The notes beneath the pieces were generated by a model, which saw only the letters and a program-made list of their open reading frames with translations, was not told where the DNA came from and ran no database searches. A stretch of 64,000 nt of DNA, taken from IMG/VR virus record IMGVR_UViG_3300037418_003165, positions 1-64,000 of that record; one strand, given 5' to 3'. Position numbers and translations under genes: made by a program. This DNA comes from a virus. Taxonomy: Duplodnaviria > Heunggongvirae > Uroviricota > Caudoviricetes. Positions 1-64,000 of this stretch are shown piece after piece; within the stretch, counting starts at the first letter, position 1, and every line of letters starts with the position of its first letter.

Positions 1-74
1 GGCCCGAATTCGCTGACGACGTGCTCCTGGTCGACCTGCCGCGGGCCGCCTACTACGGACTGGAGCTGCAATGA
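1..74 (+). CDS. 3' end of upstream gene (partial). Frame 3 reads ...EFADDVLLVDLPRAAYYGLELQ* and ends in an ATGA overlap with the next gene.
   Basis: Open frame with GC3 bias from the window start. Its stop TGA at 72-74 overlaps the ATG at 71. Confidence 0.4.
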   Translation, partial: PEFADDVLLVDLPRAAYYGLELQ

Positions 75-901
75 CCGAAACAGCCACCGCCGCCACCGGT
101 TCCGACCACACTGCCACCGGCCAGCCCGGGCGTGCGCTTCCGCAGACCGAGCTCGCGTTGCGCGCAGCGCGGGAATATCCGCGCAACATCGAGCGCGCCG
201 CTGAGGAAATGCGGGCGGCCTGCTCGCGGATCAGCACTGCCGAACGGGCTTTCTATCTGCGAGAAGACCGCTCGACCGGGACGACGGTCCACCTGATGCG
301 CGAGCTGGCCCGGATCTGGGGCAACGTCGACTACGGCGTCGTCGAGGTCTCCCGCGACACCGCGGCCGGCCGATCCGATATCCGCGCCTACGCCTGGGAC
401 CTCGAGTCCAATGCGTTGACCAGCCGCGGCTTCCTCGCGCCGCACCTCAAGCCGGTGACCAGCGGCCTGACCGAGAAGTCCAGCGAGCCGGCCGACATCT
501 ACGCCTCCAACCAGAACATCGGCGCCCGCGCGGTCCGCGAATGCATCGGGCATGTGCTGCCGGGCTGGTGGGTCGACGAAGCGCGCGACCTGTGCTGGAC
601 CACCCTGGACAACGGTGACGGCAGCCCGCTCGCCGAACGCCGCGACCGGATGGTCGACCGGTTCGCCGCGATCGGGGTCAAACCCGAGCAGCTGGAGAAA
701 CGCCTCGGCGACCGGCAGCGACGAAAGTGGGCGCCGATCGACCTCGCGCAACTGTCGATCCTCTACACCGCCATCACGCGCGAAGGTCGCGACAAGCACG
801 AGGAATTCCCACCGATGACGTCGGTGACCGCTAGCGACATCCAGTCCCGCCGCGGCCGCGGTCGCGGCGACACCCAGCCGTCGCGGTCACCGCGGTCATG
901 A
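71..901 (+). CDS. Hypothetical early protein, possibly a RecT-like ssDNA-annealing protein.
   Basis: 276-aa ORF with a GGAG RBS 7 nt upstream. Its C-terminal motif RAVRECIGHVLP resembles the RecT C-terminal region. No search was run. Confidence 0.6.
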   Translation: MTETATAATGSDHTATGQPGRALPQTELALRAAREYPRNIERAAEEMRAACSRISTAERAFYLREDRSTGTTVHLMRELARIWGNVDYGVVEVSRDTAAGRSDIRAYAWDLESNALTSRGFLAPHLKPVTSGLTEKSSEPADIYASNQNIGARAVRECIGHVLPGWWVDEARDLCWTTLDNGDGSPLAERRDRMVDRFAAIGVKPEQLEKRLGDRQRRKWAPIDLAQLSILYTAITREGRDKHEEFPPMTSVTASDIQSRRGRGRGDTQPSRSPRS

Positions 902-1500
902 ACATCCCATTCCGCCCGGGCGGCATACGTCGCATGCTGCCGAAACAGCAACCGCGCCAATCGAAACCGAAGAAGCCCGGTCAAACGCGCACCCGCTGGA
1001 TCGTGAAGGGCCGCGCCAACGGTCGCTGCGAGCGCTGCGGCGGGATCGGCGAAAGCATCCATCACCGCCAGAACGAAGGACAAGGCGGCCCCTGGACGCC
1101 TTCGAACTGCGTGTGGCTGTGCGGCGACGGTGTCCGCGGTTGCCACGGCTGGGCCACCAATTACCCGCTCAGCGCGTGGCTCGACGGTTACCACCTCAAG
1201 CCCAACGAAGACCCGACCAAACGCCCCATCGAGCACGCCGTGTTCGGACGCGTGCTGCTGCTCGACGACGGCAGCTACACCGCCGCCGACCGGCTCGACG
1301 CCTACGGAGAACCCTGCATGACCTGGACCCAGCCGCACTGCGCCGGCTGCTTCGAACATGAGTACCCCGGTCGCCGCCCGGCACGGGTGACCGGCGCCGA
1401 CGTCGAAACGTGCTGCCGATGCGGCAAGACCAACCGCGACGGCATCTACGCGCGCGTCGATCCGAGCACTGTCCCGTTTCCGAAAGAAGGCGACGACTGA
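898..1500 (+). CDS. HNH endonuclease.
   Basis: CxxC...HH..N...C...H motifs (GRCERCGG...IHHRQNEGQGG...CVWLCGDG..CHGW). ATGA overlap with the upstream gene. Confidence 0.75.
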   Translation: MNIPFRPGGIRRMLPKQQPRQSKPKKPGQTRTRWIVKGRANGRCERCGGIGESIHHRQNEGQGGPWTPSNCVWLCGDGVRGCHGWATNYPLSAWLDGYHLKPNEDPTKRPIEHAVFGRVLLLDDGSYTAADRLDAYGEPCMTWTQPHCAGCFEHEYPGRRPARVTGADVETCCRCGKTNRDGIYARVDPSTVPFPKEGDD

Positions 1501-2255
1501 TGATCGATGTCATACACCTGCGCGGCACCAAAGAGCCGATATCTGATCAGCACGGGATATCGCGGACGTTCCTGAATGCACTCGACCCCACACGGTTTCG
1601 GTCCCTGCTTGTCGATTGCCCGGGCGACTACGGAGACCCCATCCCGTTCGGGGTCTCCAACGACATCGGCCGCGCCCACGCCCTGGAAGTGATCGCCGGT
1701 AGCGGCAACCTTCTAGTGCTGTCCGGATACTCCGCTGGCGCGTATATCGCTGGAGACCTTGCCGCTGACATCGCCGCCAAGCGTGTGCCCGGCGTCGATC
1801 CGAATCGGCTGCTCGGTTGCGCCTTGATCGCGGACCCGAAGCGCCCCGAATTCGCGGGCGCGCCCGGGCTCGCCACACCGCCCGGGTACGGGATCGCCGG
1901 GCAGCGACCAGTGCCCGATGTCCGGACATGGTGGGGCACAGCGTCCCACGACCCGATCAGCGCGCTGCCCGCGGACAACATGCTGCGCTCACTGGCCGAC
2001 CTATCGGTCTACGCGTCGCTGGATCCGATGCGCTGGGCGATGTGGGCCCAATCGGTGGTCAGCGTGATCGCCGCGCGGAAGCTGCAGCCCTGGTGGGCGG
2101 TCTGGCGCAAGCCGCTGCCCCGTGTGATTGCCGCCGAGCAGGCCGCGCTCGGGTATCTGACCGGCCGCCATACCACCGACTACCTCACCGAAGGGATCTG
2201 CGTGGGCTTGGCGGCCGCGGTGAACAACGCGTTCCCGGCACAGGAGAGCGCATGA
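1500..2255 (+). CDS. Cutinase-family serine esterase (LysB-like).
   Basis: LRGTKEP...LSGYSAGA matches the cutinase ARGTxEP and GYSQG nucleophile-elbow motifs. ATG at 1500 shares a base with the upstream stop (TGATG). In frame with listed ORF 1410..2255. Confidence 0.65.
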   Translation: MIDVIHLRGTKEPISDQHGISRTFLNALDPTRFRSLLVDCPGDYGDPIPFGVSNDIGRAHALEVIAGSGNLLVLSGYSAGAYIAGDLAADIAAKRVPGVDPNRLLGCALIADPKRPEFAGAPGLATPPGYGIAGQRPVPDVRTWWGTASHDPISALPADNMLRSLADLSVYASLDPMRWAMWAQSVVSVIAARKLQPWWAVWRKPLPRVIAAEQAALGYLTGRHTTDYLTEGICVGLAAAVNNAFPAQESA

Positions 2256-3661
2256 CCACCGTCGACGACCGACAAACCCAGACCGGCGCGGTGTGCCGCT
2301 GCTGCATCGACATCGAAGTGGGGGTCTACCTCAATGACTATCGCGTCCTGGCCGCTCTGTGCGACGGCGGGATGGCCGAAGGAGAGCCAATGGCAAGAGA
2401 ATTCACCAAACTGTGGGGCTCCCTATTCACCGATCGCCGGTTCGTCGATCTCTGCGTATTCGACAAGATCGTGTTCGTCCAGCTCATGGGCCCGAGCGAA
2501 TGCAACCGCGCCGGTGTTGTCCGGCTGTCGCTGCGGCGCTGGCTGCGGTGGCTCGCGCCGGCATCGGAAGAGCAGTTGAAAGCCGCCCTGAATCGCCTGG
2601 AGCGCGCCGGTCTGGTGTTCATCGACCCGGACACCGAGGAAGTGTTCGTGTGCCCGTACATGGAGGAAGACGAGACCTACAAACAGCCGTGGCCGATGGT
2701 CAACGCCTTCCGCGAGATGACCCGGGTCCACAGTCCCAAGATCGCCGCGATGCTGCTCGAGGAACTCGATCGATTCGAGATCGCGCGGCCCTCGGGAACG
2801 AGCGCGACTGCAGTGAAGGTGCGCGCGGCCCTCGATGCCGCGGAACGGGATGCGCTGAAGCAGCTGAACAGCCTCGTCGACGGTGCCCCACTGAATTTCG
2901 AGCTGCCGTTCCCCGATGTTTCCATCGATGTGCACTTCGGCCCGGCGGTATCCGAATCGCCCGCTGCGCCGCTCACGCCGGCACCGACGACACGCCGGGG
3001 AGAACCCTTCTCCGAACCCTTCGGTGAACCCTTCAGCGAAGGGTTCGCGCCGCGACACGCCGCCGCGGCCGATACATCCACCCTACCTGCAGAAACCCCA
3101 GGTGAACCCTTCTCGGAAGGGTTCGAAGAAGGGTTCGAGGCACCGGGGCCGCGACACGCCGATGGAGAACCCTTCGGAGAACCCTCCGGTATAGGTGCAG
3201 GTGTTCTTGTTAACTCACCTGTTCTTTCAGGCGAGATTCAAGAATTTGGGGCTCACCTCAAGCAACCAACTCACTTGCGCGTGGCGGCATTCGACACGAG
3301 CCCCCCGATGGCCAGCTGCCCCGATCACCCGGACGGCACCAACAATCCCTGCCGCCGGTGCGAAGCCAACCGCAAGGCCCACACCCGCGAACAAGCCCGC
3401 GCCCACTCAGAACGAGTCCATCGCGACGCCGACGCCAAACGCCGCGCCTGGGAGGCCTGCCCCCTCGGCTGCCTCGAACGCCGCGGCTACACACCCGAGG
3501 GCAACCTGTGCACTCACGACCCGGAAGAGCTCACCCGCCCCATGCCCGGTCGTGACCAATACCGCGAGGTCCTGGCCGCCATCAACGACCGAGTGTCGAA
3601 CAAGCGCGCCGCCGAACCCAGCCGCGGCAACCGCGCCGACCGCCGGCGACGAAGGAAGTGA
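2252..3661 (+). CDS. Putative replication initiator-like protein with an internal iteron array and AT-rich region. Carries EPF/GEPF peptide repeats.
   Basis: 470-aa frame from ATG 2252 (ATGA overlap). The DNA encoding the EPF-repeat segment contains eight or more copies of GAACCCTTC/GAAGGGTTC, followed by an AT-rich patch. Confidence 0.5.
   Translation: MTTVDDRQTQTGAVCRCCIDIEVGVYLNDYRVLAALCDGGMAEGEPMAREFTKLWGSLFTDRRFVDLCVFDKIVFVQLMGPSECNRAGVVRLSLRRWLRWLAPASEEQLKAALNRLERAGLVFIDPDTEEVFVCPYMEEDETYKQPWPMVNAFREMTRVHSPKIAAMLLEELDRFEIARPSGTSATAVKVRAALDAAERDALKQLNSLVDGAPLNFELPFPDVSIDVHFGPAVSESPAAPLTPAPTTRRGEPFSEPFGEPFSEGFAPRHAAAADTSTLPAETPGEPFSEGFEEGFEAPGPRHADGEPFGEPSGIGAGVLVNSPVLSGEIQEFGAHLKQPTHLRVAAFDTSPPMASCPDHPDGTNNPCRRCEANRKAHTREQARAHSERVHRDADAKRRAWEACPLGCLERRGYTPEGNLCTHDPEELTRPMPGRDQYREVLAAINDRVSNKRAAEPSRGNRADRRRRRK
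2995..3190 (+). repeat. Iteron-like 9-mer array (GAACCCTTC and its complement GAAGGGTTC, at least 8 copies in both orientations).
   Basis: Read directly at 3001-3050, 3100-3140 and 3160-3185. Confidence 0.7.
3185..3275 (+). promoter_or_regulatory. AT-rich low-GC patch with inverted repeat CAGGTG...CACCTG next to the iterons. Candidate DNA-unwinding element / origin.
   Basis: ggtgcaggtgttcttgttaactcacctgttctttcaggcgagattcaagaatttgg contrasts with the 65% GC surroundings. Confidence 0.45.
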
Positions 3662-3909
3662 TCGCGATGCCTCACGACCGCACCGGCGAAGAGATCGAAC
3701 TCGACGACGAGCCGACGCCCGAGCCGCCCAGGCCCCGCTGCCGGCGCTGCGGCGGCAGCGGCTGGCTCGGCGTCGACGACGAAGAGCGACCGATCCCGTG
3801 CCCGGAATGCAAAGACCACCTGCTCGGCGGCACCGCCGTCGTCCACGACTTCTCCAACCGCCTGCCCTCCCAGCGGGCCCAGCTCGCGATCGAAAGAGAC
3901 AACCTGTGA
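3658..3909 (+). CDS. Small Cys-rich (CxxC...CxxC) protein.
   Basis: GTGA overlap start. CRRCGGSGW...CPEC zinc-ribbon pattern. Confidence 0.55.
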   Translation: MIAMPHDRTGEEIELDDEPTPEPPRPRCRRCGGSGWLGVDDEERPIPCPECKDHLLGGTAVVHDFSNRLPSQRAQLAIERDNL

Positions 3910-4313
3910 CAACACGCATTTCGCTGGAAATCGAATCTCCCTGCGGCAACATGAAAACCGACCTGACGACCGGCGAAGGCCGTGAGCACGACGGCGCCGA
4001 GGTCGAAGCAACCCGCATCATCGACACCCTCGGCTTCGCCGCGGTGATGGCGATCGGCGCCTACGGAATCGACCACCAGGACCTCATCGAGGCCATCCGC
4101 AGCGCAGCGGGCCCAACGATGACCGCCCGCCCCTCGACTCCACCCCGCCGCAACCCCGACGGCAGCACCACGATCACGGTGAAGACCTGCTGCCGCGCCT
4201 GCGGCCGGACCCTCGGCGACGCCACCCGCGAGGAACTCGACGACGCCATCGCTGGCCTCCCGTTGCCGGACCTCTCGGACGAATGCGGCTGCAAGGGAGC
4301 GCGACAGCCATGA
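3906..4313 (+). CDS. Hypothetical protein.
   Basis: GTG start overlapping the upstream stop. GC3-biased frame VTTRISLEIESPCGNMKT... within listed ORF 3195..4313. Confidence 0.5.
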   Translation: MTTRISLEIESPCGNMKTDLTTGEGREHDGAEVEATRIIDTLGFAAVMAIGAYGIDHQDLIEAIRSAAGPTMTARPSTPPRRNPDGSTTITVKTCCRACGRTLGDATREELDDAIAGLPLPDLSDECGCKGARQP

Positions 4314-4921
4314 CCCAGCCCCGCAGCAAAGACCTCCACGCTGCCCTCGCGCACGCATGTCAGCTCGCCAAACGCCATGGCGTCAGGACGATTACACCGA
4401 CGGAGTTCCTCATCAGGGGTACCGAATCCGGACGAACCCACGCGCTCTTCGTCGACGGCCACCACGTGATCAGCGTGATGATCAACCCGGCCGGCCTCGC
4501 GACCTTCGCGATGGCCGAAATGCAGTGGAAAGAGCACGACGCCTGGCGGATCGCCGCCGAGCCCCTCGCTGAACCCGCCGCCGCGGATCCCGCGCTCCGC
4601 GCACCCGCCCGCGGGCAGTGCCCCGACTGCCGAGGCGACTACCAGCTGCGCGGCGACGGCCGCCTCCGCCAACACCGCGGCCTCTACGCAGGCCAACCGC
4701 GCAGCGCGGGCCCCTACAAATGCGGCGGCGTTGGGAAACTGCCGGTCGACCATGCCACGGACGACCCCCGATGCGGCGAGTGCGGCGGCTCGGATCCCGG
4801 CGACAACGGGCTGTGCTCGGGATGCATGCAGGTCGTGTGCGTCGGCGCCGAGATACCCACCGACGGCGGCGAATTCGAATACGGCGACGAGCCGGACTAC
4901 GACAGGGGCACCGATGCCTGA
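4310..4921 (+). CDS. Hypothetical Cys-rich protein.
   Basis: ATGA overlap. MTQPRSKDL... Confidence 0.55.
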   Translation: MTQPRSKDLHAALAHACQLAKRHGVRTITPTEFLIRGTESGRTHALFVDGHHVISVMINPAGLATFAMAEMQWKEHDAWRIAAEPLAEPAAADPALRAPARGQCPDCRGDYQLRGDGRLRQHRGLYAGQPRSAGPYKCGGVGKLPVDHATDDPRCGECGGSDPGDNGLCSGCMQVVCVGAEIPTDGGEFEYGDEPDYDRGTDA

Positions 4922-5267
4922 CACGAAAACCACTTGGACTCAGCAGGAACTCGTCGACGAGGCACGCCGCCGATTCGGCGACGACCACTGGACCTGGGCT
5001 TTCCGCTGCCCGCGCTGCGGCGACATCGCAACCGCCCGCGACTTCAAAGACGCCGGGGCCGCCCCTGAACGCATCGGCCAGGAATGCATCGGTCGGCACC
5101 TCGGCGCACTGAAGGGACCGCCCACGACCGACGGCGGCCAGTCGATCGCCACCCGCGGCTGCGACTGGGCCGCCTACGGCCTCATCTCGGGTCCGTGGTC
5201 GATCGTCATGCCCGACGGCCATAAGGCCCCGTCGTTTCCGCTCGCGGAGGCGGCGCCCAATGCCTGA
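4914..5267 (+). CDS. Hypothetical protein.
   Basis: ATG 4914 overlaps the upstream end. MPDTKTTWTQQELVDE... Confidence 0.5.
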   Translation: MPDTKTTWTQQELVDEARRRFGDDHWTWAFRCPRCGDIATARDFKDAGAAPERIGQECIGRHLGALKGPPTTDGGQSIATRGCDWAAYGLISGPWSIVMPDGHKAPSFPLAEAAPNA

Positions 5268-6006
5268 CCAGAACCGGCCGACCGACGAGCAAGTGCGCGA
5301 GTGGGGCGAGCGCCTGGCCGTTATGCCGCCACGCACCCCTACCGCATGGTCGCTCGCACGAACGCTGTACGCCGAGCTCGTCGATGAGCGGGAACGCGTC
5401 GCCAACCTGGCGCATGGTCGCGATATCGAGCAGACCGCACTGCGCGGCGCCATAGCCCGCATCGCCGAACTGGAAGCGGCGCAGTCCCGTTGCCAAACGA
5501 CGACCGCTATCGCCGTGTGGGATGGAGTCGCCGACGGCCGCAGCATCTGGTGCGAACTGCCGGACGGCCACGACGGAAAGCATCGCGCCACCGTCCCGCA
5601 GCCCGGCAACGTGGACGCCACCGTCGACTGGGGCAACCCGCCGACGGAGCGGATCGGCTACGCGGTCGGCTACTGCCTCGACAGCGAATTCGTGTCGCTG
5701 GGCAGCGACACCCTCTACACGGCCCCGGCCGAGGCTGCAGACGAACTGGCCGCCGCGCAGTCGGAATCGCCGGCCACCCCGTTCCGCGTGTACGAGCTCC
5801 GTGAGGTGCGTGGCGAGGGTGCGCCGAGCGCCGCCCCGGCCGGTTATGCCGTGGTGACCCGTAATCCGGAAGGCGGCCTGCATCGTTCGGCCACGGTCTG
5901 GGACGACCTGGATCGCGCAACCGCGGCAGGGGATTTCCAGGCTAGGCACGCTGAGGGCACTGGTTGCTCTGCCGCCGTGTACGCGCTGCGGGAGGTCCAG
6001 CCGTGA
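5260..6006 (+). CDS. Hypothetical protein.
   Basis: 248-aa listed ORF that overlaps the upstream stop. Confidence 0.55.
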   Translation: MPDQNRPTDEQVREWGERLAVMPPRTPTAWSLARTLYAELVDERERVANLAHGRDIEQTALRGAIARIAELEAAQSRCQTTTAIAVWDGVADGRSIWCELPDGHDGKHRATVPQPGNVDATVDWGNPPTERIGYAVGYCLDSEFVSLGSDTLYTAPAEAADELAAAQSESPATPFRVYELREVRGEGAPSAAPAGYAVVTRNPEGGLHRSATVWDDLDRATAAGDFQARHAEGTGCSAAVYALREVQP

Positions 6007-6221
6007 CCATGATCAGAGAGAAACATCGGCACCAGTGCAGCCCGCCTCCGGCATGGCAGTTCCGCAAGGGCTCGGTGTGGCTGTGCGATGACTGCGGCCG
6101 GTTCTGGATCAAACGGCTGGGCGACCGGTTGACGTTCGGATTTCAGACCGGGCATTGGCTCCGCATACGCAATCCGCTCCGTGTCTGGAAGTTGCGACGC
6201 GAGGCGGTGGCTGCGCGATGA
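6003..6221 (+). CDS. Small hypothetical protein.
   Basis: GTGA overlap start. CxxC pair. Confidence 0.45.
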   Translation: MTMIREKHRHQCSPPPAWQFRKGSVWLCDDCGRFWIKRLGDRLTFGFQTGHWLRIRNPLRVWKLRREAVAAR

Positions 6222-6427
6222 CCGAGCCTCGATGCGACTGGAGCGATCTGCCGGTCAGCATGTGCGCCCACTGCCGGCCTGCCGAAGATGACACCCCGAG
6301 CGAAGAGGTCCACTGGCTCACCGCCCGCTACGCCGGATGCTGCGCGGACTGCGGAGGGGCGATCGAACCAGGCGACCGGATCGCATTCACCGACGACGAT
6401 TATCTGTGCGGGGAGTGTGGCGAATGA
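6218..6427 (+). CDS. Small zinc-ribbon protein.
   Basis: ATGA overlap. CAHC...CADCGG...CGECGE. Confidence 0.5.
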   Translation: MTEPRCDWSDLPVSMCAHCRPAEDDTPSEEVHWLTARYAGCCADCGGAIEPGDRIAFTDDDYLCGECGE

Positions 6428-6960
6428 GCGAAACCGCCCACGGCCCTGTCGATGAGATCGGCGCGTTCGAGCGTCAGGAATGGTTCGGCGCGAAGGCCGA
6501 ATTGCGTTGGACGAAAACGCAACTCGGCAAACTGTCCCGAGAATGTCGAGTGCTCGCGACCTACACTGTGGTGCTGGCCGCCGTGTCCGGAGTGCTCGCG
6601 GCCACCGCGATCACCAACGGATCGACTCTGTGGTGGCTGCTCACCGTCGGCTCCGCAATCAGCTGCGCACTCGTCCTGACGTATTTCGGGTTCTCGGTGT
6701 TCGACCACGGCATCGCGCGCAAACGCGTCGAGCGGGCCGCGGCCGTGCTGGATCACCTGCAGCCGCCAGGGGAACGCACTCGACTGGCCGGATTCGTGAT
6801 CGCCCGCATCGAAGAACGCAACGACGACACCGAGGCCCCCCAACTCTACGGCTTCAGCGAAGACGTCCTCACCAGTTACGAAGCCGCCGACCAGCGCCTG
6901 CAGATGGCAAACGACTGGCGCACCGGCTGGCACATGTACGCACTCAGGGAGATTCGATGA
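6424..6960 (+). CDS. Membrane protein with two TM helices.
   Basis: ATGA overlap. Hydrophobic segments VLATYTVVLAAVSGVLAATAI and WWLLTVGSAISCALVLTYFGF. Confidence 0.55.
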   Translation: MSETAHGPVDEIGAFERQEWFGAKAELRWTKTQLGKLSRECRVLATYTVVLAAVSGVLAATAITNGSTLWWLLTVGSAISCALVLTYFGFSVFDHGIARKRVERAAAVLDHLQPPGERTRLAGFVIARIEERNDDTEAPQLYGFSEDVLTSYEAADQRLQMANDWRTGWHMYALREIR

Positions 6961-7415
6961 CCCAGACAGCACGACCACTGCGACCACTGCCCGCGCCGAA
7001 GGTCAGTCTCAACGACCCACGCGCACGTGGATCCCGGACGCCGGCGTGGACGTTTGTGACCACCTTCAGCGCGCAGCGCCGACACCTGCCAAACCGGCGA
7101 AACCGGATCTACACCCTCTGCCACGCAGCAGCCTGTCAAGTCGGTGACCTCGTCCGCACCGGGCACGTCACCCAGGAAGAGATCGACGCGCTGATGCCCT
7201 GCCCCACCTGCATCAAGGCCCTCGCGCAAGGCGGCAGCCCGTGCGAGCACACCGACGCTTACGCCGGCCGCGTCGAGGCCCACAACCCTGAGCGAGGAAT
7301 CCGGAGCTCAGTCGATACCTGCCTGAGGTGCGTCGAGATCAGCCGCGCGTACGTGGCCGCCGTGGCCGGCGCCCCGGCATCCGGGTTCATCGCGTTCCAA
7401 CGCTTCATCGCCTGA
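6957..7415 (+). CDS. Hypothetical Cys-rich protein.
   Basis: ATGA overlap. Confidence 0.5.
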   Translation: MTQTARPLRPLPAPKVSLNDPRARGSRTPAWTFVTTFSAQRRHLPNRRNRIYTLCHAAACQVGDLVRTGHVTQEEIDALMPCPTCIKALAQGGSPCEHTDAYAGRVEAHNPERGIRSSVDTCLRCVEISRAYVAAVAGAPASGFIAFQRFIA

Positions 7416-7459
7416 CCCAGGCGCACCCCGAGCTCCACCGGCATCCGACACAGATTGGA

Positions 7460-8095
7460 ATGGCAGTGATCGAAAACACCAGCAGCAGAGACCCTTTCAC
7501 TCATTTTCTCGGCCTCTTGAGCGACGGCCAGGACAAGTACATCACCGGCATGGAAGCCGCAGGGCAGAGCCAGTTCGTCACCAGCGCTGCCATGCCGAAA
7601 GACAGTCCGTGGGACCAACTCGAAGCGCTCGGTTTCGTCCGTGGCGACGCCGTGGCCGGCGACGACCTGTTCGTCTCCGCCACGCTGCCCGAAGGATGGT
7701 CGAAACAGGCCACCGACCACTCGATGTGGTCCAAGATCGTCGACCAGCGCGGAATCGAACGCGTCAGCATCTTCTACAAGGCAGCGTTCTACGACCGCAA
7801 GGCGTTCTCCCACCTCGTCCATATCGGCCACCAGTTCGCCCGCAATGCGATCTGGGGAGACCAACCGGCGAAGCTGCCCGAGTCCTGGGACTTGCTTACC
7901 GACGATGAGAAGACCTCCTGCGCGGCCGCCCTCGACGAGGCGCGCGCCGACGAACTGGAGAAACGCTCCTGGATGGCGGACAACCCCGCCGGATTGGACA
8001 CCATCGCCCAACGCGTCGCGCGCATCGACGCAGCGAAGGCGCTGCTCGAATCGGCGGGTGTCGCCCGGCAGACCACCGAAGCCGCAGCCCAGTAG
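7460..8095 (+). CDS. Hypothetical protein, paralog of 9189..9698.
   Basis: Shares DDLFVSATLPEGW / DPLFVHATLPEGW and other blocks with the downstream gene. Confidence 0.6.
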   Translation: MAVIENTSSRDPFTHFLGLLSDGQDKYITGMEAAGQSQFVTSAAMPKDSPWDQLEALGFVRGDAVAGDDLFVSATLPEGWSKQATDHSMWSKIVDQRGIERVSIFYKAAFYDRKAFSHLVHIGHQFARNAIWGDQPAKLPESWDLLTDDEKTSCAAALDEARADELEKRSWMADNPAGLDTIAQRVARIDAAKALLESAGVARQTTEAAAQ

Positions 8096-8170
8096 ATCCC
8101 CGTGGTGCCAGATGCCTCACCACGGACCCGCCCCAACGCATGAAATCCACTCGACAGAAAGAGGTTTCAC

Positions 8171-9106
8171 GTGCCAGGAACATTCATCACGTTCATCGTG
8201 CTCATCAGCATCGGCCTGGTGGTGACGGCCATAGGCAGGGTCGCGCGCAAGGCTGCCGGCGACGATGACGAGCTGGCCTTCGGCGGGGCAGTCGGCACGG
8301 GAATCGGCCTGGCGGCATGCTGCCTCGCGCTGCTGTTCCTCGCGCTGTCGTGCTTCGACGTCGTCTCGACCCGCAATGTCGGCGTAGTCACGAGCTTCGG
8401 CCGCCCGGTCGCGACCCGGTCCAACGGTCTCGTGGAGCACTGGCCATGGCAGCAGATGTCGGAGCTTTCGGGAACCATCGAAACCGACAGTCAGACCGGC
8501 GGATTCGACGACAAGAACAAATGCACCGGCGGCACTACGGTCCGGCTCGGCAACAACGCCGCCGCCTGCGTGGACAACACCATCCGGTGGCGCATCGTCC
8601 CCGCAGCCGGCGACGAACTGTTCCGCGATTACCGCGACGACGCGAACATCCGCGACAGCCTCGTCACGCGCGAACTGAACGCCACCCTGAACGGCTACTT
8701 CGCCAGCTACAACCCCCTCAGCCCCGACGCGAACGCTGCGGCGCCGAGCCTCGCTGACATCTCCGATCGCGTCACGAAGGCATTGCAGGAAAACCCGAAG
8801 GTCAAGGGCCGCATCGATATCCAGAACGTGATCATCCCCATCGTGCACTTCGACACGAAGACGCAGGGACAGATCGACGCGTACCAGCAGCAGATCGCGC
8901 AGACCCGTGTCGCGCAGGAGTCCGAGAAGACCGCGGCCGCGCAGGCTGAGGCCAACCGCATCCTGGCCGACAGCATCAGCAAGGACCCCGGCGTGATCGC
9001 GTGGCGGTGCCTGGATCTCATCGACCGCGGCAAGCAATTGCAGCCCGGATTCCAGTGCCCCGGCAGCGGCGTCGCCGCACCTCAGATCATCGTCCCCGCC
9101 AAGTAG
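8171..9106 (+). CDS. SPFH/band-7 (prohibitin/HflK-like) membrane protein.
   Basis: N-terminal TM helix followed by RNVGVVTSFGRPV, typical of an SPFH domain start. Coiled-coil C-terminus. RBS AAAGAGG. Confidence 0.65.
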   Translation: MPGTFITFIVLISIGLVVTAIGRVARKAAGDDDELAFGGAVGTGIGLAACCLALLFLALSCFDVVSTRNVGVVTSFGRPVATRSNGLVEHWPWQQMSELSGTIETDSQTGGFDDKNKCTGGTTVRLGNNAAACVDNTIRWRIVPAAGDELFRDYRDDANIRDSLVTRELNATLNGYFASYNPLSPDANAAAPSLADISDRVTKALQENPKVKGRIDIQNVIIPIVHFDTKTQGQIDAYQQQIAQTRVAQESEKTAAAQAEANRILADSISKDPGVIAWRCLDLIDRGKQLQPGFQCPGSGVAAPQIIVPAK

Positions 9107-9188
9107 ACCCCGATGAGGTGGCCCGAACCGGAACCGGTTCGGGCCACCGGCGGCACCGAACCGATATCACCGATTGGAACACCACACG

Positions 9189-9698
9189 ATGACCGAAAAC
9201 ACCAGCGTCCAAACCCGGCCCGACACCAGCGCGGCCGCCGACCTGCTCCCAGCCCACGGCATGTGGAAAGAGCTGGAAGCCATCGGCATTCGACGAGGCG
9301 CACAGGCTGACGACCCGCTGTTCGTGCACGCCACGCTGCCCGAAGGCTGGGCGCTCATCGGGCTCGACAAGTCCATTTCATCCGAGGTAGTCGACGACCG
9401 CGGCGTCGTCCGCGCCGAAGTCCTCTACACCGCCGGGCCCGACGGCCCCCGCGGATTCATCTACCCGGTCCGCATCGGCGCCCGCCTGGCTCGATGGGCG
9501 GTCTACGCCAAGACCCCGGTCGCGTTGCCGCGCAGCTGGTCCACCCTCAACGCCGACGAGCGAGCCGAATTCGTCGCCGAGCTCGAGTCGGTCATGGCGG
9601 CTGTCCCGCTGCGGCCCAACGAGAACGAACAGGAAGCCGATGAGCGTGCGAAAGCGCTGTTCAATCTCGCTCTTCGCCCGGAGGTCGCCGCCCGATGA
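9189..9698 (+). CDS. Hypothetical protein, paralog of 7460..8095.
   Basis: See the paralog blocks. ATG 9189. Confidence 0.55.
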   Translation: MTENTSVQTRPDTSAAADLLPAHGMWKELEAIGIRRGAQADDPLFVHATLPEGWALIGLDKSISSEVVDDRGVVRAEVLYTAGPDGPRGFIYPVRIGARLARWAVYAKTPVALPRSWSTLNADERAEFVAELESVMAAVPLRPNENEQEADERAKALFNLALRPEVAAR

Positions 9699-9880
9699 GC
9701 GACAGCACCAGCAGCGAAGGCCTCCAGCACGTGTGGGGGCCGCGGGTGCGCCGCGGCCGAAAACGCACCCCCGTCGTGCCCTGCCTCCACTGCCCGGTCG
9801 TGTGGTGGCCCGGCCGCAAAGAACCGCAAACCTGCACCCGATCCCGCCGGCCCGCGTCGAAGGAGACCCGGAATGCCTGA
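9695..9880 (+). CDS. Small hypothetical protein.
   Basis: ATGA overlap. Confidence 0.4.
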   Translation: MSDSTSSEGLQHVWGPRVRRGRKRTPVVPCLHCPVVWWPGRKEPQTCTRSRRPASKETRNA

Positions 9881-10160
9881 CCTCGACACTCCCGCCGTTA
9901 CCGGCGCTGTCGAATACGGCTGCCGCCTGATCGAGGACGACGGCGTCGTCGCGATCGTGCAGACGCAACGGCCCGGCGACCTCGACCAGGCGGTCAGCCT
10001 GGTCGGCGCGGCCCGGCAGGCACAGCGACGCGTGGGCGGCATCGCGCATGCCCACCTCGTATGCCGACACCTCGACCGCGACGGAAGACCGGTCGACGAA
10101 TGGCAGGCCGCCCCCAACCCCACCCACACCCTCGACGAGACCTCAGGAGAGTCCACGTGA
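9873..10160 (+). CDS. Hypothetical protein.
   Basis: Listed ORF that overlaps the upstream stop. Confidence 0.45.
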   Translation: MPDLDTPAVTGAVEYGCRLIEDDGVVAIVQTQRPGDLDQAVSLVGAARQAQRRVGGIAHAHLVCRHLDRDGRPVDEWQAAPNPTHTLDETSGEST

Positions 10161-10996
10161 GCAGCGGTCAGAAAACCCGCACCCTCCAGCACTTTCCGGA
10201 CATGAACTATCGCGCCGGGCGACGCATTGCGCGCCGCTGGTCCGGTCCCAACCCTCAGCTGCCGGCCTACTATCGGGCCGCCGGTGTCGAGAATTTTCGC
10301 GCATCGGAGATCCTTCGCCGCCTCGCCGAGGCACCGATCCGGAATCGGCTGGCCGCCACCCCGTGTGACGTCGGCGCCCGCACCGATAACCCGTATTGGC
10401 GGATCGTGCGACAGATGCCGGTAGGGAGATTCCCACTCTTCGATCCGTGGCCGGTCGATTCCCTGGATCTCCTCGGCAGCCAGTCCGATGACGCCCCACG
10501 GCCTGTCCGTGATGGCCTGGTCCGCCAGTACGCTTTCGCGATCCCGTCACCATCGGATCTCGCGTGGTGCCGGCAGATACTCGGCGGCCGCGCGGTCCTG
10601 GAGATCGGTGCCGGCACCGGCTATTGGGCGTGGCAGCTGCGCCAGCTCGGCATCGATGTTCTCGCGATCGACAACGGCGACTGGTCATGGCCGATGCAGT
10701 GGACCCGCGTCGACGACAGCAACACCGCCATGGCCGTGCTGAAGAATCCCGACCGGGCTCTGATGATGATCTGGCCGCCCTACAGCGACTCGATGGCCAG
10801 CGCCGTGCTCGACTTCTACACCGGCGACCTCCTTATCTACGCCGGCGAAGAACGCTACGGATGCACCGCTGATGACGAATTCCACGAGGCCCTCGAAACA
10901 CGCTGGGAGGAAATCAGCACCGCGCCACACCATCCGACGTTCGAGGGCATCCACTGCCGCCTGCGCGCCTACCGCCGCCGGCCGGTGACACCATGA
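10157..10996 (+). CDS. Class I SAM-dependent methyltransferase.
   Basis: Motif I VLEIGAGTGYWA. GTGA overlap start. Confidence 0.6.
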   Translation: MSSGQKTRTLQHFPDMNYRAGRRIARRWSGPNPQLPAYYRAAGVENFRASEILRRLAEAPIRNRLAATPCDVGARTDNPYWRIVRQMPVGRFPLFDPWPVDSLDLLGSQSDDAPRPVRDGLVRQYAFAIPSPSDLAWCRQILGGRAVLEIGAGTGYWAWQLRQLGIDVLAIDNGDWSWPMQWTRVDDSNTAMAVLKNPDRALMMIWPPYSDSMASAVLDFYTGDLLIYAGEERYGCTADDEFHEALETRWEEISTAPHHPTFEGIHCRLRAYRRRPVTP

Positions 10997-11706
10997 CGAT
11001 CCTCGCCGTCCTCGCCATCTTCTGCATCGGCCTGGCGACCTTCAACCTCATCTGTCGCCGGCTCCAGAAGGCAGCACAGCGTCACAACGCTGCGCCATCG
11101 CCGGCGCCAGCGTCGACGCCGTTCCGCACCTTGTTGCTGGTCACCCCATCCGACGAAGCGCTCACAGACACTGCGAAGAGCGTGCTGATCGACACCTGGG
11201 GCGACCTCCCGGTGTCTGAACTGACCAGTAAGAGCGTGATCGACCTCGCATTCGAATTCCAGGCGACCTTCCCCAGCCCGCAATACGACGACCAGACACG
11301 CCTGCGGATCGCCGAGTCGGTCCACGCCGTGTTGCATGGCACTCCCACACAACCGACACCGGAGCCGAAGCCAGTAGCGAAAGCCCCAACCGCAGAAAGC
11401 ATTTCGCAAACGCGAAAAGAACTCCAGGAACTGGCGGCCCCTGTCAGACGTATCACTGGCTCCAGCGAGAACGTCTCCGGCGGCATCTACATGGACCTGT
11501 ACCTGACGGCCTGCAGCGGCAACGTGCACGACGTGATCGTCCTGCACCGCTGCGTGATCACCGGCTGCAGCGGCTCCGGACGCATTTTCACCGCGCCCGG
11601 CGTACCGGTCGCGATCGAGGGCAGCAGCGGCAGCATCAAGGTCGTGCAGATGCCGTGGTCCTATCTGGCCAAACAGGCTGAAAAGCAATGGAAGTCGCCC
11701 AGATGA
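10993..11706 (+). CDS. Membrane-anchored hypothetical protein.
   Basis: N-terminal TM ILAVLAIFCIGLATF. ATGA overlap. Confidence 0.55.
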   Translation: MTILAVLAIFCIGLATFNLICRRLQKAAQRHNAAPSPAPASTPFRTLLLVTPSDEALTDTAKSVLIDTWGDLPVSELTSKSVIDLAFEFQATFPSPQYDDQTRLRIAESVHAVLHGTPTQPTPEPKPVAKAPTAESISQTRKELQELAAPVRRITGSSENVSGGIYMDLYLTACSGNVHDVIVLHRCVITGCSGSGRIFTAPGVPVAIEGSSGSIKVVQMPWSYLAKQAEKQWKSPR

Positions 11707-12200
11707 GCGCATTCGAAATTTTCTGGTGCATCTCGATCATCGTGCTGGCCGTAGCATTCGGCTGGGCAGTCGCACCGCTGTTCCGCCGCCGGGCAACCCG
11801 ACCGGCGCCAGGGTGGCAATCCGGCGGCGCGCCGTTCGATCCGATCGCTGAACTGAGGAAACGGCTGCCCTGCGCGCCCGCGGACCACTGGTGGGAATTG
11901 ACCATCGACCGCGACGAGAACTACCGCATGATTCTCCGCGTCGCGCTGCGGACCTACCACCGAGCCACGATCGAGGACATAGCTACCCGCGGGTCACGGC
12001 TTGTCGCATACCGCCAAGTCGACCTTACTGCCCACGCCAGCAACGAATTTCGAGCACTGAACCACATGCTGCCGACGCTCATGCCTTACGTGGCGTTCGA
12101 CGAGATCGTCACCAAGAACACGGCCTGGGCGCAACAACAGGTCGAAATCTACGGAATGCCCGGCACAGACGGGCCACTACACCACGAGGTGATCATATGA
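11703..12200 (+). CDS. Hypothetical membrane protein.
   Basis: ATGA overlap. TM at FWCISIIVLAVAFGWAVAPLF. Confidence 0.5.
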   Translation: MSAFEIFWCISIIVLAVAFGWAVAPLFRRRATRPAPGWQSGGAPFDPIAELRKRLPCAPADHWWELTIDRDENYRMILRVALRTYHRATIEDIATRGSRLVAYRQVDLTAHASNEFRALNHMLPTLMPYVAFDEIVTKNTAWAQQQVEIYGMPGTDGPLHHEVII

Positions 12201-12556
12201 AGAATGAAGTCCCGCAAAACGAATCGCGGGACGAGATGGCCGAGCGGGCGCTGCGTTGGTGTCGCGCAAATGACGGCGGCCGCCTCGGGGTCTGGTGGCC
12301 CTGCGGTTCCCATCCGAGGGACCCGGCTGACACGAGCCAACCGATCATGGCTGTGATGTGGGACGGCGGCGGCACTGGTGAACTCGGCGTGTTCTACGAC
12401 AAGGCCGGTGCCGATGACATGGAAACCATCTGCGACATCTTCAATTGGGCCCTCGACCAGCTTGTCCCCAGCGTGCGGGGATACTACGGCGACCGGACAT
12501 ATCTCCTCCCGAAGTCTCCGCCGGCGGCCGCCGAGGCGGAGGAGGACCGCCCGTGA
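12197..12556 (+). CDS. Hypothetical protein.
   Basis: ATGA overlap. MKNEVPQNESRDE... Confidence 0.5.
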   Translation: MKNEVPQNESRDEMAERALRWCRANDGGRLGVWWPCGSHPRDPADTSQPIMAVMWDGGGTGELGVFYDKAGADDMETICDIFNWALDQLVPSVRGYYGDRTYLLPKSPPAAAEAEEDRP

Positions 12557-13257
12557 CGAAACTCCTTCTCGAAGGTATCGCTGGCTCGACAGCCTATGGT
12601 TTGAGCCGCCCGGGCAGCGATCTCGACTACATCGGCATCTACGTCGAACCCACCCGAAACTTTCTCGGACTCCACCCGCCCTCTCGTGAACGCGCCACCC
12701 GGAAAGGCCGCGGGGGAGCAGACGGCACCTTCCACGAGATCGGCAAGTCGATGACCCTCATGCTCGCCTGCAACCCACACGCGCTCGAAATCCTCTGGCT
12801 CGACAACTACACCCACTCAACCGGTTTCGGCTGGGAACTCATCGCCCTGCGAGACTGCTTCCTGTCAGCTCAAAACGTGCGTGACCGATACTTCGAGTAC
12901 GCCCGTGGGCAACTCAAGCGACTGGTCAATTCGGGCCGCTTCGCCGGATCGCTCGAAACGCGACGAGAGAAGCACGCCCGCCACACCATGCGGATCCTCT
13001 GGCAAGGCTACGAGCTATACACCACCGGCACTCTGCCGATCCGCGTACCTGCGCCTGAGCTCCTGTTCGAGTTCGGGCAGCGGGTTGCGCACGACCCAGA
13101 TGCCCGAGCAGCCGAAACGCTGATCGCCGAATACGAAGCGAAGTTCGACGACGCACGCACAGTCCTTCCGGCTGAGCCCACCGAAGCACCACTCGAAGAC
13201 CTTCTGCAGCGCATCCGTCGCGCTCACCTCGAGATCGCGGACGGAGGCCGATCATGA
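12553..13257 (+). CDS. Pol-beta-superfamily nucleotidyltransferase.
   Basis: GSTAYGLSRPGSDLDYIG matches the GS...SDxD nucleotidyltransferase motif. GTGA overlap start. Confidence 0.6.
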   Translation: MTKLLLEGIAGSTAYGLSRPGSDLDYIGIYVEPTRNFLGLHPPSRERATRKGRGGADGTFHEIGKSMTLMLACNPHALEILWLDNYTHSTGFGWELIALRDCFLSAQNVRDRYFEYARGQLKRLVNSGRFAGSLETRREKHARHTMRILWQGYELYTTGTLPIRVPAPELLFEFGQRVAHDPDARAAETLIAEYEAKFDDARTVLPAEPTEAPLEDLLQRIRRAHLEIADGGRS

Positions 13258-13856
13258 GCGAAATCTGGTACGTGTCAGACCTGCATATCGATCATCGCTT
13301 CGTGGCCGCCGAGCGGGGATTCGATTCGACGGCGGAGCATGACCGTGTCCTGGCCGAGAACTGGGACAGCAGAGTCGCACGGGACGACATAGTGGAGGTA
13401 CTCGGCGACATCTCGGTCGGCGGCAAGCGTGCGGAACTGAATGCATTGCAGTGGGTTTCGCGGCGCCCAGGCCGCAAGCACCTGAAAGCAGGCAACCATG
13501 ACGGCTGCCACGCAATGCGCAGCGAAGCGGCCAAGTGGCAGCGGATTTACCTCGACACCGCATTCGAATCAGTCCAGCAGTACGGGATCCGCAAGATCGC
13601 TGATCAACGGGTATTGCTATGTCACTTCCCCTTCCAGGGCAGCGATTACGGCGACCACACGCCAGAGAACCGCTTCGAGGAGTGGCGGCTCCCGTGCATC
13701 GGCGAGAACGCCGACCGATGGCTGCTGCACGGGCACACCCACAGCCCGATCAAGGTCCGCGGCCGCCAACTCCACATCGGCCTCGACGCCCACGACCTGA
13801 CCCCGGTGCCGCAGACATGGGTGCAACACATGATTGCCAACGATCCACCGTTCTGA
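13254..13856 (+). CDS. Calcineurin-like metallophosphoesterase.
   Basis: DLHIDH, GNHD and GHTH metal-binding motifs. ATGA overlap. Confidence 0.7.
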   Translation: MSEIWYVSDLHIDHRFVAAERGFDSTAEHDRVLAENWDSRVARDDIVEVLGDISVGGKRAELNALQWVSRRPGRKHLKAGNHDGCHAMRSEAAKWQRIYLDTAFESVQQYGIRKIADQRVLLCHFPFQGSDYGDHTPENRFEEWRLPCIGENADRWLLHGHTHSPIKVRGRQLHIGLDAHDLTPVPQTWVQHMIANDPPF

Positions 13857-14266
13857 TGGACCTTCTCCTCTACCTGCCAGCGATCATCGGCGGCATCGCC
13901 ACCTACGTTGCCGTCGGCCGGTTTCATCCTGACCGGCGACGCGGCCCACGCCGCCCCCATCCCGCGCTCGAGCGGGCACTGATGGAGGAGATGAATAAGC
14001 AGCTCCACGCGCATGTGATCGAGCTGGACCGCTACCGCCGAGAACTCAGTACTTTCCGCAAAACATCTACCCCTCAACACATTCCGAAGTCGCAGCCTGC
14101 ACGGCTCGAAGAGTTCACCGCGTTCTGCGACTGCCCGAAATGCAAACGCCACGCCTGCCATCCGCTCCGCGTCGCCCCGAAGACCGACGGCGCCGAGCCG
14201 GCAACAGAGATAGTCCGCACCTGCATCGAACCAGAGTGTGGGCAGGAATGGAGACAACGACGATGA
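13856..14266 (+). CDS. Hypothetical membrane/Cys-rich protein.
   Basis: ATG shares a base with the upstream stop. N-terminal TM LLLYLPAIIGGIATYVAV. Confidence 0.45.
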   Translation: MDLLLYLPAIIGGIATYVAVGRFHPDRRRGPRRPHPALERALMEEMNKQLHAHVIELDRYRRELSTFRKTSTPQHIPKSQPARLEEFTAFCDCPKCKRHACHPLRVAPKTDGAEPATEIVRTCIEPECGQEWRQRR

Positions 14267-14312
14267 GCCGCATCTACTCCCACACCCCGGCTGCCAGCGG
14301 CGAGGTCCATGC

Positions 14313-14561
14313 ATGAACTGGAGCTGCACACCCAGCGGAGGGCGCAGGGAGACCGTCGAATTCACCGTCGTAGACGTGAACCCGGCGATGTTCCGTGTGC
14401 TGTTCAACATCCCGGACGGCTTCCCGCTCTGGTACAGGACGCCGCAGCTCGCGCTGCCGGTCGGGCCACTCGGCCGGATCCAGGCACGTCTGGAAGCCGA
14501 ACTCGGCTTCTCGCTGCGCGTGACGCCGCTGGGCATCGGAGCACAACCATGTGGGTTCTGA
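14313..14561 (+). CDS. Hypothetical protein.
   Basis: ATG 14313 with GGAGG upstream. In frame with listed ORF 14238..14561. Confidence 0.4.
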   Translation: MNWSCTPSGGRRETVEFTVVDVNPAMFRVLFNIPDGFPLWYRTPQLALPVGPLGRIQARLEAELGFSLRVTPLGIGAQPCGF

Positions 14562-14701
14562 TCTTCGGCGTCGCCACCGCGAACGCCGCGTATGACGCTG
14601 TCGAGCACCATGTTCCATTCGACTGGGTATGGGCAACGTTTTGGGGGATTCTCACGCTGCTCGCGCTGATCAACCATCTTCGCGAAGGGAAGAAGCCATG
14701 A
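14549..14701 (+). CDS. Small membrane protein (50 aa).
   Basis: MWVLIFGVATANAAY...WATFWGILTLLALINHL. Overlaps the upstream stop. Confidence 0.4.
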   Translation: MWVLIFGVATANAAYDAVEHHVPFDWVWATFWGILTLLALINHLREGKKP

Positions 14702-14770
14702 CCAACCCGACCTCTACTCGAAACGATGAGCGGCTATCCCGGTGTCGCCGGGTGGCACGGATAGCCGACA

Positions 14771-15310
14771 GTGGCTGAGCAAAGACGTCACATCGGCTGG
14801 TGCAGGCCGTGCCGCAAACAACTGTTCACCAGCCGTAAGGCGGCCAAACGCGCCTGCCGCCGCCGACACCCGGCAGAACAACTCACCGCCTACCGGTGCC
14901 CTGTCGATGACGGCTGGCACGGCGGGCATCTTCCGCGCAAGGTGCGAGAGGGCAGGGTGGCGCGCTCGCAGTACTACGAGCAGCGGCCACGAAGCCGACG
15001 AAAGGACGCGACCACAGTGGACGACCGGAGCTGGCAGCCGAAGGATGCGATCGACCAGATCCTCTACGAGGTGTGGTGCAGCGCAATGGATGCCGCCTAC
15101 AGCAAGGACTTTCGGAAACGAACGCACGAGTGCTCGGTGTGCCACGAACCGCACTCGATCCTCGACGAGGACAAATACCTCGAGTATCAGAGCACAGTGC
15201 TGAACTATCGACGGCAGGCACTCGATGCCCACATTGCGCAGCAAAGCCGCCCGGTAGCTGTCCAATCTGCCAAGGAATCTTCGCCAGAGCTGCGACACGA
15301 CGTGGAATAG
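14771..15310 (+). CDS. Hypothetical Cys-rich basic protein.
   Basis: Listed 179-aa ORF with a GTG start. Confidence 0.45.
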   Translation: MAEQRRHIGWCRPCRKQLFTSRKAAKRACRRRHPAEQLTAYRCPVDDGWHGGHLPRKVREGRVARSQYYEQRPRSRRKDATTVDDRSWQPKDAIDQILYEVWCSAMDAAYSKDFRKRTHECSVCHEPHSILDEDKYLEYQSTVLNYRRQALDAHIAQQSRPVAVQSAKESSPELRHDVE

Positions 15311-15468
15311 CCTTGGCGTAGGTAGGCAATATGGCTACAGTGGCGATTACTTCCGGTGCGCTAGCTGGGGCTACTTCATCAGAATGCGGATCTGACACCG
15401 AAATGCCTCGGCGACCTTTTTTCTCGGGAGTACAAACTTCAGAGTGTGGTTGATCGCCCGGTGCGATA

Positions 15469-15577
15469 GGTGAGAGTTACTTCGCCCTCAAGCGGGGAAC
15501 GCGGGTTCGAATCCCGTCGCAGCGCTGAGCGTGCTGTGTGGTCGAGCGGCCTATGACACCTACAGTCACTTTCACCA
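15469..15577 (+). ncRNA. Y-RNA-like (YrlA-type) ncRNA candidate 1, carrying a permuted tRNA-like domain.
   Basis: T-arm gcggg-ttcgaat-cccgt (15501-15517). 3' acceptor-like cgcagcg (15518-24) pairs with tgctgtg (15532-38) across a 7-nt loop. D-arm gtcg-agcggccta-tgac (15541-57). A 13-bp closing stem forms between 15469-81 and 15565-77. Lies immediately upstream of rsr. Confidence 0.55.
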
Positions 15578-15607
15578 GGGCTTGTTTTTCTCGGGCGATC
15601 GTCGACC

Positions 15608-15771
15608 CCTTCGGGGGCGGAGCCTGGTGCGCTGGCGTGGGTTACTTCCACTGTTAATGGAGAGGTTGCAGGTTCGATTCCTGTCACACCCCCCGTAAGG
15701 ATCGGGTGTGTAGCTCAATTGGCAGAGCGCTATCACCTTCGCCGAATCTTTCTCAGGCCCCGCTCCCGAAA
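15608..15771 (+). ncRNA. Y-RNA-like (YrlA-type) ncRNA candidate 2, with a permuted tRNA-Asn-like domain.
   Basis: Hairpin ttcca-ctGTTaa-tggag. T-arm gcagg-ttcgatt-cctgt (15668-84). 3' acceptor cacaccc (15685-91) pairs perfectly with gggtgtg (15704-10) across a 12-nt loop. D-arm gctc-aattggc-agagc. A 17-bp closing stem forms between 15610-26 (ttcgggggcggagcctg) and 15753-69 (caggccccgctcccgaa). Confidence 0.6.
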
Positions 15772-15812
15772 CTCTGAATGCTTGTGCCCCCGCCATCCAC
15801 AGAAGGGCAGGC

Positions 15813-17375
15813 ATGAGCAAGTTCAACGGCAGCGCCGCGCGGGCAGTCGCCGCGGGCCCGATCCAAACCGGTTTCGCCCGCGACGCGAAATCCGAACTCT
15901 TCCTCCTCGCCATCACCAACATGGTCGGGGAGAAGACCTTCTACGAGACCGCGATCGAACGCGATTCCCGATTTGCCGGGCTCGTCCGCACCATCGCCCT
16001 CAACGACCTCGACTGGCTCACTCGCTTCGGGCGCTGGCTGCGCACCGAAGTGAACATGCGCAGCGTGTCTCTCGTGCTCGCCGCAGAAGCCGCCAAAGCC
16101 ACCAACGACGCTGGACAGCACGGTGGCCGCGAACTCGTCAACGCCGTGCTCCAGCGCGCCGACGAACCGGGGGAGATGGTCGCCTACTGGCTGTCGCACT
16201 ACGGGCGCCGACTCCCGAAACCCGTCAAGCGAGGCATAGCCGACGCCGCGGCCCGGCTCTACAACGAACGCTCAACCCTCAAGTGGGACAGCGCCGGCCA
16301 CGGCATCCGCTTCGCCGACGTCATCCAGCTCACCCACCCCGACCCCCAGGCCCTCTGGCAGTCGGAGCTGTTCAAATACCTCGTCGCCCGCCGCTGGGGC
16401 AACGACGTCGAGCCCTCGCCCCGCCTCCAGATGCTGCACGCCAACGCCCACATGCGCACCCACAGCCCCGAGCACATCAAGACGCTGGCGACGAGCGGCC
16501 ACCTGGCGGAACTGCTGCGTCTGGCCGGAATGACCTGGGAAGCGATCCCCGTCCTCGTGCAGGGACCGTGGACTGCCGAACTGTGGTCGGCGGCGATCCC
16601 GACCATGGGTTACATGGCGCTCACGCGCAACCTTCGCAATTTCGACCAGGCCCACGTCAGCGACGATATCGCCGAGCAGGTCGCTGCACGCCTCAGCGAC
16701 CCCCAGCAGGTCGCACGGTCGGGGATGCTGCCAATGCAGTTCCTGTCCGCCTACCGGGCCGCGCCCTCACTGCGCTGGGCGTACCCGCTGGAAAAGGCCC
16801 TCGATCTATCGCTGGCCAACATCCCGCAGCTCCGCGGCCGCACGCTGGTGCTGGTCGACACCTCCTCCTCGATGGATGCCGGCTTCTCCAAGGACGGCAC
16901 CCTCCGGCGCTGGGACGCGGCCGCACTCTTCGGAATCGGCCTCGCCGCCCGCTGCGAGTCAGCCGACCTCGTGTCGTTCTCCAGTACTGCCCAGTACTGG
17001 GGGCAGCCCCACAACGCCCACACCCGCGAATTCACCACCACCGCAGGCGAATCCCTACTCAAAGCCCTCGACCGGTGGAAGCAGGGCGGATGGTTCCTCG
17101 GTGGCGGCACCGCCACCGCGGCCGCGGTGCGGCGCCACTTCAACGCCCACGACCGCGTAGTGATCCTCACCGACGAGCAGGCCCAGCACGACGGCCAGGA
17201 AGTCGGCCAGGCGCTCCCGAAGCAGGTGCCGCTCTACACCTGGAACCTCGCCGGCTACAAGCGCGGCCACGCCGCCGGCGGCCCGAACCGGCACACCTTC
17301 GGAGGCCTCACCGACAAGGCCTTCACGATGATCCCGCTCCTCGAGCGCGGCCGCGACTGCGATTGGCCCTTCTAA
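15813..17375 (+). CDS. rsr: Ro60/Rsr ortholog (TROVE domain plus C-terminal vWA domain).
   Basis: 520 aa. RBS GAAGGGCAGG. MIDAS motif LVLVDTSSSM. The overall TROVE-vWA architecture is typical of Ro60. Confidence 0.75.
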   Translation: MSKFNGSAARAVAAGPIQTGFARDAKSELFLLAITNMVGEKTFYETAIERDSRFAGLVRTIALNDLDWLTRFGRWLRTEVNMRSVSLVLAAEAAKATNDAGQHGGRELVNAVLQRADEPGEMVAYWLSHYGRRLPKPVKRGIADAAARLYNERSTLKWDSAGHGIRFADVIQLTHPDPQALWQSELFKYLVARRWGNDVEPSPRLQMLHANAHMRTHSPEHIKTLATSGHLAELLRLAGMTWEAIPVLVQGPWTAELWSAAIPTMGYMALTRNLRNFDQAHVSDDIAEQVAARLSDPQQVARSGMLPMQFLSAYRAAPSLRWAYPLEKALDLSLANIPQLRGRTLVLVDTSSSMDAGFSKDGTLRRWDAAALFGIGLAARCESADLVSFSSTAQYWGQPHNAHTREFTTTAGESLLKALDRWKQGGWFLGGGTATAAAVRRHFNAHDRVVILTDEQAQHDGQEVGQALPKQVPLYTWNLAGYKRGHAAGGPNRHTFGGLTDKAFTMIPLLERGRDCDWPF

Positions 17376-18553
17376 TGCCGATGACGCAGATCAGCCCCAA
17401 ATTGCTGTCGTGGGCCGTTGAGATCGACGACAACACGATCGAACAGGCGCACCAGACCGCGAGCATGCCGTTCGTGGCCCCGCACGTCGCGCTGATGCCC
17501 GACGCGCACAGTGGGCTCGGCGCCGCGGTGGGAACCGTCATCCCCACCGACGGCGCTGTGATCCCAGCCGCGGTCGGCGTGGACATCGGCTGCGGTATGG
17601 GTGCGATCGAGACTCGCTTCACCGCAGCCGATATCGACGGCCGCGACCTGGGCCAGCTGCGCGCAGCCATCGAGGCCGCGATCCCGCTGAGCCCCGGCTT
17701 CTACAACACCGCCATCACCCGCGACCACACCGCCGAACGGATCGCCGAGCTCGAAGGACTCGCCGCGCGCAACAGCGTCGACCTCACGCATTCTCCGAAG
17801 TGGCGCGAGCAGCTCGGCTCGCTTGGCGGCGGTAACCACTTCATCGAGCTGTGCTTGGACGAACGCCAGCACGTGTGGCTGTTCCTTCACTCCGGAAGCC
17901 GGGGCGTCGGCAACAAGATCGCCCAACGTCACATCAAGATCGCCCAGCAGCTGTGCAAGCGGTGGTGGATCGACCTGCCCAGCCCAGACCTCGCTTACCT
18001 CGTCGAGGGCACACACGAGTTCGCCTTCTACATCAAGGAACTCGCGTGGGCGCAGAAATTCGCCGCGCTCAACCGCGCGGACATGCTCGACCGGTTCGCC
18101 GCCGAATTCGCGCACTGGATCGGCGCCGACGACCACGGCGAAGTCGACCGGATCATCTCCCACCACAACTACACCCGCCGCGAGAAGCACATGGGCCGAG
18201 ACGTCTGGTTGACCCGGAAGGGCGCCGTCGATGCACACGCCGGCGTGCGGTCGATGATTCCAGGCAGCATGGGCACCGCCTCCTACGTCGTGGAAGGCAA
18301 GGGCTGCGTCCCGGCGCTCTGCTCGGCACCGCACGGCGCCGGCCGACGCATGTCGCGCACGGAGGCGAAAAAGCGGTTCACCGCCGACGACCTCTCCGCC
18401 CGCATGCAGGGAATCGAGTACCGGCCGGGCGAGGAATGGGTGGACGAGATCCCGGACGCGTACAAGCCGATCGACGAAGTCATGGCCGCCGCAGAGCCAC
18501 TGGTCACGGTGCTGCACCAATTGCGGCAGGTCATGAACGTCAAGGGAACGTAG
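17375..18553 (+). CDS. rtcB: RtcB RNA 3'-phosphate/5'-OH ligase.
   Basis: ATG overlaps the rsr stop. His/Cys metal-site motifs PDAHSGLG, GCGMG, GNHFIEL, HSGSRG and HHNY are typical of RtcB. Confidence 0.8.
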   Translation: MPMTQISPKLLSWAVEIDDNTIEQAHQTASMPFVAPHVALMPDAHSGLGAAVGTVIPTDGAVIPAAVGVDIGCGMGAIETRFTAADIDGRDLGQLRAAIEAAIPLSPGFYNTAITRDHTAERIAELEGLAARNSVDLTHSPKWREQLGSLGGGNHFIELCLDERQHVWLFLHSGSRGVGNKIAQRHIKIAQQLCKRWWIDLPSPDLAYLVEGTHEFAFYIKELAWAQKFAALNRADMLDRFAAEFAHWIGADDHGEVDRIISHHNYTRREKHMGRDVWLTRKGAVDAHAGVRSMIPGSMGTASYVVEGKGCVPALCSAPHGAGRRMSRTEAKKRFTADDLSARMQGIEYRPGEEWVDEIPDAYKPIDEVMAAAEPLVTVLHQLRQVMNVKGT

Positions 18554-18621
18554 GGGAGCGATGGCATACGCCGAGTCCTGCTGTGGCGCATTCCGAACCG
18601 CGGACGAGAGGTAACACCGAC

Positions 18622-18930
18622 ATGGACGTCACACCTGTCCCGTCGGGTGCCCTGGCCAGGATGAGGAAGTCTGGCGCGAAACCGTCGCCCGGTCTGCTGG
18701 CGGCGATCGACGCCGCGGCGCGGCGCCGCAACCGGCGACAGCTGCCCGCGCGCTGGCACCCGAAAGGCCTGCGCGAACACCTCTGCCAGCAAGCGACATG
18801 CGCGCCCGACAACGAAACCAAGGCCGCCATCAATGCCCTGATCGCCGTGCTCGACCGCCACCGCCCGCTCGGGCCGGACGGCAAGCACGGCACCCAGCAC
18901 ACCCCGACCTGTGGATGCGAGGACACATGA
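18622..18930 (+). CDS. Hypothetical protein.
   Basis: RBS GAGAGG. MDVTPVPSG... Confidence 0.45.
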   Translation: MDVTPVPSGALARMRKSGAKPSPGLLAAIDAAARRRNRRQLPARWHPKGLREHLCQQATCAPDNETKAAINALIAVLDRHRPLGPDGKHGTQHTPTCGCEDT

Positions 18931-19577
18931 CCAACCCCGACAAGACCCTCATCGCCGTGCTGCTCGACCGCTCCGGATCGATGCAATCGGTGAAGGACGA
19001 CACCGAGGGCGGCTTCAACCAGTTCATCGCCGACCAGCGCGAAAAGCCCGGCACCGCAACAGTTACCCTCGCCCAGTTCGACCACGAGTACGAACTCGTC
19101 TACTCCAACGTCCCGCTGGCGAAGGTCCCGCCGCTGGAACTTTCGCCGCGGGGGTCGACCGCACTGCTCGACGGAATCGGGAAGCTCACCGTCGATATCG
19201 GCGCCGACCTCCGCGCGCTGCCCGAAGACCAGCGACCGTCCACGGTGATCGTCGTCGTGCTCACCGACGGCCACGAGAACGCATCGAAGGAATGGTCACG
19301 CGATGCAGTCCAGCGACTGATCACCCAGCAACAGGACCAGTGGAACTGGAACTACATCTTCCTCGGCGCCACCCTCGACGCGGTCGAAACCGGCGTCGAC
19401 CTCGGCGTCATGCGCGGCCACTCGATGCACTTCTCACCCAAGGCGGTCGGGGCCACCTTCGACGCACTGGCCGACGCCACCACGACCATGCGAGGCGGCG
19501 CCGCGTTCACCGGCTTCGGCGACGCCCAGCGCGCGGCCGCCGCCGGCGCACCCGCGGTCGGCACGCCAGACGCATGA
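18927..19577 (+). CDS. von Willebrand factor A (vWA) domain protein.
   Basis: MIDAS motifs DRSGSM and TDGHEN. ATGA overlap. Confidence 0.65.
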   Translation: MTNPDKTLIAVLLDRSGSMQSVKDDTEGGFNQFIADQREKPGTATVTLAQFDHEYELVYSNVPLAKVPPLELSPRGSTALLDGIGKLTVDIGADLRALPEDQRPSTVIVVVLTDGHENASKEWSRDAVQRLITQQQDQWNWNYIFLGATLDAVETGVDLGVMRGHSMHFSPKAVGATFDALADATTTMRGGAAFTGFGDAQRAAAAGAPAVGTPDA

Positions 19578-20722
19578 TGCCTGCGGCCGCCCCGGACGGC
19601 GCGGCGCCGGCCCGCGACGTCGTCGACGAGATCGACCAGCTCGTCGACGAGCAGATGCGGCGGGAACGCTCCGGCTGGGACCACAGCATCAACCAGGCAC
19701 GATGTCCGCATCCCTGGTGCAAAGAACCTTGGCACGGCCTCGCCATCACCACCCGAATGCGTCAGATGCGGGCGAAATGGCGGTCCGCCGTCGAACTCGA
19801 TGAGGAGGCCGGCGGCCGCGTCACCGACGCGGTCGTCGCCGAGCTGAACACATACCGGTACGACGAAGACGACTCACCGATCTGCTGCCCCGGCTCGAAC
19901 TTCACCGGCGAGTTCACACCCCCGGCAGCCCCGCCACCGCGCAACCTGCCCGCGGCTACCGTCTTTACCCGGCCCGCCGGAAGCTCCGGCCCTTGGCAGC
20001 CGGTAGGCCACCTCGCTCCCGAAGGCATCCGCCTGCGCCCGAATCGCGAACGGAATTGGCGCCCGCTGCATATTACCGACCCGCGTCAGCTCGCCCCTGA
20101 GCCGCAGTGGTGGCGGTGCGACGACCTCACGGCGATCATGCCCGAGATCGTCATCCCCGCATCGGCGCAAGACGTCTGCGTGGGCACCCTGGACGGCCGC
20201 ACCTGGATGGACGTCCGCGACCGCCAGCCACCGTCGGCCGGCTCTTGGTACCTACGCGACGAGACCGCAATCCTGGACCTGGCCATCGTCGAACAACTCG
20301 AACAACTGACAGTTGTCGGCACCGCCACGGGCACGACAGGGGTAGGAGCGTCCGTCGAGGTCTGGGACGGACTGGTGGCTCACGCTTTCGCGCGACAAGC
20401 CGAAGCCCGGTTCGAGCGCTTGCGCCACGCGTGGATCGACCCCAGGAACCTGCAGATGCGCCAAATCGGCCAAGACCACGGGATGATCCGGATGGAAGTC
20501 CGCTGGCGGCAACCACATTCACTTCAGGCAGAATTCCGCGGCGGCCGCGCCCACAACCGGCCCGTGCGGACTCTGGACCGCCTCGTCGACGAGATCGAAA
20601 CGCCGATCCGGGTTCCGCTCTCCGTCCACGACTTGGGCTTCAACATCGAGCGCTATCGGCGAGCCGGCTTCAACACCATCACAGGCAACTGGGTGTACCG
20701 CCCCGAAACGGAGCAGTCGTGA
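19574..20722 (+). CDS. Hypothetical protein (382 aa).
   Basis: ATGA overlap. GC3-biased frame. Confidence 0.55.
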   Translation: MMPAAAPDGAAPARDVVDEIDQLVDEQMRRERSGWDHSINQARCPHPWCKEPWHGLAITTRMRQMRAKWRSAVELDEEAGGRVTDAVVAELNTYRYDEDDSPICCPGSNFTGEFTPPAAPPPRNLPAATVFTRPAGSSGPWQPVGHLAPEGIRLRPNRERNWRPLHITDPRQLAPEPQWWRCDDLTAIMPEIVIPASAQDVCVGTLDGRTWMDVRDRQPPSAGSWYLRDETAILDLAIVEQLEQLTVVGTATGTTGVGASVEVWDGLVAHAFARQAEARFERLRHAWIDPRNLQMRQIGQDHGMIRMEVRWRQPHSLQAEFRGGRAHNRPVRTLDRLVDEIETPIRVPLSVHDLGFNIERYRRAGFNTITGNWVYRPETEQS

Positions 20723-21165
20723 GTGATTCGCCCGAGACTTACCCGAAATCGCCGGACCTCGGATGTTGCATGGCCTCGCTGCTCGGCCAGGCCTGCACCT
20801 GCTGGCGCGACGTCATCGCACCGCACCCGGCCCGGGACGTCCAGGCCGGCCCGTCACCGGTCCGCGAAGGTCGTTGCGGAGACTGCGCGTACCGGCACGA
20901 CTCCCCGGAGAGAACCGCGCTCGAGGGCGACACGCTCCCGTATAACCGCGACGTCACTTTCTACTGTCACGATGGGATGCCGAAAACAATTGCGCACGTG
21001 CATCCTTCGGGCGTGGTCGAGCTGCCCATGGGAGACGACTACCAACCGGTGATTCGTGTCGGTAGGGCGTGGCAGGCTGACGGCAGACCCGCCATCGTGT
21101 GCGCGGGCTGGGCGGCCGAAGACCGCCGATACCAGGCGACCAGGGGTGGAGGCCGAAATGGCTGA
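20719..21165 (+). CDS. Hypothetical Cys-rich protein.
   Basis: GTGA overlap. Confidence 0.45.
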   Translation: MSDSPETYPKSPDLGCCMASLLGQACTCWRDVIAPHPARDVQAGPSPVREGRCGDCAYRHDSPERTALEGDTLPYNRDVTFYCHDGMPKTIAHVHPSGVVELPMGDDYQPVIRVGRAWQADGRPAIVCAGWAAEDRRYQATRGGGRNG

Positions 21166-21370
21166 AGAGATCGACGAGGATGTCCCCACCACGGTGGCGA
21201 TCAAATGCCGCCGCTGCCCCGGCTGGCTCACCTCCGAAGAATCCAAACGGAAAGGCGTCGGCCCGACCTGTGAGCGGAAAGAGGCGGCCGAGAAGCGCGC
21301 CGCGGCTGTGGCCGGGCGTGAGCTCACCCTGTTCGAGATCCGCGAGGCCGAGGCCAAACCGGCTGCATGA
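21158..21370 (+). CDS. Small Cys-rich protein.
   Basis: MAEEIDEDVPTTVAIKCRRCPGW... Confidence 0.45.
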   Translation: MAEEIDEDVPTTVAIKCRRCPGWLTSEESKRKGVGPTCERKEAAEKRAAAVAGRELTLFEIREAEAKPAA

Positions 21371-21489
21371 ACCCGGGAAGACCCAGGAGATATGCCGAAA
21401 GCGTTGTCGTCCTGGGCTCTTCGCGTATCTGAGCAACGGATTTCCGCAATCGCGCGACGCGACTCCTGCAACACGCCAGGATCGATGGC

Positions 21490-21906
21490 ATGAGCGCAGA
21501 AGACCCCGATGACGAGCAGCTACAGCAGCACTTCGCCGACATCGACGAACACAGACTCGCCCAGCAACACGCCAGCATGCAATTCGCATTCCCCCCAGCC
21601 ACCGTCGAACCGATCATCGACATCGACCTGTACCTCCACGACGACACCGGCGTCGAATCGTGGACAGCCGAATGGGGGCTCCTGGGCGAAGAATGCGCCG
21701 GCCAAACGACCAGCGATGATTTCGCCGAAATCCTGGATGAGGTAGCGGCGTACGCAGACGTATGCGTTGCCGGGCGCGACTTTATCCGGCTGGAATGGAC
21801 CTTCCACGGGGAAGACGGCGCAGCCGTCCCCGCCCCGCCGATCCTCGTCGAACATCTCGGTGTGACCCTCCCCGACCGCTATCCGGTGCGGCCTGAGCGT
21901 GGCTAG
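21490..21906 (+). CDS. Acidic hypothetical protein.
   Basis: Listed 138-aa ORF with no overlap to its neighbours. Confidence 0.5.
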   Translation: MSAEDPDDEQLQQHFADIDEHRLAQQHASMQFAFPPATVEPIIDIDLYLHDDTGVESWTAEWGLLGEECAGQTTSDDFAEILDEVAAYADVCVAGRDFIRLEWTFHGEDGAAVPAPPILVEHLGVTLPDRYPVRPERG

Positions 21907-22231
21907 CCTTGTTCGAGGTATCCGCCGCCAGTAGACCTGTCGATGGCGGCCTGACGGGGCGTCGTCCAGATCACGCGCGACTTCGAGTATCAAAAGGCGA
22001 AGGCTGTCGGTACCGTTTCGTATGATTGTTACGGGACCGCAATATTTCGGTTCCGGATACGCTGAGGCCCTGCCAGAGGCGGCTCCAGCAGGGCCCGGGT
22101 GCGTCTTGGTCGGACGCCCATAGTCTACGCAACACCTCCGACACTCGCAGGTCGGGGGTGGCGCCTAGCGCTGTTCTTCCTGCTGGCAGGCCCCTCGACG
22201 GTCCGCACAACGCAATATCGAGGAGAACAGC

Positions 22232-23296
22232 GTGAACAACGACAACGCCGGCGCGTTCGACGAGGACAATCCGCCATCCGAGGAACTCGCGACAGCACCG
22301 TCGAGCGAATTCATCGTCTACCGCACTGAAGACGGGCGCGTCGAGGTCCAACTGCGAACGGTCGACAACACCGTCTGGCTGAGCCAGCGGCAGATGGCCG
22401 ACCTGTTCGACAAGGACGTTCGCACCATCAACGACCACCTCAAGCGGATCTACGAAGAGGGGGAGTGTGTGATGGAGGCAACTATCCGTAAATTCCGGAT
22501 AGTTCAATCCGAAGGCGAACGCATGGTCGAACGCGCCGTCGACCACTACAACCTGGACGCCGTGCTGGCGGTCGGATACCGCGTGCGGTCCGCCCGCGGC
22601 ACCCAGTTCCGGCGCTGGGCCAGCACCGTGCTGCGGGAGTACCTCGTCAAGGGCTTCGCCATGAACGACGCACGGCTGAAGGATCCGGTCGGCGCGGACT
22701 ACTTCGACGAACTCCTCGAGCGGATCCGCGACATCCGCGCGTCCGAAAAGCGCTTCTACGAGAAGGTCCGCGATGTGTTCTCGGCATCGAGCGCCGACTA
22801 CGACCCTAAGTCCAAGATCGCGACGACATTCTTCGCCACGATCCAGAACAAGCTGCTGTTCGCGGTGACCGGGCACACGGCCGCCGAGCTCGTGGTGAAG
22901 CGCTGCAACCACGAGCTGCCCAACATGGGCCTCACCAGCTGGAAGGGCGGCGTCGTCCGCAAGGGCGACGTCGGAATCGCGAAGAACTATCTCGATGAGA
23001 AGGAAGTGAAGCAGCTCAACCGCCTCACCACGCGGTTCCTCGACTTCGCCGAGGACCGCGCGGAGCGGCGCCAGCAGATGCTGATGGCCGACTGGGTGGC
23101 CCAGACCGATCGCTTCCTGGAATTCGACGAGCGCGGCATCCTCAAAGGTCCCGGGCGCGTGTCGGCCGACGAAGCGACCCGCGTGTCGTCCGAACGCTAC
23201 GCCCGATTCGACGAGCGCCGGCGCGAGCTGCAGGCGCAGGCCGCGGATGTCGCCGAACTTGAAGCGATCCAGGCGGAAATCGAGGGGCGCGAGTAG
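22232..23296 (+). CDS. RhuM-family protein.
   Basis: YRTEDGRVEVQL...VWLSQRQMADLF...HYNLDAVLAVGYRVRSARGTQFRRWA...YFDELLERIRDIRASEKRFY closely matches RhuM consensus blocks I recall. A long intergenic region lies upstream. Confidence 0.7.
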   Translation: MNNDNAGAFDEDNPPSEELATAPSSEFIVYRTEDGRVEVQLRTVDNTVWLSQRQMADLFDKDVRTINDHLKRIYEEGECVMEATIRKFRIVQSEGERMVERAVDHYNLDAVLAVGYRVRSARGTQFRRWASTVLREYLVKGFAMNDARLKDPVGADYFDELLERIRDIRASEKRFYEKVRDVFSASSADYDPKSKIATTFFATIQNKLLFAVTGHTAAELVVKRCNHELPNMGLTSWKGGVVRKGDVGIAKNYLDEKEVKQLNRLTTRFLDFAEDRAERRQQMLMADWVAQTDRFLEFDERGILKGPGRVSADEATRVSSERYARFDERRRELQAQAADVAELEAIQAEIEGRE

Positions 23297-23397
23297 CACC
23301 GCGGCGACAGGCAAGGAACCGCGGCCTGCGGCCCGCGCATCGGACTCGGTGTGCGGACCGCTGGGCCGCGGCATCCGCCCAGCCGTATTATTCGAAC

Positions 23398-23697
23398 GTG
23401 AGTTCGGAAGCTGATGGTGTTGCGCCTCGGTACGAGTTGCCCGATGGCACCGCCGTCGAGGCTGGCACGCTGTGGCAAGTCCGCGGAGGCGGTTGGATGG
23501 AAGGCCGGCCGATCGAATGCCCGAACGGTCACCGCCTGGAGGCGGGGCGCGTGCTCGTCGGCACGCGAGCGTGCACTCTCATGCCTACCGGTTGTCACCG
23601 CACTCACGAGTGCCGCGAATGTGGTGCGGTGATCTTCACCCCGCCGGTTGAGGAGTCGTGTCGGCACACTGCGTTCGACGGCCGCGCGGGTCGCTGA
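23398..23697 (+). CDS. Small Cys/His-rich hypothetical protein.
   Basis: Listed 99-aa ORF in a region of dropping GC. Confidence 0.3.
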   Translation: MSSEADGVAPRYELPDGTAVEAGTLWQVRGGGWMEGRPIECPNGHRLEAGRVLVGTRACTLMPTGCHRTHECRECGAVIFTPPVEESCRHTAFDGRAGR

Positions 23698-23721
23698 CTG
23701 ATTCGCTCCAGCGACCGTCTG

Positions 23722-23760
23722 GTCCGGTTTTCTGACCGCCGATAACGTTTGGTTATCGGA
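23722..23760. terminator. Near-perfect 16-bp inverted repeat (tctgaccGccgataac-gtttg-gttatcggAggtcaga).
   Basis: Read directly from the sequence. Preceded by a T-run and not followed by a clear U-tract. Confidence 0.45.
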
Positions 23761-24266
23761 GGTCAGAAATTCATAGGATGATCCGGTGACAGGCTGACTC
23801 GAATGCGTGGAATGTCGGAAGGTCAACTGCGCCAACATAATTCGAACATATGCGCGAGAGTGTGCGTGCAGCATGGTTCTCGGTGAATACGGGAGACAAG
23901 AGCTGCCACTCAGTTCACATCGAAGCCCCGGGATTTTCGTTGACTCTGGGGCCTCTCTATCTCGGTTGGCGCAAATCTGTTGCGCTGCAATAGTTCGCGA
24001 TCGATCAGCCGTGAATCCCAGCGGTCCGTGAATGTGAAAAGCGTTGCCGGGCAGAAGATTGCCCCTGGGCCGCCTGCTCGGCCGCTGCCATCGTTCATCA
24101 CCTCGACGGCAAAAGAAGGGGGCGGGTGATGAGCCAGGCCCCTCGGGTGGTTCCGGGCAGGCTAGCCGGTCCGCGGTGCACCACTCGCCGACGCGGTTGC
24201 CCGCCCAGGGGGACACCTACAATATCGCGCCGCCACAATCCGTACTCCGGTTGCCAGAATCGACAC

Positions 24267-24647
24267 ATGCCCTCGTCCTCAATTGCCGCGCTCGATAAGC
24301 GGAACCTCGTCGACTGCTTCTTCTACGTCCGCGAACCGGCTACCGGACACCCCGGCAAATACAGATACACCCGGACCACCCTCAACGGGCAGAACATGAA
24401 CGGCGCCTACCGCACCGCGCACCCGCCGGTGCCCGGCGACCTCATCGACCTCGCCGATACCGTCCACCGTGATCTGCGGGGCGTCTATCGAGTCATCGGC
24501 CGTCACTGGTTCCGCAACGAATTCTGCTCCGCAAACTGGCCGGCCACCGAAGAGTTGCCGACTGAACCGGCCCTGCTGTACCTCGTCGTGGAACGCGCCG
24601 AGGGATTGTTCCCGGACGAAGCGCCGTCGGATGAGGACGAGGAATGA
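24267..24647 (+). CDS. Hypothetical protein.
   Basis: ATG 24267, in frame with listed ORF 24126..24647. Preceded by a low-GC region. Confidence 0.45.
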   Translation: MPSSSIAALDKRNLVDCFFYVREPATGHPGKYRYTRTTLNGQNMNGAYRTAHPPVPGDLIDLADTVHRDLRGVYRVIGRHWFRNEFCSANWPATEELPTEPALLYLVVERAEGLFPDEAPSDEDEE

Positions 24648-25138
24648 CGTCGATCGAGAAGTGGGCGCCCCTGTTCCTGTGGCGATCACGGGACCCTGAG
24701 GGCCGCCCGGTCAGCCAGTCGAGTGAGCGGCCACCGATGAGTGCCCTATGTGAAGGCGGCAGTCTCACAGTCGACTTCCCGAAGGGACATCGTATGTGCT
24801 GGCGGGTTATCAATGGGCGCCTGGTAGACGAGTCCGAACTGCTGCCGCCGATCACTCTGCAACGCAACCCGTTCCTCGAATCCGAGCAGCAAGACGCCTC
24901 CCGCTGGGCGATCGTTCACGACCGGTGGAAAGACCCACTCGACACTCTGGAACTTCTGGCGCCGGATGAGCCATTCGTCCAGGACATGCTGGCGACGCGC
25001 GAGAATATCCGCCGTACTTACGATGAGATCACAGCCTCCGTGCCCGACGGGCTGACGCCGCGCGCGCGGGACGAATACGTCGCAGCGCAGGTCATGCAGT
25101 CGATCGCGTCCGGGATCGCTGCTAAGAGGCGCCCGTGA
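24644..25138 (+). CDS. Hypothetical protein.
   Basis: ATGA overlap. Confidence 0.5.
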   Translation: MTSIEKWAPLFLWRSRDPEGRPVSQSSERPPMSALCEGGSLTVDFPKGHRMCWRVINGRLVDESELLPPITLQRNPFLESEQQDASRWAIVHDRWKDPLDTLELLAPDEPFVQDMLATRENIRRTYDEITASVPDGLTPRARDEYVAAQVMQSIASGIAAKRRP

Positions 25139-25632
25139 CCATCGTCGAGTTCATCGAGGCCCGGCTTGCCGAGGACGAGGAAACCGCGCAATCTGCGATC
25201 GACCCCGAACGTCCTGGTACGCATTGGTGTTGGGAAGACGGCGAGAGGGATCCGTTGCAACCTGGGGTTGAGGTGGAAGGGCTGGATACCCAGGCGATTT
25301 CGCTGCGAACGGTCGAGGAGTATCCGACACGTCATGTCGGCCCGCTGCCCGCGTTCATTCTCCGCCAGGTGGAGGCGCGCCAGCAGGGCGGCCTGTGGCA
25401 CATCGCCCGCCACGACCCGGCACGGGTGCTGCAGCAGTGCGAGTTCGGCCGCGACGTGCTCGACGCATATCGCACTGCGGTCAGAGCGCGCAACTCTCGC
25501 AACGAGCACGCCACCAACGCATTCACGGCCGGCCAAGACGCAGCGGCTGTGATGTGGCTCGGGTGGATGCTGCAGAAGTTGGCCGCAATATGGTCCGATC
25601 ACCCGGACTACCGGACGGAGTGGGCCGCGTGA
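25135..25632 (+). CDS. Hypothetical protein (tandem paralog A).
   Basis: GTGA overlap. DPARVLQQCEFGRDVLDAYR resembles the next gene. Confidence 0.5.
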   Translation: MTIVEFIEARLAEDEETAQSAIDPERPGTHWCWEDGERDPLQPGVEVEGLDTQAISLRTVEEYPTRHVGPLPAFILRQVEARQQGGLWHIARHDPARVLQQCEFGRDVLDAYRTAVRARNSRNEHATNAFTAGQDAAAVMWLGWMLQKLAAIWSDHPDYRTEWAA

Positions 25633-26018
25633 CCTCCGATGACATCCTGTCTCGTCTGTCTGCTGGCCTGGACCGGGACGAGCAACTCGCCCGAGCGATC
25701 GACGACAAGCAGTTCGACAGCGGGTGGAGCATCATCTCCTATCCAGGTGCCGCCGGGAAGACGATCAGCCCGCATATCGGTCACGTCCACGAGGTCGAGG
25801 CGGCAGAGCACATCGTGCGCCAAGACCCGGCCCGCACCCTGCGGCGGGTGGAGGCGATCCGGAAGGTGATCGAACGCTATGAGTTCGTCACCAGTCACGG
25901 CCCGGCGGTCGACAACACTCGGGCGATGGACATGACCACAGGCGCTACGGCCGCGCTGCGGGACGTGCTGGAGATGCTGGCCTCCATCTACTCCGATCCC
26001 GCCGGGGAGGGTGAGTGA
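25629..26018 (+). CDS. Hypothetical protein (tandem paralog B).
   Basis: GTGA overlap. DPARTLRRVEAIRKVIERYE...LASIYSD. Confidence 0.5.
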   Translation: MTSDDILSRLSAGLDRDEQLARAIDDKQFDSGWSIISYPGAAGKTISPHIGHVHEVEAAEHIVRQDPARTLRRVEAIRKVIERYEFVTSHGPAVDNTRAMDMTTGATAALRDVLEMLASIYSDPAGEGE

Positions 26019-26230
26019 GCATCGACGACATCGGCGTGACCGCCCAACAGCTCCGTGAGATGGCCGACGCGGTCGCCGCCCGCTACCCCGCCGCGGTACT
26101 GGTGAAGAACCAGGTCGGCAACCTCTCAGTGGTGAATGCGGGCGAGTATCTGGGGTTTCTGGACCTGCGGTTCGGTGGCGTGACGTTCTTCGAGGACAAC
26201 GATTCCGCCGAGACGGGAGGGGAATCGTGA
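26015..26230 (+). CDS. Small hypothetical protein.
   Basis: GTGA overlap. Confidence 0.4.
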   Translation: MSIDDIGVTAQQLREMADAVAARYPAAVLVKNQVGNLSVVNAGEYLGFLDLRFGGVTFFEDNDSAETGGES

Positions 26231-26451
26231 GCGATCGTAAGCCCTACGAGACGTCCATCTCGCTGGAGGGCGCCCTCATCGGTTGGACAGACCGCGACGG
26301 CCAACTCCATGTGGAGCGCTGCCGGGGTGAGTGGCCCTGCCGGATCAGGTTGGTATCTGAACCCGATCTACCGCGCGCCTTGCGAAAACTCTCCGCCATT
26401 GAGGACATGGTGCGGGAGATCACCGGCGGGACAGGAGAACCGACGCCGTGA
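26227..26451 (+). CDS. Small hypothetical protein.
   Basis: GTGA overlap. Confidence 0.4.
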   Translation: MSDRKPYETSISLEGALIGWTDRDGQLHVERCRGEWPCRIRLVSEPDLPRALRKLSAIEDMVREITGGTGEPTP

Positions 26452-26738
26452 GCGCCTGGGAGCACTGGTCCAAGGCCGAGGCTCACATGGCCGAGTATCA
26501 ATTCCGCGACGCCGCCGAGCTCGCGGACGAACTGCTTGAGGCGGGCTACATCCTCGCCGCCGACCGCGACACGGTCGCGACGGAGATCGGCGTCCACGAC
26601 GCCGTCTACGTATTTGAGGACGACGCCCCGCATTGCAAGTGCGGGAAGTGGCTGGAGGACAACGAGTACGAGTGGCCGGACCATGTGGGTGATGTGCTCG
26701 ACAAGTGGATCACCGAAGCGGGGAGGGGGGACCGATGA
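26448..26738 (+). CDS. Small hypothetical protein.
   Basis: GTGA overlap. Confidence 0.4.
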   Translation: MSAWEHWSKAEAHMAEYQFRDAAELADELLEAGYILAADRDTVATEIGVHDAVYVFEDDAPHCKCGKWLEDNEYEWPDHVGDVLDKWITEAGRGDR

Positions 26739-26992
26739 GCGACTGGCGCGGAGGCTTCTACGCTGCCGTTGCCGCGTGGCTCCGCGACCGTGAACCCGCC
26801 CTCGATATCGCGCGCGTCGTGGGCGTGGACGAGAGTATCGACATCAATCCCGGCTACTCGGTGGCCGACGACACGGTCGAGGTGAACCTTGAGGTCCGGT
26901 ACATGACGTCGGAGGGTGTGGAGCAGACGCATTCGCGGCTGGGCGGCCTCGGCGAAGTCATCCGGGAGATCACCGCGGGAGCGGAGTCGTGA
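26735..26992 (+). CDS. Small hypothetical protein.
   Basis: ATGA overlap. Confidence 0.4.
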   Translation: MSDWRGGFYAAVAAWLRDREPALDIARVVGVDESIDINPGYSVADDTVEVNLEVRYMTSEGVEQTHSRLGGLGEVIREITAGAES

Positions 26993-27201
26993 GCAAGCTG
27001 TTGTGTCAGAACTGCAAGGGCGAGATGCGTTGGAACCCAAACGCCCCGGCGTACCGGTGTAGCGATCCTGGCTGTCGGTGTGAGACGGCGCAGGGATGCT
27101 ATGAGCATGTCGGCGAGGATTGCACGCTGTTCCTGTGGCTGCTCCAGGTACCTGACGACGCCGAGGCGGGAGCGCCCAAGGTGGCGGCGGGAGAGTCGTG
27201 A
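26989..27201 (+). CDS. Small zinc-ribbon protein.
   Basis: GTGA overlap. CQNCKG...CSDPGCRC. Confidence 0.4.
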   Translation: MSKLLCQNCKGEMRWNPNAPAYRCSDPGCRCETAQGCYEHVGEDCTLFLWLLQVPDDAEAGAPKVAAGES

Positions 27202-27239
27202 GCGACGAAATCGCGGACAGGCGCCGATAGGATCGCGGC

Positions 27240-27419
27240 ATGGCGTTACAGGTTGGATCGCGGGTCAAGCTCATCGAGGGCGGGGTGTCGGTGTTCCGCA
27301 TCGTGGAGATGGAGGCCGACGGTGATCCCACTCATGTGGTCGTGGAACCAGTTGAGGATGCGCCGGGCGGGTACCCATTCCCGACACCGATCCAGCACCT
27401 GGTGCTCGTCGACGAGTAA
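27240..27419 (+). CDS. Small hypothetical protein (59 aa), absent from the ORF track because it is below 60 aa.
   Basis: ATG 27240 to TAA 27417-27419. MALQVGSRVKLIEGGVSVFRIVEMEADGDPTHVVVEPVEDAPGGYPFPTPIQHLVLVDE. GC3-biased. Confidence 0.4.
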   Translation: MALQVGSRVKLIEGGVSVFRIVEMEADGDPTHVVVEPVEDAPGGYPFPTPIQHLVLVDE

Positions 27420-27481
27420 CTTGGTATCGGTTCGGATGGATGTTCCGGCCTCAGATCGCCATGACGACAGAGGAGCATCCA

Positions 27482-27727
27482 ATGCAGAACATCACGATCG
27501 GCCGATACCGGGCCAACGAGGCCACCGCCGTGCGCATCCGATGCGATGCCGGCGGGAATGAACTTGGTCGCGAAGATTTCCAGGCCCACGCTGGGTGGAT
27601 CGAAGGCGTACGCGACGACGGCAGTCGCTGGATCATGTACACGGACGCCGCCGGCTCCCCGCAGATCTTTTGGCCGCACCGAGGCGACGACGGCGCCGTG
27701 CGCGGCGTCCCGGTCGAACTGGATTGA
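27482..27727 (+). CDS. Hypothetical protein.
   Basis: GAGGAG sits 9 nt upstream of ATG 27482. In frame with listed ORF 27440..27727. Confidence 0.45.
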   Translation: MQNITIGRYRANEATAVRIRCDAGGNELGREDFQAHAGWIEGVRDDGSRWIMYTDAAGSPQIFWPHRGDDGAVRGVPVELD

Positions 27728-27795
27728 GCACAGAAACGAAATGGCCGCCCCGGCAACCGGGGCGGCCATTCTGCGTACTGGGGGACCGTCTCGCC

Positions 27796-28035
27796 CTACT
27801 GGGGGGTGGTCGGCGCGGTCGTGCCGCCGGACGCGCTGCCGCTCGTCAACGCTCGGACCACGGCGTTACCCAGGTTCGCGCTACCGCTCGTGGCGGGGTC
27901 GGGGGTTGTCGTGCCGTCGACGGCGACAGCGGCTGGCGCGGGCTCGAGAGGAATGCCGGCCTGGGCGACAGTGGCGCTGGCCCCGATCACGGCAACAGCG
28001 GAGAAAGCGATAGCGGCAAAACGGGTGATGCTCAC
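27796..28035 (-). CDS. Small secreted Ala/Thr-rich protein with a signal peptide.
   Basis: GTG start with a GGAGA RBS. N-terminus SITRFAAIAFSAVAVIGASATVAQA. Confidence 0.5.
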   Translation of the reverse strand: MSITRFAAIAFSAVAVIGASATVAQAGIPLEPAPAAVAVDGTTTPDPATSGSANLGNAVVRALTSGSASGGTTAPTTPQ

Positions 28036-28152
28036 AAATTCTCCTAGCTCGATTTGTTGTGATGACGTCCTTGCATCGTTCACAGCATGAAAAACGTTAC
28101 TACCAGCGGATTTGCGGGATTCGCTCTGAAAGACTCGCTGTCGCAGGTGGTC

Positions 28153-28434
28153 TCACGCCTCTGCTGGCGGCGTGCCGCCGCGTTGGAACACATCTCGCAG
28201 ACCGGCGTCCAGATCCAGACGACCGCGGAGGTCCTCGATGAAGTCCGCGTGTTTCGCGGCCAGCCACGCATCGATCTCCGCCGTTTCCTCGGTCAGCTCG
28301 GCGCTTGCCGCGGGATCAGCTTGCACACGTTCGAACATCTGCTGGAATTCCGTCCACAGGCGTTCCGTCGTCTTCGGGGCGACAGGTCGGAGCAGCATGC
28401 GCGCGATCTCGTCCTTGTCCTCCTGAAACGTCAT
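28153..28434 (-). CDS. Hypothetical protein.
   Basis: 93 aa. Its ATG sits 6 nt after the stop of the upstream minus-strand gene. Confidence 0.5.
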   Translation of the reverse strand: MTFQEDKDEIARMLLRPVAPKTTERLWTEFQQMFERVQADPAASAELTEETAEIDAWLAAKHADFIEDLRGRLDLDAGLRDVFQRGGTPPAEA

Positions 28435-28439
28435 GCTGA

Positions 28440-28694
28440 TCAGGCCTTGTCCTCGGGAAAGAGATGGGAGTAGTGCGTACGGATGGTGCTTCCGAGGCCG
28501 CCGCCCGGCATGTCGGTGACTTCCAGAACGATGAGGGGCTCGGCGCGGTCACGGAAGTAGAAGACGTCCCTCACGATGAAGTCGCCCTCCGGCAGGACGA
28601 TCGTCTCCGCGCGGCGCGGGAGTGGCCACTCGCCGGGCCAGTCGATGTCGAACGATTGTCCGTAATGGTTTATGTCGTGGATGCGGAGCTTCAC
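28440..28694 (-). CDS. Hypothetical protein.
   Basis: GTG start with a GAAGGG RBS. VKLRIHDINHYGQSFDIDW... Confidence 0.45.
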   Translation of the reverse strand: MKLRIHDINHYGQSFDIDWPGEWPLPRRAETIVLPEGDFIVRDVFYFRDRAEPLIVLEVTDMPGGGLGSTIRTHYSHLFPEDKA

Positions 28695-28906
28695 GATTCG
28701 ATAGCCCTTCCGGGACGGTTGGCAGTCAGTGACGATTTCTCGCGGTGGAGCAGGTCTCGAATGTAGGGGGGCAGCCCGTGGGGGAGACGCCATTGTCTCC
28801 CCGCTCGGATGCTTGCGGGTTGGATCCGCGGACTGCTCGGGTGGATATCGGTGACCGGTCGTGTCCCGGCCCGGAGTCGAACCGGGCCGCGCACCATGCG
28901 GGACGA

Positions 28907-29209
28907 TCAGGCTTCGCGCGCCTCTTCGGCGTCGTCGAGCGATGCGCCGAGCGCGTTGATCGCGGCGCGGAAGTGGGGGTGCCGCGAGGAGTGCTTGTCG
29001 GGGCGTTCGAGGAAGTAGACGATCTCGCCGATGCTCTGCGAGCGGAGCCGGCCGAGGTATTCACCGTCGCGGTCGCGGGTGATGCGCTGCCACCCGTCCT
29101 CGTCGTAGCGGTCGAGCAGGATCGTTTCGGCGATGTAGGGCCCGCGGTGGCGCAGCATGGCCGCGCGGACCGGGTAGAGGTCGGTCGTACCGGCTTCGAT
29201 ATCAGACAT
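28907..29209 (-). CDS. Hypothetical protein.
   Basis: CAGGAGAA RBS 5 nt upstream of the ATG. Confidence 0.55.
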   Translation of the reverse strand: MSDIEAGTTDLYPVRAAMLRHRGPYIAETILLDRYDEDGWQRITRDRDGEYLGRLRSQSIGEIVYFLERPDKHSSRHPHFRAAINALGASLDDAEEAREA

Positions 29210-29235
29210 CGGGTTCTCCTGAGAGGGAATGGGTT

Positions 29236-29481
29236 TCAGACTGCGACGGGGGCGGTGACGGTGACGTCCTGCCAGTTGCCGTGGCGGGTCGAGGCCCGGA
29301 TGATCTCGCCGTCGGCGTTCAGGCGGAGCAACAGCACCACTTCCTGCCCGCGGTCGTTGCGCGTCCGGGCGAGCGACGCGAACTCGTACTCGGGGCCTTC
29401 GGTGATCGTGTAGCGGCGGCCGCCGTAGTGGATGACCTGGCCGACGTAGTGGTCCGCGGGCTTGAGATCCGGCTTCGTCAT
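29236..29481 (-). CDS. Hypothetical protein. First gene of the minus-strand operon.
   Basis: GAAGGAGG RBS, then ATG (MTKPDLK...). Confidence 0.55.
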   Translation of the reverse strand: MTKPDLKPADHYVGQVIHYGGRRYTITEGPEYEFASLARTRNDRGQEVVLLLRLNADGEIIRASTRHGNWQDVTVTAPVAV

Positions 29482-29498
29482 GTGCGCCTCCTTCATCG

Positions 29499-29580
29499 GG
29501 TGTACGTACACCTTAGCGTTGGGTGTACGTACACCGCAAGCTTGATAGGCTACCAATTTGTACGTACACCCCAGCGGCCG
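29499..29580. promoter_or_regulatory. Three copies of palindromic operator GGTGTACGTACACC in the divergent intergenic region.
   Basis: Copies at 29499-29512 and 29522-29535 are exact. The copy at 29567-29580 (tTTGTACGTACACC) deviates in its left flank. Confidence 0.7.
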
Positions 29581-29591
29581 AAGGAACACTC

Positions 29592-29789
29592 ATGCCGGAC
29601 CAACCCAAAACGCAGCACCGCTCGGTGCGCGTGCCGGATGACGATTGGATAGACCTCGAAACAGCTTCCGCCAGTGCGGGTTCCGACCGCGCCAAAGTGA
29701 TCAACTTGTTGATTCGCTGGTATTTGCGGCGGCCCGGCGCGAAGCTTCCGCCGCGTCCGCCAGCGGGCAATCGTGAAGGCGGCGGGTGA
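29592..29789 (+). CDS. Ribbon-helix-helix (Arc/CopG-like) DNA-binding protein, the likely operator-binding regulator.
   Basis: N-terminal RSVRVPDDDWIDLE beta-strand followed by helices. GAAGGA RBS. Confidence 0.6.
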   Translation: MPDQPKTQHRSVRVPDDDWIDLETASASAGSDRAKVINLLIRWYLRRPGAKLPPRPPAGNREGGG

Positions 29790-30277
29790 CGGCCGTGCGC
29801 GCCGCTCATGCCAAGCCGCGAGGGAGGCCATGTGCCCACCGGCGCTATCGGCTGACCTGTGAGGAATACGAGCAACTTCGACGGTGGTCTGGCGATTGCT
29901 GCCAACTGTGCGGAATCGCGCCGCAGGACACGTCTCATGGCTTCTTATCGATCGACCACGACGATCGGTGGGGCAGTTGGGCCGTCCGCGGGCTGCTGTG
30001 CTGCTCGTGCAATACCTGGACCGTTCCGTGTGATGGACAATCGCCCGAGGTGCGCCGATACCTCCGGAATGCGTGGTACTTGAAGATGCTGGCGGAAAGG
30101 GGGCTCGCGGTTGCGGTCCCGCCCGAGCCGCGCGAGGGCGCGACGGTCGTATGGGGCAGAAGGCGTTGGACCCGGAGGCGAGCCAGCTGGATCGCTCACG
30201 ACAGGTTGGCCGGCGGCCGGACAACCTGGGCCGGTCTGTACCGGCGATATGGCCCCTGCGAATTGGAGATTCTGTGA
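29786..30277 (+). CDS. Endonuclease VII-like / HNH-family nuclease.
   Basis: CQLCG...IDHDDRWGSWAVRGLLCCSCN fits the Endonuclease_7 motif pattern. Confidence 0.6.
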   Translation: MTAVRAAHAKPRGRPCAHRRYRLTCEEYEQLRRWSGDCCQLCGIAPQDTSHGFLSIDHDDRWGSWAVRGLLCCSCNTWTVPCDGQSPEVRRYLRNAWYLKMLAERGLAVAVPPEPREGATVVWGRRRWTRRRASWIAHDRLAGGRTTWAGLYRRYGPCELEIL

Positions 30278-30528
30278 TGACGGATAACGCCTATGCAGCC
30301 GAGCGTGTGCAGGTTCGGTGCGTACTGGTCTTCGGCAGTGGGCCGGATGCGCGAGCGGAGCTGGAGACGCCGTGGCATCCGGTGCGGGACCCGATGGCGG
30401 TGCGCGCCGGTGATATCGCCGACCAGGCCGGCCTTCCGGTGGGGGAGTTGCCGGGGCGGCGGTTCTGGGCGGTGGGCAACGCCGAGGGTTTGAGTGGGTT
30501 TGAACTGGTGGACGATCCGCGAAAATAG
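30277..30528 (+). CDS. Hypothetical protein.
   Basis: ATGA overlap. Confidence 0.45.
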   Translation: MTDNAYAAERVQVRCVLVFGSGPDARAELETPWHPVRDPMAVRAGDIADQAGLPVGELPGRRFWAVGNAEGLSGFELVDDPRK

Positions 30529-30529
30529 A

Positions 30530-30618
30530 TGTTGCAAAACATGTGCCGTGTGTTGTAAAGTATGAAGTGTCGGAAGGGGGTCGGACCCCGACCGGCAGCA
30601 GTTTGACAACACAACAAT
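30530..30618 (+). promoter_or_regulatory. Repeated promoter-leader element, copy A.
   Basis: -35 TTGCAA, 18-nt spacer, -10 TAAAGT, then a GC-rich structured leader. About 89 bp, identical to copy B except in the spacer. Confidence 0.5.
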
Positions 30619-30633
30619 GAAAGGAAGCTCACG

Positions 30634-31014
30634 ATGAGCGAACGTTGGGACATGTTCAGCGCCGGACTCATTACGAATCTGGCGGGAATCGTGAAAGTCC
30701 TTGGGATGCTCCCCATTCCGATCGAAGTCAAGATCGAACCAGGTGGCGGAGACGAGATCGCGGACCTGGTCCGAGCTCAGAAGCTCCTCCAGGAAATCCC
30801 GATGCACGACATCCTGCGGGCCGCCTGCAACACGGCGATCCTGGACTGGATGACCGGCGTCACCCTCGGCTCGTTCGCTGACAGGCTCAGCGAGGATGAC
30901 GAGGATTGGGACTGGATGGTCGCCAGCGGCATCATCCAGATGCACCGGTGCCGAGACGAAATCGAGCTGGCGCTCGGAATTCTCTCCGGCAAGGTGGAGA
31001 TCGAGGAGGAGTGA
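30634..31014 (+). CDS. Hypothetical protein (paralog of 31698..32066).
   Basis: AAAGGAAG RBS. Similarity blocks with 31698..32066 (LPIPIEVKIEPGG vs PPIALPVFEPG). Confidence 0.55.
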   Translation: MSERWDMFSAGLITNLAGIVKVLGMLPIPIEVKIEPGGGDEIADLVRAQKLLQEIPMHDILRAACNTAILDWMTGVTLGSFADRLSEDDEDWDWMVASGIIQMHRCRDEIELALGILSGKVEIEEE

Positions 31015-31022
31015 CAAACACC

Positions 31023-31052
31023 GAGGGCCCGGCGAACACTCGCCGGGCCCTC
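31023..31052 (+). terminator. Perfect 12-bp GC hairpin (gagggcccggcg-aacact-cgccgggccctc).
   Basis: Lies immediately after the stop at 31014. Confidence 0.55.
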
Positions 31053-31171
31053 GGCCTCTCGGGTGGGCGTAACGCCCCCATGTGAAGTCTGGGGCCGGAA
31101 GGGCGGGCCGAAGCCCAAAGTCGGAACCCCACCGGCCAGCAGTTTGACCAACTCGAAAGGAGGTCGCCGAC

Positions 31172-31582
31172 ATGGTAGCGCGATCGAAGAACGAAACGCC
31201 AGGGCGCGTCATCGCGCCGGAAATTGCTGAGCGGTACGGCCGCGAGCTTTCGACCGTTCAGCGGCAGTGGATGGCCAGCAGCGTGTGGCCTGCAGCGGTC
31301 GGCAAACGTGGTCGCTGGAACGTGTTCGACGCCGACGCGGTCGATCGCATCGTGCGCGAGCACTTCATTCGCCCCACCGCGACAGCCGGCCGTCCGGACG
31401 ACCTCCTGACAGTGGCCGAAATTGCCGAGTACACGGGGCTGAGCGCATCGACGATCCGCTCGGACATCTCGCGCGGGCGTATCCAGCGCGACCCAGACGA
31501 CGAGTCCGACGGGGTGAAGCGGTGGAGGCGCGCGACGATCGATGCGGCGATGGCCGGACGTCAGCGGTACAGGCACCGCTGA
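31172..31582 (+). CDS. Helix-turn-helix DNA-binding protein (excisionase/MerR-like).
   Basis: LLTVAEIAEYTGLSASTIRSDISRG. AAAGGAGG RBS. Confidence 0.55.
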   Translation: MVARSKNETPGRVIAPEIAERYGRELSTVQRQWMASSVWPAAVGKRGRWNVFDADAVDRIVREHFIRPTATAGRPDDLLTVAEIAEYTGLSASTIRSDISRGRIQRDPDDESDGVKRWRRATIDAAMAGRQRYRHR

Positions 31583-31600
31583 AAATTCTCCCCAAAGAAG

Positions 31601-31688
31601 TGTTGCAAAACATGTCTCCAATGTTGTAAAGTATGAAGTGTCGGAAGGGGGTCGGACCCCGACCGGCAGCAGTTTGACAACACAACAA
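31601..31688 (+). promoter_or_regulatory. Repeated promoter-leader element, copy B.
   Basis: Identical to copy A except for the 8-nt -35/-10 spacer. Confidence 0.5.
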
Positions 31689-31697
31689 AGGAGCATC

Positions 31698-32066
31698 ATG
31701 AACCATGATGAGAGGCGCCGCGAGATCGGCAAGCGCATCACCTACGGGTGGGTGCTGATGTGCAAGATCTTCGCTTTGCTCACCCCGCCGATCGCCCTTC
31801 CGGTATTCGAGCCGGGCAACCTGCCCCAGCTCGAGGAGGCCGCGGTTCGGGCCCGGGCCCTGGTCAAGGACCTTCCGCTGGACGCGGAAACCACCGGCCT
31901 GCTCGACCTGGGGCTACTCGAATGGCTCACAGCGGTCGCGCTGTGCAAGTTCGAGTCCTACGGGCCGTACGAGCATCTGCTGGACGCGGCGACGCACTCG
32001 CTGATCCGGCACTCGCTGATCATGCAGGACGTGGGCGAGAAGTTCGATTGGTTCCCCGAGAGCTGA
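31698..32066 (+). CDS. Hypothetical protein (paralog of 30634..31014).
   Basis: AAGGAG RBS. Confidence 0.5.
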   Translation: MNHDERRREIGKRITYGWVLMCKIFALLTPPIALPVFEPGNLPQLEEAAVRARALVKDLPLDAETTGLLDLGLLEWLTAVALCKFESYGPYEHLLDAATHSLIRHSLIMQDVGEKFDWFPES

Positions 32067-32260
32067 TCTAACGCCAGGGGGTCGCTGGCCAGCGCGAAGC
32101 TGGTCAGCGACCCCCGTTCTCGTTCACCGGCCGATACGGAAACCCCAGGTCGCAGCACGCACCGCTTGACGCGGTGGCCGATTGGATGGTGGATTGCTGC
32201 GTGTAACCGACAGATGATCTTGACCGAGCGCGGAAGCGCAGATGGAATGGTGATGTCGAC

Positions 32261-33040
32261 ATGCCGCAAGATTCCAGACCTCTGAGATTCACCAGCGCCG
32301 CCGACGCGCTCACCGGTGACCGCGTGATCTGCGGCGAAGCCCGCGACATCATGGCCCGGCTGCCGTCCGGATCATTCGATGCCCTGATCACCGACCCGCC
32401 CTACTGCTCCGGCGGCACCACGACCAGCGAACGCACCACCCGCAGCGCGGTCGAGAAATACGTCTCCTCCGACTCGGTGAGCGGCAAGGCCATGCCCGAC
32501 TTCCCGGACCAGCGCGACCAGCGCGCATTCACCCTCTGGTCGTCGTTCTGGCTGACCGACGCCCTACGCCTCGTCCGCCCCGGCGGCCAGGCGCTCGTTT
32601 TCACCGACTGGCGGCAGCTACCTGCATTGAGCGACGCGCTGCAGGTCGCCGGGTGGCGCTGGCGCGGAATCGTAGTGTGGCGCAAGCCCGCCGCCCGCCC
32701 GCAGCCCGGCTTCAAGAACGAATCGGAATACATCCTGTGGGCGTCCAACGGGCAGCTGGACGCCGACCACAAGCCGCCATGCCTCCCTGGCGTCTACAGC
32801 TACTCCGCGCCGAAAGGCCGCAAGCGCCAGCACATCACGGCCAAGCCGGTCGAGCTGATGCGCGACCTCGTGCGCACCGTCCAGCCCGACGGCCTGATCC
32901 TGGACCCGTTCGCCGGCTCCGGCACCACCGGCGTCGCAGCGCGCGCCGAAGGCCGGCGGTTCCTGTGCATCGAAGGCACACCGGAATACAGCCAGATATC
33001 GGCCGTGCGACTCGCCGATCCCGACTCCGCCGCCGCGTAG
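32261..33040 (+). CDS. DNA methyltransferase (N6-adenine/N4-cytosine, beta-class).
   Basis: DPPY motif (ITDPPYCSGG) precedes the FxGxG motif (DPFAGSGTT). Confidence 0.75.
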   Translation: MPQDSRPLRFTSAADALTGDRVICGEARDIMARLPSGSFDALITDPPYCSGGTTTSERTTRSAVEKYVSSDSVSGKAMPDFPDQRDQRAFTLWSSFWLTDALRLVRPGGQALVFTDWRQLPALSDALQVAGWRWRGIVVWRKPAARPQPGFKNESEYILWASNGQLDADHKPPCLPGVYSYSAPKGRKRQHITAKPVELMRDLVRTVQPDGLILDPFAGSGTTGVAARAEGRRFLCIEGTPEYSQISAVRLADPDSAAA

Positions 33041-33138
33041 CCGCGACCGGGATAAACTGAGCACGCTTTCTCAACAGGTATTGCTGCCGCAAGAACTGCT
33101 GTGAGCATCCGGCCTCCCCCCCGCTGGATGAACACAGC

Positions 33139-33178
33139 CAACGAGCCCCGGGCGCGTCACCGCTCCCGGGGCTCGTTG
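33139..33178 (+). terminator. 14-bp perfect hairpin (caacgagccccggg...cccggggctcgttg).
   Basis: Read directly in the 500-bp intergenic region after the methyltransferase gene. Confidence 0.5.
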
Positions 33179-33235
33179 CTGCGATACCCTGAGATCCTCC
33201 TTACGGGGAGAGCGCGGAACGGGTGAGTCGATCCG

Positions 33236-33288
33236 TATCCCGTGGCCGTTGCCTCGGATCCAGTCTCGATCGGCGGCCACGGGATACG
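33236..33288. repeat. 14-bp perfect inverted repeat (gtatcccgtggccg...cggccacgggatac) with a 24-nt spacer.
   Basis: Read directly. Confidence 0.45.
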
Positions 33289-33539
33289 CCGCCCGACATC
33301 CCTATCCGGCCCACTTCCGGTCGACATTTCCAGCTTCTCTGCAGCGATATCGTCGGGTGCGCCGTCCGGCGTTTACCCGTCTTGATTCGTACTCTGTGAA
33401 TCATGGGCAATTCGGTCGAAATACTCGGTGTCGCAAGGCGGCTCACGGCTCTCCGCTCTACCCGTCGGCGCTCCACCTTCGTCGGCGCGGCCGCGCGACC
33501 GATGGGAGCGGACACACCGCCGGGCCCGGCGGGGGCACG

Positions 33540-34184
33540 ATGACGGCCCGTCCCTGCGTCTACCCGAAATGCGGTGCGCCGAACGGTGATCCGGAACTCA
33601 CCAGCGACGGCGTATGCCAGTCCTGCCAGCGACGATTCACCAGGCTTCTCGGATGGCTCGTGATGGACTGGGTCAACATCCACGCCACCCTGCCGACACC
33701 GGCACGCCGGAACCAGCAGGAACGCCGCAACGTCCAGCAGAGCTTCGGGCACCCTGCCGAATGGGCATCCGACACCGCCGCCGATATCGCCGCGGTGCTG
33801 AACGAAGCCCACGACGGCCTCGCCGATCACCTACGGGAATCGCCGGCACCGAATCCCGCTGTCGCCGAGCAATACCGCGTTCGGGCCGCGTGGAACTACC
33901 TCGAGTGCCGGATCCCGGAACTGTCGCGGACCGACTTCGCCTACGACATCGCCGCCGAAATGCTCGACCTGCACGGCCGCATCCGCAGCCGGCTCGGCCT
34001 CACCCGCCCCCGGCAGATCCTGCCCACACCGTGCCCCGCATGCGAATTGCGGACGCTCTACCGCACGATCGATATCCGGCGCGACTACATCGAATGCGGT
34101 AGCTGCGGGCACGTAATCCGCGAGGAGCACTATCCCTTCTACACGCGAATGGTGCTCGATTTGATCATCGACGACGCCGCGTGA
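33540..34184 (+). CDS. Hypothetical zinc-finger protein.
   Basis: ATG 33540 in frame with listed ORF 33249..34184. Two CxxC pairs. Confidence 0.5.
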   Translation: MTARPCVYPKCGAPNGDPELTSDGVCQSCQRRFTRLLGWLVMDWVNIHATLPTPARRNQQERRNVQQSFGHPAEWASDTAADIAAVLNEAHDGLADHLRESPAPNPAVAEQYRVRAAWNYLECRIPELSRTDFAYDIAAEMLDLHGRIRSRLGLTRPRQILPTPCPACELRTLYRTIDIRRDYIECGSCGHVIREEHYPFYTRMVLDLIIDDAA

Positions 34185-34245
34185 CAGCTCTACCAGCGCG
34201 AAACATGTTACGTTGGTGCCAGTAGCACATTTGTGCCCCGATCCA

Positions 34246-34272
34246 GCCCCGGCAAATTCACCAATTGCCGGG
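34246..34272 (+). terminator. 9-bp hairpin (ccccggcaa-attcaccaa-ttgccgggg).
   Basis: Lies between the genes at 33540 and 34300. Confidence 0.35.
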
Positions 34273-34299
34273 GCTTCGCTGTGAAAGGGGTAGGTATTC

Positions 34300-34533
34300 A
34301 TGGCAGGCAAAGCCCTCAACGGCGTAGACGGGATCGAATCCCTCATCACCGCCACCCAAGCCGCCGAACTCTGCGGAGTCACCACCCAGTGCATCAGCAA
34401 CTGGGTCGCGCGCGGGATCCTCACCCAAGCCGGACTCGATGAGCGCGGCCGCAAGGTGTACAAGCTGATCGACGTCGCGAAAGCAGAACGCGCCACCCGC
34501 GATCACCCCGCCGCGCGCAGCCGCTGCGCCTGA
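34300..34533 (+). CDS. HTH DNA-binding protein (excisionase/AlpA-like).
   Basis: ITATQAAELCGVTTQCISNWVARGIL. AAAGGGG RBS. Confidence 0.55.
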   Translation: MAGKALNGVDGIESLITATQAAELCGVTTQCISNWVARGILTQAGLDERGRKVYKLIDVAKAERATRDHPAARSRCA

Positions 34534-34606
34534 CCATTCGGCGCACGTCCTCAACTAATCCGGACATCGCCCCAACTATCGCCAAATTCAGCCAAATTTT
34601 GGCGCA

Positions 34607-34897
34607 GTGGAGCGGCCCTCGCCGAGACCGGATAAGCACCCACCGAAAGGCACGGAAACGAGCGTGTCCTACTCCGATCCCTCCAGCGCCGCCGACCTCG
34701 AAAACCGGTTCGCCTACCACCCGGCGGCTACCCCCGAGCGCGGCGAAGCCCACCAGGCCGTCCGCGACGCCTGCCTCGGCCTCGCGCACTACCTCGATGA
34801 CGTCATCCCGCCCGGCCGCGAAAAGGCGCTCGCCTTGACCAACCTGGAACAGGTCATGTTCTGGGCCAACGGCGCAATCGCCCGCCAACCGGTATGA
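34607..34897 (+). CDS. Hypothetical protein.
   Basis: Listed ORF. The start may be the downstream GTG at 34664. Confidence 0.4.
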   Translation: MERPSPRPDKHPPKGTETSVSYSDPSSAADLENRFAYHPAATPERGEAHQAVRDACLGLAHYLDDVIPPGREKALALTNLEQVMFWANGAIARQPV

Positions 34898-35295
34898 CCC
34901 AAGTCGTCATCGGAGGAGGAGGCGGCGGGGGCGGCATCTCTGCCAGCCAGGCGGAATCGTTCTCCACCTGGATCCTCACCGGCAGCGCGATCGGCGCTGA
35001 GGGCATACAGCTGACGACCCCACCCGATACCCACATCCGCACGATGTGGGAAGTGCTCGACCAGAACGGTGACCTCTTCCACACCAGCTACAAGCCCACC
35101 GCGGCTGAAGCGGTCATCGAAGCGCGCGGAGCCCTCGAGGAACTGCGCGAGGGATGGGACCTGATCGAACGCCACGGCCACCGCTCCGGCCGTCACTATG
35201 TCCGTCTCACCGCGGTCCGCCGACGCACGATCACCACCACCACGGCCGTCGACGAAATGCAGCGAGTGTCCGACATTGACGGCAGCGCCCGATGA
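34894..35295 (+). CDS. Hypothetical protein with an N-terminal Gly8 run.
   Basis: ATGA overlap. GGA/GGC codon repeat at 34912-34935. Confidence 0.45.
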   Translation: MTQVVIGGGGGGGGISASQAESFSTWILTGSAIGAEGIQLTTPPDTHIRTMWEVLDQNGDLFHTSYKPTAAEAVIEARGALEELREGWDLIERHGHRSGRHYVRLTAVRRRTITTTTAVDEMQRVSDIDGSAR

Positions 35296-35537
35296 TCCTG
35301 CGCGAGCTGCTCGAGCTGCGCGACCGCGCGCACCTCTTCGCGATGCGGATCCTGATCCGCTACCTCGGCCTCTAGCGCTCACCGCGCGGCCGCCGAACCC
35401 ACCTTCACCACAATCACACCGGAGGCACCGATGGGCGCCCTGCTCGAACTGCTCCTCACCGCGGCATGGACCGGCAGCTCCGCCGGCGACTTCGCCATCC
35501 CGCGCGCGATGTTCCATCTCCTGGAGAGCCAGTCCGC

Positions 35538-35924
35538 GTGACGGGACTACTCGGAGACCTCGCCGAATCGGCGAAGGGCCCGAAAGCTCGAATCTGGGAT
35601 CCCTACTGCTCGCTGCTGTTCACCCTCGACGGCGTCGAAGTAGACGCGCCGTCGCCGTCGCGTCGTCTCGTGACCCTGCCGATCGCCCACCCGGTGGCCA
35701 AGTGGGCCCTCGAACTGGGGAACCGGCCGTCAGGCGCGGCGTTCCTGACCGTCGACGGTGAGTATCCCGACCGCTGGCTGGGGCCGCTCAAGGAATTTCG
35801 AACAGCCCGCGGGGCCGCGCACACATGCCCGACCTGCAACCAGGACAGCGCAGGCACCGTGCTCCAGCTGATCTGGGAACTACCGTCGTTCGCTCCCGGC
35901 TGGTGGCCGTGGATCCGACGCTGA
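35538..35924 (+). CDS. Hypothetical protein.
   Basis: GTG start in frame with listed ORF 35466..35924. Confidence 0.4.
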   Translation: MTGLLGDLAESAKGPKARIWDPYCSLLFTLDGVEVDAPSPSRRLVTLPIAHPVAKWALELGNRPSGAAFLTVDGEYPDRWLGPLKEFRTARGAAHTCPTCNQDSAGTVLQLIWELPSFAPGWWPWIRR

Positions 35925-36000
35925 ACCTGCTCACCATCGTCGCCAACCTCGCGGCACTCGTCGCGCTCCTTCTCGGCACCTGGTAAGGGAGACAACAACT

Positions 36001-36612
36001 TTGACCGTCATCGCGGCGATCGCGACCCCCGACCGGGTCATCATGGGCTCCGACACCGCCTGCGACTATGGCGGCACCACGATCTACCGGGCGAACGGAA
36101 AAATTCGCGAGCTGCGCACCAGCGACGAAGCCGAAGGCGAACGCGTCCTGCTCGGCTCCGCCGGCAACTCGGGAATCGGCCCATGCGCCGCGCGCACCGT
36201 CCACATCAAGTCCCTGCCCTCGGATCCGGACGACATCGTTGCCGTGGACGATTGGGCCGAAGCGATCGCCGAAGCGATCGCGGGTGCCCTGGCCGACGCC
36301 AACCCGCCGCTGACGCGCGCGGGCGACACCCACAGCAGCGCCGCGGCCGATGGTGTGATGCTCCTGGCCTGGCGCCAGCATCTGTGGACCATCACCGCGC
36401 ACTCGGCGATCCGGCCGGCGAACGGCATCGCCGCCATCGGATGCGGATGTGACCTCGCGCTCGGCGTCATGCTCAGCGGCGAGTACTTCGAGGCCGATCC
36501 CGGCGACTCCGTTGCGCTGGCGGTGAAACTGGCCAGCCGCTACATCGACGGCTGCCGCCTCGACCACCGCGGCCCGCTCATGCACGAGACCACCCCGGCC
36601 GGTGCCCGATGA
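36001..36612 (+). CDS. Ntn-hydrolase/HslV-like peptidase-fold protein.
   Basis: TTG start with an AAGGGAG RBS. N-terminal MT..VIAAIATPDRVIMGSDTA has Thr at position 2, like proteasome-type Ntn nucleophiles. Confidence 0.4.
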   Translation: MTVIAAIATPDRVIMGSDTACDYGGTTIYRANGKIRELRTSDEAEGERVLLGSAGNSGIGPCAARTVHIKSLPSDPDDIVAVDDWAEAIAEAIAGALADANPPLTRAGDTHSSAAADGVMLLAWRQHLWTITAHSAIRPANGIAAIGCGCDLALGVMLSGEYFEADPGDSVALAVKLASRYIDGCRLDHRGPLMHETTPAGAR

Positions 36613-37538
36613 TCATCGCGTTCCTCGGCAACTTCGGCGTCGACTACACCTCCGAGACCCACCACGCTGCCAGCCTCGAAGCCCTGGGCCACACCGTGAT
36701 CCGCCTGCAGGAGACGAAAGCCACCGCCGACGACATCGTCACCGCGGGCGTCGACGCCGACCTGTTCGTCTGGGTACACACGCACGGCTGGGACACCCCC
36801 GACATCGGCATCGCGCTGACCATCCTCCGCGACGCCGGCACCGTCCTGCTGTCCTATCACCTGGACCGCTGGATCGGACTGCGCCGCCAGGCCGATATGC
36901 GCGCCGACGCACCCTACTGGCAGCTCGACCACTTCTTCACCGTCGACCGCGTCCAAGCCGACTGGCTCAACACGCACACCAGCATGCGCGGCCACTACAT
37001 CCCCGCCGGCGTCTACGGCCCCGAGTGCTACATGGCCACCCCGCGCACCCGCTTCGACGTCGCATTCGTCGGCAGCAAGGGCTACCACCCGGAGTATCCC
37101 TACCGGCCGCGCCTCGTCGAGTGGCTCGCCGACACCTACGGCGACCGGTTCCGGCACTACGGTGGCGGAGGCCTGCCCACCGTGCGCGGCGCCGAGCTGA
37201 ACGGCGTCTACGCGGATGCGAAAGTCGTTGTCGGAGACAGCCTCTGCCTCGACCCGCAATACGCCGGGCACTACTGGTCCGACCGAATCTACGAGACCAC
37301 CGGCCGCGGCGGATTCATCATCCACCCGCGTCTGGCCGGCCTCGACAGCCAGTTCATCGACGGCGAGCACGCGGTCTTCTACGACCACGGCAACCTCGAC
37401 CAGCTGCGCGAGCTCATCGACCACTACCTGGCCGCTGATGACGAACGTGAAGCGATCCGCCGCGCCGGCCACGAGCACACCCGCGCCACCCACACCTACG
37501 CGCACCGGTGGGCCGAGATCCTGGAGACCATCGCGTGA
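36609..37538 (+). CDS. Glycosyltransferase (CgeB/YkvP-like GT1-fold).
   Basis: ATGA overlap. The C-terminal half resembles the CgeB-like GT domain as I recall it. Confidence 0.5.
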   Translation: MIIAFLGNFGVDYTSETHHAASLEALGHTVIRLQETKATADDIVTAGVDADLFVWVHTHGWDTPDIGIALTILRDAGTVLLSYHLDRWIGLRRQADMRADAPYWQLDHFFTVDRVQADWLNTHTSMRGHYIPAGVYGPECYMATPRTRFDVAFVGSKGYHPEYPYRPRLVEWLADTYGDRFRHYGGGGLPTVRGAELNGVYADAKVVVGDSLCLDPQYAGHYWSDRIYETTGRGGFIIHPRLAGLDSQFIDGEHAVFYDHGNLDQLRELIDHYLAADDEREAIRRAGHEHTRATHTYAHRWAEILETIA

Positions 37539-38251
37539 CCGAGATGGTCGAAACGCTGATCAACGGCCGCTGGACGCTGAAGCTCCCCGAGCACCGCGCG
37601 GCGCGGCCCGAATGGGACCTCCACAACGGCGGCTGGGAGCGGGCCCGCCTCGACCACATGCACTCCACCACCAGGCCCGGTGACCGCGTGCTGTACATCG
37701 GCGCCGAAGAGGGCGACATGTGCGCGCTGCTGCGGAGCTGGGGCGCGCGCCTGATGCTCGTCGAGCCGAACGAGGCCGTCTGGCCGAACATCAAGGCCAT
37801 CTGGAACGCCAACGGCTTCGACGAAGTGCCGTGGACATTCGTCGGCTTCGCCGGCCGGGAGCGCCGCGACGACGAATGGGGCTGGGAAACCCGCGAATGG
37901 CCTCCCTGCGCGGACGGCCCGGTCATCGGTGACCACGGATTCAAGGAACTCCGCGATCCGGGCGACCGGCCGATCATCACGATCGACGAAATCACCCGGA
38001 GCGGCTTCGTTCCCGACACGATCTCGATGGACATCGAGGGCGCCGAATGGGAAGCCCTGCAGGGCGCCGAGCAGACGCTCACCGACCACCGGCCGCGGAT
38101 CTACCTGAGCCTGCACCCGGAATTCCTGATCGACCAGTACGGCAAGTACTCCTACGAGGTACGCCGGTGGATCATCGACCACGGCTACCGGGAAACCCTG
38201 CTGGACTACCAGCACGAAGCGCACTTCGTCTACGAACGGACCGTGGCGTGA
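37535..38251 (+). CDS. FkbM-family SAM-dependent methyltransferase.
   Basis: MDIEGAEWEAL matches the characteristic FkbM motif. GTGA overlap. Confidence 0.65.
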   Translation: MTEMVETLINGRWTLKLPEHRAARPEWDLHNGGWERARLDHMHSTTRPGDRVLYIGAEEGDMCALLRSWGARLMLVEPNEAVWPNIKAIWNANGFDEVPWTFVGFAGRERRDDEWGWETREWPPCADGPVIGDHGFKELRDPGDRPIITIDEITRSGFVPDTISMDIEGAEWEALQGAEQTLTDHRPRIYLSLHPEFLIDQYGKYSYEVRRWIIDHGYRETLLDYQHEAHFVYERTVA

Positions 38252-38592
38252 GCGCGGGAATGCCAGCCAGCATCTGGCTCGTCAAGTTCGGCGAGCTGGT
38301 GCGCGACTACTTCGGTGAAGCGCCCTACCAAGTCGGATCATCGTTGTTTTCCAAGAGCTTTCGCGATGTCGACGTCCGGCTGATCCTCGACGACGAGGAC
38401 TTCGAACAGCGGTTCGGCGCCATACGAAGCGCGGAACTCAACCCGAAATTGGCGGCGATCACCTTGGCGTTCTGCGCGCTCGGTCGTGAAATGACCGGCC
38501 TGCCGATCGACTTCCAGATCCAGCCCGTGTCGTGGGCAAACGAGAAGTACCCGACCAACCGGAGTCCCTTGAGCTCGATCGAGCACGTATGA
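38248..38592 (+). CDS. Small nucleotidyltransferase-fold-like protein.
   Basis: VGSSLFSKSFRDVDVRLIL resembles a minimal nucleotidyltransferase GS...D.D motif. Alternative ATG at 38260. Confidence 0.35.
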   Translation: MSAGMPASIWLVKFGELVRDYFGEAPYQVGSSLFSKSFRDVDVRLILDDEDFEQRFGAIRSAELNPKLAAITLAFCALGREMTGLPIDFQIQPVSWANEKYPTNRSPLSSIEHV

Positions 38593-38831
38593 CCGCCGAA
38601 TGGCCGCTGATGACCATCACATTCACCCCGGACACCCGGGACGAATGGATCCTGGCCCTTCGCCACGCTCCGTACGGCACAGTACTGGCCGACTGCGACG
38701 GTGACATCTGGACAAAGCTGGGCGGCCCAGACGGGTATAACTGGCTGCGCACGCACGGCGGATGGGCGAGCGCCGAGGAAGTGGCCGACTACGCCCCGTT
38801 CCGCGAGCCTCCGATCGGGTCGTGTCCGTGA
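38589..38831 (+). CDS. Small hypothetical protein.
   Basis: ATGA overlap. Confidence 0.4.
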   Translation: MTAEWPLMTITFTPDTRDEWILALRHAPYGTVLADCDGDIWTKLGGPDGYNWLRTHGGWASAEEVADYAPFREPPIGSCP

Positions 38832-40432
38832 TCCCGGTCGTGCGCCTAGCCCCCGGTGATCAGTGGGACCAGAACATGCTCCGTCTGCTGCTCGCCGACC
38901 GCCTCTACCCGCACGGCCTGGACCTTGAGGAAGTCGAAGGGTGGCCCGACGCTGCCGGCATCGTGCTCGTCATCCCGGGCCGCTACTGGCACAACCGCAC
39001 GGCCGAGATCAGCGCCGCGATCGCGCGCTACGCATGGGTGCTGGCCATCCGGACCTCGGATGAGGAAGCGCTCCTCGACATCAGCGCGATCGCACACCCG
39101 AACATTCTGTGGTGGGTGCAGACTCCGCGCACCGACAGCGACCACACCGCGGTGCGCTACCTGCCCCTCGGCTTCCCGCCGCACTTCAACGGCCTGCCGC
39201 GCATGGGCCCGAAGCGCGTCGATGTCTTCCTGTCCGCGCAGAACACCCACGAGCGCCGCCGCGAATGCTTCGACGCGCTCACCCAGGTCGACCGCAGCAA
39301 GACCGTGCACGAGACCCCCGGCTTCACTCAAGGCCTGCCCGTGCACGACTACGCCGGCCGCATGCGCGCCACCCGCGTCGCGCCGTGCCCGTCCGGAGCG
39401 GTCAGCCCGGACAGCTTCCGCGTCTATGAAGCCCTCGAGTCGCACGCCATCCCGATCGCTGACGACATCTCGCCGGTCGACCCGAGCCAGGGCTACTGGG
39501 CCGCGATGTTCCCGGACGCGCCCTGGCCGACGATCAGCCGCTACAGCGACCTGCCCGGCTATATCGGCGACAGCCTCATGCACTACCCACGGCTGGCCAA
39601 TCGGACGGCCGCCTGGTGGATCGCGCAGAAACGGCGCATGGGGGAGCGGCTAATCCGTGATCTGGACGCGCTCGGCGCCGCACCGGCGCCGCGGCGGCCG
39701 CCGATCACCGTGCTGATATCGAGCAGCCCGATCCCGTCGCACCCGAGCACCGCGGTGCTCGAGGAGACCGTCGAATCGGTGCGCGACCGGCTACCCGACG
39801 CCGAGATCGTGCTCATGCTCGACGGCGTGCGCGCCGAACAGGAGCACGCCCGCACCGACTACGAGCGCTATATCCAGCGCGTGCTAGAGCTCGCAGACCA
39901 CCAGTGGCACAACGTGTTACCGCTGATCTTCGACGAGCACCTGCACCAGGGCGAATGCACCAAACGAGCCCTCGAATACGTCCGCACGCCGCTAATCCTG
40001 TTCGTCGAGCACGACACCCCGCTGGCCGGCGGTATCCCGTTCGACGACATGGCGGCCGCCGTCACCAGCGGCAGCGCCAACGTCATCCGCCTGCACCACG
40101 AAACCAGGATCCTCGACGAGCACCGCTATCTGATGCTCGACGACGGCCCGCGCGTCGTCGACGGCGTGCCGATGCAGCGAACGATCCAGTGGAGCCAGCG
40201 CCCACACCTGGCATCGGTCGCCTGGTACCGCGGCCTCCTCGATCGCGCCTTCCCACACGGAGAGCGCGACTTCATCGAGGACAAGGCGTACGGGCTGCTG
40301 ATCAACGACCACCGGCGCGACGGCCACATGGGCTGGCTCGGCTGGCGCACCTGGATCTACACCCCCGACGGCAACGTACTGCGCAGCTACCACACCGACG
40401 GCCGGAACGGAGCAGACAAATATGTCGGGTGA
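38828..40432 (+). CDS. Two-domain glycosyltransferase (C-terminal GT-A/GT2-like).
   Basis: ITVLISSSP...LMLDGV...FVEHDTPL is GT-A-like, with a DxD-type ED motif. GTG overlap start. Confidence 0.55.
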   Translation: MIPVVRLAPGDQWDQNMLRLLLADRLYPHGLDLEEVEGWPDAAGIVLVIPGRYWHNRTAEISAAIARYAWVLAIRTSDEEALLDISAIAHPNILWWVQTPRTDSDHTAVRYLPLGFPPHFNGLPRMGPKRVDVFLSAQNTHERRRECFDALTQVDRSKTVHETPGFTQGLPVHDYAGRMRATRVAPCPSGAVSPDSFRVYEALESHAIPIADDISPVDPSQGYWAAMFPDAPWPTISRYSDLPGYIGDSLMHYPRLANRTAAWWIAQKRRMGERLIRDLDALGAAPAPRRPPITVLISSSPIPSHPSTAVLEETVESVRDRLPDAEIVLMLDGVRAEQEHARTDYERYIQRVLELADHQWHNVLPLIFDEHLHQGECTKRALEYVRTPLILFVEHDTPLAGGIPFDDMAAAVTSGSANVIRLHHETRILDEHRYLMLDDGPRVVDGVPMQRTIQWSQRPHLASVAWYRGLLDRAFPHGERDFIEDKAYGLLINDHRRDGHMGWLGWRTWIYTPDGNVLRSYHTDGRNGADKYVG

Positions 40433-40604
40433 CATCACCGACGAGGAACAGCAGCTGGTGGCCGGCATGCCGAAGCATGTGGCCGCCGGCTATATCCGCG
40501 CCAAGCGCGCTGCTGAACAGAAGCGAGCGAAACGCGCTCCCGGCGAATGGGATTGGGACGCCGTCGCGGAGGCTATCGCCGCCATGGGAGACCTCGCCCG
40601 ATGA
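40422..40604 (+). CDS. Small hypothetical protein.
   Basis: Listed ORF overlapping the upstream stop. Confidence 0.35.
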   Translation: MSGDITDEEQQLVAGMPKHVAAGYIRAKRAAEQKRAKRAPGEWDWDAVAEAIAAMGDLAR

Positions 40605-41644
40605 CCCTCGGCCTGATCGCGCGCGCGGACGACACCGGCCTGGGGATCCAGACCTGGGAATTCGCCCGCCACATGCACCCGGACCGCGTGATGGTCATCG
40701 ACATCTCGCACCTCAAACGCAACACCCTGCACCCCGACCGGTTCCCGGGCGCGACGATCGTCCACGGCTTCCCCGACGCCACCGACATCGAATACTTCCT
40801 CGACGGCCTGGACGTCGCGTTCACCGCCGAGAGCACCTACGGGCCGCTGCTGCTGCCCACGGCCGAACGCGCGGGCGTGCGCACCGTCGTCCAGTACAAC
40901 TACGAATTCCTCGACGAGCGGCCCGAACACGGCACCGCGGCAACAGTTCTGGCCGCGCCGAGCAGCTGGCACTACGACGACGTCGAGCACCCGGGCAAGA
41001 TCATGCTGCCGGTGCCGATCGCCACCAGCCGATTCCCGAAGCGCGAGACCACAGACCGGGCCCGGCGATTCCTGCACGTAATCGGCCGGCCCGCTATCCA
41101 CGACCGCAACGGCACCGCCGACCTCGTCCAGGCCCTGCGGTTCGTCCGCGCCGATATCGAGGTCGTCTTCGCGTGCCAGGACCGCCGCTACATCAGCGAC
41201 TTCACCGCCGAGGTGAACTTCCCGCCGAACATCAAACTCACCTGCCTCAGCGAGCAGGCGAACTACTGGGACCTCTACCGCGACATCGACGCGCTGATCA
41301 TGCCCCGCAAGTTCGGCGGCCTGTGCCTGCCCGTCCAGGAAGCGCTCGGCGCCGGAATCCCGGTGATCATGCCCGACATCGCGCCGAACAACACCTGGCT
41401 GCCCAAGGACTGGCTCGTGCCCGCGACGCGCACCGGCGAATTCAAGGCGCGCCGAATGATCGACCTGCACATGGTCGACCACATCGCCCTCGCGGCCCGA
41501 ATCGACCTGCTCGCCGGTGACAGCGACTTCTACTGCGGCGCGGTCGAATCCGCGCACCAACTCGCCGATGCCCTCAGCTGGGACGCCATGCGCCCCCAGT
41601 ATGAGCAAGCCCTCGCCGGCCGACCCGCAAGGAGCGCCGCGTGA
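40601..41644 (+). CDS. GT-B glycosyltransferase (GT4-like).
   Basis: PVQEALGAGIPVI corresponds to the EX7E region of retaining GT4 enzymes. ATGA overlap. Confidence 0.6.
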   Translation: MTLGLIARADDTGLGIQTWEFARHMHPDRVMVIDISHLKRNTLHPDRFPGATIVHGFPDATDIEYFLDGLDVAFTAESTYGPLLLPTAERAGVRTVVQYNYEFLDERPEHGTAATVLAAPSSWHYDDVEHPGKIMLPVPIATSRFPKRETTDRARRFLHVIGRPAIHDRNGTADLVQALRFVRADIEVVFACQDRRYISDFTAEVNFPPNIKLTCLSEQANYWDLYRDIDALIMPRKFGGLCLPVQEALGAGIPVIMPDIAPNNTWLPKDWLVPATRTGEFKARRMIDLHMVDHIALAARIDLLAGDSDFYCGAVESAHQLADALSWDAMRPQYEQALAGRPARSAA

Positions 41645-42093
41645 CCACCGACCACGACATCGACGCCGACCGAATCTTCAACGCCGGCCACGGCACCACC
41701 TGGCAGCCCAGCCGCACCGCCGCGGTCCTGCCTTCCGGCGCACACCTCGAATACGGCGGCGCCGGCGCACGCGGCGCGGTCCTCGCCCGCTTCGCCGGTG
41801 ACCTGCTCTGCGTCGCCACCCGCACCATCACCTCGCACCTGCAGATCGCCTCGCAGGAGAAGTGGTGCGAACGCGCGAGCAGTCCATATCGCGTCGTCAC
41901 CGACCGGATCGTCCGGTTTCGGTGCGACTGTGGCCGCGGATTCGAGATCCGACCACAGGGTGGCCTCGACGCGGACTACCGGATCCTCGAAACCTATCGG
42001 GAAGCCGGGATCGGCATGGAACACGCCCTTACCTATGTGCGCGCCGGCGAGATCGAGCGCCCCTGCGAACACTGGCTCCCGATCGCCCTGTGA
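41641..42093 (+). CDS. Hypothetical protein.
   Basis: GTGA overlap. Confidence 0.45.
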   Translation: MTTDHDIDADRIFNAGHGTTWQPSRTAAVLPSGAHLEYGGAGARGAVLARFAGDLLCVATRTITSHLQIASQEKWCERASSPYRVVTDRIVRFRCDCGRGFEIRPQGGLDADYRILETYREAGIGMEHALTYVRAGEIERPCEHWLPIAL

Positions 42094-42728
42094 GCCCCAC
42101 GGTCAGCAGCGCGGTCGTCGCGCACACCGACCGCCTCGGCGCCGCCACAGAACTCGCTGCGCTCGTCGACGCACAGATCAGCGTCGATGACGGCTCGCTC
42201 GGCGCCGAAACCAACCACCTGCGCGCATGGGCCATGACCCGCAACCGCGACACGGACTGGGCGCTCGTCCTCGAAGACGACGCCCAACCCGTCGCCGGCT
42301 TCACCGAGCAGCTGCACGCCGCGCTTCGGACGGCGCCGGCGCCGATCGTGTCGCTGTACCTCGGCCGCTCGAAGCCACGCACCTGGCAGCACCGCATCGC
42401 GCAGGCACTCGACCACGCGGACATGCTCAACGCCCACTGGATCACCACCCACCACCTACTCCACGCGGTCGCGGTCGCCATGCGCACCGAGCTGCGGGAC
42501 GACTGGATCGAATGGGCCGCCAGCAACGAGCTCCCCATCGATGAGCGCCTCGGCGCCTGGGCCCGGGCCCGCGAGCACCGCATCACCTACGCCGTGCCAT
42601 CGCTCGTCGAGCACGCCGACTGGCCGACCCTCATCCGCCACCGCGACGGCCAACCGCGAGGCCAGGGCCGCATCGCATGGCGCACCGGCACCCGCGACGC
42701 ATGGACCAGCCGATCCGTATTCATCTGA
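42090..42728 (+). CDS. Hypothetical protein, possibly glycosyltransferase-related.
   Basis: GTG overlap start. In frame with listed ORF 41862..42728. Confidence 0.4.
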   Translation: MSPTVSSAVVAHTDRLGAATELAALVDAQISVDDGSLGAETNHLRAWAMTRNRDTDWALVLEDDAQPVAGFTEQLHAALRTAPAPIVSLYLGRSKPRTWQHRIAQALDHADMLNAHWITTHHLLHAVAVAMRTELRDDWIEWAASNELPIDERLGAWARAREHRITYAVPSLVEHADWPTLIRHRDGQPRGQGRIAWRTGTRDAWTSRSVFI

Positions 42729-42735
42729 GTCGGAG

Positions 42736-43281
42736 GTGGTGGACATCAGCAGCGACCGCCGCGGCATCGGTGGCCACCAGTCGGCGCGCGCCGGTTCGAA
42801 TGTGTGGCTGACGCCCTTGCGCCTCATCCAGGCACTGGGACCGTTCGACCTCGACCCGTGCTCGCTTCAGCACCGCCCATGGGACACAGCCCGCCATCAC
42901 ATCGCACCACCCGATGACGGCCTCACCGCTCCGTGGTGGGGGCGCGTATGGCTCAACCCGCCATATAGCGATGTCGCTCGCTGGATCGCGCGACTGGCCG
43001 ACCACGGCACCGGCACCGGAATCGTGTTCGCGCGCACCGAGACACGGTGGTTTCACGAGTCCATCTGGTCCCGCGCGAGCGCGCTCCTATTCCCTGCAGG
43101 GCGCATCACCTTCTGCCTGCCAGACGGGGCGGAGCCACAGAGCAACTCGGGAGCTCCGAGCGTGCTGGTCGCCTACGGCCAAGGCGACGCAGATCTACTC
43201 CAGCAGCAAACCGCGCTGCCGGGCGCATTCATCCGCCTGACGAATGGAGAACAGGATGGTCGACCGCTCAGGCGGCGTTGA
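42736..43281 (+). CDS. Dam-family DNA N6-adenine methyltransferase.
   Basis: WLTPLRL...WLNPPYS (NPPY catalytic motif). GTG start next to GGAGG. Confidence 0.65.
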   Translation: MVDISSDRRGIGGHQSARAGSNVWLTPLRLIQALGPFDLDPCSLQHRPWDTARHHIAPPDDGLTAPWWGRVWLNPPYSDVARWIARLADHGTGTGIVFARTETRWFHESIWSRASALLFPAGRITFCLPDGAEPQSNSGAPSVLVAYGQGDADLLQQQTALPGAFIRLTNGEQDGRPLRRR

Positions 43282-44044
43282 AAGCACGTGCGTGTTCTGC
43301 GAGATCATCGGCGGTGAAGCGCCGGCAACGATCATCGAGGAATGGCCGGACGCCCTCGCGATCGTTCCGCTCGGGCCGGTTGTCGACGGGCATGTGCTGG
43401 TCATCCCGCGCGAGCATGTGCGAGACGTATCGACCTCGCCGGAAGTGAGCGCAGCGACCATGGCCCGGGCCGCCGAATACGCAGCGCGCCATGACGCGGT
43501 GAACATCATCACGAGCCAGGGCGCGGCCGCGACGCAGAGCGTCCCGCACCTGCACCTTCATGTCGTGCCGCGCACCGTCGACGACGGCCTCATGACACCG
43601 TGGGGCACGGTGTATGGCGACGATCCGCGTGCGCAGCACTGGTGCCGCACCGCGCAGCAGCTGCAGGACCGGCTCGATCGGATGACAGCCATCGCCGCGG
43701 TGCCGGTCGACGCGGGGGTGCGAAGCGCCATCGGCACGCTCGGGATGGGGGCGCTGGCCTTGCGAGGTGAAGCCTTGGATGCGCTCGTCGACGAATGCTC
43801 CAAGATCCTCATGCCCCACTATCCCGACGTGCTGATGCGGATCACTGGGGATGCTGCCAGCCCAGTGCTCCCCAGCCTGGACCGCCAGCGCCTGGACATG
43901 GCGCGCGTGGCGCTCATCGGCACCGGCTACTTCACCGAGGACCAGGTGGGCGACGATATCGCGCCGCGGATCACCGAGATGGCATCCGACCTGGGCTATC
44001 GGATCGAGGAGCTCGAACAGCGTCTGGCTTCCGCCGCTCACTGA
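43256..44044 (+). CDS. HIT (histidine triad) family nucleotide hydrolase/transferase with a C-terminal extension.
   Basis: HLHLHVVPR histidine triad. GGAGAA RBS. Confidence 0.7.
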   Translation: MVDRSGGVESTCVFCEIIGGEAPATIIEEWPDALAIVPLGPVVDGHVLVIPREHVRDVSTSPEVSAATMARAAEYAARHDAVNIITSQGAAATQSVPHLHLHVVPRTVDDGLMTPWGTVYGDDPRAQHWCRTAQQLQDRLDRMTAIAAVPVDAGVRSAIGTLGMGALALRGEALDALVDECSKILMPHYPDVLMRITGDAASPVLPSLDRQRLDMARVALIGTGYFTEDQVGDDIAPRITEMASDLGYRIEELEQRLASAAH

Positions 44045-44054
44045 AGGTGGTCTG

Positions 44055-44255
44055 ATGCGCTATGTGATCGAGGCGAGCGTATTCGCTGGCCTGGTCGGAC
44101 CATTCGACTCCAGGGATGCGGCCGAGCAGTGGCTCGCCGACTGGCTGCGAGACAACCCGCCAGACGGCATCGTCGAATCCTCCGTGGTCCCGCTGCATCC
44201 ACCTTCGCCGAATGCGGGCCGCCGCTACCACACAGCGGCCCGCTGCTCGACCTGA
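44055..44255 (+). CDS. Small hypothetical protein.
   Basis: AAGGTGG RBS. MRYVIEASVFAGL... Confidence 0.45.
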   Translation: MRYVIEASVFAGLVGPFDSRDAAEQWLADWLRDNPPDGIVESSVVPLHPPSPNAGRRYHTAARCST

Positions 44256-44351
44256 GGGAGCGTCCTGAGTCAACCCGTCTGACCGCTGGGTTGCACGTCC
44301 GCGACGTCCTGGGATTGTCCGGAATCTGCGGTCCCAGTGAGACGGCCACCA

Positions 44352-44423
44352 TCCCGGTTGGTGTAGTCGGCAGCACAGCGGACTTTGGTTCCGCGAGTCC
44401 AGGTTCGAGCCCTGGGCCGGGAG
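44352..44423 (+). tRNA. tRNA-Gln (anticodon TTG).
   Basis: Manual cloverleaf. Acceptor tcccggt/gccggga. D-arm gtgt-agtcggca-gcac. Anticodon arm gcgga-ctTTGgt-tccgc. Variable loop gagt. T-arm ccagg-ttcgagc-cctgg. Discriminator g. No encoded CCA. Confidence 0.7.
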
Positions 44424-44511
44424 CTTGCCATCAAGAGCACTTGAACTCGCGGGCCCGCAATCAAGTTTGGGCGCCCGTCCTTGAGTCCGTCGCGATCCTG
44501 CGAGGAGGTCG

Positions 44512-44793
44512 ATGCCCATGGTCGCAGGGCAGGAAGCAACGCCGGGTGACGCTCGCAGTACCGAGCGGCTCATGAAGTACTGGGCCGAAGGGCCCGGCGC
44601 GGTGAAGATCCAGTGGGGCACGCCGGGCGATTGGTACCGCTGCGTCGCGCAGCTCGGCAAGTACGTGCCCGACGGGGAAGTGAAGGGACTGTGCGAGAAC
44701 CTGCACAAGCGGGCCACGGGCATGACCACCGCCGAGCACACGAAGATGATCAACGCGGCCAAGGCGAAGAAGCACGGTCACGCCGATGCATAA
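44512..44793 (+). CDS. Hypothetical protein.
   Basis: GAGGAGG RBS. Confidence 0.5.
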   Translation: MPMVAGQEATPGDARSTERLMKYWAEGPGAVKIQWGTPGDWYRCVAQLGKYVPDGEVKGLCENLHKRATGMTTAEHTKMINAAKAKKHGHADA

Positions 44794-45007
44794 CCCGATC
44801 GCCCGCTGGCGGGCCGCGCGTCGCTTCCGCCGGCACTGCCCGCATTCCCGCCTCTCCGCCATCTACGGCGACCGGATCCGCATGACCCGCGCGTGCTGGC
44901 GGCTGCGGTGCCGGGACTGCGGCCAGTTCGTCGACGGGCCCACCGCGCTCGCCGATACGCGCCGCCGCGCCGAGGGCGAGCTGATGGAGCGGCAGCTCGC
45001 CGGATGA
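44786..45007 (+). CDS. Small basic Cys-rich protein.
   Basis: Listed ORF overlapping the upstream stop. Confidence 0.4.
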   Translation: MHNPIARWRAARRFRRHCPHSRLSAIYGDRIRMTRACWRLRCRDCGQFVDGPTALADTRRRAEGELMERQLAG

Positions 45008-45165
45008 GCACCGACACCAACCGCGGCCTCGTGTACGAAGCCCTGCTCGACTGCATCGACGAGGACGTCCCGGTGACCGACGAGACGATCAAGGGCTGGA
45101 GTCGCGCGGTCACCGAGTACCTGGACCGCAAGGGTTACGTGGTCCAGCACAAGCGACGCCGCTGA
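45004..45165 (+). CDS. Small hypothetical protein.
   Basis: ATGA overlap. Confidence 0.4.
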   Translation: MSTDTNRGLVYEALLDCIDEDVPVTDETIKGWSRAVTEYLDRKGYVVQHKRRR

Positions 45166-45623
45166 TGCCGCGCGCGCCACGCAAGTGCCCGCGCGAGGGC
45201 TGCGAGACCCGCATCACCCGCGGCCCGTACTGCCCGGAGCACACCCAGGCATGGGCCGGCAGCACCCGCGGTGCCGACGACACCGAGTGGAAGAAGCTGC
45301 GGCTGACCATCCTCGACCGCGACCGCCGGCGCTGCTGGATGTGCCGCGGCCCGGGCGCCGACACGGTCGACCACCTGAAGCCGAAGGCCTACGGCGGCAC
45401 CGACAGCCCGGACAACCTCGCGGCGATCCATGACCGAACCTTCCCGCACTGCCACCGCCGCAAGACCGCCGTGGACCGCCTCGCAGCCAACCGCAACTGG
45501 TCCCCGGACAGGTACCGGGCGGTCATCGAAGAAATATGCGCTGACCTGCGGAAACGGCTGGTCGAGCGGGCTGCGGACGGGGTGTGGGGACCCCCTGCCC
45601 CCGGCATCAGCCCCCGGAGGTAG
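45165..45623 (+). CDS. HNH endonuclease (terminase-associated position).
   Basis: CWMCRG...DHLKPKAYGGTDSPDNLAAIH...HCHRRK. Confidence 0.7.
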   Translation: MPRAPRKCPREGCETRITRGPYCPEHTQAWAGSTRGADDTEWKKLRLTILDRDRRRCWMCRGPGADTVDHLKPKAYGGTDSPDNLAAIHDRTFPHCHRRKTAVDRLAANRNWSPDRYRAVIEEICADLRKRLVERAADGVWGPPAPGISPRR

Positions 45624-45790
45624 ATGCTGCAGATGGGGAGCCGTACGGTTCCCCCAGTTTCCAGGTTTGCGCAGGTCAGCGGCTCGCGGTCGGATTCTCG
45701 GCGCGGCGGCTGCCGGCGGTCCGAGGATCGCGCTCGGAATGCCCCCAGTTCAGGGCGAGATAACGTTACACATCCGCTAGGCTTGGTGGC

Positions 45791-46357
45791 ATGAGCAGCG
45801 TGGTCTTCGAGTGCCAGCAGTGTGGCGAGAAGCTGGACATCCAGCGGTCGCGCCGCCCTGCGCTGTACTGCTCGGGACGCTGCCGCACCGCCGCCTGCCG
45901 GGCGCGGAAAGTCCGCATCCCGAAGGAGCTGCGTACGCGGCCGCGCTGGGTGCGCTGGACCACCGGCAAGCGGCCGATCCAGGCCGACGGTTCCCCAGCC
46001 TCAACCGGCGTGCCCGCCACCTGGGCGCCCCACGCGCGGGTGCGCGAGCACTCGCAGATCGGGTTCGTGCTCGGCGAGGGGATCGGCTGCATCGACCTCG
46101 ACCACTGCCTGACCAGTACCGGCGAACTCACCACGGTGGCGGAGCAGTTCCTCGAGCGGATGCCGTCGACCTGGATCGAAGTGTCCCCATCCGGCCACGG
46201 CCTGCACATCTGGGGCTACTTGCCCGAGGCCGTCGGCACTCGACGCGTCGTAGACGGCCTGCATATCGAGACCTACTCGCGCGGCCGCTACATCACGATC
46301 ACCGGCAAGCGCTTCCGCAACGCGCCCTGCCGACTGGCAGCTCTCCCGACCAGCTGA
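45791..46357 (+). CDS. Zinc-finger plus primase-polymerase (AEP/PrimPol)-like domain protein.
   Basis: IGCIDLDHC and SPSGHGLHIWG resemble PrimPol catalytic motifs. N-terminal CQQCG...CSGRC. Confidence 0.4.
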   Translation: MSSVVFECQQCGEKLDIQRSRRPALYCSGRCRTAACRARKVRIPKELRTRPRWVRWTTGKRPIQADGSPASTGVPATWAPHARVREHSQIGFVLGEGIGCIDLDHCLTSTGELTTVAEQFLERMPSTWIEVSPSGHGLHIWGYLPEAVGTRRVVDGLHIETYSRGRYITITGKRFRNAPCRLAALPTS

Positions 46358-46445
46358 CCCCTCCCCGCGGGTGAGGTGAGGCACGCCGGGCGCGCGCCAA
46401 CCATCCCCCGAAACGGGAGGGTGGCTCTTCATCTCCCGAAACGGG

Positions 46446-46901
46446 GTGGCCATGCCTCAGCGCAAGAAGCACCCGGGCACGCGAGCCCGCAGAAACACTG
46501 CCTCCACCGCCGCGACCCTCAGCGGTGACGGGCCGGCCGCGGTGATCCGCCCAGAGCTCCCGGACCACGAAGGCGACGGCTGGCATCCGCAGACCATCGC
46601 CTGGTGGAACGACATGTGGGCCTCGCCCATGGCGGCGGAGTACATCGACGCCGACAAACACGCGCTCTACATGCTCGCCGTGCTGATCGACGAGTTCTGG
46701 TGTGAACCCAGCCAGAAGCTCGCCGCGGAGATCCGGCTCCAGCGCGCGGCGTTCGGCCTCACGCCGTACGACCGCCGCCGCCTCGAATGGACGATCGAGA
46801 CCACCGAGGAGGCCAAGGACCGCGGCGACCGTCGACGGCAGAACGCCGGCGTCCCGCAGCCGACCGCGGCCGTCGACCCGCGCCTGGCCCTCGTGAAGTA
46901 G
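46446..46901 (+). CDS. Terminase small subunit.
   Basis: Position immediately upstream of the large terminase. WWNDMWASPMAAEY...LAVLIDEFW resembles actinophage TerS. Confidence 0.6.
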   Translation: MAMPQRKKHPGTRARRNTASTAATLSGDGPAAVIRPELPDHEGDGWHPQTIAWWNDMWASPMAAEYIDADKHALYMLAVLIDEFWCEPSQKLAAEIRLQRAAFGLTPYDRRRLEWTIETTEEAKDRGDRRRQNAGVPQPTAAVDPRLALVK

Positions 46902-46908
46902 ACCGCCG

Positions 46909-48555
46909 GTGGCGGTACTCATCGTCCCGCCCCTCGACCTGACCTACCCGACCCTCGGACCCGACCTCGCGGACTTCATCGAGGAACGGTTCACGTTCGG
47001 GCCAGGATCGCTGGCGGGAGAGCCGGCGGTCCTCGACGACGAGAAGCGCGCCGCGCTGTACCGGCTGTACGAGGTGTACCCGCAGGGGCACCCGCTGGCC
47101 GGGCGGCGCCGCTTCAACCAGGGCGCCATCGAGTGGCGTAAGGGCCTGGCCAAGACGGAGTTCGCGGCGTGGGTGTGCGGCCTCGAGCTGCACCCGGAGG
47201 CGCCGGTTCGCTGCGACGGCTTCAACGCCGCGGGCGAACCGGTCGGCCGGCCGGTGAAATTCCCGTACATCCCGATGATGGCGGTCACCGAGGAACAGGT
47301 GAGCGAGCTCGCCTATGGCGTGCTCTGCTACGTCCTCGAGCACAGCCCCGACGCCGACCTGTTCGACATCGGCGCAGACCGGATCATCCGGCTCGGCCGC
47401 AACGGCGCGCCGGACGGCCGCGCGGTGCCGGTATCGAACGCCCCGGGCAGCCGCGACGGTGCGCTGACCACCTTCCAGCACTTCGACGAGCCGCACCGGC
47501 TGTACCTGCCGTCGCAGGTCGGCGCGCACGAAACGATGATGCAGAACCTGTCGAAGCGGGCGCTGGAAGATCCGTGGAGCTTCTACACCAGCACCGCGGG
47601 CAAGCCTGGACAGAAGAGCATCCAGGAGAGCCTTCGTCGCGGCGCCGAACGCATCGAACGTGGTGAGGTCGAGAAGCCGAAGATGTTCTTCTTCGGCCGC
47701 TGGGCTGGACCCGCACACGACGATCTCAGCACCGTCGAGAAGCGCATCGCAGCGATCGCGGAGGCCACCGGCCCGGCCGGTGAATACGGCCCTGGGCAGT
47801 TCCAGTCCATCGCCGAGGACTACGACCGCGAAGGCTGCGACCGGGCCTACTGGGAGCGCGTCTACCTCAACCGGTGGCGCGCCGGCGGAAACCAGGCCTT
47901 CAACATCACCAAGATCGTCGCCAACCTCGTTCGGCCCGCCGGGACCGTCATCCCGGCGGGCGCGTTCGTCGCCGGCGGCTTCGACGGCGCACGGATGCGG
48001 GACTCGACCGGTCTGGTGCTCACCGATATCCAGACCGGCCTGCAGCAGTGCGTGGCTCACTGGCAGCGGCCCGAGGGCGTCGAGGAGTGGGAGGTCGACG
48101 AGGCCGAGGTGACTGCGGCCTTCGAAGACGCCATGGACCGCTACGAGGTGTGGAAGATCTACGCCGATCCGCCGCACTGGACTGCGACGCTCGGTGATTT
48201 CTCGGTGCGATGGCCGGAGCGGATCGAGGAATGGTGGACCCACCGGCAGAAGCCGATGGCCTATGCGCTGCGCGAGTACATCGAGGGCCAGGACGCCGGC
48301 CTCGTTTCCTACGGCGGCACCGAGAAGCAGCTCGACGTCATGATCGACCACCTCGGCAACGCCGAACGCAAGGAACTGCGGATGTACGACGACCAGGGAT
48401 TTCCGCTGTACATCCTGCAGAAACCCGATGGCCGGCAGGACTGCAAGATCGACCTCTCCGTCTGCGGAGTCCTGTCCTGGAAAGCAACCCTCGACGCCCG
48501 CAAATCGGGCGCGAAACCCCGCCCGAAAGCCCGCGCCCCCCGGCGCCTGTATTGA
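46909..48555 (+). CDS. Terminase large subunit.
   Basis: 548 aa. The N-terminal ATPase region is followed by a nuclease half. Position before the portal gene. Confidence 0.75.
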   Translation: MAVLIVPPLDLTYPTLGPDLADFIEERFTFGPGSLAGEPAVLDDEKRAALYRLYEVYPQGHPLAGRRRFNQGAIEWRKGLAKTEFAAWVCGLELHPEAPVRCDGFNAAGEPVGRPVKFPYIPMMAVTEEQVSELAYGVLCYVLEHSPDADLFDIGADRIIRLGRNGAPDGRAVPVSNAPGSRDGALTTFQHFDEPHRLYLPSQVGAHETMMQNLSKRALEDPWSFYTSTAGKPGQKSIQESLRRGAERIERGEVEKPKMFFFGRWAGPAHDDLSTVEKRIAAIAEATGPAGEYGPGQFQSIAEDYDREGCDRAYWERVYLNRWRAGGNQAFNITKIVANLVRPAGTVIPAGAFVAGGFDGARMRDSTGLVLTDIQTGLQQCVAHWQRPEGVEEWEVDEAEVTAAFEDAMDRYEVWKIYADPPHWTATLGDFSVRWPERIEEWWTHRQKPMAYALREYIEGQDAGLVSYGGTEKQLDVMIDHLGNAERKELRMYDDQGFPLYILQKPDGRQDCKIDLSVCGVLSWKATLDARKSGAKPRPKARAPRRLY

Positions 48556-48573
48556 GCGTGAGGAGGGAGCGCG

Positions 48574-50007
48574 ATGCTGGATTCTCCGCCGCAGACACCG
48601 GCCCAATGGCTCCCGATCCTGACCCGCCGTCTGGACCTCGACATGCCGCGCATGCGGCTGCTCGAGCGTTACGTCGAAGGTGATGCGCCACTGCCGGAAG
48701 CCGCACGCAACATGCGGGCCTCCTGGCAGAAGTTTCAGCGCGAGTCGCGCACCAACTGGGCGGAACTCATCGTCGAATCGGCCGGCGATCGGATCATCCC
48801 GAACGGCATCGAGGTCAGCGGAAGTACCGACAGCCCCGAAGCCAAACAGGCCCAACGGATTTGGCTGAACAACCGGCTGGATCTCGTGTTCGGTGACGCA
48901 GTGCGCGACATGCTGATCTACGACACCGGGATCATGACCGCGTGGGTCGGCCCAGACAAGAAGGCCGTCATCACCGCCAGCAGCCCGCTGACGACCTACG
49001 CCGCAACCGACCCGATGCAGCCCTGGCGAGTTCGCGCGGCGTTCAAGTGGTGGCGTGACCTCGACCTCGGCGTCGACCGGTCGATCGTATGGTTCCAGGG
49101 CGGCTACCAGGTCTTCAAGCGCCCCTGCTACACCGACCAGCAGACGCCGCGCCGGAAGCTGTTCACCACGGCCTCCGGCGGATGGAGCGAAGATGGCGAT
49201 CCGGTGCAAACCGGCAAAGAGCCGCCAGTCGTGCTGCTGCAAAACCCGCGCGGCGCAGGCGAATTCGAAACCCACGTCGACCTGATCAACCGCATCAACC
49301 GCGGGATCCTGCACCGACTCCACATCTCGGCGATGCAGGCATACAAGCAGCGGGCCCTGAAATCCAAGGAAGGCAGCGACGGACTGCCCGACAAGGACGA
49401 CAAGGGCAACGACATCGACTACGCCCGGCTGTTCGAACCGGCCCCCGGCGCGCTGTGGGATCTGCCCCCGGGGATCGACATCTGGGAGTCGGCCGCCACC
49501 GACATTCGCCCGCTGCTGGAGGGATCGATGCAGGACATCCGGCAGCTGGCCGGTGTGACCCGCACGCCGGTGTCGGTGCTCATCCCGGACGCAGCGAACC
49601 AGAGCGCGCAGGGCGCCACCTTGACCAAGGAGGGCTTGATCACCAAGTGCGGCAAGCTCGTTTCGGTCGCCTCGGTGTCGGCATCGGCGATTTTGGTGAA
49701 GGGCCTCGATATCGAGGGCATCACCCTCTCCGACGAGCAGCCGCTGAAGGTGCTGTTCAAACCGCCCGACCAGGTCTCGCTCACCGAGCGCTACGCGGCC
49801 GCGATGCAAGCGCGCAATGCCGGCGAGTCCTGGGCGTCGATCGCGCGCAACATCCTCGGCTACAGCCCCGAACAGATCGCCCAGGACGCGCTGGACCGCG
49901 CGCAGGAACAACTCGCGCAGGCGATGTTCACGCCCGTGACGCCGCCGCAACTCCCGCCGGCGCAGCCGCGGCAACTCCCCGCTGGAAATGACGTCCCCGC
50001 AGCCTGA
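48574..50007 (+). CDS. Portal protein.
   Basis: 477 aa downstream of the terminase. GGAGGGAG RBS. Confidence 0.75.
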   Translation: MLDSPPQTPAQWLPILTRRLDLDMPRMRLLERYVEGDAPLPEAARNMRASWQKFQRESRTNWAELIVESAGDRIIPNGIEVSGSTDSPEAKQAQRIWLNNRLDLVFGDAVRDMLIYDTGIMTAWVGPDKKAVITASSPLTTYAATDPMQPWRVRAAFKWWRDLDLGVDRSIVWFQGGYQVFKRPCYTDQQTPRRKLFTTASGGWSEDGDPVQTGKEPPVVLLQNPRGAGEFETHVDLINRINRGILHRLHISAMQAYKQRALKSKEGSDGLPDKDDKGNDIDYARLFEPAPGALWDLPPGIDIWESAATDIRPLLEGSMQDIRQLAGVTRTPVSVLIPDAANQSAQGATLTKEGLITKCGKLVSVASVSASAILVKGLDIEGITLSDEQPLKVLFKPPDQVSLTERYAAAMQARNAGESWASIARNILGYSPEQIAQDALDRAQEQLAQAMFTPVTPPQLPPAQPRQLPAGNDVPAA

Positions 50008-50923
50008 TCAGTCCGCGGCCTACCAAGACGCCAGCGCCCGCACGCGCGCGCAGCTGCTCGCTTACGCGGCCGCGGCATGGGCAGCGATGCCCGACTACCG
50101 CGACACGAACATGGACCGGCTCATCGCGGCGCTCGTGCCGAGAGTGCTTGCCGGACAACTCGCGATCGCGAATCTCACCTCGGTGCACCTGGCGCAACTC
50201 GCGCACCGGTCCGGGCAGGCCGGGCAACTGACGGCAGGCCAGCCGTTGCAGCTCGCCCCGGCGGCGGCCCGGCCCGGGCAGCTCGCGCCGACAGCGGGGC
50301 AGACACCGCAACTGGCAGCTGTGGCCGAACGTCGGGCGCCGCAACTGGCGCGCGCGGCCGCGCATCCGGTGCATCCGGCGCCAGTGGATTCGACGGTGGT
50401 CCAGGGCGGCCGCGGGGTGCCGCCGGAGCAGGTCTATCGGCGGCCGGCCGTCGAGCTGTACACCGCGCTGTCAAAGGGCGTGCAGTTCGACGAGGCGGTC
50501 AAGCGAGGGCAAACCCGCCTGGAATCGCTGGTCGCGACCGATCTGCAGATGGCCAAGGTGCGCCAGGCCGACGCCAGTTTGAAGGCCTCCGGGGCGAAGT
50601 ACTTCCGGCGGGTGCTCAAGGGGGAGCACAACTGCGCGCTGTGCATCATCGCGTCCACCCAGCGCTACAAGGTCGGGAATCTGCTGCCGATCCATCCCGG
50701 GTGTGACTGCGATGTGGAGCCGCTGGAAGGGCGCCGCGTCCCTAACATTCTCGATCGCGCGCTGCTGGAACAAACCCATCAGATGGTCAAGGAATTCAAA
50801 GGCCAATCCGACCGCAGCGCCGCCGGATATCGAGACCTCATCGTCACCCATGAACACGGCGAAATCGGGCCGGTAATGGCGTGGCGGAAACAGAAATTCA
50901 CAGGCCCTTCGGACCTGCACTGA
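49988..50923 (+). CDS. MuF-like minor head / head morphogenesis protein.
   Basis: C-terminal HNCALCII...HPGCDCDVEP motif and gene-order context. Confidence 0.65.
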   Translation: MTSPQPDQSAAYQDASARTRAQLLAYAAAAWAAMPDYRDTNMDRLIAALVPRVLAGQLAIANLTSVHLAQLAHRSGQAGQLTAGQPLQLAPAAARPGQLAPTAGQTPQLAAVAERRAPQLARAAAHPVHPAPVDSTVVQGGRGVPPEQVYRRPAVELYTALSKGVQFDEAVKRGQTRLESLVATDLQMAKVRQADASLKASGAKYFRRVLKGEHNCALCIIASTQRYKVGNLLPIHPGCDCDVEPLEGRRVPNILDRALLEQTHQMVKEFKGQSDRSAAGYRDLIVTHEHGEIGPVMAWRKQKFTGPSDLH

Positions 50924-50995
50924 CTTTCTGCCCTATTCGGGGCGGAATTCGCGCGGAACGCGCACAACTCACACGAAACGTAGGAGTTATCTCGC

Positions 50996-51667
50996 ATGAC
51001 TAATCCTGCTGTCCCTTCGCAGACCGAAACCGCAAACCCGGCCGAGACGGCACCGGCACCGGAACCGGCGCCCGTGACCGAACCGGCGCCGACGGCCGAA
51101 CCCGCAGCCCCGGCCGAGCCGGCTCCCGCCGCACCGTCAGATCCGAGCGCTCCCGCAACGGGATCGGATCCGCTGGCCGAGGTCGCCAAGTGGCAGGCCG
51201 AAGCCACCAAGTGGCAGGCCCTGAGCAGGAAAAACGAGGCCCGCGCGAAGGAGAACGCGGAGAAGGCCGCGAAGTACACCGAGATCGAGGAAGCCAACAA
51301 GACCGAGTTTCAACGGCTCACCGACCGCGCGCAGAAGGCCGAAACGGAGCTGCAGCAGGCGCGGACGCTGGCGTTGCGAGCTGAGAAATCGGCTTCCACG
51401 GGTGTGCCGATGGCCCTCATTCCGGCGGGCTCGGAAGAGGAAATGGACGCCGCTGTCGCGGCGTACCAGGGCGCTCTTTCCGCGGCTCTGAATAGTCGTG
51501 CCGCTCAGACCCCGGCAGCTGCTCCGGCGCAGCTTGTGACCGCTCCGGCGGATTCCACAAAGGTTACGCAGCTGACTCGGGCCGATCTTCAATCCATGTC
51601 TCCCCAGGAAATCATTCAGGCGCAGCGCGACGGGCGTCTCAACGACCTGATGGGGAAATCCACTTAA
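50996..51667 (+). CDS. Scaffolding protein.
   Basis: Pro/Ala-rich N-terminus and coiled-coil middle. Position before the major capsid gene. Confidence 0.65.
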   Translation: MTNPAVPSQTETANPAETAPAPEPAPVTEPAPTAEPAAPAEPAPAAPSDPSAPATGSDPLAEVAKWQAEATKWQALSRKNEARAKENAEKAAKYTEIEEANKTEFQRLTDRAQKAETELQQARTLALRAEKSASTGVPMALIPAGSEEEMDAAVAAYQGALSAALNSRAAQTPAAAPAQLVTAPADSTKVTQLTRADLQSMSPQEIIQAQRDGRLNDLMGKST

Positions 51668-51677
51668 GGAGTGAGAA

Positions 51678-52499
51678 ATGTCTGTAGAGCATTTCATCCC
51701 CGAACTTTGGGCAGCCCAGATGCTCGAGCGCTGGAATGCCATGACCATTTTCGCGAATCTCGTGAATCGCGAATATGAGGGCACTGCCGCGAAGGGCAAC
51801 ACGGTGCACATCACCGGTGTTGTGCAGCCCGAGGTGAAGGACTACAAGGCGAACAACCGGACGACTTCGGCGGACGCCATCAGCGACACCGGGATCGACC
51901 TGCTCATCGACCAGGAGAAGAACTTCGACTTCTACGTCGACGACATCGACCGCGTCCAGGCGGCCGGCTCGCTGCAGCCCTACACCGACGCCGCCGGCAA
52001 CGGCTTGGTGCAGGATTCCGACCAGTTCCTCGCTCAGATGATGGTCGACCACGGCACCGCCCTGCCGGGCACCGCGCCGACCACCGGCGACGACGCGTTC
52101 AACCTGGTCCGCGACGCCCGCAAGAAGCTGAACAAGAACAACGCGCCCTCCGACGGCCGCGTCCTCGCCGTAAACGCCGAGTTCGAAGGCCTTCTGCTGG
52201 GCGCGAATTCGAAGCTGACCGCGTTCGACACCTCGGGTGACGCGCAGGGCCTGCGTCAGGGCACCATCGGCTCTCTGCTCGGTTTCCGGGTGGTGACCTC
52301 CAACAACCTGCCCGACGTCGACAGCCCGCAGTTCGTCGCGTTCCACCCGCTGGCGGCCGCCTACGTGTCGCAGATCGACACCGTGGAAGCGCTGCGGGCG
52401 GAGAACAAGTTCGCCGACCGCGTGCGTGGCCTGCACGTCTACGGCGGCAAGGTCGTGCGCCCGGAGGGCGTGGTCGTTTACAACCCGGCGGGCAGCTGA
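51678..52499 (+). CDS. Major capsid protein.
   Basis: Gene order. 273 aa. Strong AAGGAGTGAG RBS. Confidence 0.7.
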   Translation: MSVEHFIPELWAAQMLERWNAMTIFANLVNREYEGTAAKGNTVHITGVVQPEVKDYKANNRTTSADAISDTGIDLLIDQEKNFDFYVDDIDRVQAAGSLQPYTDAAGNGLVQDSDQFLAQMMVDHGTALPGTAPTTGDDAFNLVRDARKKLNKNNAPSDGRVLAVNAEFEGLLLGANSKLTAFDTSGDAQGLRQGTIGSLLGFRVVTSNNLPDVDSPQFVAFHPLAAAYVSQIDTVEALRAENKFADRVRGLHVYGGKVVRPEGVVVYNPAGS

Positions 52500-52502
52500 C
52501 CG

Positions 52503-53081
52503 ATGGATCCGCTGGCCAGCAGCGAGGATGTCGCGACGCAGCTCGGTCGGGCCCTGACCGAAACGGAACAGGCCCGCGTGTCCGGCATCCTCGCCAAGGC
52601 CTCGGATCTGTTCCGGCGCAAGGCCCGCCAGGACTTCACCCCCGGCTCGTCGACGGTGCGCCTGAAGTCCAACGGTGGCCAGATCCGGCTCGAACAGGAG
52701 CCGGTCACCGCGGTGGCCAGTGTGGTCGACGACTGCGGCGACGCGGTCGACCACCGGTGGAGTGGGCAGCTGCTGTGGGTCAGCCGAAACGGCTGCCCAC
52801 TGGCCTCCCACGAATTCGTGACGGTCACCTACAGCCACGGCGGCGAAGTGCCGGATCTCGTGCGCCAGACCATCGCCGAAGTCGTCGCCCGCGTGCTGAA
52901 CGTCGACGCGCGGGCGCTCTCAGGCGTCGTCACCGCGACCGACACCACCGGCCCGTTCAGCGAAACGCTGACCTTCGCCGGCTGGGCCGTGGGCGGCCAG
53001 ACGATGCTGTCGCCCGCCGACGAAGCTGTCGCGCTGTCGTACCGATACCCAGGCGGTCAGACCATTGTCTGTCAACCCTGA
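52503..53081 (+). CDS. Head-to-tail connector/adaptor.
   Basis: Gene order. Confidence 0.55.
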   Translation: MDPLASSEDVATQLGRALTETEQARVSGILAKASDLFRRKARQDFTPGSSTVRLKSNGGQIRLEQEPVTAVASVVDDCGDAVDHRWSGQLLWVSRNGCPLASHEFVTVTYSHGGEVPDLVRQTIAEVVARVLNVDARALSGVVTATDTTGPFSETLTFAGWAVGGQTMLSPADEAVALSYRYPGGQTIVCQP

Positions 53082-53088
53082 TGTGGGC

Positions 53089-53415
53089 ATGAACTTCCAA
53101 TTCGGTGAAACCGTAACGGTTTACAGGCCCGCAAAGGGCGACCGAACCGGAGATCCAGCCACCGCACCGGCGCCGCACGATATCCAGAACTGCGCGATCG
53201 GCTGGGGCAACACGACCGAGAACCACGAGCAGCGGGAGACCGTGCTCGCGTGGGTCCAAATGTATTGCCCGCCAGGGTCGGACATCAAAAACAGCGACCG
53301 CGTGAAGCTGCCCAACGGCCGCACCTACACCGTCGACGGCGACCCGGTCACCTGGCGCAGCCCCTACACCGGCAAGCAACCCGGCATGGTCGTGCGCCTG
53401 AAGGGGGTGTTCTGA
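53089..53415 (+). CDS. Head-tail joining protein. Start uncertain: TTG 53065, GTG 53083 or ATG 53089.
   Basis: Gene order. Confidence 0.5.
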   Translation: MNFQFGETVTVYRPAKGDRTGDPATAPAPHDIQNCAIGWGNTTENHEQRETVLAWVQMYCPPGSDIKNSDRVKLPNGRTYTVDGDPVTWRSPYTGKQPGMVVRLKGVF

Positions 53416-53416
53416 C

Positions 53417-53728
53417 GTGGAAGACGTCTACATCGAGGACAAGTTCTTCCAGCTGTACGAGAAGGGCCCGGAGTGCCGAGCCATGATCTGGCTGTCGCTG
53501 GAGCTGTACGAGGCGCTGTATCGGGAGGTCGTCGCGAAACGCACCGGCCGCCTCGCCGCCTCGACCCGCATCTTCACCGAACTCGAGCAGGGCCGGTGGA
53601 TGGGCACGCTGGCGGTCACCGCGCCCTACGCGGCAAGCCATGAATTCGGCACCGACGACGGCGATGAGCGGATCATCGCTGGCCACCACGACCTGAACAA
53701 GGTTCTCAACATCATGGCGCGCGTATGA
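53417..53728 (+). CDS. Tail completion / head-tail protein.
   Basis: Gene order. GTG start just after the upstream stop. Confidence 0.5.
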   Translation: MEDVYIEDKFFQLYEKGPECRAMIWLSLELYEALYREVVAKRTGRLAASTRIFTELEQGRWMGTLAVTAPYAASHEFGTDDGDERIIAGHHDLNKVLNIMARV

Positions 53729-54279
53729 GCAGCCTCCGGTTCCCGAACTGGTGGAAGGGCGGCTTCCCGGACCGCGAGCTCGTCGTGATGGATGCCCTGC
53801 AGCCCGTGCTCAACCTCGTCGACGTGCTCGACGACGACGGAAACCAGGTGTACGACGACGGCGATGCCCGCCGCCCGTACGCCTGCACATGGCTGCCGAG
53901 CGACTACCGCGACCGGCTGCCGGTGATCCGTGTGTACCGCGGCGGCGGCGCTACCGATGTCGGTTCGCTGCGCGACCCGGCCTCGGTCCAGGTCGCGGTG
54001 ATCGCCGCGACCAGGGCGGCGTCGTGGGAGCTGATGGAGTACTGCCGGCAGTGGCTGCTGTCGTATCAGTCCGGCGGCACCGTTTACCGCGCCGACGGGA
54101 GCAAGACGCTGATCGACACGGTCGAGGAAATGGTGGGGCCGCAGCAGCTTCCGGAACTGAACCCCGACGACCGGATGGTGCCGCTGACCTTCCGCGTCAT
54201 CTGCCGGCGCCAACGCGGGCTGCCGGACTACCAGAAGATCCGGGAGTCTCTGCAGCGCATGTGGGCGCTGGCCAGCTGA
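53725..54279 (+). CDS. Tail terminator / minor tail component.
   Basis: Gene order. ATGA overlap. Confidence 0.5.
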   Translation: MSSLRFPNWWKGGFPDRELVVMDALQPVLNLVDVLDDDGNQVYDDGDARRPYACTWLPSDYRDRLPVIRVYRGGGATDVGSLRDPASVQVAVIAATRAASWELMEYCRQWLLSYQSGGTVYRADGSKTLIDTVEEMVGPQQLPELNPDDRMVPLTFRVICRRQRGLPDYQKIRESLQRMWALAS

Positions 54280-54289
54280 CCCGGCGCGG

Positions 54290-54766
54290 TCACTGGACCA
54301 GGTTCACCGTCGCGTAGCCCTCGTCGTAGTCGGAGTTCAACGCCGACGCAGGGTGCTGCCCGACGCGGACCTGCGCACCGGAGACATGCTTCGGCGCCTT
54401 GTCGATCGTCCAGTGCAGCGTGCACCGGCTCTTGTTGTCCGGGCCAAGGGTTTCCTGCGATCCGGCGACTTTTCCGGTGGCGATCGACGCTCCGGACCCG
54501 TCCAGCAGGGTGACGACGGCGTTTTCGGTGACGTCCTGGAAGGTGCCGATTCCGGTGCACGTCCAGCCGAACGTATTTGCGTCGGAGGCGAGTTCGGCCG
54601 GGCGGATCAGCTGTCCCTTGTCGTCGCGGTAGGCCCAGCTCGACGACAGAACGAAATCGCCGTACACGGTCGCGGTCGGTCGCGGCGAGTCACCGCACGC
54701 AGCGGTGCCGGCGCATACAGCTGCGGCGAGCAGAGCTGCAGGTATCAGGCGAAACGCGGTGCCCAT
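54290..54766 (-). CDS. Reverse-oriented lipoprotein/secreted protein (moron). An alternative start extends to 54802.
   Basis: Signal peptide FRLIPAALLAAAVCAGTAACGD with a lipobox-like Cys. Lies on the opposite strand inside the tail operon. Confidence 0.55.
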   Translation of the reverse strand: MGTAFRLIPAALLAAAVCAGTAACGDSPRPTATVYGDFVLSSSWAYRDDKGQLIRPAELASDANTFGWTCTGIGTFQDVTENAVVTLLDGSGASIATGKVAGSQETLGPDNKSRCTLHWTIDKAPKHVSGAQVRVGQHPASALNSDYDEGYATVNLVQ

Positions 54767-54904
54767 AGCGGTGCCCCCAAGAGCTGAGACGGATCGGCGC
54801 ACGGCCGAAAAACCCGCTCAGTGTAGCCACCCCTTTCCCTCCCCGCACCAGATTGCTGGTGCGCGGATTCACGCCCATGTCACGGGCGGAAGGAGCGCAA
54901 GACC

Positions 54905-55567
54905 ATGAGTGATTTCGCGACCGATGTCCGGCAGGGCAATCCCGATCTCGAACTTGCCGTTCTCGACTGGGCCATCTACCTGGCCCCGAAGAACACGGCG
55001 ATCCCGGTGGCCTTCACCGACGCCGCCGGCGTGATCCTGCCGCTGCCCGAGATCTACGTTCCGGTCGGCAACTTGGACAAGAAGGCCGGCACCAAGATCG
55101 CCACGGCGATCAACAGCACCCCCGTCGAAACTTACGGCGAGCAGGGCCCGACGCGGATCATCCGCAAGTCCCGCGACACCACCGTGGACTTCACGATGCA
55201 GCAGACCTCGGCGGTGTCTCTCGGCGCGTTCTGGGGGCAGGACTTCACCAACGAGAAGTCCAATCCTTCCTCGGGTGAGGTGAACCTCGAGATCAGCGAG
55301 TCCGCGTTCAACATCGAGTACTCGCTGATCATGATCGGCTTCGACGGCGAGGAAGACCACGAGATCTACACGATCCTCGACTCCGGCCGGGCGACGCTGC
55401 AGAAGTCGGGCGACATCACCTACAACGATGACGGCATCGCGCTGTACCCGGTCACGTTGCAGCTGCTCAAGCACAAGACCCTCGGCTACGCGACCCGCAT
55501 CAGCTACGCGGGCAAGGGCTGGAAGCCGCTGGCAGTCGCCGCGGGCTTCGAAGCCGACGCCAGCTGA
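54905..55567 (+). CDS. Major tail protein.
   Basis: Gene order, immediately before the G/GT chaperone pair. GAAGGAG RBS. Confidence 0.65.
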   Translation: MSDFATDVRQGNPDLELAVLDWAIYLAPKNTAIPVAFTDAAGVILPLPEIYVPVGNLDKKAGTKIATAINSTPVETYGEQGPTRIIRKSRDTTVDFTMQQTSAVSLGAFWGQDFTNEKSNPSSGEVNLEISESAFNIEYSLIMIGFDGEEDHEIYTILDSGRATLQKSGDITYNDDGIALYPVTLQLLKHKTLGYATRISYAGKGWKPLAVAAGFEADAS

Positions 55568-55652
55568 CAGACGCCGTCTGCACCCCGCACCCCGGCCGGG
55601 GTGCAGGCGGCTCTGATCAGCCGGGGAAATCGATTGCCGAGGAGGCATTCTC

Positions 55653-55979
55653 ATGGCTACACAACGCACGCGTGCCAACGCGCCCAAGATCGGCCGCTTC
55701 TACGACCTCAAGGAGGAAGTGCCGCCGATCGAGGACTACATCCTCACCGAGAAGATCCGGATCAAGGAACCCACCCGCAAACAGATGCAGGCCTTCTGGG
55801 CCGCACCCGCAGGCGAAGAGGCCGACCGGGCGCTGCTCGGCGACGCCGCCGACGCGGTGTTCGCGCTGTACGCGGAGCTGCCGAACAAGCAGTACATCGC
55901 CATGACCCGCGATGTGTGGCGCCACTTCTTCCCGGGAACCGGCGATGACGAGGGAAAATCCGAAGAGTCTTCGAACTAG
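55653..55979 (+). CDS. Tail assembly chaperone (G-like).
   Basis: Position before the tape measure gene. GAGGAGG RBS. Confidence 0.65.
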   Translation: MATQRTRANAPKIGRFYDLKEEVPPIEDYILTEKIRIKEPTRKQMQAFWAAPAGEEADRALLGDAADAVFALYAELPNKQYIAMTRDVWRHFFPGTGDDEGKSEESSN

Positions 55980-56404
55980 TCGAAGACTATTGGGTCCCAC
56001 TCGAATTCGACTTCGCCCACGAGTGCACCTGGGACGCACTGGACTGGATCGCCGGCAAACGCAGCTGGGCGCAGTTCCTGCGCTTCGCTGACAAATTCGC
56101 CGAGCAGCCGGGCACGGCCTACAACACCGCGATCCTGCTGGATCCGCGACTGGCCGAGAAGCGGAAGAAGCTCAAGAAGGCGAAGAACCCGCCGCTGTTC
56201 GGGTGGACGGCGCAGATGAGCCTGCTCGCCGATATCGCCGATCTGCTCTACAAGCAGACCACCCACGACGGCTCCGCACGTCTGCCGCGGCCACTGACCG
56301 CAATCGAGTTCGTGAAGGTCGCGAAGCGGCAGGACCGCATGAATCGCCTTGTCGCGCAATTCAGCCCGACGCACATCGATCTCACACCGCAACTGGATCC
56401 CTGA
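55653..56404 (+). CDS. Tail assembly chaperone -1 frameshift product (GT-like).
   Basis: Slippery heptamer G_GGA_AAA at 55953-55959. The -1 frame is open from there to TGA 56402-56404 and contains listed ORF 56216..56404. Confidence 0.55.
55953..55959 (+). promoter_or_regulatory. Programmed -1 ribosomal frameshift slippery site (GGGAAAA).
   Basis: Canonical X_XXY_YYZ heptamer near the end of the G ORF. Confidence 0.55.
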
Positions 56405-56422
56405 CGCCGGAAGGAGGGGCGA

Positions 56423-59400
56423 ATGCCTACATATGACGCCGGTACCGCGGCTATTCGGGTACGGCCCTCCTTCAAGAACTTCGTCAACGAGGCGAAGGCC
56501 GAACTCGAGTCCATGGGGCTGGAGGCCAACGTCCGGTTCGACGCCGACACCAAGGCCGCCGAAGCCGAGGTCGAAGGCTTCCGCGCCGAGGCGGAGCGCG
56601 GCATCAACGTCACCGTCGACGCTGACGTCGAGGCGGCGGAAGCGGCGATCAAGGAAGTCAAGGAAGAGGCCGCGCGCGGAGTCCGGGTCGACGTCGACGC
56701 GGACACTTCCTCCGCCGAGGCCGCGGTCACCGGCTTCCGGGAGGAAGCCGAACGCGACGTCGACGTCAAGGTCGATGCCGACACCGCCGCGGCGGAATCC
56801 AAGACCGAAGGGTTCCGGCAGACCCAGGAGAAGCGGCCGGTCAAGGTGCCGGTGAAGGCGGACCTGGATACCGGCAAGCTGAAGTCCGATCTGTCGTCGA
56901 TAGCGAAAGATCTGGCATCCGCCGGCAGCGTGACGCTGAAGATCGCCGGCGTGATCGGTGCGGCCGGCGCGATCTCGGATCTGCTGGCCATTGCCGACGC
57001 CGCCGGTGTCGCCGCGCACGCGGTCGCGCTCATCCCGGCAGTCGGCTTCGCTGGTCTCGCTGGAATCGCATCAGCCGCAGTCGGTTTGAAGGGTATCCCG
57101 GCTGTCTTCAAGGAGATGAAGAAGCAGTCCGACTCCGCTTCGGAGTCGGCGAAGAAGCAGTCCGACAGCCTGTTCGACGTCTCCGAAGCCCAGTACCGGG
57201 TGGGTCAGGCGGAGCAATCGGCCGCCGACGCCAGCCGGACCACCCTGCGTAGTCAGCAGGATCTGAACGACGCCTACCGCGATGGCGCGCGGTCGCTGCG
57301 CGACATGAACGACCAGCTCGAAGACCAGAAACTGGCCACCGAGGATGCGTCGATCGGCGTCGAGGAAGCAGCCAGGCGGCTGCAGCAAGTGCAGTTCGAT
57401 CCCAGCGCCGATTCGATCACTCGGCGCCGCGCCCTGCTGAACTACAACGAATCGGTCCAGCGGCTCAAGGAGCAGCAGAACAAGACTCAGGACCTGGCGC
57501 AGGACACCGCCGAGGCCAACGCCAAGGGCGTCGAGGGCAGCAAGGAAGTCGTCGCCGGCAAGGACAAGGTCACGGCGGCCGCCAAGGCGCAAGCCGCCGC
57601 AGAGCACGAAATCGTCACCGCTACTGAGCAATTGCGCCGTGCGCAGCGCGATTCTAACGAGGCGGCGGCCGGTGGAAGCAAGCTCGCCGACGAGATGGCG
57701 AAGCTGTCGCCCAACGCGGCGCAGCTGGTGCGCGACATCCACTCGCTCGGCCCGGCGTGGAAAGACGTCGGCAAGGCCGGCCAGGACACGCTCACCGCCC
57801 ACCTCGGCCCGGACATTCAATACCTTGCTGACCAGCAACTGCCGAACGCCAAGAACGGCATCATCGGGATCAACACCGCGCTGAACACCGGGTTGCGCGG
57901 CGTCCTGGACTCGCTGTCGTCGCAGCAGAACAAGCTCGACTTCAAAACCACCCTGGATAACACCGCGTCCGGCTTCGCCAACGCCGCCATCGGTGCGCGC
58001 CCGTTCACCGACGCCATGACGAAGCTGGTAACCGTCGGGTCCGACTTCCTGCCCGAGATGGGCATTTCAGTCGCACAGCTGTCGATCAAGTTCGACGCAC
58101 TCATCCAGCGCACCGCCACCGACGGCTCGCTGAAGCGGTGGATCCAGGACGGCATCGACTCCGGCCGCGAACTGCTGAAGATCACCGAGCACATCGGGTC
58201 CGCGATCGCGTCAGTTTTCCGCGCCGCCGGAGGAGACGGGCAGACGCTGCGCTCGCTCGACGAACTCACAGGCCGGATGGCGGCGTTCCTGAAATCCACT
58301 GACGGCCAATCGGATATGCGCCGGTTCTTCGATGACGCGCGGACGGAGGCAGCCAAACTCAAGCCGATCCTCGAGGATCTGCCTCGCATCCTGCAGGGCG
58401 TCGTCAGCGGCATGCACACCTGGTCGGAAATCGCGCTGCCGTTCCTCAACGCGCTGACCAGCCTGCTGTCGGCCCACCCCGGCCTCGTGGAGGCCGCGGT
58501 CGTCGCCTACGCCGGTTTCAAAACCATCGGGCCCATCGTCGACGGCGCGAAACTCGCCATCAGCGGCCTCGCCTCGGTAGCTGGAGACGCCGGCTCCGAA
58601 ACCAAGGGCGTCGGCAAACTCAAGGCCGCCGGTTCCGGCCTGCTGAGCATCCTCGGAAACCCCTGGACCACAGCATTTGTGGTCGCTGGCTCCGTCGTCG
58701 CCGGCTTCGTCGACGAGGCGGACAAGGGCAGCGCCGCGATGGCCCGGTTCAAGCAGCAGACCGATGACGCCGTCGCCGCGGACCGCGCCCTGCAGAAGGC
58801 CCTGAGCCTGTCACACGGCGTCACCGACGCCGCTGTACTCGACCAAGAAGCCGACAGCGTCAAGCGACTTCGCGACGCATGGGCGACCAACGCCGCCGAC
58901 ATCCCGACCTGGCGCGACAAGTTCAAGCTCGCCCCGGCGGTCTATGGGCGGCTGGTGGGTGTCGGCCAGGGAACGATCGACAAAGAGAAGACCCGCGAGA
59001 CTGACGACCGCCTCGACAAGTCGTCGCGGGACGCGCTCGATCAGCTCGGCCTGGCCAACGACCAACTCGCAGCGAAGATCACCGGCGCCAAGCCGGAATT
59101 CGACGCGATGATCGACAAGCTCAGCGGCATGGGCACCGGCGGCCGCGAAGCTGCCCACCAACTGACCTTGCTGCGCGATGAATGGGCGCTGGACGCGACG
59201 GCCGCGACACCGGTCGCCAAGGCCATCGGGGATCTGGGCGACAAGAACAAGGACGCCGCGAACAGCATCGACGCCGCCACCCAAGCGCTGGAACGGCAGC
59301 GTAAGGGCGGACTCACCTTCGAGGACGCCCAGCAGAAGGTCAACGCGGCACTGCGAGCCTTCGCTACCGATGCCGACACTGCGACCGGTGCGGTGATCCG

Positions 59401-61711
59401 CGCGGACGGCAGCATCGACACCACCACCGCCAAGGGCGACGCACTCAAGAACCTGTTGGACAGCCAGCTCGCGCCAGCGTGGGAGCAAGTTACTTCCGCC
59501 GCGTACCGCGATGCGATCCAGCACGGCCAGACCGCGGATCAGGCCAAGGCCGCTGCGGAGCAGATGTCGAACGACATCCGCAATTCCGCTCTGGCACAGA
59601 TCGAATCGATGGGTTACACCCAGCAGCAGGCCGACAGCCTCCTCAAGCACTACATCCCGCTTAGCGGCGAGTTCAAGGCCGTCTTCACCGCCAACACCGA
59701 CCAGGCGAGCCTCGCGATCGCGAAGTATGAGGACTTCCTCAACGGTGTGATCGCCAAGCAGGGCCAGCTGCCGGTGTGGATGCAGCTGCAGACCCTCGGC
59801 ATCACCGGCACCGAGCACACGCCCGGCCTGTCGTATCAGGGCAACCCGAACGCTGCACCTCCGCCGTCCTGGTACCAGTACCTCAACACCCCTGGCCATG
59901 CCGCCGGCGGCAAGCTACCCACGCGCGGGCCCGGCACCGAGCGCCGCGACGGCTTCCTGGCGGTCAACGCGGCCGGCATGCCGGTGGCGCGGGTCGACGG
60001 CGGGGAGTGGGTGATCGACCGCCACAACTCGCAAAAGTACGACCGCGAGCTCACGGCGATCCACGCCGGCACCTTCCCGAAGCTGCCCGGCTACGAAGAC
60101 GGCGGCAAGATCGGCGGCCAGCAGCCCGACAAGCAGGCCGCGGCCGCCGCCCTGGATCAGTTCGCGCAATCACGGTCCGGGCAGCCCTACGGCGGCGACG
60201 AGGACTGCTCGGGCTTCATCTCCGAGCTGGCCAACATCGCGACCGGGCTGCCGCCGAAGTCCGGCCGCATGGGCACCGCCAACGAGGGCCCCTGGCTCGG
60301 TGCGCACGGATTCCAAAGCGGCGCAGGCGGTTACGGAGACTTCCGCGTCGGCTGGATCAACGATCCGTCGATGCCCGAGGGCGGCCACACCGCCGGCACA
60401 CTGCCGTCCGGTGTCAACGTGGAGAGCGGCGGGGCGACCAACACGGTCATGTACGGCGGCGCGGCGGTCGGCGCGAATCACCCCATGTTCACCGAGCACG
60501 CCTATTTGCCGATGATCTCCGGCGGTGCGCAGACCAGCGGTGTCGGTGGTCTCGCCGGCAGCTCGCCCGGGGTGACTTCGACGCCGACGCTCTACCCGCA
60601 GGCGCCGCTGCCGGGCCGGGTGTCGGACAAGCAGCTGCAGAAGGCCCAGAACCAGGCCGCCGTCGACGCCGCCAACAGCGAACGCAACCGTATCTACGCC
60701 GACCCGAACTCGACCGCGGCCGACAAGCAGGCCGCGGACTTCAAATACATCCAGGCGCAGAACACGCTGGCCAACGGCGACAAGCAGGACACCGACGCGC
60801 TGTCGCTGCAAGGGATCTTCTCCAAGGCCGGCGGCATCCTGGCGAACGGACTGCTATCGGCGTTCGGGCTGGAAAACAGCATCTTGTCGTCGAACAACGT
60901 CTACAACCGCGACCTGAACACCGTGGTGAATTTCTACTCGCAGAACGGCCAGCTCGGCGGGTACGCCTACACGCCGAAGAACCTGCCGTCGCTGGCCACC
61001 ACCTTCACCCCGCAATCCTCCGCGCCCACCACCGGCGACACCTCCGGCCAGAACGCCGCCACCGGGGCCGCTCAATCCGGTGTCGGCGCTGGTGGAGTTG
61101 TCGACACGGTGAAACAGGTTGTGCGCGACCAGGGTTGGGACGTGGGCGCCGAGTGGGCCGCACTCGATCAGCTGGTTTCGCACGAATCGTCGTGGAACCC
61201 GACCGCGCAGAACCCGGAGAGCACCGCCTACGGGCTGTTCCAGTTTCTCGACCAAACCTGGGCCACGGTGGGCGGGACGAAGACCTCCGACCCGAAGCTG
61301 CAGGCCGTCTACGGCGAGCGCTACATCCAGCAGCGCTACGGCGATCCGGCCAGCGCGTGGAGCTTCTGGCAGGCCCAGTCGCCGCACTGGTACGACGACG
61401 GCGGAATAGCCAGCGGCTTCGGATTCCTCGCGAAGAACATCCTGCGCCCGGAACGGGTGCTCAGCCCGCACCAGACCGAGACCTTCGATTCCGCGATCCC
61501 GCTGCTGGAGTCGATCAATTCCTCGGCCTGGTCTCCGGACCGCATCAACCCGGCCGCCTTCGCCAACAGCAGCGCACCGGTCGCGGCCGGTCGTGGATCG
61601 ACGTATTCGCCGACGATCAACGCCCGCGTCGCCAGCGTCAACGACCTCGCCGACCTCGTCGAACGGGAGGCCTCCAAGCATGCAATCGGACTCATGGCGG
61701 CTCTGGGATGA
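56423..61711 (+). CDS. Tape measure protein with a C-terminal lytic transglycosylase-like motif and a putative peptidase-like segment.
   Basis: 1762 aa. Tandem repeats in the N-terminus. ESSWNPTAQNPESTAYGLFQF resembles a transglycosylase motif. Confidence 0.8.
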   Translation: MPTYDAGTAAIRVRPSFKNFVNEAKAELESMGLEANVRFDADTKAAEAEVEGFRAEAERGINVTVDADVEAAEAAIKEVKEEAARGVRVDVDADTSSAEAAVTGFREEAERDVDVKVDADTAAAESKTEGFRQTQEKRPVKVPVKADLDTGKLKSDLSSIAKDLASAGSVTLKIAGVIGAAGAISDLLAIADAAGVAAHAVALIPAVGFAGLAGIASAAVGLKGIPAVFKEMKKQSDSASESAKKQSDSLFDVSEAQYRVGQAEQSAADASRTTLRSQQDLNDAYRDGARSLRDMNDQLEDQKLATEDASIGVEEAARRLQQVQFDPSADSITRRRALLNYNESVQRLKEQQNKTQDLAQDTAEANAKGVEGSKEVVAGKDKVTAAAKAQAAAEHEIVTATEQLRRAQRDSNEAAAGGSKLADEMAKLSPNAAQLVRDIHSLGPAWKDVGKAGQDTLTAHLGPDIQYLADQQLPNAKNGIIGINTALNTGLRGVLDSLSSQQNKLDFKTTLDNTASGFANAAIGARPFTDAMTKLVTVGSDFLPEMGISVAQLSIKFDALIQRTATDGSLKRWIQDGIDSGRELLKITEHIGSAIASVFRAAGGDGQTLRSLDELTGRMAAFLKSTDGQSDMRRFFDDARTEAAKLKPILEDLPRILQGVVSGMHTWSEIALPFLNALTSLLSAHPGLVEAAVVAYAGFKTIGPIVDGAKLAISGLASVAGDAGSETKGVGKLKAAGSGLLSILGNPWTTAFVVAGSVVAGFVDEADKGSAAMARFKQQTDDAVAADRALQKALSLSHGVTDAAVLDQEADSVKRLRDAWATNAADIPTWRDKFKLAPAVYGRLVGVGQGTIDKEKTRETDDRLDKSSRDALDQLGLANDQLAAKITGAKPEFDAMIDKLSGMGTGGREAAHQLTLLRDEWALDATAATPVAKAIGDLGDKNKDAANSIDAATQALERQRKGGLTFEDAQQKVNAALRAFATDADTATGAVIRADGSIDTTTAKGDALKNLLDSQLAPAWEQVTSAAYRDAIQHGQTADQAKAAAEQMSNDIRNSALAQIESMGYTQQQADSLLKHYIPLSGEFKAVFTANTDQASLAIAKYEDFLNGVIAKQGQLPVWMQLQTLGITGTEHTPGLSYQGNPNAAPPPSWYQYLNTPGHAAGGKLPTRGPGTERRDGFLAVNAAGMPVARVDGGEWVIDRHNSQKYDRELTAIHAGTFPKLPGYEDGGKIGGQQPDKQAAAAALDQFAQSRSGQPYGGDEDCSGFISELANIATGLPPKSGRMGTANEGPWLGAHGFQSGAGGYGDFRVGWINDPSMPEGGHTAGTLPSGVNVESGGATNTVMYGGAAVGANHPMFTEHAYLPMISGGAQTSGVGGLAGSSPGVTSTPTLYPQAPLPGRVSDKQLQKAQNQAAVDAANSERNRIYADPNSTAADKQAADFKYIQAQNTLANGDKQDTDALSLQGIFSKAGGILANGLLSAFGLENSILSSNNVYNRDLNTVVNFYSQNGQLGGYAYTPKNLPSLATTFTPQSSAPTTGDTSGQNAATGAAQSGVGAGGVVDTVKQVVRDQGWDVGAEWAALDQLVSHESSWNPTAQNPESTAYGLFQFLDQTWATVGGTKTSDPKLQAVYGERYIQQRYGDPASAWSFWQAQSPHWYDDGGIASGFGFLAKNILRPERVLSPHQTETFDSAIPLLESINSSAWSPDRINPAAFANSSAPVAAGRGSTYSPTINARVASVNDLADLVEREASKHAIGLMAALG

Positions 61712-62625
61712 GTGATTTCCTGGCGCTGGCCCTCATCGCACCATCGGGCCGGCGCTGGGACATCTCCGGCCCGGACCAGGGCGCCCAAGGCGTGGAACTG
61801 ATGCCCAAGCCGAAACAGTTCTACGACTCCCCGGCGGAGACGTTCTGGATCAAATCCGGTGGCTCCCTTCAGAAATACCAGGGATACAGCTTCAAACGCC
61901 GGGATCCGCTGTTCGGTCTGGTCATCTCCGGAGACGACCCCGAAGACGACATCTACATCGCCGACCAGGTCCGCATGGACCTCGGCATGTACGACCAGAC
62001 GTTCATGCTCGAGGCCACCTCGAAATACGGCACCCGCCGCCTGCAGATGCGGCTACTCGAGGACCCGAAGGCCTTCGAGTCCGGCGAGTGGGAAGGCGGC
62101 GACCCGCACAACCACGAAGCGAACACGATCATGGTGTCGGCGGCCGCGGAAATGCCGCACTGGTACTCCGCCCCAGTCACCGAATCGTGGACCGTCACCG
62201 CCGGCGGCACCGCCACCAACTCACACTTCATGCACCCGGGCAATCCCGGCGACGTCCCGATCTTCCCGCGGTGGACGCTGAACGCCCCGGCGACCAAGTG
62301 GACGATCCCTGATCCCTCGCTCGGGCAGGAACTGGACTTCCAGCGCGACCCGGGCGAGGACACCGACCTCACCTTCGACGTGGTGCAGCTGCTGGCCGGT
62401 GAGGACGTCGAGCTCGACACCAACCCGGATAAGCCGTTCATGCTCACCATCGCCGGCGGATTCGGGCCGTGGATGCGTTCCAGCGGCCGCGAGCTGATCT
62501 ACCCGGTCAAGGCACAGACGCCGCCGTTCGAGACCACAGTCTCAGTGGTCGGCGCGGCCCCCGGCGCCACCGCGACGATCGAGTGCGACCGCTGGTACTC
62601 GCGGCCTTTCGGGGTGACGCTGTGA
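61708..62625 (+). CDS. Minor tail protein (distal tail-like).
   Basis: ATGA overlap after the tape measure gene. Confidence 0.6.
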   Translation: MSDFLALALIAPSGRRWDISGPDQGAQGVELMPKPKQFYDSPAETFWIKSGGSLQKYQGYSFKRRDPLFGLVISGDDPEDDIYIADQVRMDLGMYDQTFMLEATSKYGTRRLQMRLLEDPKAFESGEWEGGDPHNHEANTIMVSAAAEMPHWYSAPVTESWTVTAGGTATNSHFMHPGNPGDVPIFPRWTLNAPATKWTIPDPSLGQELDFQRDPGEDTDLTFDVVQLLAGEDVELDTNPDKPFMLTIAGGFGPWMRSSGRELIYPVKAQTPPFETTVSVVGAAPGATATIECDRWYSRPFGVTL

Positions 62626-64000
62626 CCACCACGCTGCCCACCCACGCCGAGATCCACGCCGGCGCCCAGGCGCGCCGCGACGCCCTCGAGGCGATGCGCC
62701 GCGCCCGTCCGCTGCCGCGGATGTGGACCAACCGGCCCGACGGATCGGCCGGGCTGATCCTGATGGGTGCCGCGACAGACTCGATCGCGGGCGGATTCCA
62801 GTTCAAGCGCAACCAATTCGGCACCACCGGCACTCTGCGGCTGCGCCTGGACCACTACCTCGCGAAATGGGTCATCGGCATCCCCGACGACCCAGACGCG
62901 AAGAAGAACGTGGTCCTGACCGTCGACCACTACGGCGGCAAGGTCCGCTGGTCCGGGCTGATGAAGTACTTCAAGGCCATCAAAAAGAATGGCCTGTGGT
63001 ACCTGGAGATCACATTCATCGACGACCTCCAATATCTGCAATTCCTGCTCGGTGCACCGAACCCGCTTTTGCCCATCACGCTGTTCCAATTTCCGCGTGT
63101 ACTCCCGGTGTTCGGCCCGGCGAAATGGGCAATTTCTATCCTAATTCTGCTGAATCTTATTCGTACAGAGGGAAATCCGTTCAATCTGCCCGACGATCCA
63201 TTCGCGGTCGATTCCTTTGGCACATTGTTCGATTGGAGCAATTGGCAAGTCCTGATCAAAGCGAACCCCATCGACCTGGACGACAGCTCGGTGTGGACGC
63301 TGCTGGCGACCCGGATGAACCGCATGGATCAGGTCATCCAAAACGCGCTCGACGACGCCCAGCTGACCATGCGCTACCGGCGGATCCTCACCGTCGACGG
63401 CGAGGTGTCCGATGTACCCGGCGTGCCCGAGGTCGCCAATGGCGCACTGGTTCTGGAGGTTGTCGATACCTCCGGCTACTACTCGCCCGATGGCGTGGCC
63501 ACCGGCGGTGGCCTGGCCGGCGGCTTCTCTCGCACCGTCCAGGGTTGGGCCGATGGGTTCGTCGAAGATACCCAGACCATCGCCGGTGATGTCGAGACCT
63601 GGCCGCCCAGCTACTACGACGAAGGCTACGTCGGCCCAGGCGATCCGACGCGAACGTGGATCGTCATACGCGACAGCAAATATTCGAATGTCGAAACGTC
63701 GGAATGGACGTGGGGGCCAGCCTCGGCGGTGCGCGCGATCGTGGGCGGCGACAACCCGCTGGTCGATCAGCTCACGCAATTGACGATCGAAAGTATCGGC
63801 GCCCTCATCGGATATTTCTTGCTGGGCGGCTTCTCCGGCCTGGGTTCGATTATCGCCGACGTCGTGATGCCATTCCTGGTCGGCACGATTTTCGCCTGGC
63901 TGGAATGGCAGAACCACTCGCGCGCACACAATCTCGGCTGGGTCCACCTGCTGGAGGTCTTCGGCCAGGGCGCCGAGAACAACGCGTGGAGCCTGGGCGC
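62622..64000 (+). CDS. Minor tail protein (5' partial, continues beyond the window).
   Basis: GTGA overlap start. Open GC3-biased frame to the window end. Not in the ORF track because it has no stop. Confidence 0.55.
   Translation, partial: MTTTLPTHAEIHAGAQARRDALEAMRRARPLPRMWTNRPDGSAGLILMGAATDSIAGGFQFKRNQFGTTGTLRLRLDHYLAKWVIGIPDDPDAKKNVVLTVDHYGGKVRWSGLMKYFKAIKKNGLWYLEITFIDDLQYLQFLLGAPNPLLPITLFQFPRVLPVFGPAKWAISILILLNLIRTEGNPFNLPDDPFAVDSFGTLFDWSNWQVLIKANPIDLDDSSVWTLLATRMNRMDQVIQNALDDAQLTMRYRRILTVDGEVSDVPGVPEVANGALVLEVVDTSGYYSPDGVATGGGLAGGFSRTVQGWADGFVEDTQTIAGDVETWPPSYYDEGYVGPGDPTRTWIVIRDSKYSNVETSEWTWGPASAVRAIVGGDNPLVDQLTQLTIESIGALIGYFLLGGFSGLGSIIADVVMPFLVGTIFAWLEWQNHSRAHNLGWVHLLEVFGQGAENNAWSLG

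What the first reader, a model, noticed from the sequence alone, without database searches (positions are those of the whole stretch)
30530..32066. Duplicated 89-bp promoter-leader element driving paralogous genes
Copies A (30530-30618) and B (31601-31688) are identical except for 8 nt that fall exactly in the spacer between TTGCAA (-35) and TAAAGT (-10). The repeat extends into a GC-rich hairpin-forming 5' leader (gtcggaagggggtcggaccccgaccggc) and the sequence cagcagtttgacaacacaacaa before the RBS. Each copy precedes one member of a paralog pair (30634-31014 and 31698-32066). A truncated third copy of the leader (about 31120-31160) precedes the HTH gene at 31172. This suggests a co-regulated, possibly leader-structure-controlled gene set.
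Basis: seen in the sequence. Interest (0 to 1): 0.6.

Follow-up and report, generated by a model that had tools for sequence, protein, structure and literature searches.

The report
Repeated phage promoter–leader RNA cassette
An actinobacterial phage carries two near-identical copies and one expanded copy of a promoter fused to a conserved RNA-hairpin leader; related prophages share the element, which probably co-controls a few small early genes, but it has not been tested experimentally.

Summary
The repeat is real. Copies A (30523-30617) and B (31594-31688) are 92% identical, and within 30530-30617 all five differences lie in the promoter spacer. It is not a plain segmental duplication, because the genes behind the copies share only 28% protein identity. 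The same element occurs in about ten related Nocardia-type prophage loci. Each copy has TTGCAA-N17/18-TAnnnT, then a two-stem hairpin that starts 6-7 nt after the -10 (the expected +1), then a single-stranded tract, then a Shine-Dalgarno site. Pairing is kept in 96.9% of cells across 16 distinct copies. The "truncated" third copy (31087-31163) is really an expanded copy without a promoter. It sits before a tandem winged-helix regulator gene, and five of its 13 pairs show compensatory changes. The loop motif and the post-hairpin tract change together in both copy types within each genome, which suggests a phage-specific trans factor. The tract resembles actinobacterial rrn boxA/boxC. I narrowly favour an RNA-level leader that loads a factor, like an rrn or lambda nut site. 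A plain 5' stabiliser and a DNA operator are close rivals. No Rfam family or phage record matches. Transcription start and function are inferred, not shown.

The parts
30523..30617 (+). Copy A of the promoter-leader cassette (type 1), full repeat
   Evidence: 95-nt direct repeat, 92% identical to 31594-31688. Covariance model R1 scores it 86.4 bits, E 4e-24.
30532..30561 (+). Predicted primary-sigma promoter of copy A: -35 TTGCAA (30532-30537), 18-nt spacer, -10 TAAAGT (30556-30561). Expected +1 at about 30567-30569.
   Evidence: Read from the sequence. The hexamers are conserved and the spacer varies in 16 homologous copies. This pattern occurs only at A and B in the window, against 0.36 expected. 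No start-site data exist.
30568..30597 (+). Leader hairpin A: UGUCGG / AA / GGGG / loop GUCGGA / CCCC / GA / CCGGCA
   Evidence: Minimum-energy fold. The same fold is predicted for all 16 copies. 96.9% of cells are paired, with GC>AU and GC>CG double changes and U.G<>U-A changes.
30598..30617 (+). Single-stranded tract GCAGUUUGACAACACAACAA, boxA/boxC-like and CA-rich, followed by the SD AAAGGAAG at 30620-30627
   Evidence: Matches 14 of 20 positions of the actinobacterial rrn boxA/boxC 20-mer taken from L052, among the top 14 of 345,752 windows. It is unpaired in the fold.
30634..31014 (+). Gene A, 126 aa, a small four-helix-bundle protein of unknown function (A/B family, phrog_33636-like)
31021..31054 (+). 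15-bp perfect GC-rich hairpin closing cassette A, with no U tract
   Evidence: Inverted repeat I12. It is conserved with covarying stems in L010, L047, L049 and L051. The terminator scan does not call it.
31062..31079 (+). Small extra hairpin (GGGCG-UAA-CGCCC core) between the gene-A hairpin and the type-2 leader
   Evidence: Fold. Equivalent GGGG-ACNA-CCCC hairpins occur in L010, L047 and L049.
31087..31163 (+). Copy C (type 2): a promoter-less, expanded leader. Outer stem GGCCGG (31093-31098) / CCGGCC (31132-31137), inner hairpin GGGC-CGAA-GCCC, unpaired AAAGUCGGAA (loop motif at 31120-31126), tract GCAGUUUGAC (31139-31148), SD GAAAGGAGG.
   Evidence: Model R1 hit, E 0.013, with a 20-nt insertion in the loop. 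RNAalifold consensus of 9 type-2 copies: 13 pairs, 5 with compensatory changes, 94% paired, 0 of 500 shuffles as good.
31172..31582 (+). Regulator gene, 136 aa: two tandem excisionase/MerR-type winged-helix domains
   Evidence: Pfam HTH_17 4.7e-8. AlphaFold2 shows two beta-alpha-alpha-beta-beta-alpha units. Per-domain Foldseek matches are BldC, Pukovnik Xis, RdfS and MerR N-domains; the whole-chain match is TraN. The family has 186 members, next to A-family genes in several genomes by their neighbouring locus tags.
31594..31688 (+). Copy B (type 1): -35 at 31603-31608, -10 at 31627-31632, hairpin 31639-31668, tract 31669-31688, SD AAAGGAG 31687-31693
   Evidence: Model R1 scores it 82.8 bits.
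31698..32066 (+). Gene B, 122 aa, distant paralog of gene A
   Evidence: P0130 is the identical protein on the same 90.5-kb JGI contig.
32077..32115 (+). 17-bp hairpin with a U-rich tail (GUUCUCGUUC) closing cassette B; terminator-like
   Evidence: Inverted repeat I10. Terminator scan.

Best explanation
The element is a conserved regulatory cassette of a lineage of temperate actinobacterial (Nocardia-type) phages. A host primary-sigma-type promoter (TTGCAA-N18-TAAAGT) launches an mRNA whose first nucleotides form a conserved two-stem hairpin. The hairpin is followed by a conserved single-stranded tract, a CA-rich spacer and a strong Shine-Dalgarno site. In the window two full cassettes drive the paralogous genes A and B. 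An expanded copy of the same leader, without a promoter, sits between gene A's closing hairpin and the tandem winged-helix regulator gene. The three genes therefore share one leader signal. Four things are shown here: the repeat, its family-wide conservation, the pairing with compensatory changes, and the genome-specific co-variation of loop and tract. Two things are inferred: that transcription starts at the foot of the hairpin, and that the leader acts as RNA. The mechanism I favour is that the hairpin loop and the adjacent boxA/boxC-like tract form a loading site on the nascent RNA, arranged like the boxB-boxA-boxC signal of rrn operons and the lambda nut sites. A phage-specific factor would read the loop and host Nus-type factors would read the tract. 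RNA polymerase would then run through the GC-rich hairpins that close each cassette and reach the regulator gene and the genes beyond. I put about 0.8 on the general reading (a promoter plus a functional structured RNA leader that defines a small regulon). I put about 0.3-0.35 on the specific nut-like antitermination reading; the confidence value given is for that specific mechanism.
For: The repeat is unique and non-random. Homologous copies occur in L010, L034-L037, L041, L047, L049, L050 and L051, always on the coding strand and at a fixed distance before a start codon. The hairpin begins 6-7 nt after the -10 in every copy. Type 1 shows 96.9% paired cells, against 40-78% when the partner columns are slid, with 2 double-change pairs and many U.G<>U-A changes. 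Type 1 is more stable on the sense strand in 13 of 15 copies. Type 2 shows 5 of 13 pairs with compensatory changes and 0 of 500 shuffles as good. Its arms are 20 or more nt further apart than in type 1, which fits RNA and not a dimeric DNA site. The loop motif and the tract change together in the type-1 and type-2 copies of one genome, while the stem between them differs. The spacing from loop to tract varies from 15 to 20 nt. The tract matches 12-16 of 20 positions of a real actinobacterial rrn boxA/boxC taken from L052. These are the best-scoring 20-mers in 173 kb, and L041_b shares the 10-mer UUGAGAACUC with the rrn sequence. The rrn order is stem-loop boxB, then boxA, then boxC, and boxC binds NusA in M. 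tuberculosis (PMC2724277). Every cassette gene ends in a strong hairpin. In the window the regulator gene has no recognisable promoter, and in L010 the gene after B starts 56 nt after B's stop codon.
Against: There are no transcript data, so the start site is inferred from promoter geometry only. The boxA-like core UUUGA is replaced by UUCAC in L050 and L051, and type-2 copies score only 8-11 of 20. The comparison with boxA was made after the fact and rests on one rrn leader plus my memory of the M. tuberculosis sequence. No arginine-rich N-like protein was identified. The first gene after each leader encodes a helical bundle. Most closing hairpins lack a U tract, so they may not terminate at all, and antitermination would then be unnecessary. 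Type-2 hairpins are not more stable on the sense strand (2 of 9). Covariation in type 1 is modest because the sequence is highly conserved.
Confidence: 0.33

Rival explanations
1. High-expression and stability cassette with no dedicated factor. The 5'-terminal hairpin protects the mRNA from 5'-end-dependent RNases (E and J). The CA-rich unstructured tract plus the strong SD favours translation. The 3' hairpin after each gene blocks 3' exonucleases. The type-2 hairpin protects the regulator mRNA after cleavage between the two hairpins.
For: The hairpin is flush with the expected +1 and stable at -13 to -20 kcal/mol in all copies. The tract is unpaired and an SD follows. Every cassette gene ends in a GC hairpin, mostly without a U tract. 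The type-2 copy lies directly after such a 3' hairpin. 5'-terminal stabiliser stem-loops of the ompA type are well established (from my own knowledge).
Against: It does not explain why the loop sequence and the tract are conserved and change together in both copy types of a genome while the stems diverge. It also does not explain the resemblance of the tract to rrn boxA/boxC.
Confidence: 0.3
2. DNA operator. The block from loop motif through 3' stem to tract (GTCGGA...GCAGTTTGAC) is a bipartite binding site for the neighbouring tandem winged-helix protein. This protein would autoregulate through the copy in front of its own gene and control the A/B cassettes. It could act as a roadblock repressor like the phiC31 CIR sites or the L5 stoperators, or as a DNA-loaded AlpA/Q-type antiterminator.
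For: The regulator gene is always adjacent and preceded by the type-2 copy. It has two Xis/BldC-like DNA-binding domains. GTCGGA occurs twice in direct repeat 11 nt apart in type 1. Loop motif and tract co-vary by genome. AlpA, a small phage-type HTH regulator, binds a promoter element and makes polymerase bypass a terminator (PMC9371919).
Against: The stems covary so as to keep pairing, including U.G pairs that are mismatches in a DNA palindrome. The arms of type 2 are 20 or more nt further apart. The loop-to-tract spacing varies from 15 to 20 nt, even within L010. The immunity-switch operators of the window are a different palindrome, GGTGTACGTACACC x3. The protein does not reach the Pfam Phage_AlpA model.
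Confidence: 0.2
3. The repeats matter mainly as recombination substrates. They would be mobile regulatory cassettes that shuffle small genes, like the PeSL elements of T4-type phages. This is compatible with any of the readings above.
For: A complete cassette (promoter-leader, DUF3846 gene, hairpin) lies between the regulator gene and the B-type gene in L010 and L050 but is absent from the window. Copies within a genome are more alike (93% and 91%) than orthologous copies between the window and L010 (85% and 81%), which indicates homogenisation. PeSLs are repeated promoter plus stem-loop units that flank ORFans and mediate modular shuffling (PMC2839356).
Against: There are only 2-4 copies per genome. 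The hairpin lies inside the transcript, not before or within the promoter as in PeSLs. The strong cross-genome conservation of structure points to a regulatory role first.
Confidence: 0.1
4. Recent segmental duplication with no regulatory meaning.
For: Two near-identical copies lie 1071 nt apart.
Against: Identity stops at the repeat ends. The adjacent genes share only 28% protein identity. The element is conserved in many genomes and is better conserved than the neighbouring proteins.
Confidence: 0.02

Closest known systems
rrn antitermination leader (boxB-boxA-boxC) and lambda nutL/nutR
   Same: A hairpin lies next to a conserved single-stranded tract in the leader RNA. The tract resembles actinobacterial rrn boxA/boxC. 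One copy lies right after the promoter and one after the first gene, like nutL and nutR. The hairpin loops are phage-specific, like boxB among lambdoid phages (the last two points are from my own knowledge). The order and roles of the rrn elements are in PMC2724277.
   Different: No N-like protein was found. The boxA-like core is not kept in all copies. The internal copy lies after, not before, the nearest hairpin. No antitermination has been shown.
PeSL (promoter-early stem-loop) cassettes of T4-type phages RB49/phi1 (PMC2839356)
   Same: Repeated units of a sigma-70-type promoter, a GC stem-loop and an SD lie in front of small genes of unknown function. Gene-content differences between relatives are bounded by the repeats.
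   Different: The PeSL stem-loop lies upstream of or within the promoter, or just before the start site, and serves as a terminator for upstream transcription. PeSLs number about 50 per genome. Here the hairpin is transcribed as the 5' end of the mRNA, a separate hairpin closes each cassette, and there are 2-4 copies.
Cluster K mycobacteriophage SAS/ESAS repeats (PMC3203893)
   Same: Oriented repeats lie upstream of start codons of non-structural genes of actinophages. Their consensus is subcluster-specific, which suggests a dedicated factor.
   Different: SAS is a 13-bp motif at the ribosome-binding site. Departures in the ESAS inverted repeats do not support RNA pairing, whereas here they do. 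There is no sequence similarity.
phiC31 early promoters with conserved inverted repeats, and L5 stoperators (from my own knowledge)
   Same: Multiple conserved promoters or sites lie in intergenic regions of the early region of a temperate actinophage. One copy is associated with the regulator's own gene.
   Different: Those are DNA sites bound by the phage repressor. Here the immunity operators are a different palindrome, and the inverted repeat behaves like an RNA helix.
5'-terminal mRNA stabiliser stem-loops (ompA type; SP82 and T4 leaders; from my own knowledge)
   Same: A stable hairpin lies at the very 5' end of the transcript, followed by an unstructured leader and an SD.
   Different: Generic stabilisers need no conserved loop or flanking tract.
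AlpA-type DNA-loaded antiterminators (PMC7969949, PMC9371919)
   Same: A small phage-type HTH regulator is encoded next to promoters followed by hairpins. JGI labels the window protein 'AlpA'.
   Different: The window protein is a tandem two-domain protein and matches HTH_17, not the AlpA model. No binding element has been defined.

Membership tests
Primary-sigma (sigma-70/SigA-type) promoter | -35 and -10 hexamers with 16-19 nt spacing that match the consensus | tested here: inconclusive
   TTGCAA-18-TAAAGT matches 8 of 12 positions of the E. coli consensus and is not called by the scan, whose threshold is 9 of 12. It fits the actinobacterial TANNNT -10 (from my own knowledge).
Primary-sigma (sigma-70/SigA-type) promoter | Hexamers conserved and spacer free to vary among homologous copies | tested here: met
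   In 15 of the 16 copies the TTGYAA and TAnnnT hexamers (CTTCCA -35 in L035_m) are kept while the spacer varies; L041_b shows no comparable -35. A and B differ only in the spacer.
Primary-sigma (sigma-70/SigA-type) promoter | Transcription initiates 6-8 nt downstream of the -10 | not testable with these tools
   No transcript data are available.
rrn / lambda nut-type antitermination site | boxA sequence matching the host consensus | tested here: inconclusive
   Most type-1 copies match 12-16 of 20 positions of the L052 rrn boxA/boxC and are the top-scoring windows of 173 kb. L050, L051 and the type-2 copies match only 8-12 of 20. Only one rrn reference was available.
rrn / lambda nut-type antitermination site | Stem-loop (boxB) adjacent to boxA on the nascent RNA | tested here: met
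   A conserved hairpin lies 0-2 nt upstream of the tract.
rrn / lambda nut-type antitermination site | A cognate RNA-binding antiterminator or Nus factors bind, and polymerase reads through downstream terminators | not testable with these tools
   No candidate N-like protein was found. Hairpins exist at 31021-31054 and 32077-32115, but read-through was not measured.
5'-terminal stabiliser stem-loop | Stem-loop within a few nt of the mRNA 5' end | tested here: inconclusive
   The stem starts 6-7 nt after the -10 in all copies, so it lies at the expected +1. The true 5' end is unknown.
PeSL cassettes (T4-type phages) | Repeated promoter plus stem-loop plus SD units before small ORFans, with indels bounded by the units | tested here: met
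   The DUF3846 cassette is present in L010 and L050 and absent in the window.
PeSL cassettes (T4-type phages) | Stem-loop placed before or within the promoter, or just before the start site, acting as terminator of upstream transcription (PMC2839356) | tested here: not met
   The hairpin lies after the -10, at or after the expected +1, with no U tract. Separate hairpins close the upstream genes.
Repressor operator (phiC31 CIR / L5 stoperator type) | The same site is used at the immunity switch | tested here: not met
   The switch region has three copies of GGTGTACGTACACC, which is unrelated to the hairpin. Model R1 finds no further copy in the window.
Repressor operator (phiC31 CIR / L5 stoperator type) | Fixed half-site spacing, with changes that preserve sequence rather than pairing | tested here: not met
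   Arm separation is 6-8 nt in type 1 and more than 20 nt in type 2. Changes preserve pairing, including U.G pairs.
Cluster K SAS/ESAS | 13-bp GGGATAGGAGCCC at the ribosome-binding site; inverted repeats whose departures do not support pairing | tested here: not met
   The motif is absent in the sequence. Departures here do support pairing. The definition comes from PMC3203893.
Any Rfam 15 family | Score at or above the gathering threshold | tested here: not met
   Only the tRNA passes in the window. A permissive scan of 30480-32200 gives only chance-level hits on the two gene-closing hairpins and flanking sequence (one weak hit overlaps copy B on the opposite strand, 14.9 bits, E 8.4).
AlpA (Phage_AlpA) regulators | Match to the family model | tested here: not met
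   Pfam gives HTH_17 and related HTH models and no Phage_AlpA hit at E <= 0.01. Foldseek finds only generic Xis, BldC and MerR-type domains.

The most novel reading that the evidence does not exclude
The leader is an rrn-mimicking boxB-boxA-boxC antitermination signal with phage-specific hairpin loops. That would make it the first nut-like processive antitermination system described for phages of Actinobacteria. The neighbouring tandem winged-helix protein, or another phage factor, would read the loop, and host NusB/NusE/NusA would read the tract.
Probability: 0.25. Interest if true: 0.8.

Novelty: new variant of a known kind. Interest (0 to 1): 0.5.

Why it matters
Gene regulation in actinobacterial phages is known mainly from repressors and DNA sites such as stoperators, the phiC31 inverted repeats and the SAS/ESAS repeats. 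This would be a conserved, structured RNA leader that is shared by several early genes and recurs in Nocardia, Nonomuraea and related prophages. Whether it proves to be a stabiliser, a factor-loading site or an antitermination signal, it offers a compact and portable promoter-leader module for expression in high-GC actinomycetes. Its parts are clearly delimited and can be swapped: promoter, hairpin loop, tract and closing hairpin. The genome-specific loop variants provide a natural specificity test. The element also marks a small, uncharacterised regulon (a four-helix-bundle family, DUF3846 and a tandem Xis/BldC-like regulator) at the start of the early operon.

Tried and rejected
- **Phage records.** Megablast and blastn of the region against 50,697 phage records, and tblastn of the regulator protein, found no match. 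Only the terminase finds relatives, namely M. abscessus prophages at 63% identity.
- **Exact-pattern scans.** Of the eight IMG/VR scans, most gave chance hits. One pattern recovered three true prophage contigs.
- **Rfam.** No family matches.
- **Upstream ORF.** The ATG at 30562 opens a 14-codon frame that ends in the tract. The frame is not kept in L010 or in the L034-36 group, so I rejected it.
- **Leader attenuator.** I rejected this because no U tract follows the hairpin.
- **RNase III site.** I judged this unlikely because the stems are only 6 + 4 bp.
- **Regulator against PDB sequences.** Nothing informative came up.
- **Strand asymmetry of folding energy.** It supports a sense-strand RNA for type 1 but not for type 2.
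- **boxA literature.** The Arnvig 2004 and 2008 and Beuth 2005 papers were not held. A search for the sequence string found only unrelated primers. I therefore took the rrn reference from a 16S-bearing IMG/VR contig.
- **AlphaFold database fold library.** It was unavailable.
Full report
**1. Observation.**
The repeat finder reports 30523-30617 and 31594-31688 as a 95-nt direct repeat with 92% identity. The 39-nt leader pattern and the 40-nt promoter pattern each match exactly these two sites in 64 kb, where 0.00 matches are expected from shuffles. All five fall in one 6-nt block of the 18-nt spacer between TTGCAA and TAAAGT, and three more mismatches lie just upstream of the -35. The pattern TTGYAA-N16-19-TANNNT occurs only at these two places in the window, against 0.36 expected.

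The two downstream ORFs are distant paralogs. BLASTP gives 28% identity over 65 residues with E 5e-4, both match phrog_33636, and both fit one family alignment with conserved LPIPI, RAR..L..PM and DW motifs. The motif CAGCAGTTTGAC occurs a third time, at 31137-31148, before the HTH gene.

**2. Context.**
The window is a high-GC (about 66%) tailed-phage genome or prophage. Its terminase large subunit is 63% identical to those of M. abscessus prophages. A portal gene and a 1762-aa tape-measure-sized ORF follow. A 100%-identical homolog (120 aa, from a later start) sits on a 90.5-kb JGI contig.

About 1 kb upstream lies what looks like the immunity switch. Three copies of the palindrome GGTGTACGTACACC sit between a leftward gene and a rightward Arc/RHH-like gene. 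After these come an endonuclease VII gene, an 83-aa gene, cassette A, the regulator gene, cassette B, a DNA methylase gene and further rightward genes. The element therefore lies at the start of the rightward early region. It is unrelated in sequence to the switch operators.

**3. The element is a family.**
No phage record matches at the DNA level, and no Rfam family matches. Following the proteins led to related loci:
- L010-L013, from a metagenome assembly and short-read assemblies.
- L047/L048 (Nocardia salmonicida), L049, L050 (N. abscessus) and L051 (N. gipuzkoensis).
- Four IMG/VR prophage contigs, L034-L037.

nhmmer and a covariance model (R1) find 16 distinct full copies, which I call type 1. 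Each copy has these parts:
- TTGYAA, then 17-18 nt, then TAnnnT.
- 6-7 nt later, a hairpin: a 5-7-bp stem, a small internal loop, a 3-4-bp GGGG/CCCC stem and a 6-8-nt loop.
- The tract AGCAG-N-UUGA-N-AAC, a CA-rich stretch, an SD and a start codon.

In the window, R1 with filters off finds only A (86 bits), B (83 bits) and the third copy at 31087-31163 (16 bits, E 0.013). The antisense strand scores 11 bits.

Thirteen of the 16 copies precede members of the A/B family, two precede DUF3846 genes, and one precedes an unrelated 156-aa gene. Every one of these genes is followed within a few nucleotides by a strong GC hairpin. The family is rare: 24 A/B-type proteins at E <= 0.001 among 5.8 billion clusters, all named hypothetical or left unnamed.

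**4. It is not a simple duplication.**
The element is 81-85% identical between the window and L010. The adjacent proteins are only 48% (A) and 64% (regulator) identical. Paralogous copies within a genome (window A/B 93%; L010 copies 1 and 4, 91%) are more alike than orthologous copies between the window and L010 (85% and 81%). The repeats therefore evolve in concert or under a genome-specific constraint.

A whole cassette (promoter-leader, DUF3846 gene, hairpin) lies between the regulator and the B-type gene in L010 and L050, and it is missing in the window. Short-read assemblies break inside the element.

**5. The hairpin behaves as an RNA helix.**
For type 1, on the model-fitted alignment of 16 distinct copies:
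- 96.9% of cells form standard pairs, against 40-78% when the 3' partners are slid.
- One pair changes GC to AU and one changes GC to CG (twice).
- Three pairs switch between U.G and U-A or between C-G and U.G.

This covariation is modest because the sequence is highly conserved, and the alignment leans towards the structure. U.G pairs make the sense strand more stable in 13 of 15 copies, by 3.7 kcal/mol on average.

The third copy is the more informative one. In nine genomes, the region before the regulator gene folds into an outer stem, a middle stem and an inner hairpin, plus an unpaired stretch. The outer stems differ widely but stay complementary:
- GGCCGG/CCGGCC in the window.
- GACCGGC/GCCGGUC in L010, L047 and L049.
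- GGGCCUGGCAGGG/CCCUGCCAGGCCC in L034 and L036.
- GACCGGCGAGG/CCUCGCCGGUC in L037.

On a plain MAFFT alignment, 5 of 13 pairs show compensatory changes and 94% of cells are paired. None of 500 shuffles reaches the observed score, and slid controls give 0-1 such pairs. This copy (type 2) is the type-1 hairpin with about 20 extra nt in the loop. It keeps the loop motif, the 3' stem and the tract. It is expanded, not truncated. Type-2 hairpins are not more stable on the sense strand (2 of 9), so strand asymmetry supports RNA only for type 1.

In the window group I see no promoter in front of type 2. In L037 it has its own TGCAA-N17-TAATAT promoter.

**6. Signs of a trans-acting factor.**
The loop motif and the tract differ between genomes but agree between the type-1 and type-2 copies of each genome:

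| Genome(s) | Loop motif | Tract |
|---|---|---|
| Window, L010, L047, L049 | GUCGGA(A) | GCAGUUUGAC (type 2 of L047: GCAGUUCGAC) |
| L037 | GUAGGAA | CACCUUGA |
| L036 | UUGGCAG | GCAGAYUGA |
| L034 | CUGGCA / AUGGCA | GCAGAYUGA |

The 3' stem lying between loop and tract is different in the two types, for example CCCCGACCGGCA against CCCUGCCAGGCCC in L036. Two separated segments are thus kept in step while the segment between them diverges. That is hard to explain by gene conversion and points to recognition by a genome-specific factor. This is an inference, resting on about two independent changes.

The distance from loop to tract varies from 15 to 20 nt, and within L010 it takes the values 15, 17, 17 and 19. 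This fits separate recognition on RNA better than a rigid two-half-site DNA operator.

**7. The tract resembles rrn boxA/boxC.**
An IMG/VR contig carrying an actinobacterial 16S gene gave a real rrn leader, GCGUUGUUUGAGAACUCGAUAGUGUGU, about 130 nt upstream of the 16S 5' end. It agrees with the M. tuberculosis sequence as I recall it. I scored all 345,752 20-mers of 173 kb of phage loci against GTTGTTTGAGAACTCRATAG. Only 14 windows reach 14 of 20, and the type-1 tracts listed below supply the one 16/20 window and both 15/20 windows:
- L041_b: 16 of 20, with UUGAGAACUC identical to the rrn sequence.
- L035_m and L010_3: 15 of 20.
- Window A, L010_1, L035_p and L036: 14 of 20.

L050, L051 and the type-2 copies score only 8-12 of 20. 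In rrn leaders the order is stem-loop boxB, then boxA, then boxC, and boxC binds NusA in M. tuberculosis (PMC2724277). The boxA consensus drifts between phyla (PMC7665894). The resemblance is suggestive. It is also post hoc, rests on one reference sequence, and does not hold for all copies.

**8. The neighbouring proteins.**
The A/B protein is a confident four-helix bundle (pLDDT 94.8) with only generic structural matches.

The 136-aa regulator is predicted as two tandem beta-alpha-alpha-beta-beta-alpha winged helices. Per-domain matches are Streptomyces BldC, mycobacteriophage Pukovnik Xis, RdfS and MerR N-domains, and the whole-chain match is TraN of pIP501. Pfam gives HTH_17 and no Phage_AlpA hit. 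Its family of 186 proteins is spread over Nocardia, Nonomuraea, Spongiactinospora and Streptomyces prophages, and in several genomes it carries a locus tag adjacent to that of an A-family gene. More distant members, such as L038, lack the element.

**9. Mechanism.**
I put about 0.8 on the general reading. Under it, the element is a primary-sigma-type promoter fused to a functional, structured 5' leader RNA that marks a small regulon of A/B genes, DUF3846 and the regulator gene.

For the specific mechanism three readings are close:
- **(a) Nut-like or rrn-like loading site (about 0.3-0.35).** A single mechanism accounts for the hairpin, the phage-specific loop, the boxA/boxC-like tract, the internal second copy, the hairpins closing every cassette and the promoter-less regulator gene.
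- **(b) Plain 5' stabiliser with a translation-friendly leader (about 0.3).** It has the stronger prior and explains both the hairpin flush with +1 and the 3' hairpins without U tracts. It leaves the conservation of loop and tract unexplained.
- **(c) Bipartite DNA operator for the tandem winged-helix protein (about 0.2).** This would resemble phiC31 or AlpA. It explains the linkage to the regulator gene and the co-variation, but not the compensatory stems, the variable spacing or the 20-nt insertion.

A role as a recombination module like the PeSLs of T4-type phages (PMC2839356) is compatible with all three.

**10. Comparison with known systems and novelty.**
- The closest in architecture are the PeSL cassettes. 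There, however, the stem-loop lies before or within the promoter and acts as a terminator.
- The closest in proposed function are the rrn and lambda nut sites. Membership is untested beyond a partial boxA match and an adjacent hairpin.
- The cluster K SAS/ESAS repeats are the nearest actinophage precedent for oriented repeats upstream of start codons. They lack support for pairing and share no sequence with this element (PMC3203893).

I found no description of this element in Rfam, in the phage records or in the papers searched. I rate it a new variant of a known kind (repeated phage promoter-leader cassettes) with interest 0.5. The nut-like reading would be considerably more interesting if confirmed.

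Noticed in passing
window 29499-29512, 29522-29535, 29557-29570: Three copies of the palindrome GGTGTACGTACACC (the third with 2 mismatches) lie between a leftward gene (ORF 29236-29589, likely start near 29483) and a rightward Arc/RHH-like gene (ATG 29592, ending at 29789). This looks like a classical three-operator immunity switch.
   Followed up: partly
window 30530-30543 and 30552-30565 (also 31601-31614 and 31623-31636): The promoter holds a 14-nt direct repeat, YGTTGYAAWNYATG, once over the -35 and once over the -10, 22 nt apart. It is kept in the ten Nocardia-group copies. It may be a binding site for a head-to-tail DNA binder such as the tandem winged-helix protein.
   Followed up: partly
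window 31062-31079: A small extra hairpin (GGGCG-UAA-CGCCC core) lies between the gene-A hairpin and the type-2 leader. Equivalents (GGGG-ACNA-CCCC) occur in L010, L047 and L049. The 150-nt intergenic region is therefore three consecutive structures.
   Followed up: partly
window 30562-30606: An ATG directly after the -10 opens a 14-codon frame that ends at the TGA inside GTTTGAC. The frame is not conserved in L010 or in the L034-L036 group, so it is probably not a real upstream ORF.
   Followed up: yes
L009, L011, L013 (short Logan contigs): These contigs begin or end inside the element, so short-read assemblies break at this repeat. Copy numbers taken from such assemblies will be underestimated.
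   Followed up: no
L010 5660-6110 and L050 771-1190, against window 31583-31600: A complete cassette (promoter-leader, DUF3846 gene, closing hairpin) lies between the regulator gene and the B-type gene in two relatives and is absent in the window. The indel is bounded by the repeats.
   Followed up: partly
window 15625-15694 and 44352-44424: tRNA-Asn(GTT) and tRNA-Gln(TTG) genes lie inside the phage-like sequence. Only the second passes the Rfam tRNA threshold.
   Followed up: no
window 36609-41644: A run of genes resembling glycosyltransferases and a methyltransferase (phrog_28745, phrog_8156, phrog_2170) lies in the early region, which is an unusual load for a phage. A DNA N4/N6 methylase gene lies at 32261-33040.
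   Followed up: no
L035 4926-4992 (minus strand): One relative carries a type-1 copy with a different promoter (TATAGT, no TTGCAA) on the opposite strand. It drives an A/B-family gene that converges on the regulator gene, so the leader can be combined with other promoters.
   Followed up: partly
L052 1010-1040 (minus strand): An IMG/VR 'viral' contig contains an actinobacterial 16S gene with its leader (boxA/boxC GUUGUUUGAGAACUCGAUAGUGUGU). It is probably host DNA, or a prophage call that runs into an rrn operon.
   Followed up: no

Follow-up and report, generated by a model that had tools for sequence, protein, structure and literature searches.

The closest described precedents for the locus analyzed here are the glycosylation cassettes of mycobacteriophages, namely Che8 gp108-110 (cluster F), Corndog/Firecracker gp33-36 (cluster O), and gp75-77 plus gp82 of M. 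abscessus prophages. The gp108-, gp109- and gp34-type enzymes are mutually homologous across these three cassettes. Che8 gp110 and Corndog gp38 are described in a secondary source as essential glycosyltransferases (GTs) for capsid glycosylation, the capsid and tail tube of cluster O phages are modified by an O-methyltransferase and three GTs, and, again by a secondary statement, mycobacteriophage glycans sit at the C-termini of capsid and tail-tube subunits. Virion O-glycosylation by such cassettes is reportedly the subject of Freeman et al. 2023. The capsid glycosylation machinery of the chlorovirus PBCV-1, which includes the exostosin-like xylosyltransferase A075L and the multi-domain GT/methyltransferase A064R, is that of a eukaryotic giant virus. 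Its glycans are attached through N-linkage at Asn residues of atypical sequons, without a C-terminal Ser tag.

The window considered here, a 64-kb stretch of an approximately 90-kb contig, belongs to a Nocardia/Mycobacterium-type phage. From the listing of open reading frames and an analysis of start codons, ten genes (g1 to g10) form a single translationally coupled operon at 36001-42728 on the plus strand, which encodes four GT proteins with five GT domains and one FkbM methyltransferase and is followed on its 3′-side by genes for a Dam-like methyltransferase (MTase) and a HIT protein:

36001..36612, +, g1: 203 aa, first operon gene, weakly HslV/Ntn-hydrolase-like, accessory
36609..37538, +, g2: 309 aa, GT-B glycosyltransferase of the Glyco_trans_1_2 (CgeB-like) family, core module gene 1
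37535..38251, +, g3: 238 aa, FkbM-family SAM methyltransferase, core module gene 2
38260..38592, +, g4: 110 aa, minimal nucleotidyltransferase (MNT)-like protein
38589..38831, +, g5: 80 aa, small translationally coupled ORF
38828..40432, +, g6: 534 aa, two-domain glycosyltransferase, core module gene 3 and signature protein of the module
40422..40604, +, g7: 60 aa, small ORF between g6 and g8
40601..41644, +, g8: 347 aa, GT4-like (GT-B) glycosyltransferase, core module gene 4
41641..42093, +, g9: 150 aa, accessory, GTGA overlap
42090..42728, +, g10: 212 aa, Che8 gp110-type GT-A glycosyltransferase
42736..43281, +, g11: Dam-like DNA N6-adenine methyltransferase, flanking gene
43256..44044, +, g12: protein with a HIT domain at aa 20-107, extended C-terminally by about 150 aa, flanking gene

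Eight of the nine junctions within g1 to g10 are 4-bp ATGA/GTGA stop/start overlaps, the g6/g7 junction being an 11-bp overlap. A g4 start at 38260, which the identical database protein P0269 indicates, would leave an 8-bp gap after g3. GC3 of the operon genes is 0.80-0.92. The GTs are apparently soluble (maximum KD19 ≤ 1.36, with no TM-grade segments found), and neither a flippase nor a polymerase or transporter was found with the operon. The terminase lies about 4 kb downstream, and the cassette occupies a slot directly upstream of HNH/TerS/TerL that is common to Che8, M. abscessus prophages and a Nocardia nova prophage. The initial annotation had described a glycosylation island of four or five GTs with an FkbM methylase at these positions, and profile searches of the ORFs returned both GT and FkbM matches.

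By sequence comparison, g10 is the only operon enzyme homologous to characterized mycobacteriophage virion-glycosylation genes. It matches PHROG 854 ("glucosyltransferase"; 7.5e-74) and is 47.5% identical to Che8 gp110 over its full length, 43% to Firecracker gp36, 46% to prophiGD27 gp82 and 86% to the N. nova protein, with homologs in 735 sequenced phage records. As a full-length ortholog of gp110 in the same genomic slot, the protein earlier listed as another putative GT gives substance to the relation with mycobacteriophage virion glycosylation that had been suggested for this island. The operon shares with the mycobacteriophage cassettes this gp110-type GT-A enzyme (43-48% identity) and a position beside packaging and head genes; with cluster O, a methyltransferase alongside the GTs, although of FkbM type here and of the cluster O O-MT type there; and with Che8, a capsid protein 67% identical to gp6 and Ser-terminal capsid and tail-tube subunits. 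In contrast, the gp108-, gp109- and gp34-type enzymes have no counterpart here. In their place stand four unrelated enzymes (GT1_2, FkbM, an exostosin-like two-domain GT and a GT4-like GT), and the glycan is therefore expected to differ from that of the mycobacteriophages.

Of these four, g2 is the CgeB-like GT that had been proposed (PF13524 Glyco_trans_1_2, E = 5e-25, 88.6 bits against a cut-off of 25; phrog_28745, 2.7e-37). It is 77% identical to its N. nova prophage ortholog, and its matches among sequenced phages number only 9, all of them Streptomyces phages. The FkbM assignment of g3 likewise holds (PF05050, E = 5e-11; TIGR01444, 44.2 bits against a cut-off of 37.7), and the N. nova prophage has a class-I SAM MTase in its place. 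For g8, the predicted GT4-like GT-B fold agrees with matches to PF13692 and PF00534 at 2-4e-5 that fall slightly under the Pfam cut-offs (25.1 versus 27) and with a phrog_2170 glycosyltransferase match (1.3e-10). The 534-aa g6 had been read as a two-domain GT-A enzyme, an assignment that we reject: its N-terminal half (approximately aa 1-285) is a GT47/exostosin-like GT-B, and only the C-terminal half (approximately aa 290-534) is GT-A. The GT47-like domain comes closest to PBCV-1 A075L, and the GT-A domain resembles polypeptide GalNAc-transferases; both folds have precedents in protein and capsid glycosylation. Neither g6 nor g8 has a match among 50,697 sequenced phage records.

At least 569 IMG/VR contigs encode a relative of g6, and in 80 of these, spanning 31-73% GC, we examined the surrounding genes. 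Downstream of g6, g8 is present in 80/80 loci; g2 occurs in 69/80, invariably upstream and on the same strand, and g3 lies between g2 and g6 in 57/80. The order g2-g3-g6-g8 is collinear across the 80 loci, and the module usually adjoins terminase, portal or head genes, of differing families. Natural fusions join g6 to g8 (L027, L042, P0123, P0134, P0157 and P0225) and g2 to g6 (P0149). A set of four enzymes unlike the known mycobacteriophage ones thus recurs in hundreds of uncultivated phages. The absence of g10 from 76 of the 80 loci suggests that another enzyme primes there or that the module has another role there; g10 and the module occur together in N. nova and in loci L045, L070, L078 and L084. 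The first reading of this DNA had missed both the lack of relationship between four of the five enzymes and those published for Che8/Corndog, and the fact that these four form a widespread module.

Judging the C-termini of capsid and tail tube "not obviously Ser/Thr-rich", that reading left the target open among virion, DNA and envelope. Richness in Ser/Thr is the wrong criterion, and the terminal residue itself favors the virion. Three structural proteins of the window are relevant:

51678..52499, +, major capsid protein: 273 aa, ends ..YNPAGS, predicted glycan acceptor
53725..54279, +, tail terminator: 184 aa, ends ..WALAS (phrog_123, 1e-19)
54905..55567, +, major tail (tube) protein: 220 aa, ends ..FEADAS, predicted glycan acceptor

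The capsid protein is 66.7% identical to Che8 gp6, which ends ..NKTGS, and the tail protein matches phrog_476 (2.5e-41). From its last residue, the tail terminator might be a further acceptor. The capsids of Che8, prophiGD27 and Firecracker and the tail tubes of Che8 and Firecracker, some of which belong to unrelated families, are also all Ser-terminal. Among Che8-type capsids, a Ser end is found in 5/5 GT-linked members, which all end x-G-S and form one clade, versus 0/6 without a gp110-type match, including that of Brevibacterium AGM3 at 57% identity. In the phrog_476 tail-tube family, the Ser end is present in 3/3 members with the GT, among them Sparky (..GGGS) and Poise (..FGGS), versus 0/4 controls, which are Arthrobacter/Corynebacterium phage homologs. 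Pooling the two families gives 8/8 versus 0/10 (Fisher p = 2.3e-5, uncorrected for phylogeny), the control phages being defined by absence of a gp110-type GT only, so that other GTs may be present. This co-variation in two protein families points to the virion as the target. Unrelated module phages also show 100% Ser-terminal major head proteins (phrog_10, 5/5 and 11/11; phrog_777, 4/4), major tail proteins (phrog_117, 4/4; phrog_2491), an Ig-domain protein (12/12) and a protein in the tail-tube slot (12/12), whereas the interleaved adaptor and Neck1 proteins are 0% Ser-terminal against a background of 10-15%. Two observations run counter to this pattern: capsids with a Ser end (L148, ..TAAS; L150, ..AVRS) also occur in some relatives from the low-GC portal lineage that lack the module although 9 kb or more of their upstream sequence is available, and one TerS family is Ser-terminal in 5/5 members.

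Gene content, folds, synteny, g10 homology, module distribution and the Ser/GT co-variation lead us to propose that the operon probably O-glycosylates the phage's own virion proteins at a C-terminal Ser, in the cytoplasm and late in expression. The acceptor, the order of action and any glycan are predictions of this model. As the priming enzyme, g10 would recognize the free C-terminal tail of capsid and tail-tube subunits (a small residue, then Ser-COOH) and place the first sugar on the terminal Ser, to which the soluble GT-B enzymes g8 and g2 would attach additional or branching sugars. Extension of the glycan would fall to the exostosin-like g6, which combines two differing catalytic domains in a single polypeptide, possibly acting as an alternating two-sugar co-polymerase comparable to EXT1/EXT2, K4CP or KfiA/KfiC. 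O-methylation of sugars by g3 may serve as decoration or as a non-reducing-end cap that limits chain length. Capsid and tail tube would thereby acquire a coat of methylated glycans that changes how the surface is recognized; in mycobacteriophages this recognition is by antibodies, and in nature it may concern adsorption, stability or host surface factors.

GT4 and GT1_2 enzymes often use lipid-linked or soluble acceptors, which counts against a virion target. The GTs and methyltransferase might instead remodel a glycan or glycolipid of the host cell wall (arabinogalactan, LAM, GPL or methylated polysaccharides), changing the surface of the lysogen or infected cell in lysogenic conversion or superinfection exclusion. 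We consider this unlikely, as no membrane-anchored GT, polyprenyl-phosphate GT, flippase, transporter or TM-grade segment was found, and the cassette is one coupled operon in the late/packaging region rather than an isolated opposite-strand moron with its own promoter. Envelope remodeling would also leave the terminal-Ser signature of capsid and tail proteins unexplained, the g10 family is tied to virion glycosylation, and the module spans contigs of 31-73% GC with very different envelopes. The possibility that g10 places one sugar or a short glycan on the virion, as in Che8, while g2-g3-g6-g8 separately make a free or secreted methylated polysaccharide or glycosylate another host or phage non-structural protein, draws on the separate distributions (g10 in 735 sequenced phages without the module, the module mostly without g10) and on the position of g9 between the two in the window. 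Translational coupling here and the five co-occurrences listed above speak against it, as do the Ser-terminal capsid and tail proteins of module phages that lack g10; no export machinery for a free polymer was found, and we regard such a division of function as improbable.

Modification of DNA is the classical role of phage GTs, and a diversity of DNA glycans is reported, according to a citing source, in Pyle et al. 2024. Glycans built on modified phage-DNA bases against restriction, together with the neighboring DNA MTase(s), would fit the Dam-like MTase after the operon, the adjacent HIT nucleotide-handling protein, and the ParB-N6_N4 DNA MTase found between module and TerL in low-GC loci. 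This role is very improbable in our judgment: the scanned ORFs of the window (64 kb of the approximately 90-kb contig, the rest of which may carry such a gene) include neither a thymidylate-synthase-like hydroxymethylase nor any other base-modifying family, the exostosin-like, GT4 and CgeB-like enzymes and the sugar-type FkbM MTase differ from known DNA GT types, and the characterized g10 homolog acts on virion proteins.

Under the favored reading, virion glycosylation, more distant systems offer partial parallels. PBCV-1 A075L has a single domain where g6 has two, and gene organization differs. Relative to the exostosins EXT1/EXT2 and the two-function glycosaminoglycan polymerases of bacteria (K4CP, KfiA/KfiC), g6 has about 11% sequence identity and no transmembrane anchor or Golgi context, and its relative domain orientation differs (TM ~0.33). 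Its C-domain is termed GT-A here rather than GT64, and its polymerase activity is purely inferred. E. coli O9a WbdA/WbdD represents ABC-transporter-dependent O-antigen assembly with a methyl-capping terminator. By analogy, the soluble or peripheral GTs of the operon, including a multi-domain and putatively polymerizing one, could act with a methyltransferase that caps the non-reducing end and sets chain length. However, O9a assembly depends on an undecaprenyl-PP lipid acceptor, an ABC exporter and a ligase, all three missing here, and the acceptor in our model is a protein C-terminus.

The remaining operon genes (g1, g4, g5, g7 and g9) are accessory ORFs of the lineage, outside the conserved machinery. 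The Ntn-hydrolase-like character suggested for g1 finds some echo in a phrog_1040 "peptidase HslV family" match (2.8e-8), faint NCBIfam HslV matches and an N-terminal M-T start; g1 had no match in Pfam or, by sequence, in the PDB, and is missing from the N. nova prophage and the 80 viral loci. Similarly, g4 gave no match in profile searches, and its nucleotidyltransferase-like label leans on an invariant GSS..DVDV..D84 motif and an AF2 model (pLDDT 86) whose top Foldseek matches, though weak, are MNT antitoxins and HI0073 (E = 5.5e-3, prob 0.98). It has 829 homologs, the best 120 of the 829 at 66-87% identity in addition to P0269, and those elsewhere lie in neighborhoods without glycosylation genes or the module; g4 is probably an inserted independent gene rather than a sugar-activating enzyme. 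No match to g5, which overlaps g4 by ATGA and g6 by GTGA, was found in Pfam, PHROGs or NCBIfam, nor in any of the searches a meaningful match to g9, which is not kept in relatives (N. nova and the 80 viral loci). A small ORF in the position of g7, which overlaps the end of g6 by 11 bp and the start of g8 by 4 bp, also occurs in N. nova (82 aa), L011 and L093, with no sequence similarity detected between g7 and these. Downstream, the Dam-like MTase and HIT enzyme are where they had been described: g11 (PF05869, 7e-13; phrog_111, 2.9e-41) is preceded by its own RBS, GAGTCGGAGG, and is not counted as part of the glycosylation machinery, and g12 matches PF01230 (5.7e-17) and the NCBIfam HinT-like family (2.3e-11).

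The glycosyltransferase (GT) cassette of this virus lies in a run of ten plus-strand genes within 36001-42728, here called g1 to g10 in order. Eight of the nine junctions are 4-bp ATGA or GTGA stop/start overlaps and the one between g6 and g7 is an overlap of 11 bp (a g4 start at 38260 would leave 8 bp between g3 and g4), and on the basis of these overlaps we regard g1 to g10 as one translationally coupled operon. A Dam-like methyltransferase gene (g11, 42736-43281) and a HIT protein gene (g12, 43256-44044) follow, each with its own ribosome-binding site. The window has a GC content of 66% and derives from a siphovirus-type phage or prophage, with the following packaging and structural genes:

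46446-46901, TerS
46909-48555, TerL
48574-50007, portal
51678-52499, capsid gene
54905-55567, major tail protein
56423-61711, tape measure

TerL is ~63% identical to M. abscessus prophages and ~60% identical to cluster F mycobacteriophages, and the capsid shares 67% identity with Che8 gp6 and 87% with its counterpart in a Nocardia nova SH22a prophage. Among the window ORFs scanned, none was recognised as an integrase, and megablast of 36001-44044 against 50,697 sequenced phage records returned no close relative.

Profile matches to GT and FkbM families, together with the ten-gene operon, confirm the glycosylation island that an initial annotation had placed at 36001-43281; its interpretation was broadly right, with details corrected and the target now narrowed toward the virion. 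The g2 protein (309 aa) is confidently assigned as a CgeB-like GT-B enzyme (Glyco_trans_1_2, PF13524, 88.6 bits against a gathering threshold of 25), and g3 (238 aa) as an FkbM-family methyltransferase (PF05050, 43.5 bits, cut-off 22.7; NCBIfam TIGR01444, 44.2 bits, cut-off 37.7), the substrate of which is presumably a sugar hydroxyl. The g8 protein (347 aa) is GT4-like, with a clear PHROG GT match (1.3e-10) and Pfam scores below threshold for both PF13692 (25.1 bits, cut-off 27) and PF00534 (23.7 bits, cut-off 26.4). The two-domain g6 protein (534 aa) contains an N-terminal GT47 GT-B domain, an exostosin-type feature, and a GT-A domain that resembles polypeptide GalNAc-transferases. The GT-A enzyme g10 (212 aa) matches phrog_854, 'glucosyltransferase' (7.5e-74). 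The similarity to HslV/Ntn proteins for which g1 had been labelled Ntn-hydrolase-like exists, as a weak match, and no function was assignable to g5, g7 or g9. A phmmer search of g1, g4, g6, g9 and g10 against PDB sequences gave nothing significant, and in relatives of the cassette none of g1, g4, g5, g7, g9, g11 or g12 is conserved alongside it.

Two genes were considered as candidates for supplying activated sugars. The g4 protein (110 aa, 38260-38592, plus strand) has no profile match and belongs to a family without a Pfam model; it carries a Pol-beta-type GSS..DVDV..D signature that is invariant in 28 homologs, and the best match to its AF2 model (pLDDT 86), a weak one, is to MNT antitoxins (E=5.5e-3, TM ~0.5). 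The family is unusually conserved, with 829 matches, the best 120 of which are 66-87% identical over ~110 aa, and its other members occur in varied actinophage contexts, not beside GT genes. Because of this MNT-like fold and the lack of linkage to GT genes elsewhere, we rejected g4 as an enzyme that forms sugar nucleotides. A glycosylation function for g4 is unlikely, and by analogy to MNT antitoxins, which AMPylate HEPN toxins, its fold suggests a role in phage counter-defence. A GalT-like sugar-1-phosphate nucleotidyltransferase role for g12 was set aside; g12 matches HinT/ATP-adenylyltransferase-like proteins and is absent from the relatives, and is thus considered a flanking gene. In the product of this plus-strand gene (43256-44044), the HIT domain spans residues 20-107 only, and the remaining ~150 residues have no detectable family.

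The g10 protein shares 47.5% identity with Che8 gp110 across 204 aa (E=5e-59), 43% with its cluster O (Firecracker) counterpart, and 46% with that of the M. abscessus prophage prophiGD27-1. The cassettes of these three (Che8 gp108-110, Firecracker gp33-36, and prophiGD27-1 gp75-77 plus gp82) are homologous gene for gene, their partner proteins being 47-66% identical among themselves, whereas the gp110-type enzyme is all that the window has in common with them. No window protein gave a BLASTP match (E<=0.1) to the gp108-type (O-methyltransferase/GT) or gp109-type (GalNAc-T-like) partners when compared with Che8 gp108/gp109, Firecracker gp33-35 and prophiGD27 gp75-77. According to secondary sources, capsid glycosylation requires the GT gp110 in Che8 and the GT gp38 in Corndog, an O-methyltransferase and three GTs modify the capsid as well as the tail tube in cluster O, and the glycans reside at the C-termini of both capsid and tail-tube subunits. 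A gp110-type gene is present in 735 sequenced phage records. Sequenced phages as a whole offer no match to g6 or g8, and g2 matches only nine Streptomyces phages, at ~30% identity. Because g10 is widespread among sequenced phages and g6 and g8 are absent from them, the locus is best described as a gp110-type enzyme held in common with the known cassettes, to which a different group of elongating or decorating enzymes has been joined. Virion glycosylation in mycobacteriophage-like phages is a known phenomenon, and it is the enzyme set that is new, with no earlier account of it in the literature searched.

This enzyme set, the g2-g3-g6-g8 module, is far from rare. The g6 protein has >970 database relatives, and an exhaustive search of 1.84 billion representative proteins returned 712 clusters at E<=1e-30 and 3,829 at E<=1e-3, nearly all of full-length, two-domain proteins. 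By protein-database names, relatives in cultured genomes come from Nocardia nova, Nocardia spp. and Mycolicibacterium moriokaense. A g6 relative is encoded on at least 569 IMG/VR contigs; among the best 80 of these loci, which range from 31 to 73% GC, BLASTP detected g8 in 80/80, g2 in 69/80 and g3 in 57/80, with many of the g2 and g3 misses falling on truncated contigs. Gene order in the 80 loci is always g2-g3-g6-g8 on a single strand, and natural g6+g8 and g2+g6 fusions occur. A g10 gene lies beside the module only in four actinophage-like loci of the 80 and in N. nova, whose syntenic SH22a prophage (CP006850, ~6.53-6.55 Mb) has orthologs of g2, g6, g8 and g10 at 59-86% identity. Carriers of the module number in the hundreds among uncultivated phages and include several prophages of Nocardia and Mycolicibacterium, but no sequenced phage isolate. 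The module sits directly upstream of TerL-portal or between the portal and other head genes, often with a DNA methyltransferase between it and TerL-portal as in the window, and the terminase and portal families of these contigs vary (Phage_portal, SU10/P22-like, SPP1-like). That linkage to the packaging and head block persists across unrelated structural modules argues for a late, virion-related function.

Several other features recur around the module. An unannotated family of ~266 aa (for example 14103-14855 in the viral locus L007), without a Pfam or PHROG match, lies 3′ of the GT4-like gene in 36/80 loci and may be a fifth, unrecognised component, one that is absent from the window. The window encodes two DNA methyltransferases on the plus strand, an N6_N4-type enzyme at 32261-33040 and the Dam-like enzyme at 42736-43281. 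In low-GC loci, the position between the module and TerL is repeatedly taken by a ParB-N6_N4 methyltransferase (17 loci, for example 15042-16325 in L007), such that a neighbourhood of GT module, DNA methyltransferase and terminase is found in distant phages.

The initial annotation had sought a Ser/Thr-rich tail as the mark of a glycosylation target; the signature found instead is a terminal Ser, which we infer to be the modified residue.

C-termini of capsid and tail-tube proteins
Capsid, window: ..NPAGS
Capsid, Che8: ..NKTGS
Capsid, prophiGD27: ..NRAGS
Capsid, Firecracker (unrelated family): ..PLVGS
Tail tube, Che8: ..SDGS
Tail tube, Firecracker: ..KGDS
Tail tube, window (unrelated family): ..EADAS

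Che8-type capsids end in Ser in 5/5 GT-linked cases and in 0/6 homologs from the non-gp110 side, the latter from Brevibacterium AGM3, Clostridium, Bacillus, Pelagibacter and Rhizobium (genera without a gp110-type match) and from Gordonia Jace, whose GT status is uncertain. The Brevibacterium AGM3 capsid is 57% identical and ends in ..TYTAV. Tail tubes of phrog_476 are Ser-terminal in the window, Sparky and Poise, all of which carry the GT, and in 0/4 Arthrobacter/Corynebacterium homologs. With both families pooled, a terminal Ser is present in 8/8 proteins with the GT versus 0/10 without (Fisher p=2.3e-5, relatedness ignored). The tail terminator of the window (phrog_123, 53725-54279, plus strand) is also Ser-terminal (..WALAS), and there may therefore be more than two glycan acceptors.

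The same ending appears in module phages unrelated to actinophages. Their major head proteins are Ser-terminal in 5/5 high-GC and 11/11 low-GC cases for phrog_10 and in 4/4 for phrog_777, and the low-GC capsids (loci L093-L133), although only 33-55% identical overall, all end in an invariant G-[TS]-G-[TS]-V-S. Major tail proteins of phrog_117 (4/4) and phrog_2491 (likewise 100%) end in Ser, as do an Ig-domain protein, a small connector-region protein and the protein encoded at the tail-tube position, upstream of chaperone and tape-measure genes (12/12 each). Several virion proteins encoded downstream of the low-GC capsid genes end in [V/I]-S, and the interleaved adaptor and Neck1 proteins are 0% Ser-terminal, against a background of 10-15%. 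The query alignment for the portal-lineage locus scan was a subset of 10 portal sequences. Ser-terminal capsids also occur in some relatives that lack the module (L148, L150), and a TerS family upstream in low-GC loci is Ser-terminal in 5/5, which is outside the prediction of a virion-glycosylation model.

Our tentative reading, to which we give somewhat less than an even chance, is that g2-g3-g6-g8 constitutes an undescribed, widespread phage virion-glycosylation system that extends far beyond actinophages, to contigs that span 31-73% GC and whose terminase, portal and capsid families are unrelated, and that its substrates are marked by a free C-terminal Ser (x-G-S in actinophages; in low-GC phages, G-T-G-T-V-S on capsids and [V/I]-S on the decoration, connector and tail-tube proteins). 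In the mechanism proposed for the operon, g10 would prime the terminal Ser of capsid and tail-tube subunits in the cytoplasm, g8 and g2 would then add sugars, and the two-domain g6 would extend the chain, possibly as an alternating co-polymerase like the exostosins, with O-methylation by g3 serving to decorate or cap the glycan. For phages without g10, the polypeptide GalNAc-transferase-like GT-A domain of g6 would be the obvious candidate for priming. The literature searched contains no prior description of an exostosin-type GT in bacteriophages or of a C-terminal-serine glycosylation rule, which is not proof that none exists.

The cassette could instead remodel the host envelope. We disfavour this because no cassette GT contains a hydrophobic segment of transmembrane grade (maximum KD19 1.36) and no flippase, lipid-carrier GT or exporter is present; remodelling would also leave the terminal-Ser pattern unexplained. 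Serotype conversion of the Gtr type was rejected, as it requires a membrane flippase, a bactoprenol-linked GT and a polytopic GT, and the cassette has no GtrA/GtrB-type Pfam match. Action of the GTs on phage DNA is similarly disfavoured, since no base hydroxymethylase or similar base-modifying family was found among the ORFs scanned in the window, which covers 64 kb of a source contig of ~90 kb, and the cassette enzyme types are unlike known DNA GTs. A possible alternative is a split function, in which the virion is the substrate of g10 and the four-gene module acts on something else. Their separate distributions would fit such a division, but the two are coupled in one operon in the window, and the Ser signature is present in module carriers that lack g10, both of which weaken this reading.

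Virion glycosylation, shown only recently and in a few mycobacteriophages, dulls antibody recognition there, a point that bears directly on phage therapy against Mycobacterium infections. In the present locus a gp110-type enzyme is paired with an entirely distinct group of sugar-building enzymes, which implies other glycans and, with them, other antigenic or surface properties. If the module is the widespread system proposed here, glycan-coated virions would be common in nature, at odds with the present view that outside Mycobacterium phages virion glycosylation has little evidence behind it, and a terminal Ser would be a sequence-readable predictor of glycosylated virion proteins. This rule is a cheap and testable prediction of which virion proteins are modified, and adding or removing the terminal-Ser tag, or swapping the elongation module, could tune phage immunogenicity or display glycans. 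The exostosin-like g6 would be a compact, soluble bacterial-virus version of glycosaminoglycan-polymerase architecture, and may serve glyco-engineering.

Additional features of the window lie outside the cassette. A 96-aa protein encoded 1.1 kb upstream of the operon (34607-34897, plus strand) has a strong match to the Acb2/Tad1 hairpin domain (PF24729, E=7.8e-21) and is a candidate sponge for cyclic nucleotides, one that would counter CBASS/Thoeris defence. Between the tail terminator and major tail protein genes, a 170-aa ORF on the minus strand (54290-54802) has a lipoprotein-signal-like N-terminus (..LLAAAVCAGTAACGDS), which suggests a prophage-expressed moron within the tail gene block. 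The left part of the window encodes, on the plus strand, an SPFH/Band-7 protein (8171-9106), a TROVE (Ro60-like) plus VWA protein (15813-17375) and a RhuM-family protein (22232-23296, E=1.6e-109). Three small plus-strand ORFs within ~1.2 kb (26015-26230, 26705-26992 and 26989-27201, of which the second and third are neighbours that overlap) have C-termini of the form G-x-E-S (..TGGES, ..AGAES and ..AAGES), and these three (26015-27201) may be paralogs or have a common C-terminal motif.
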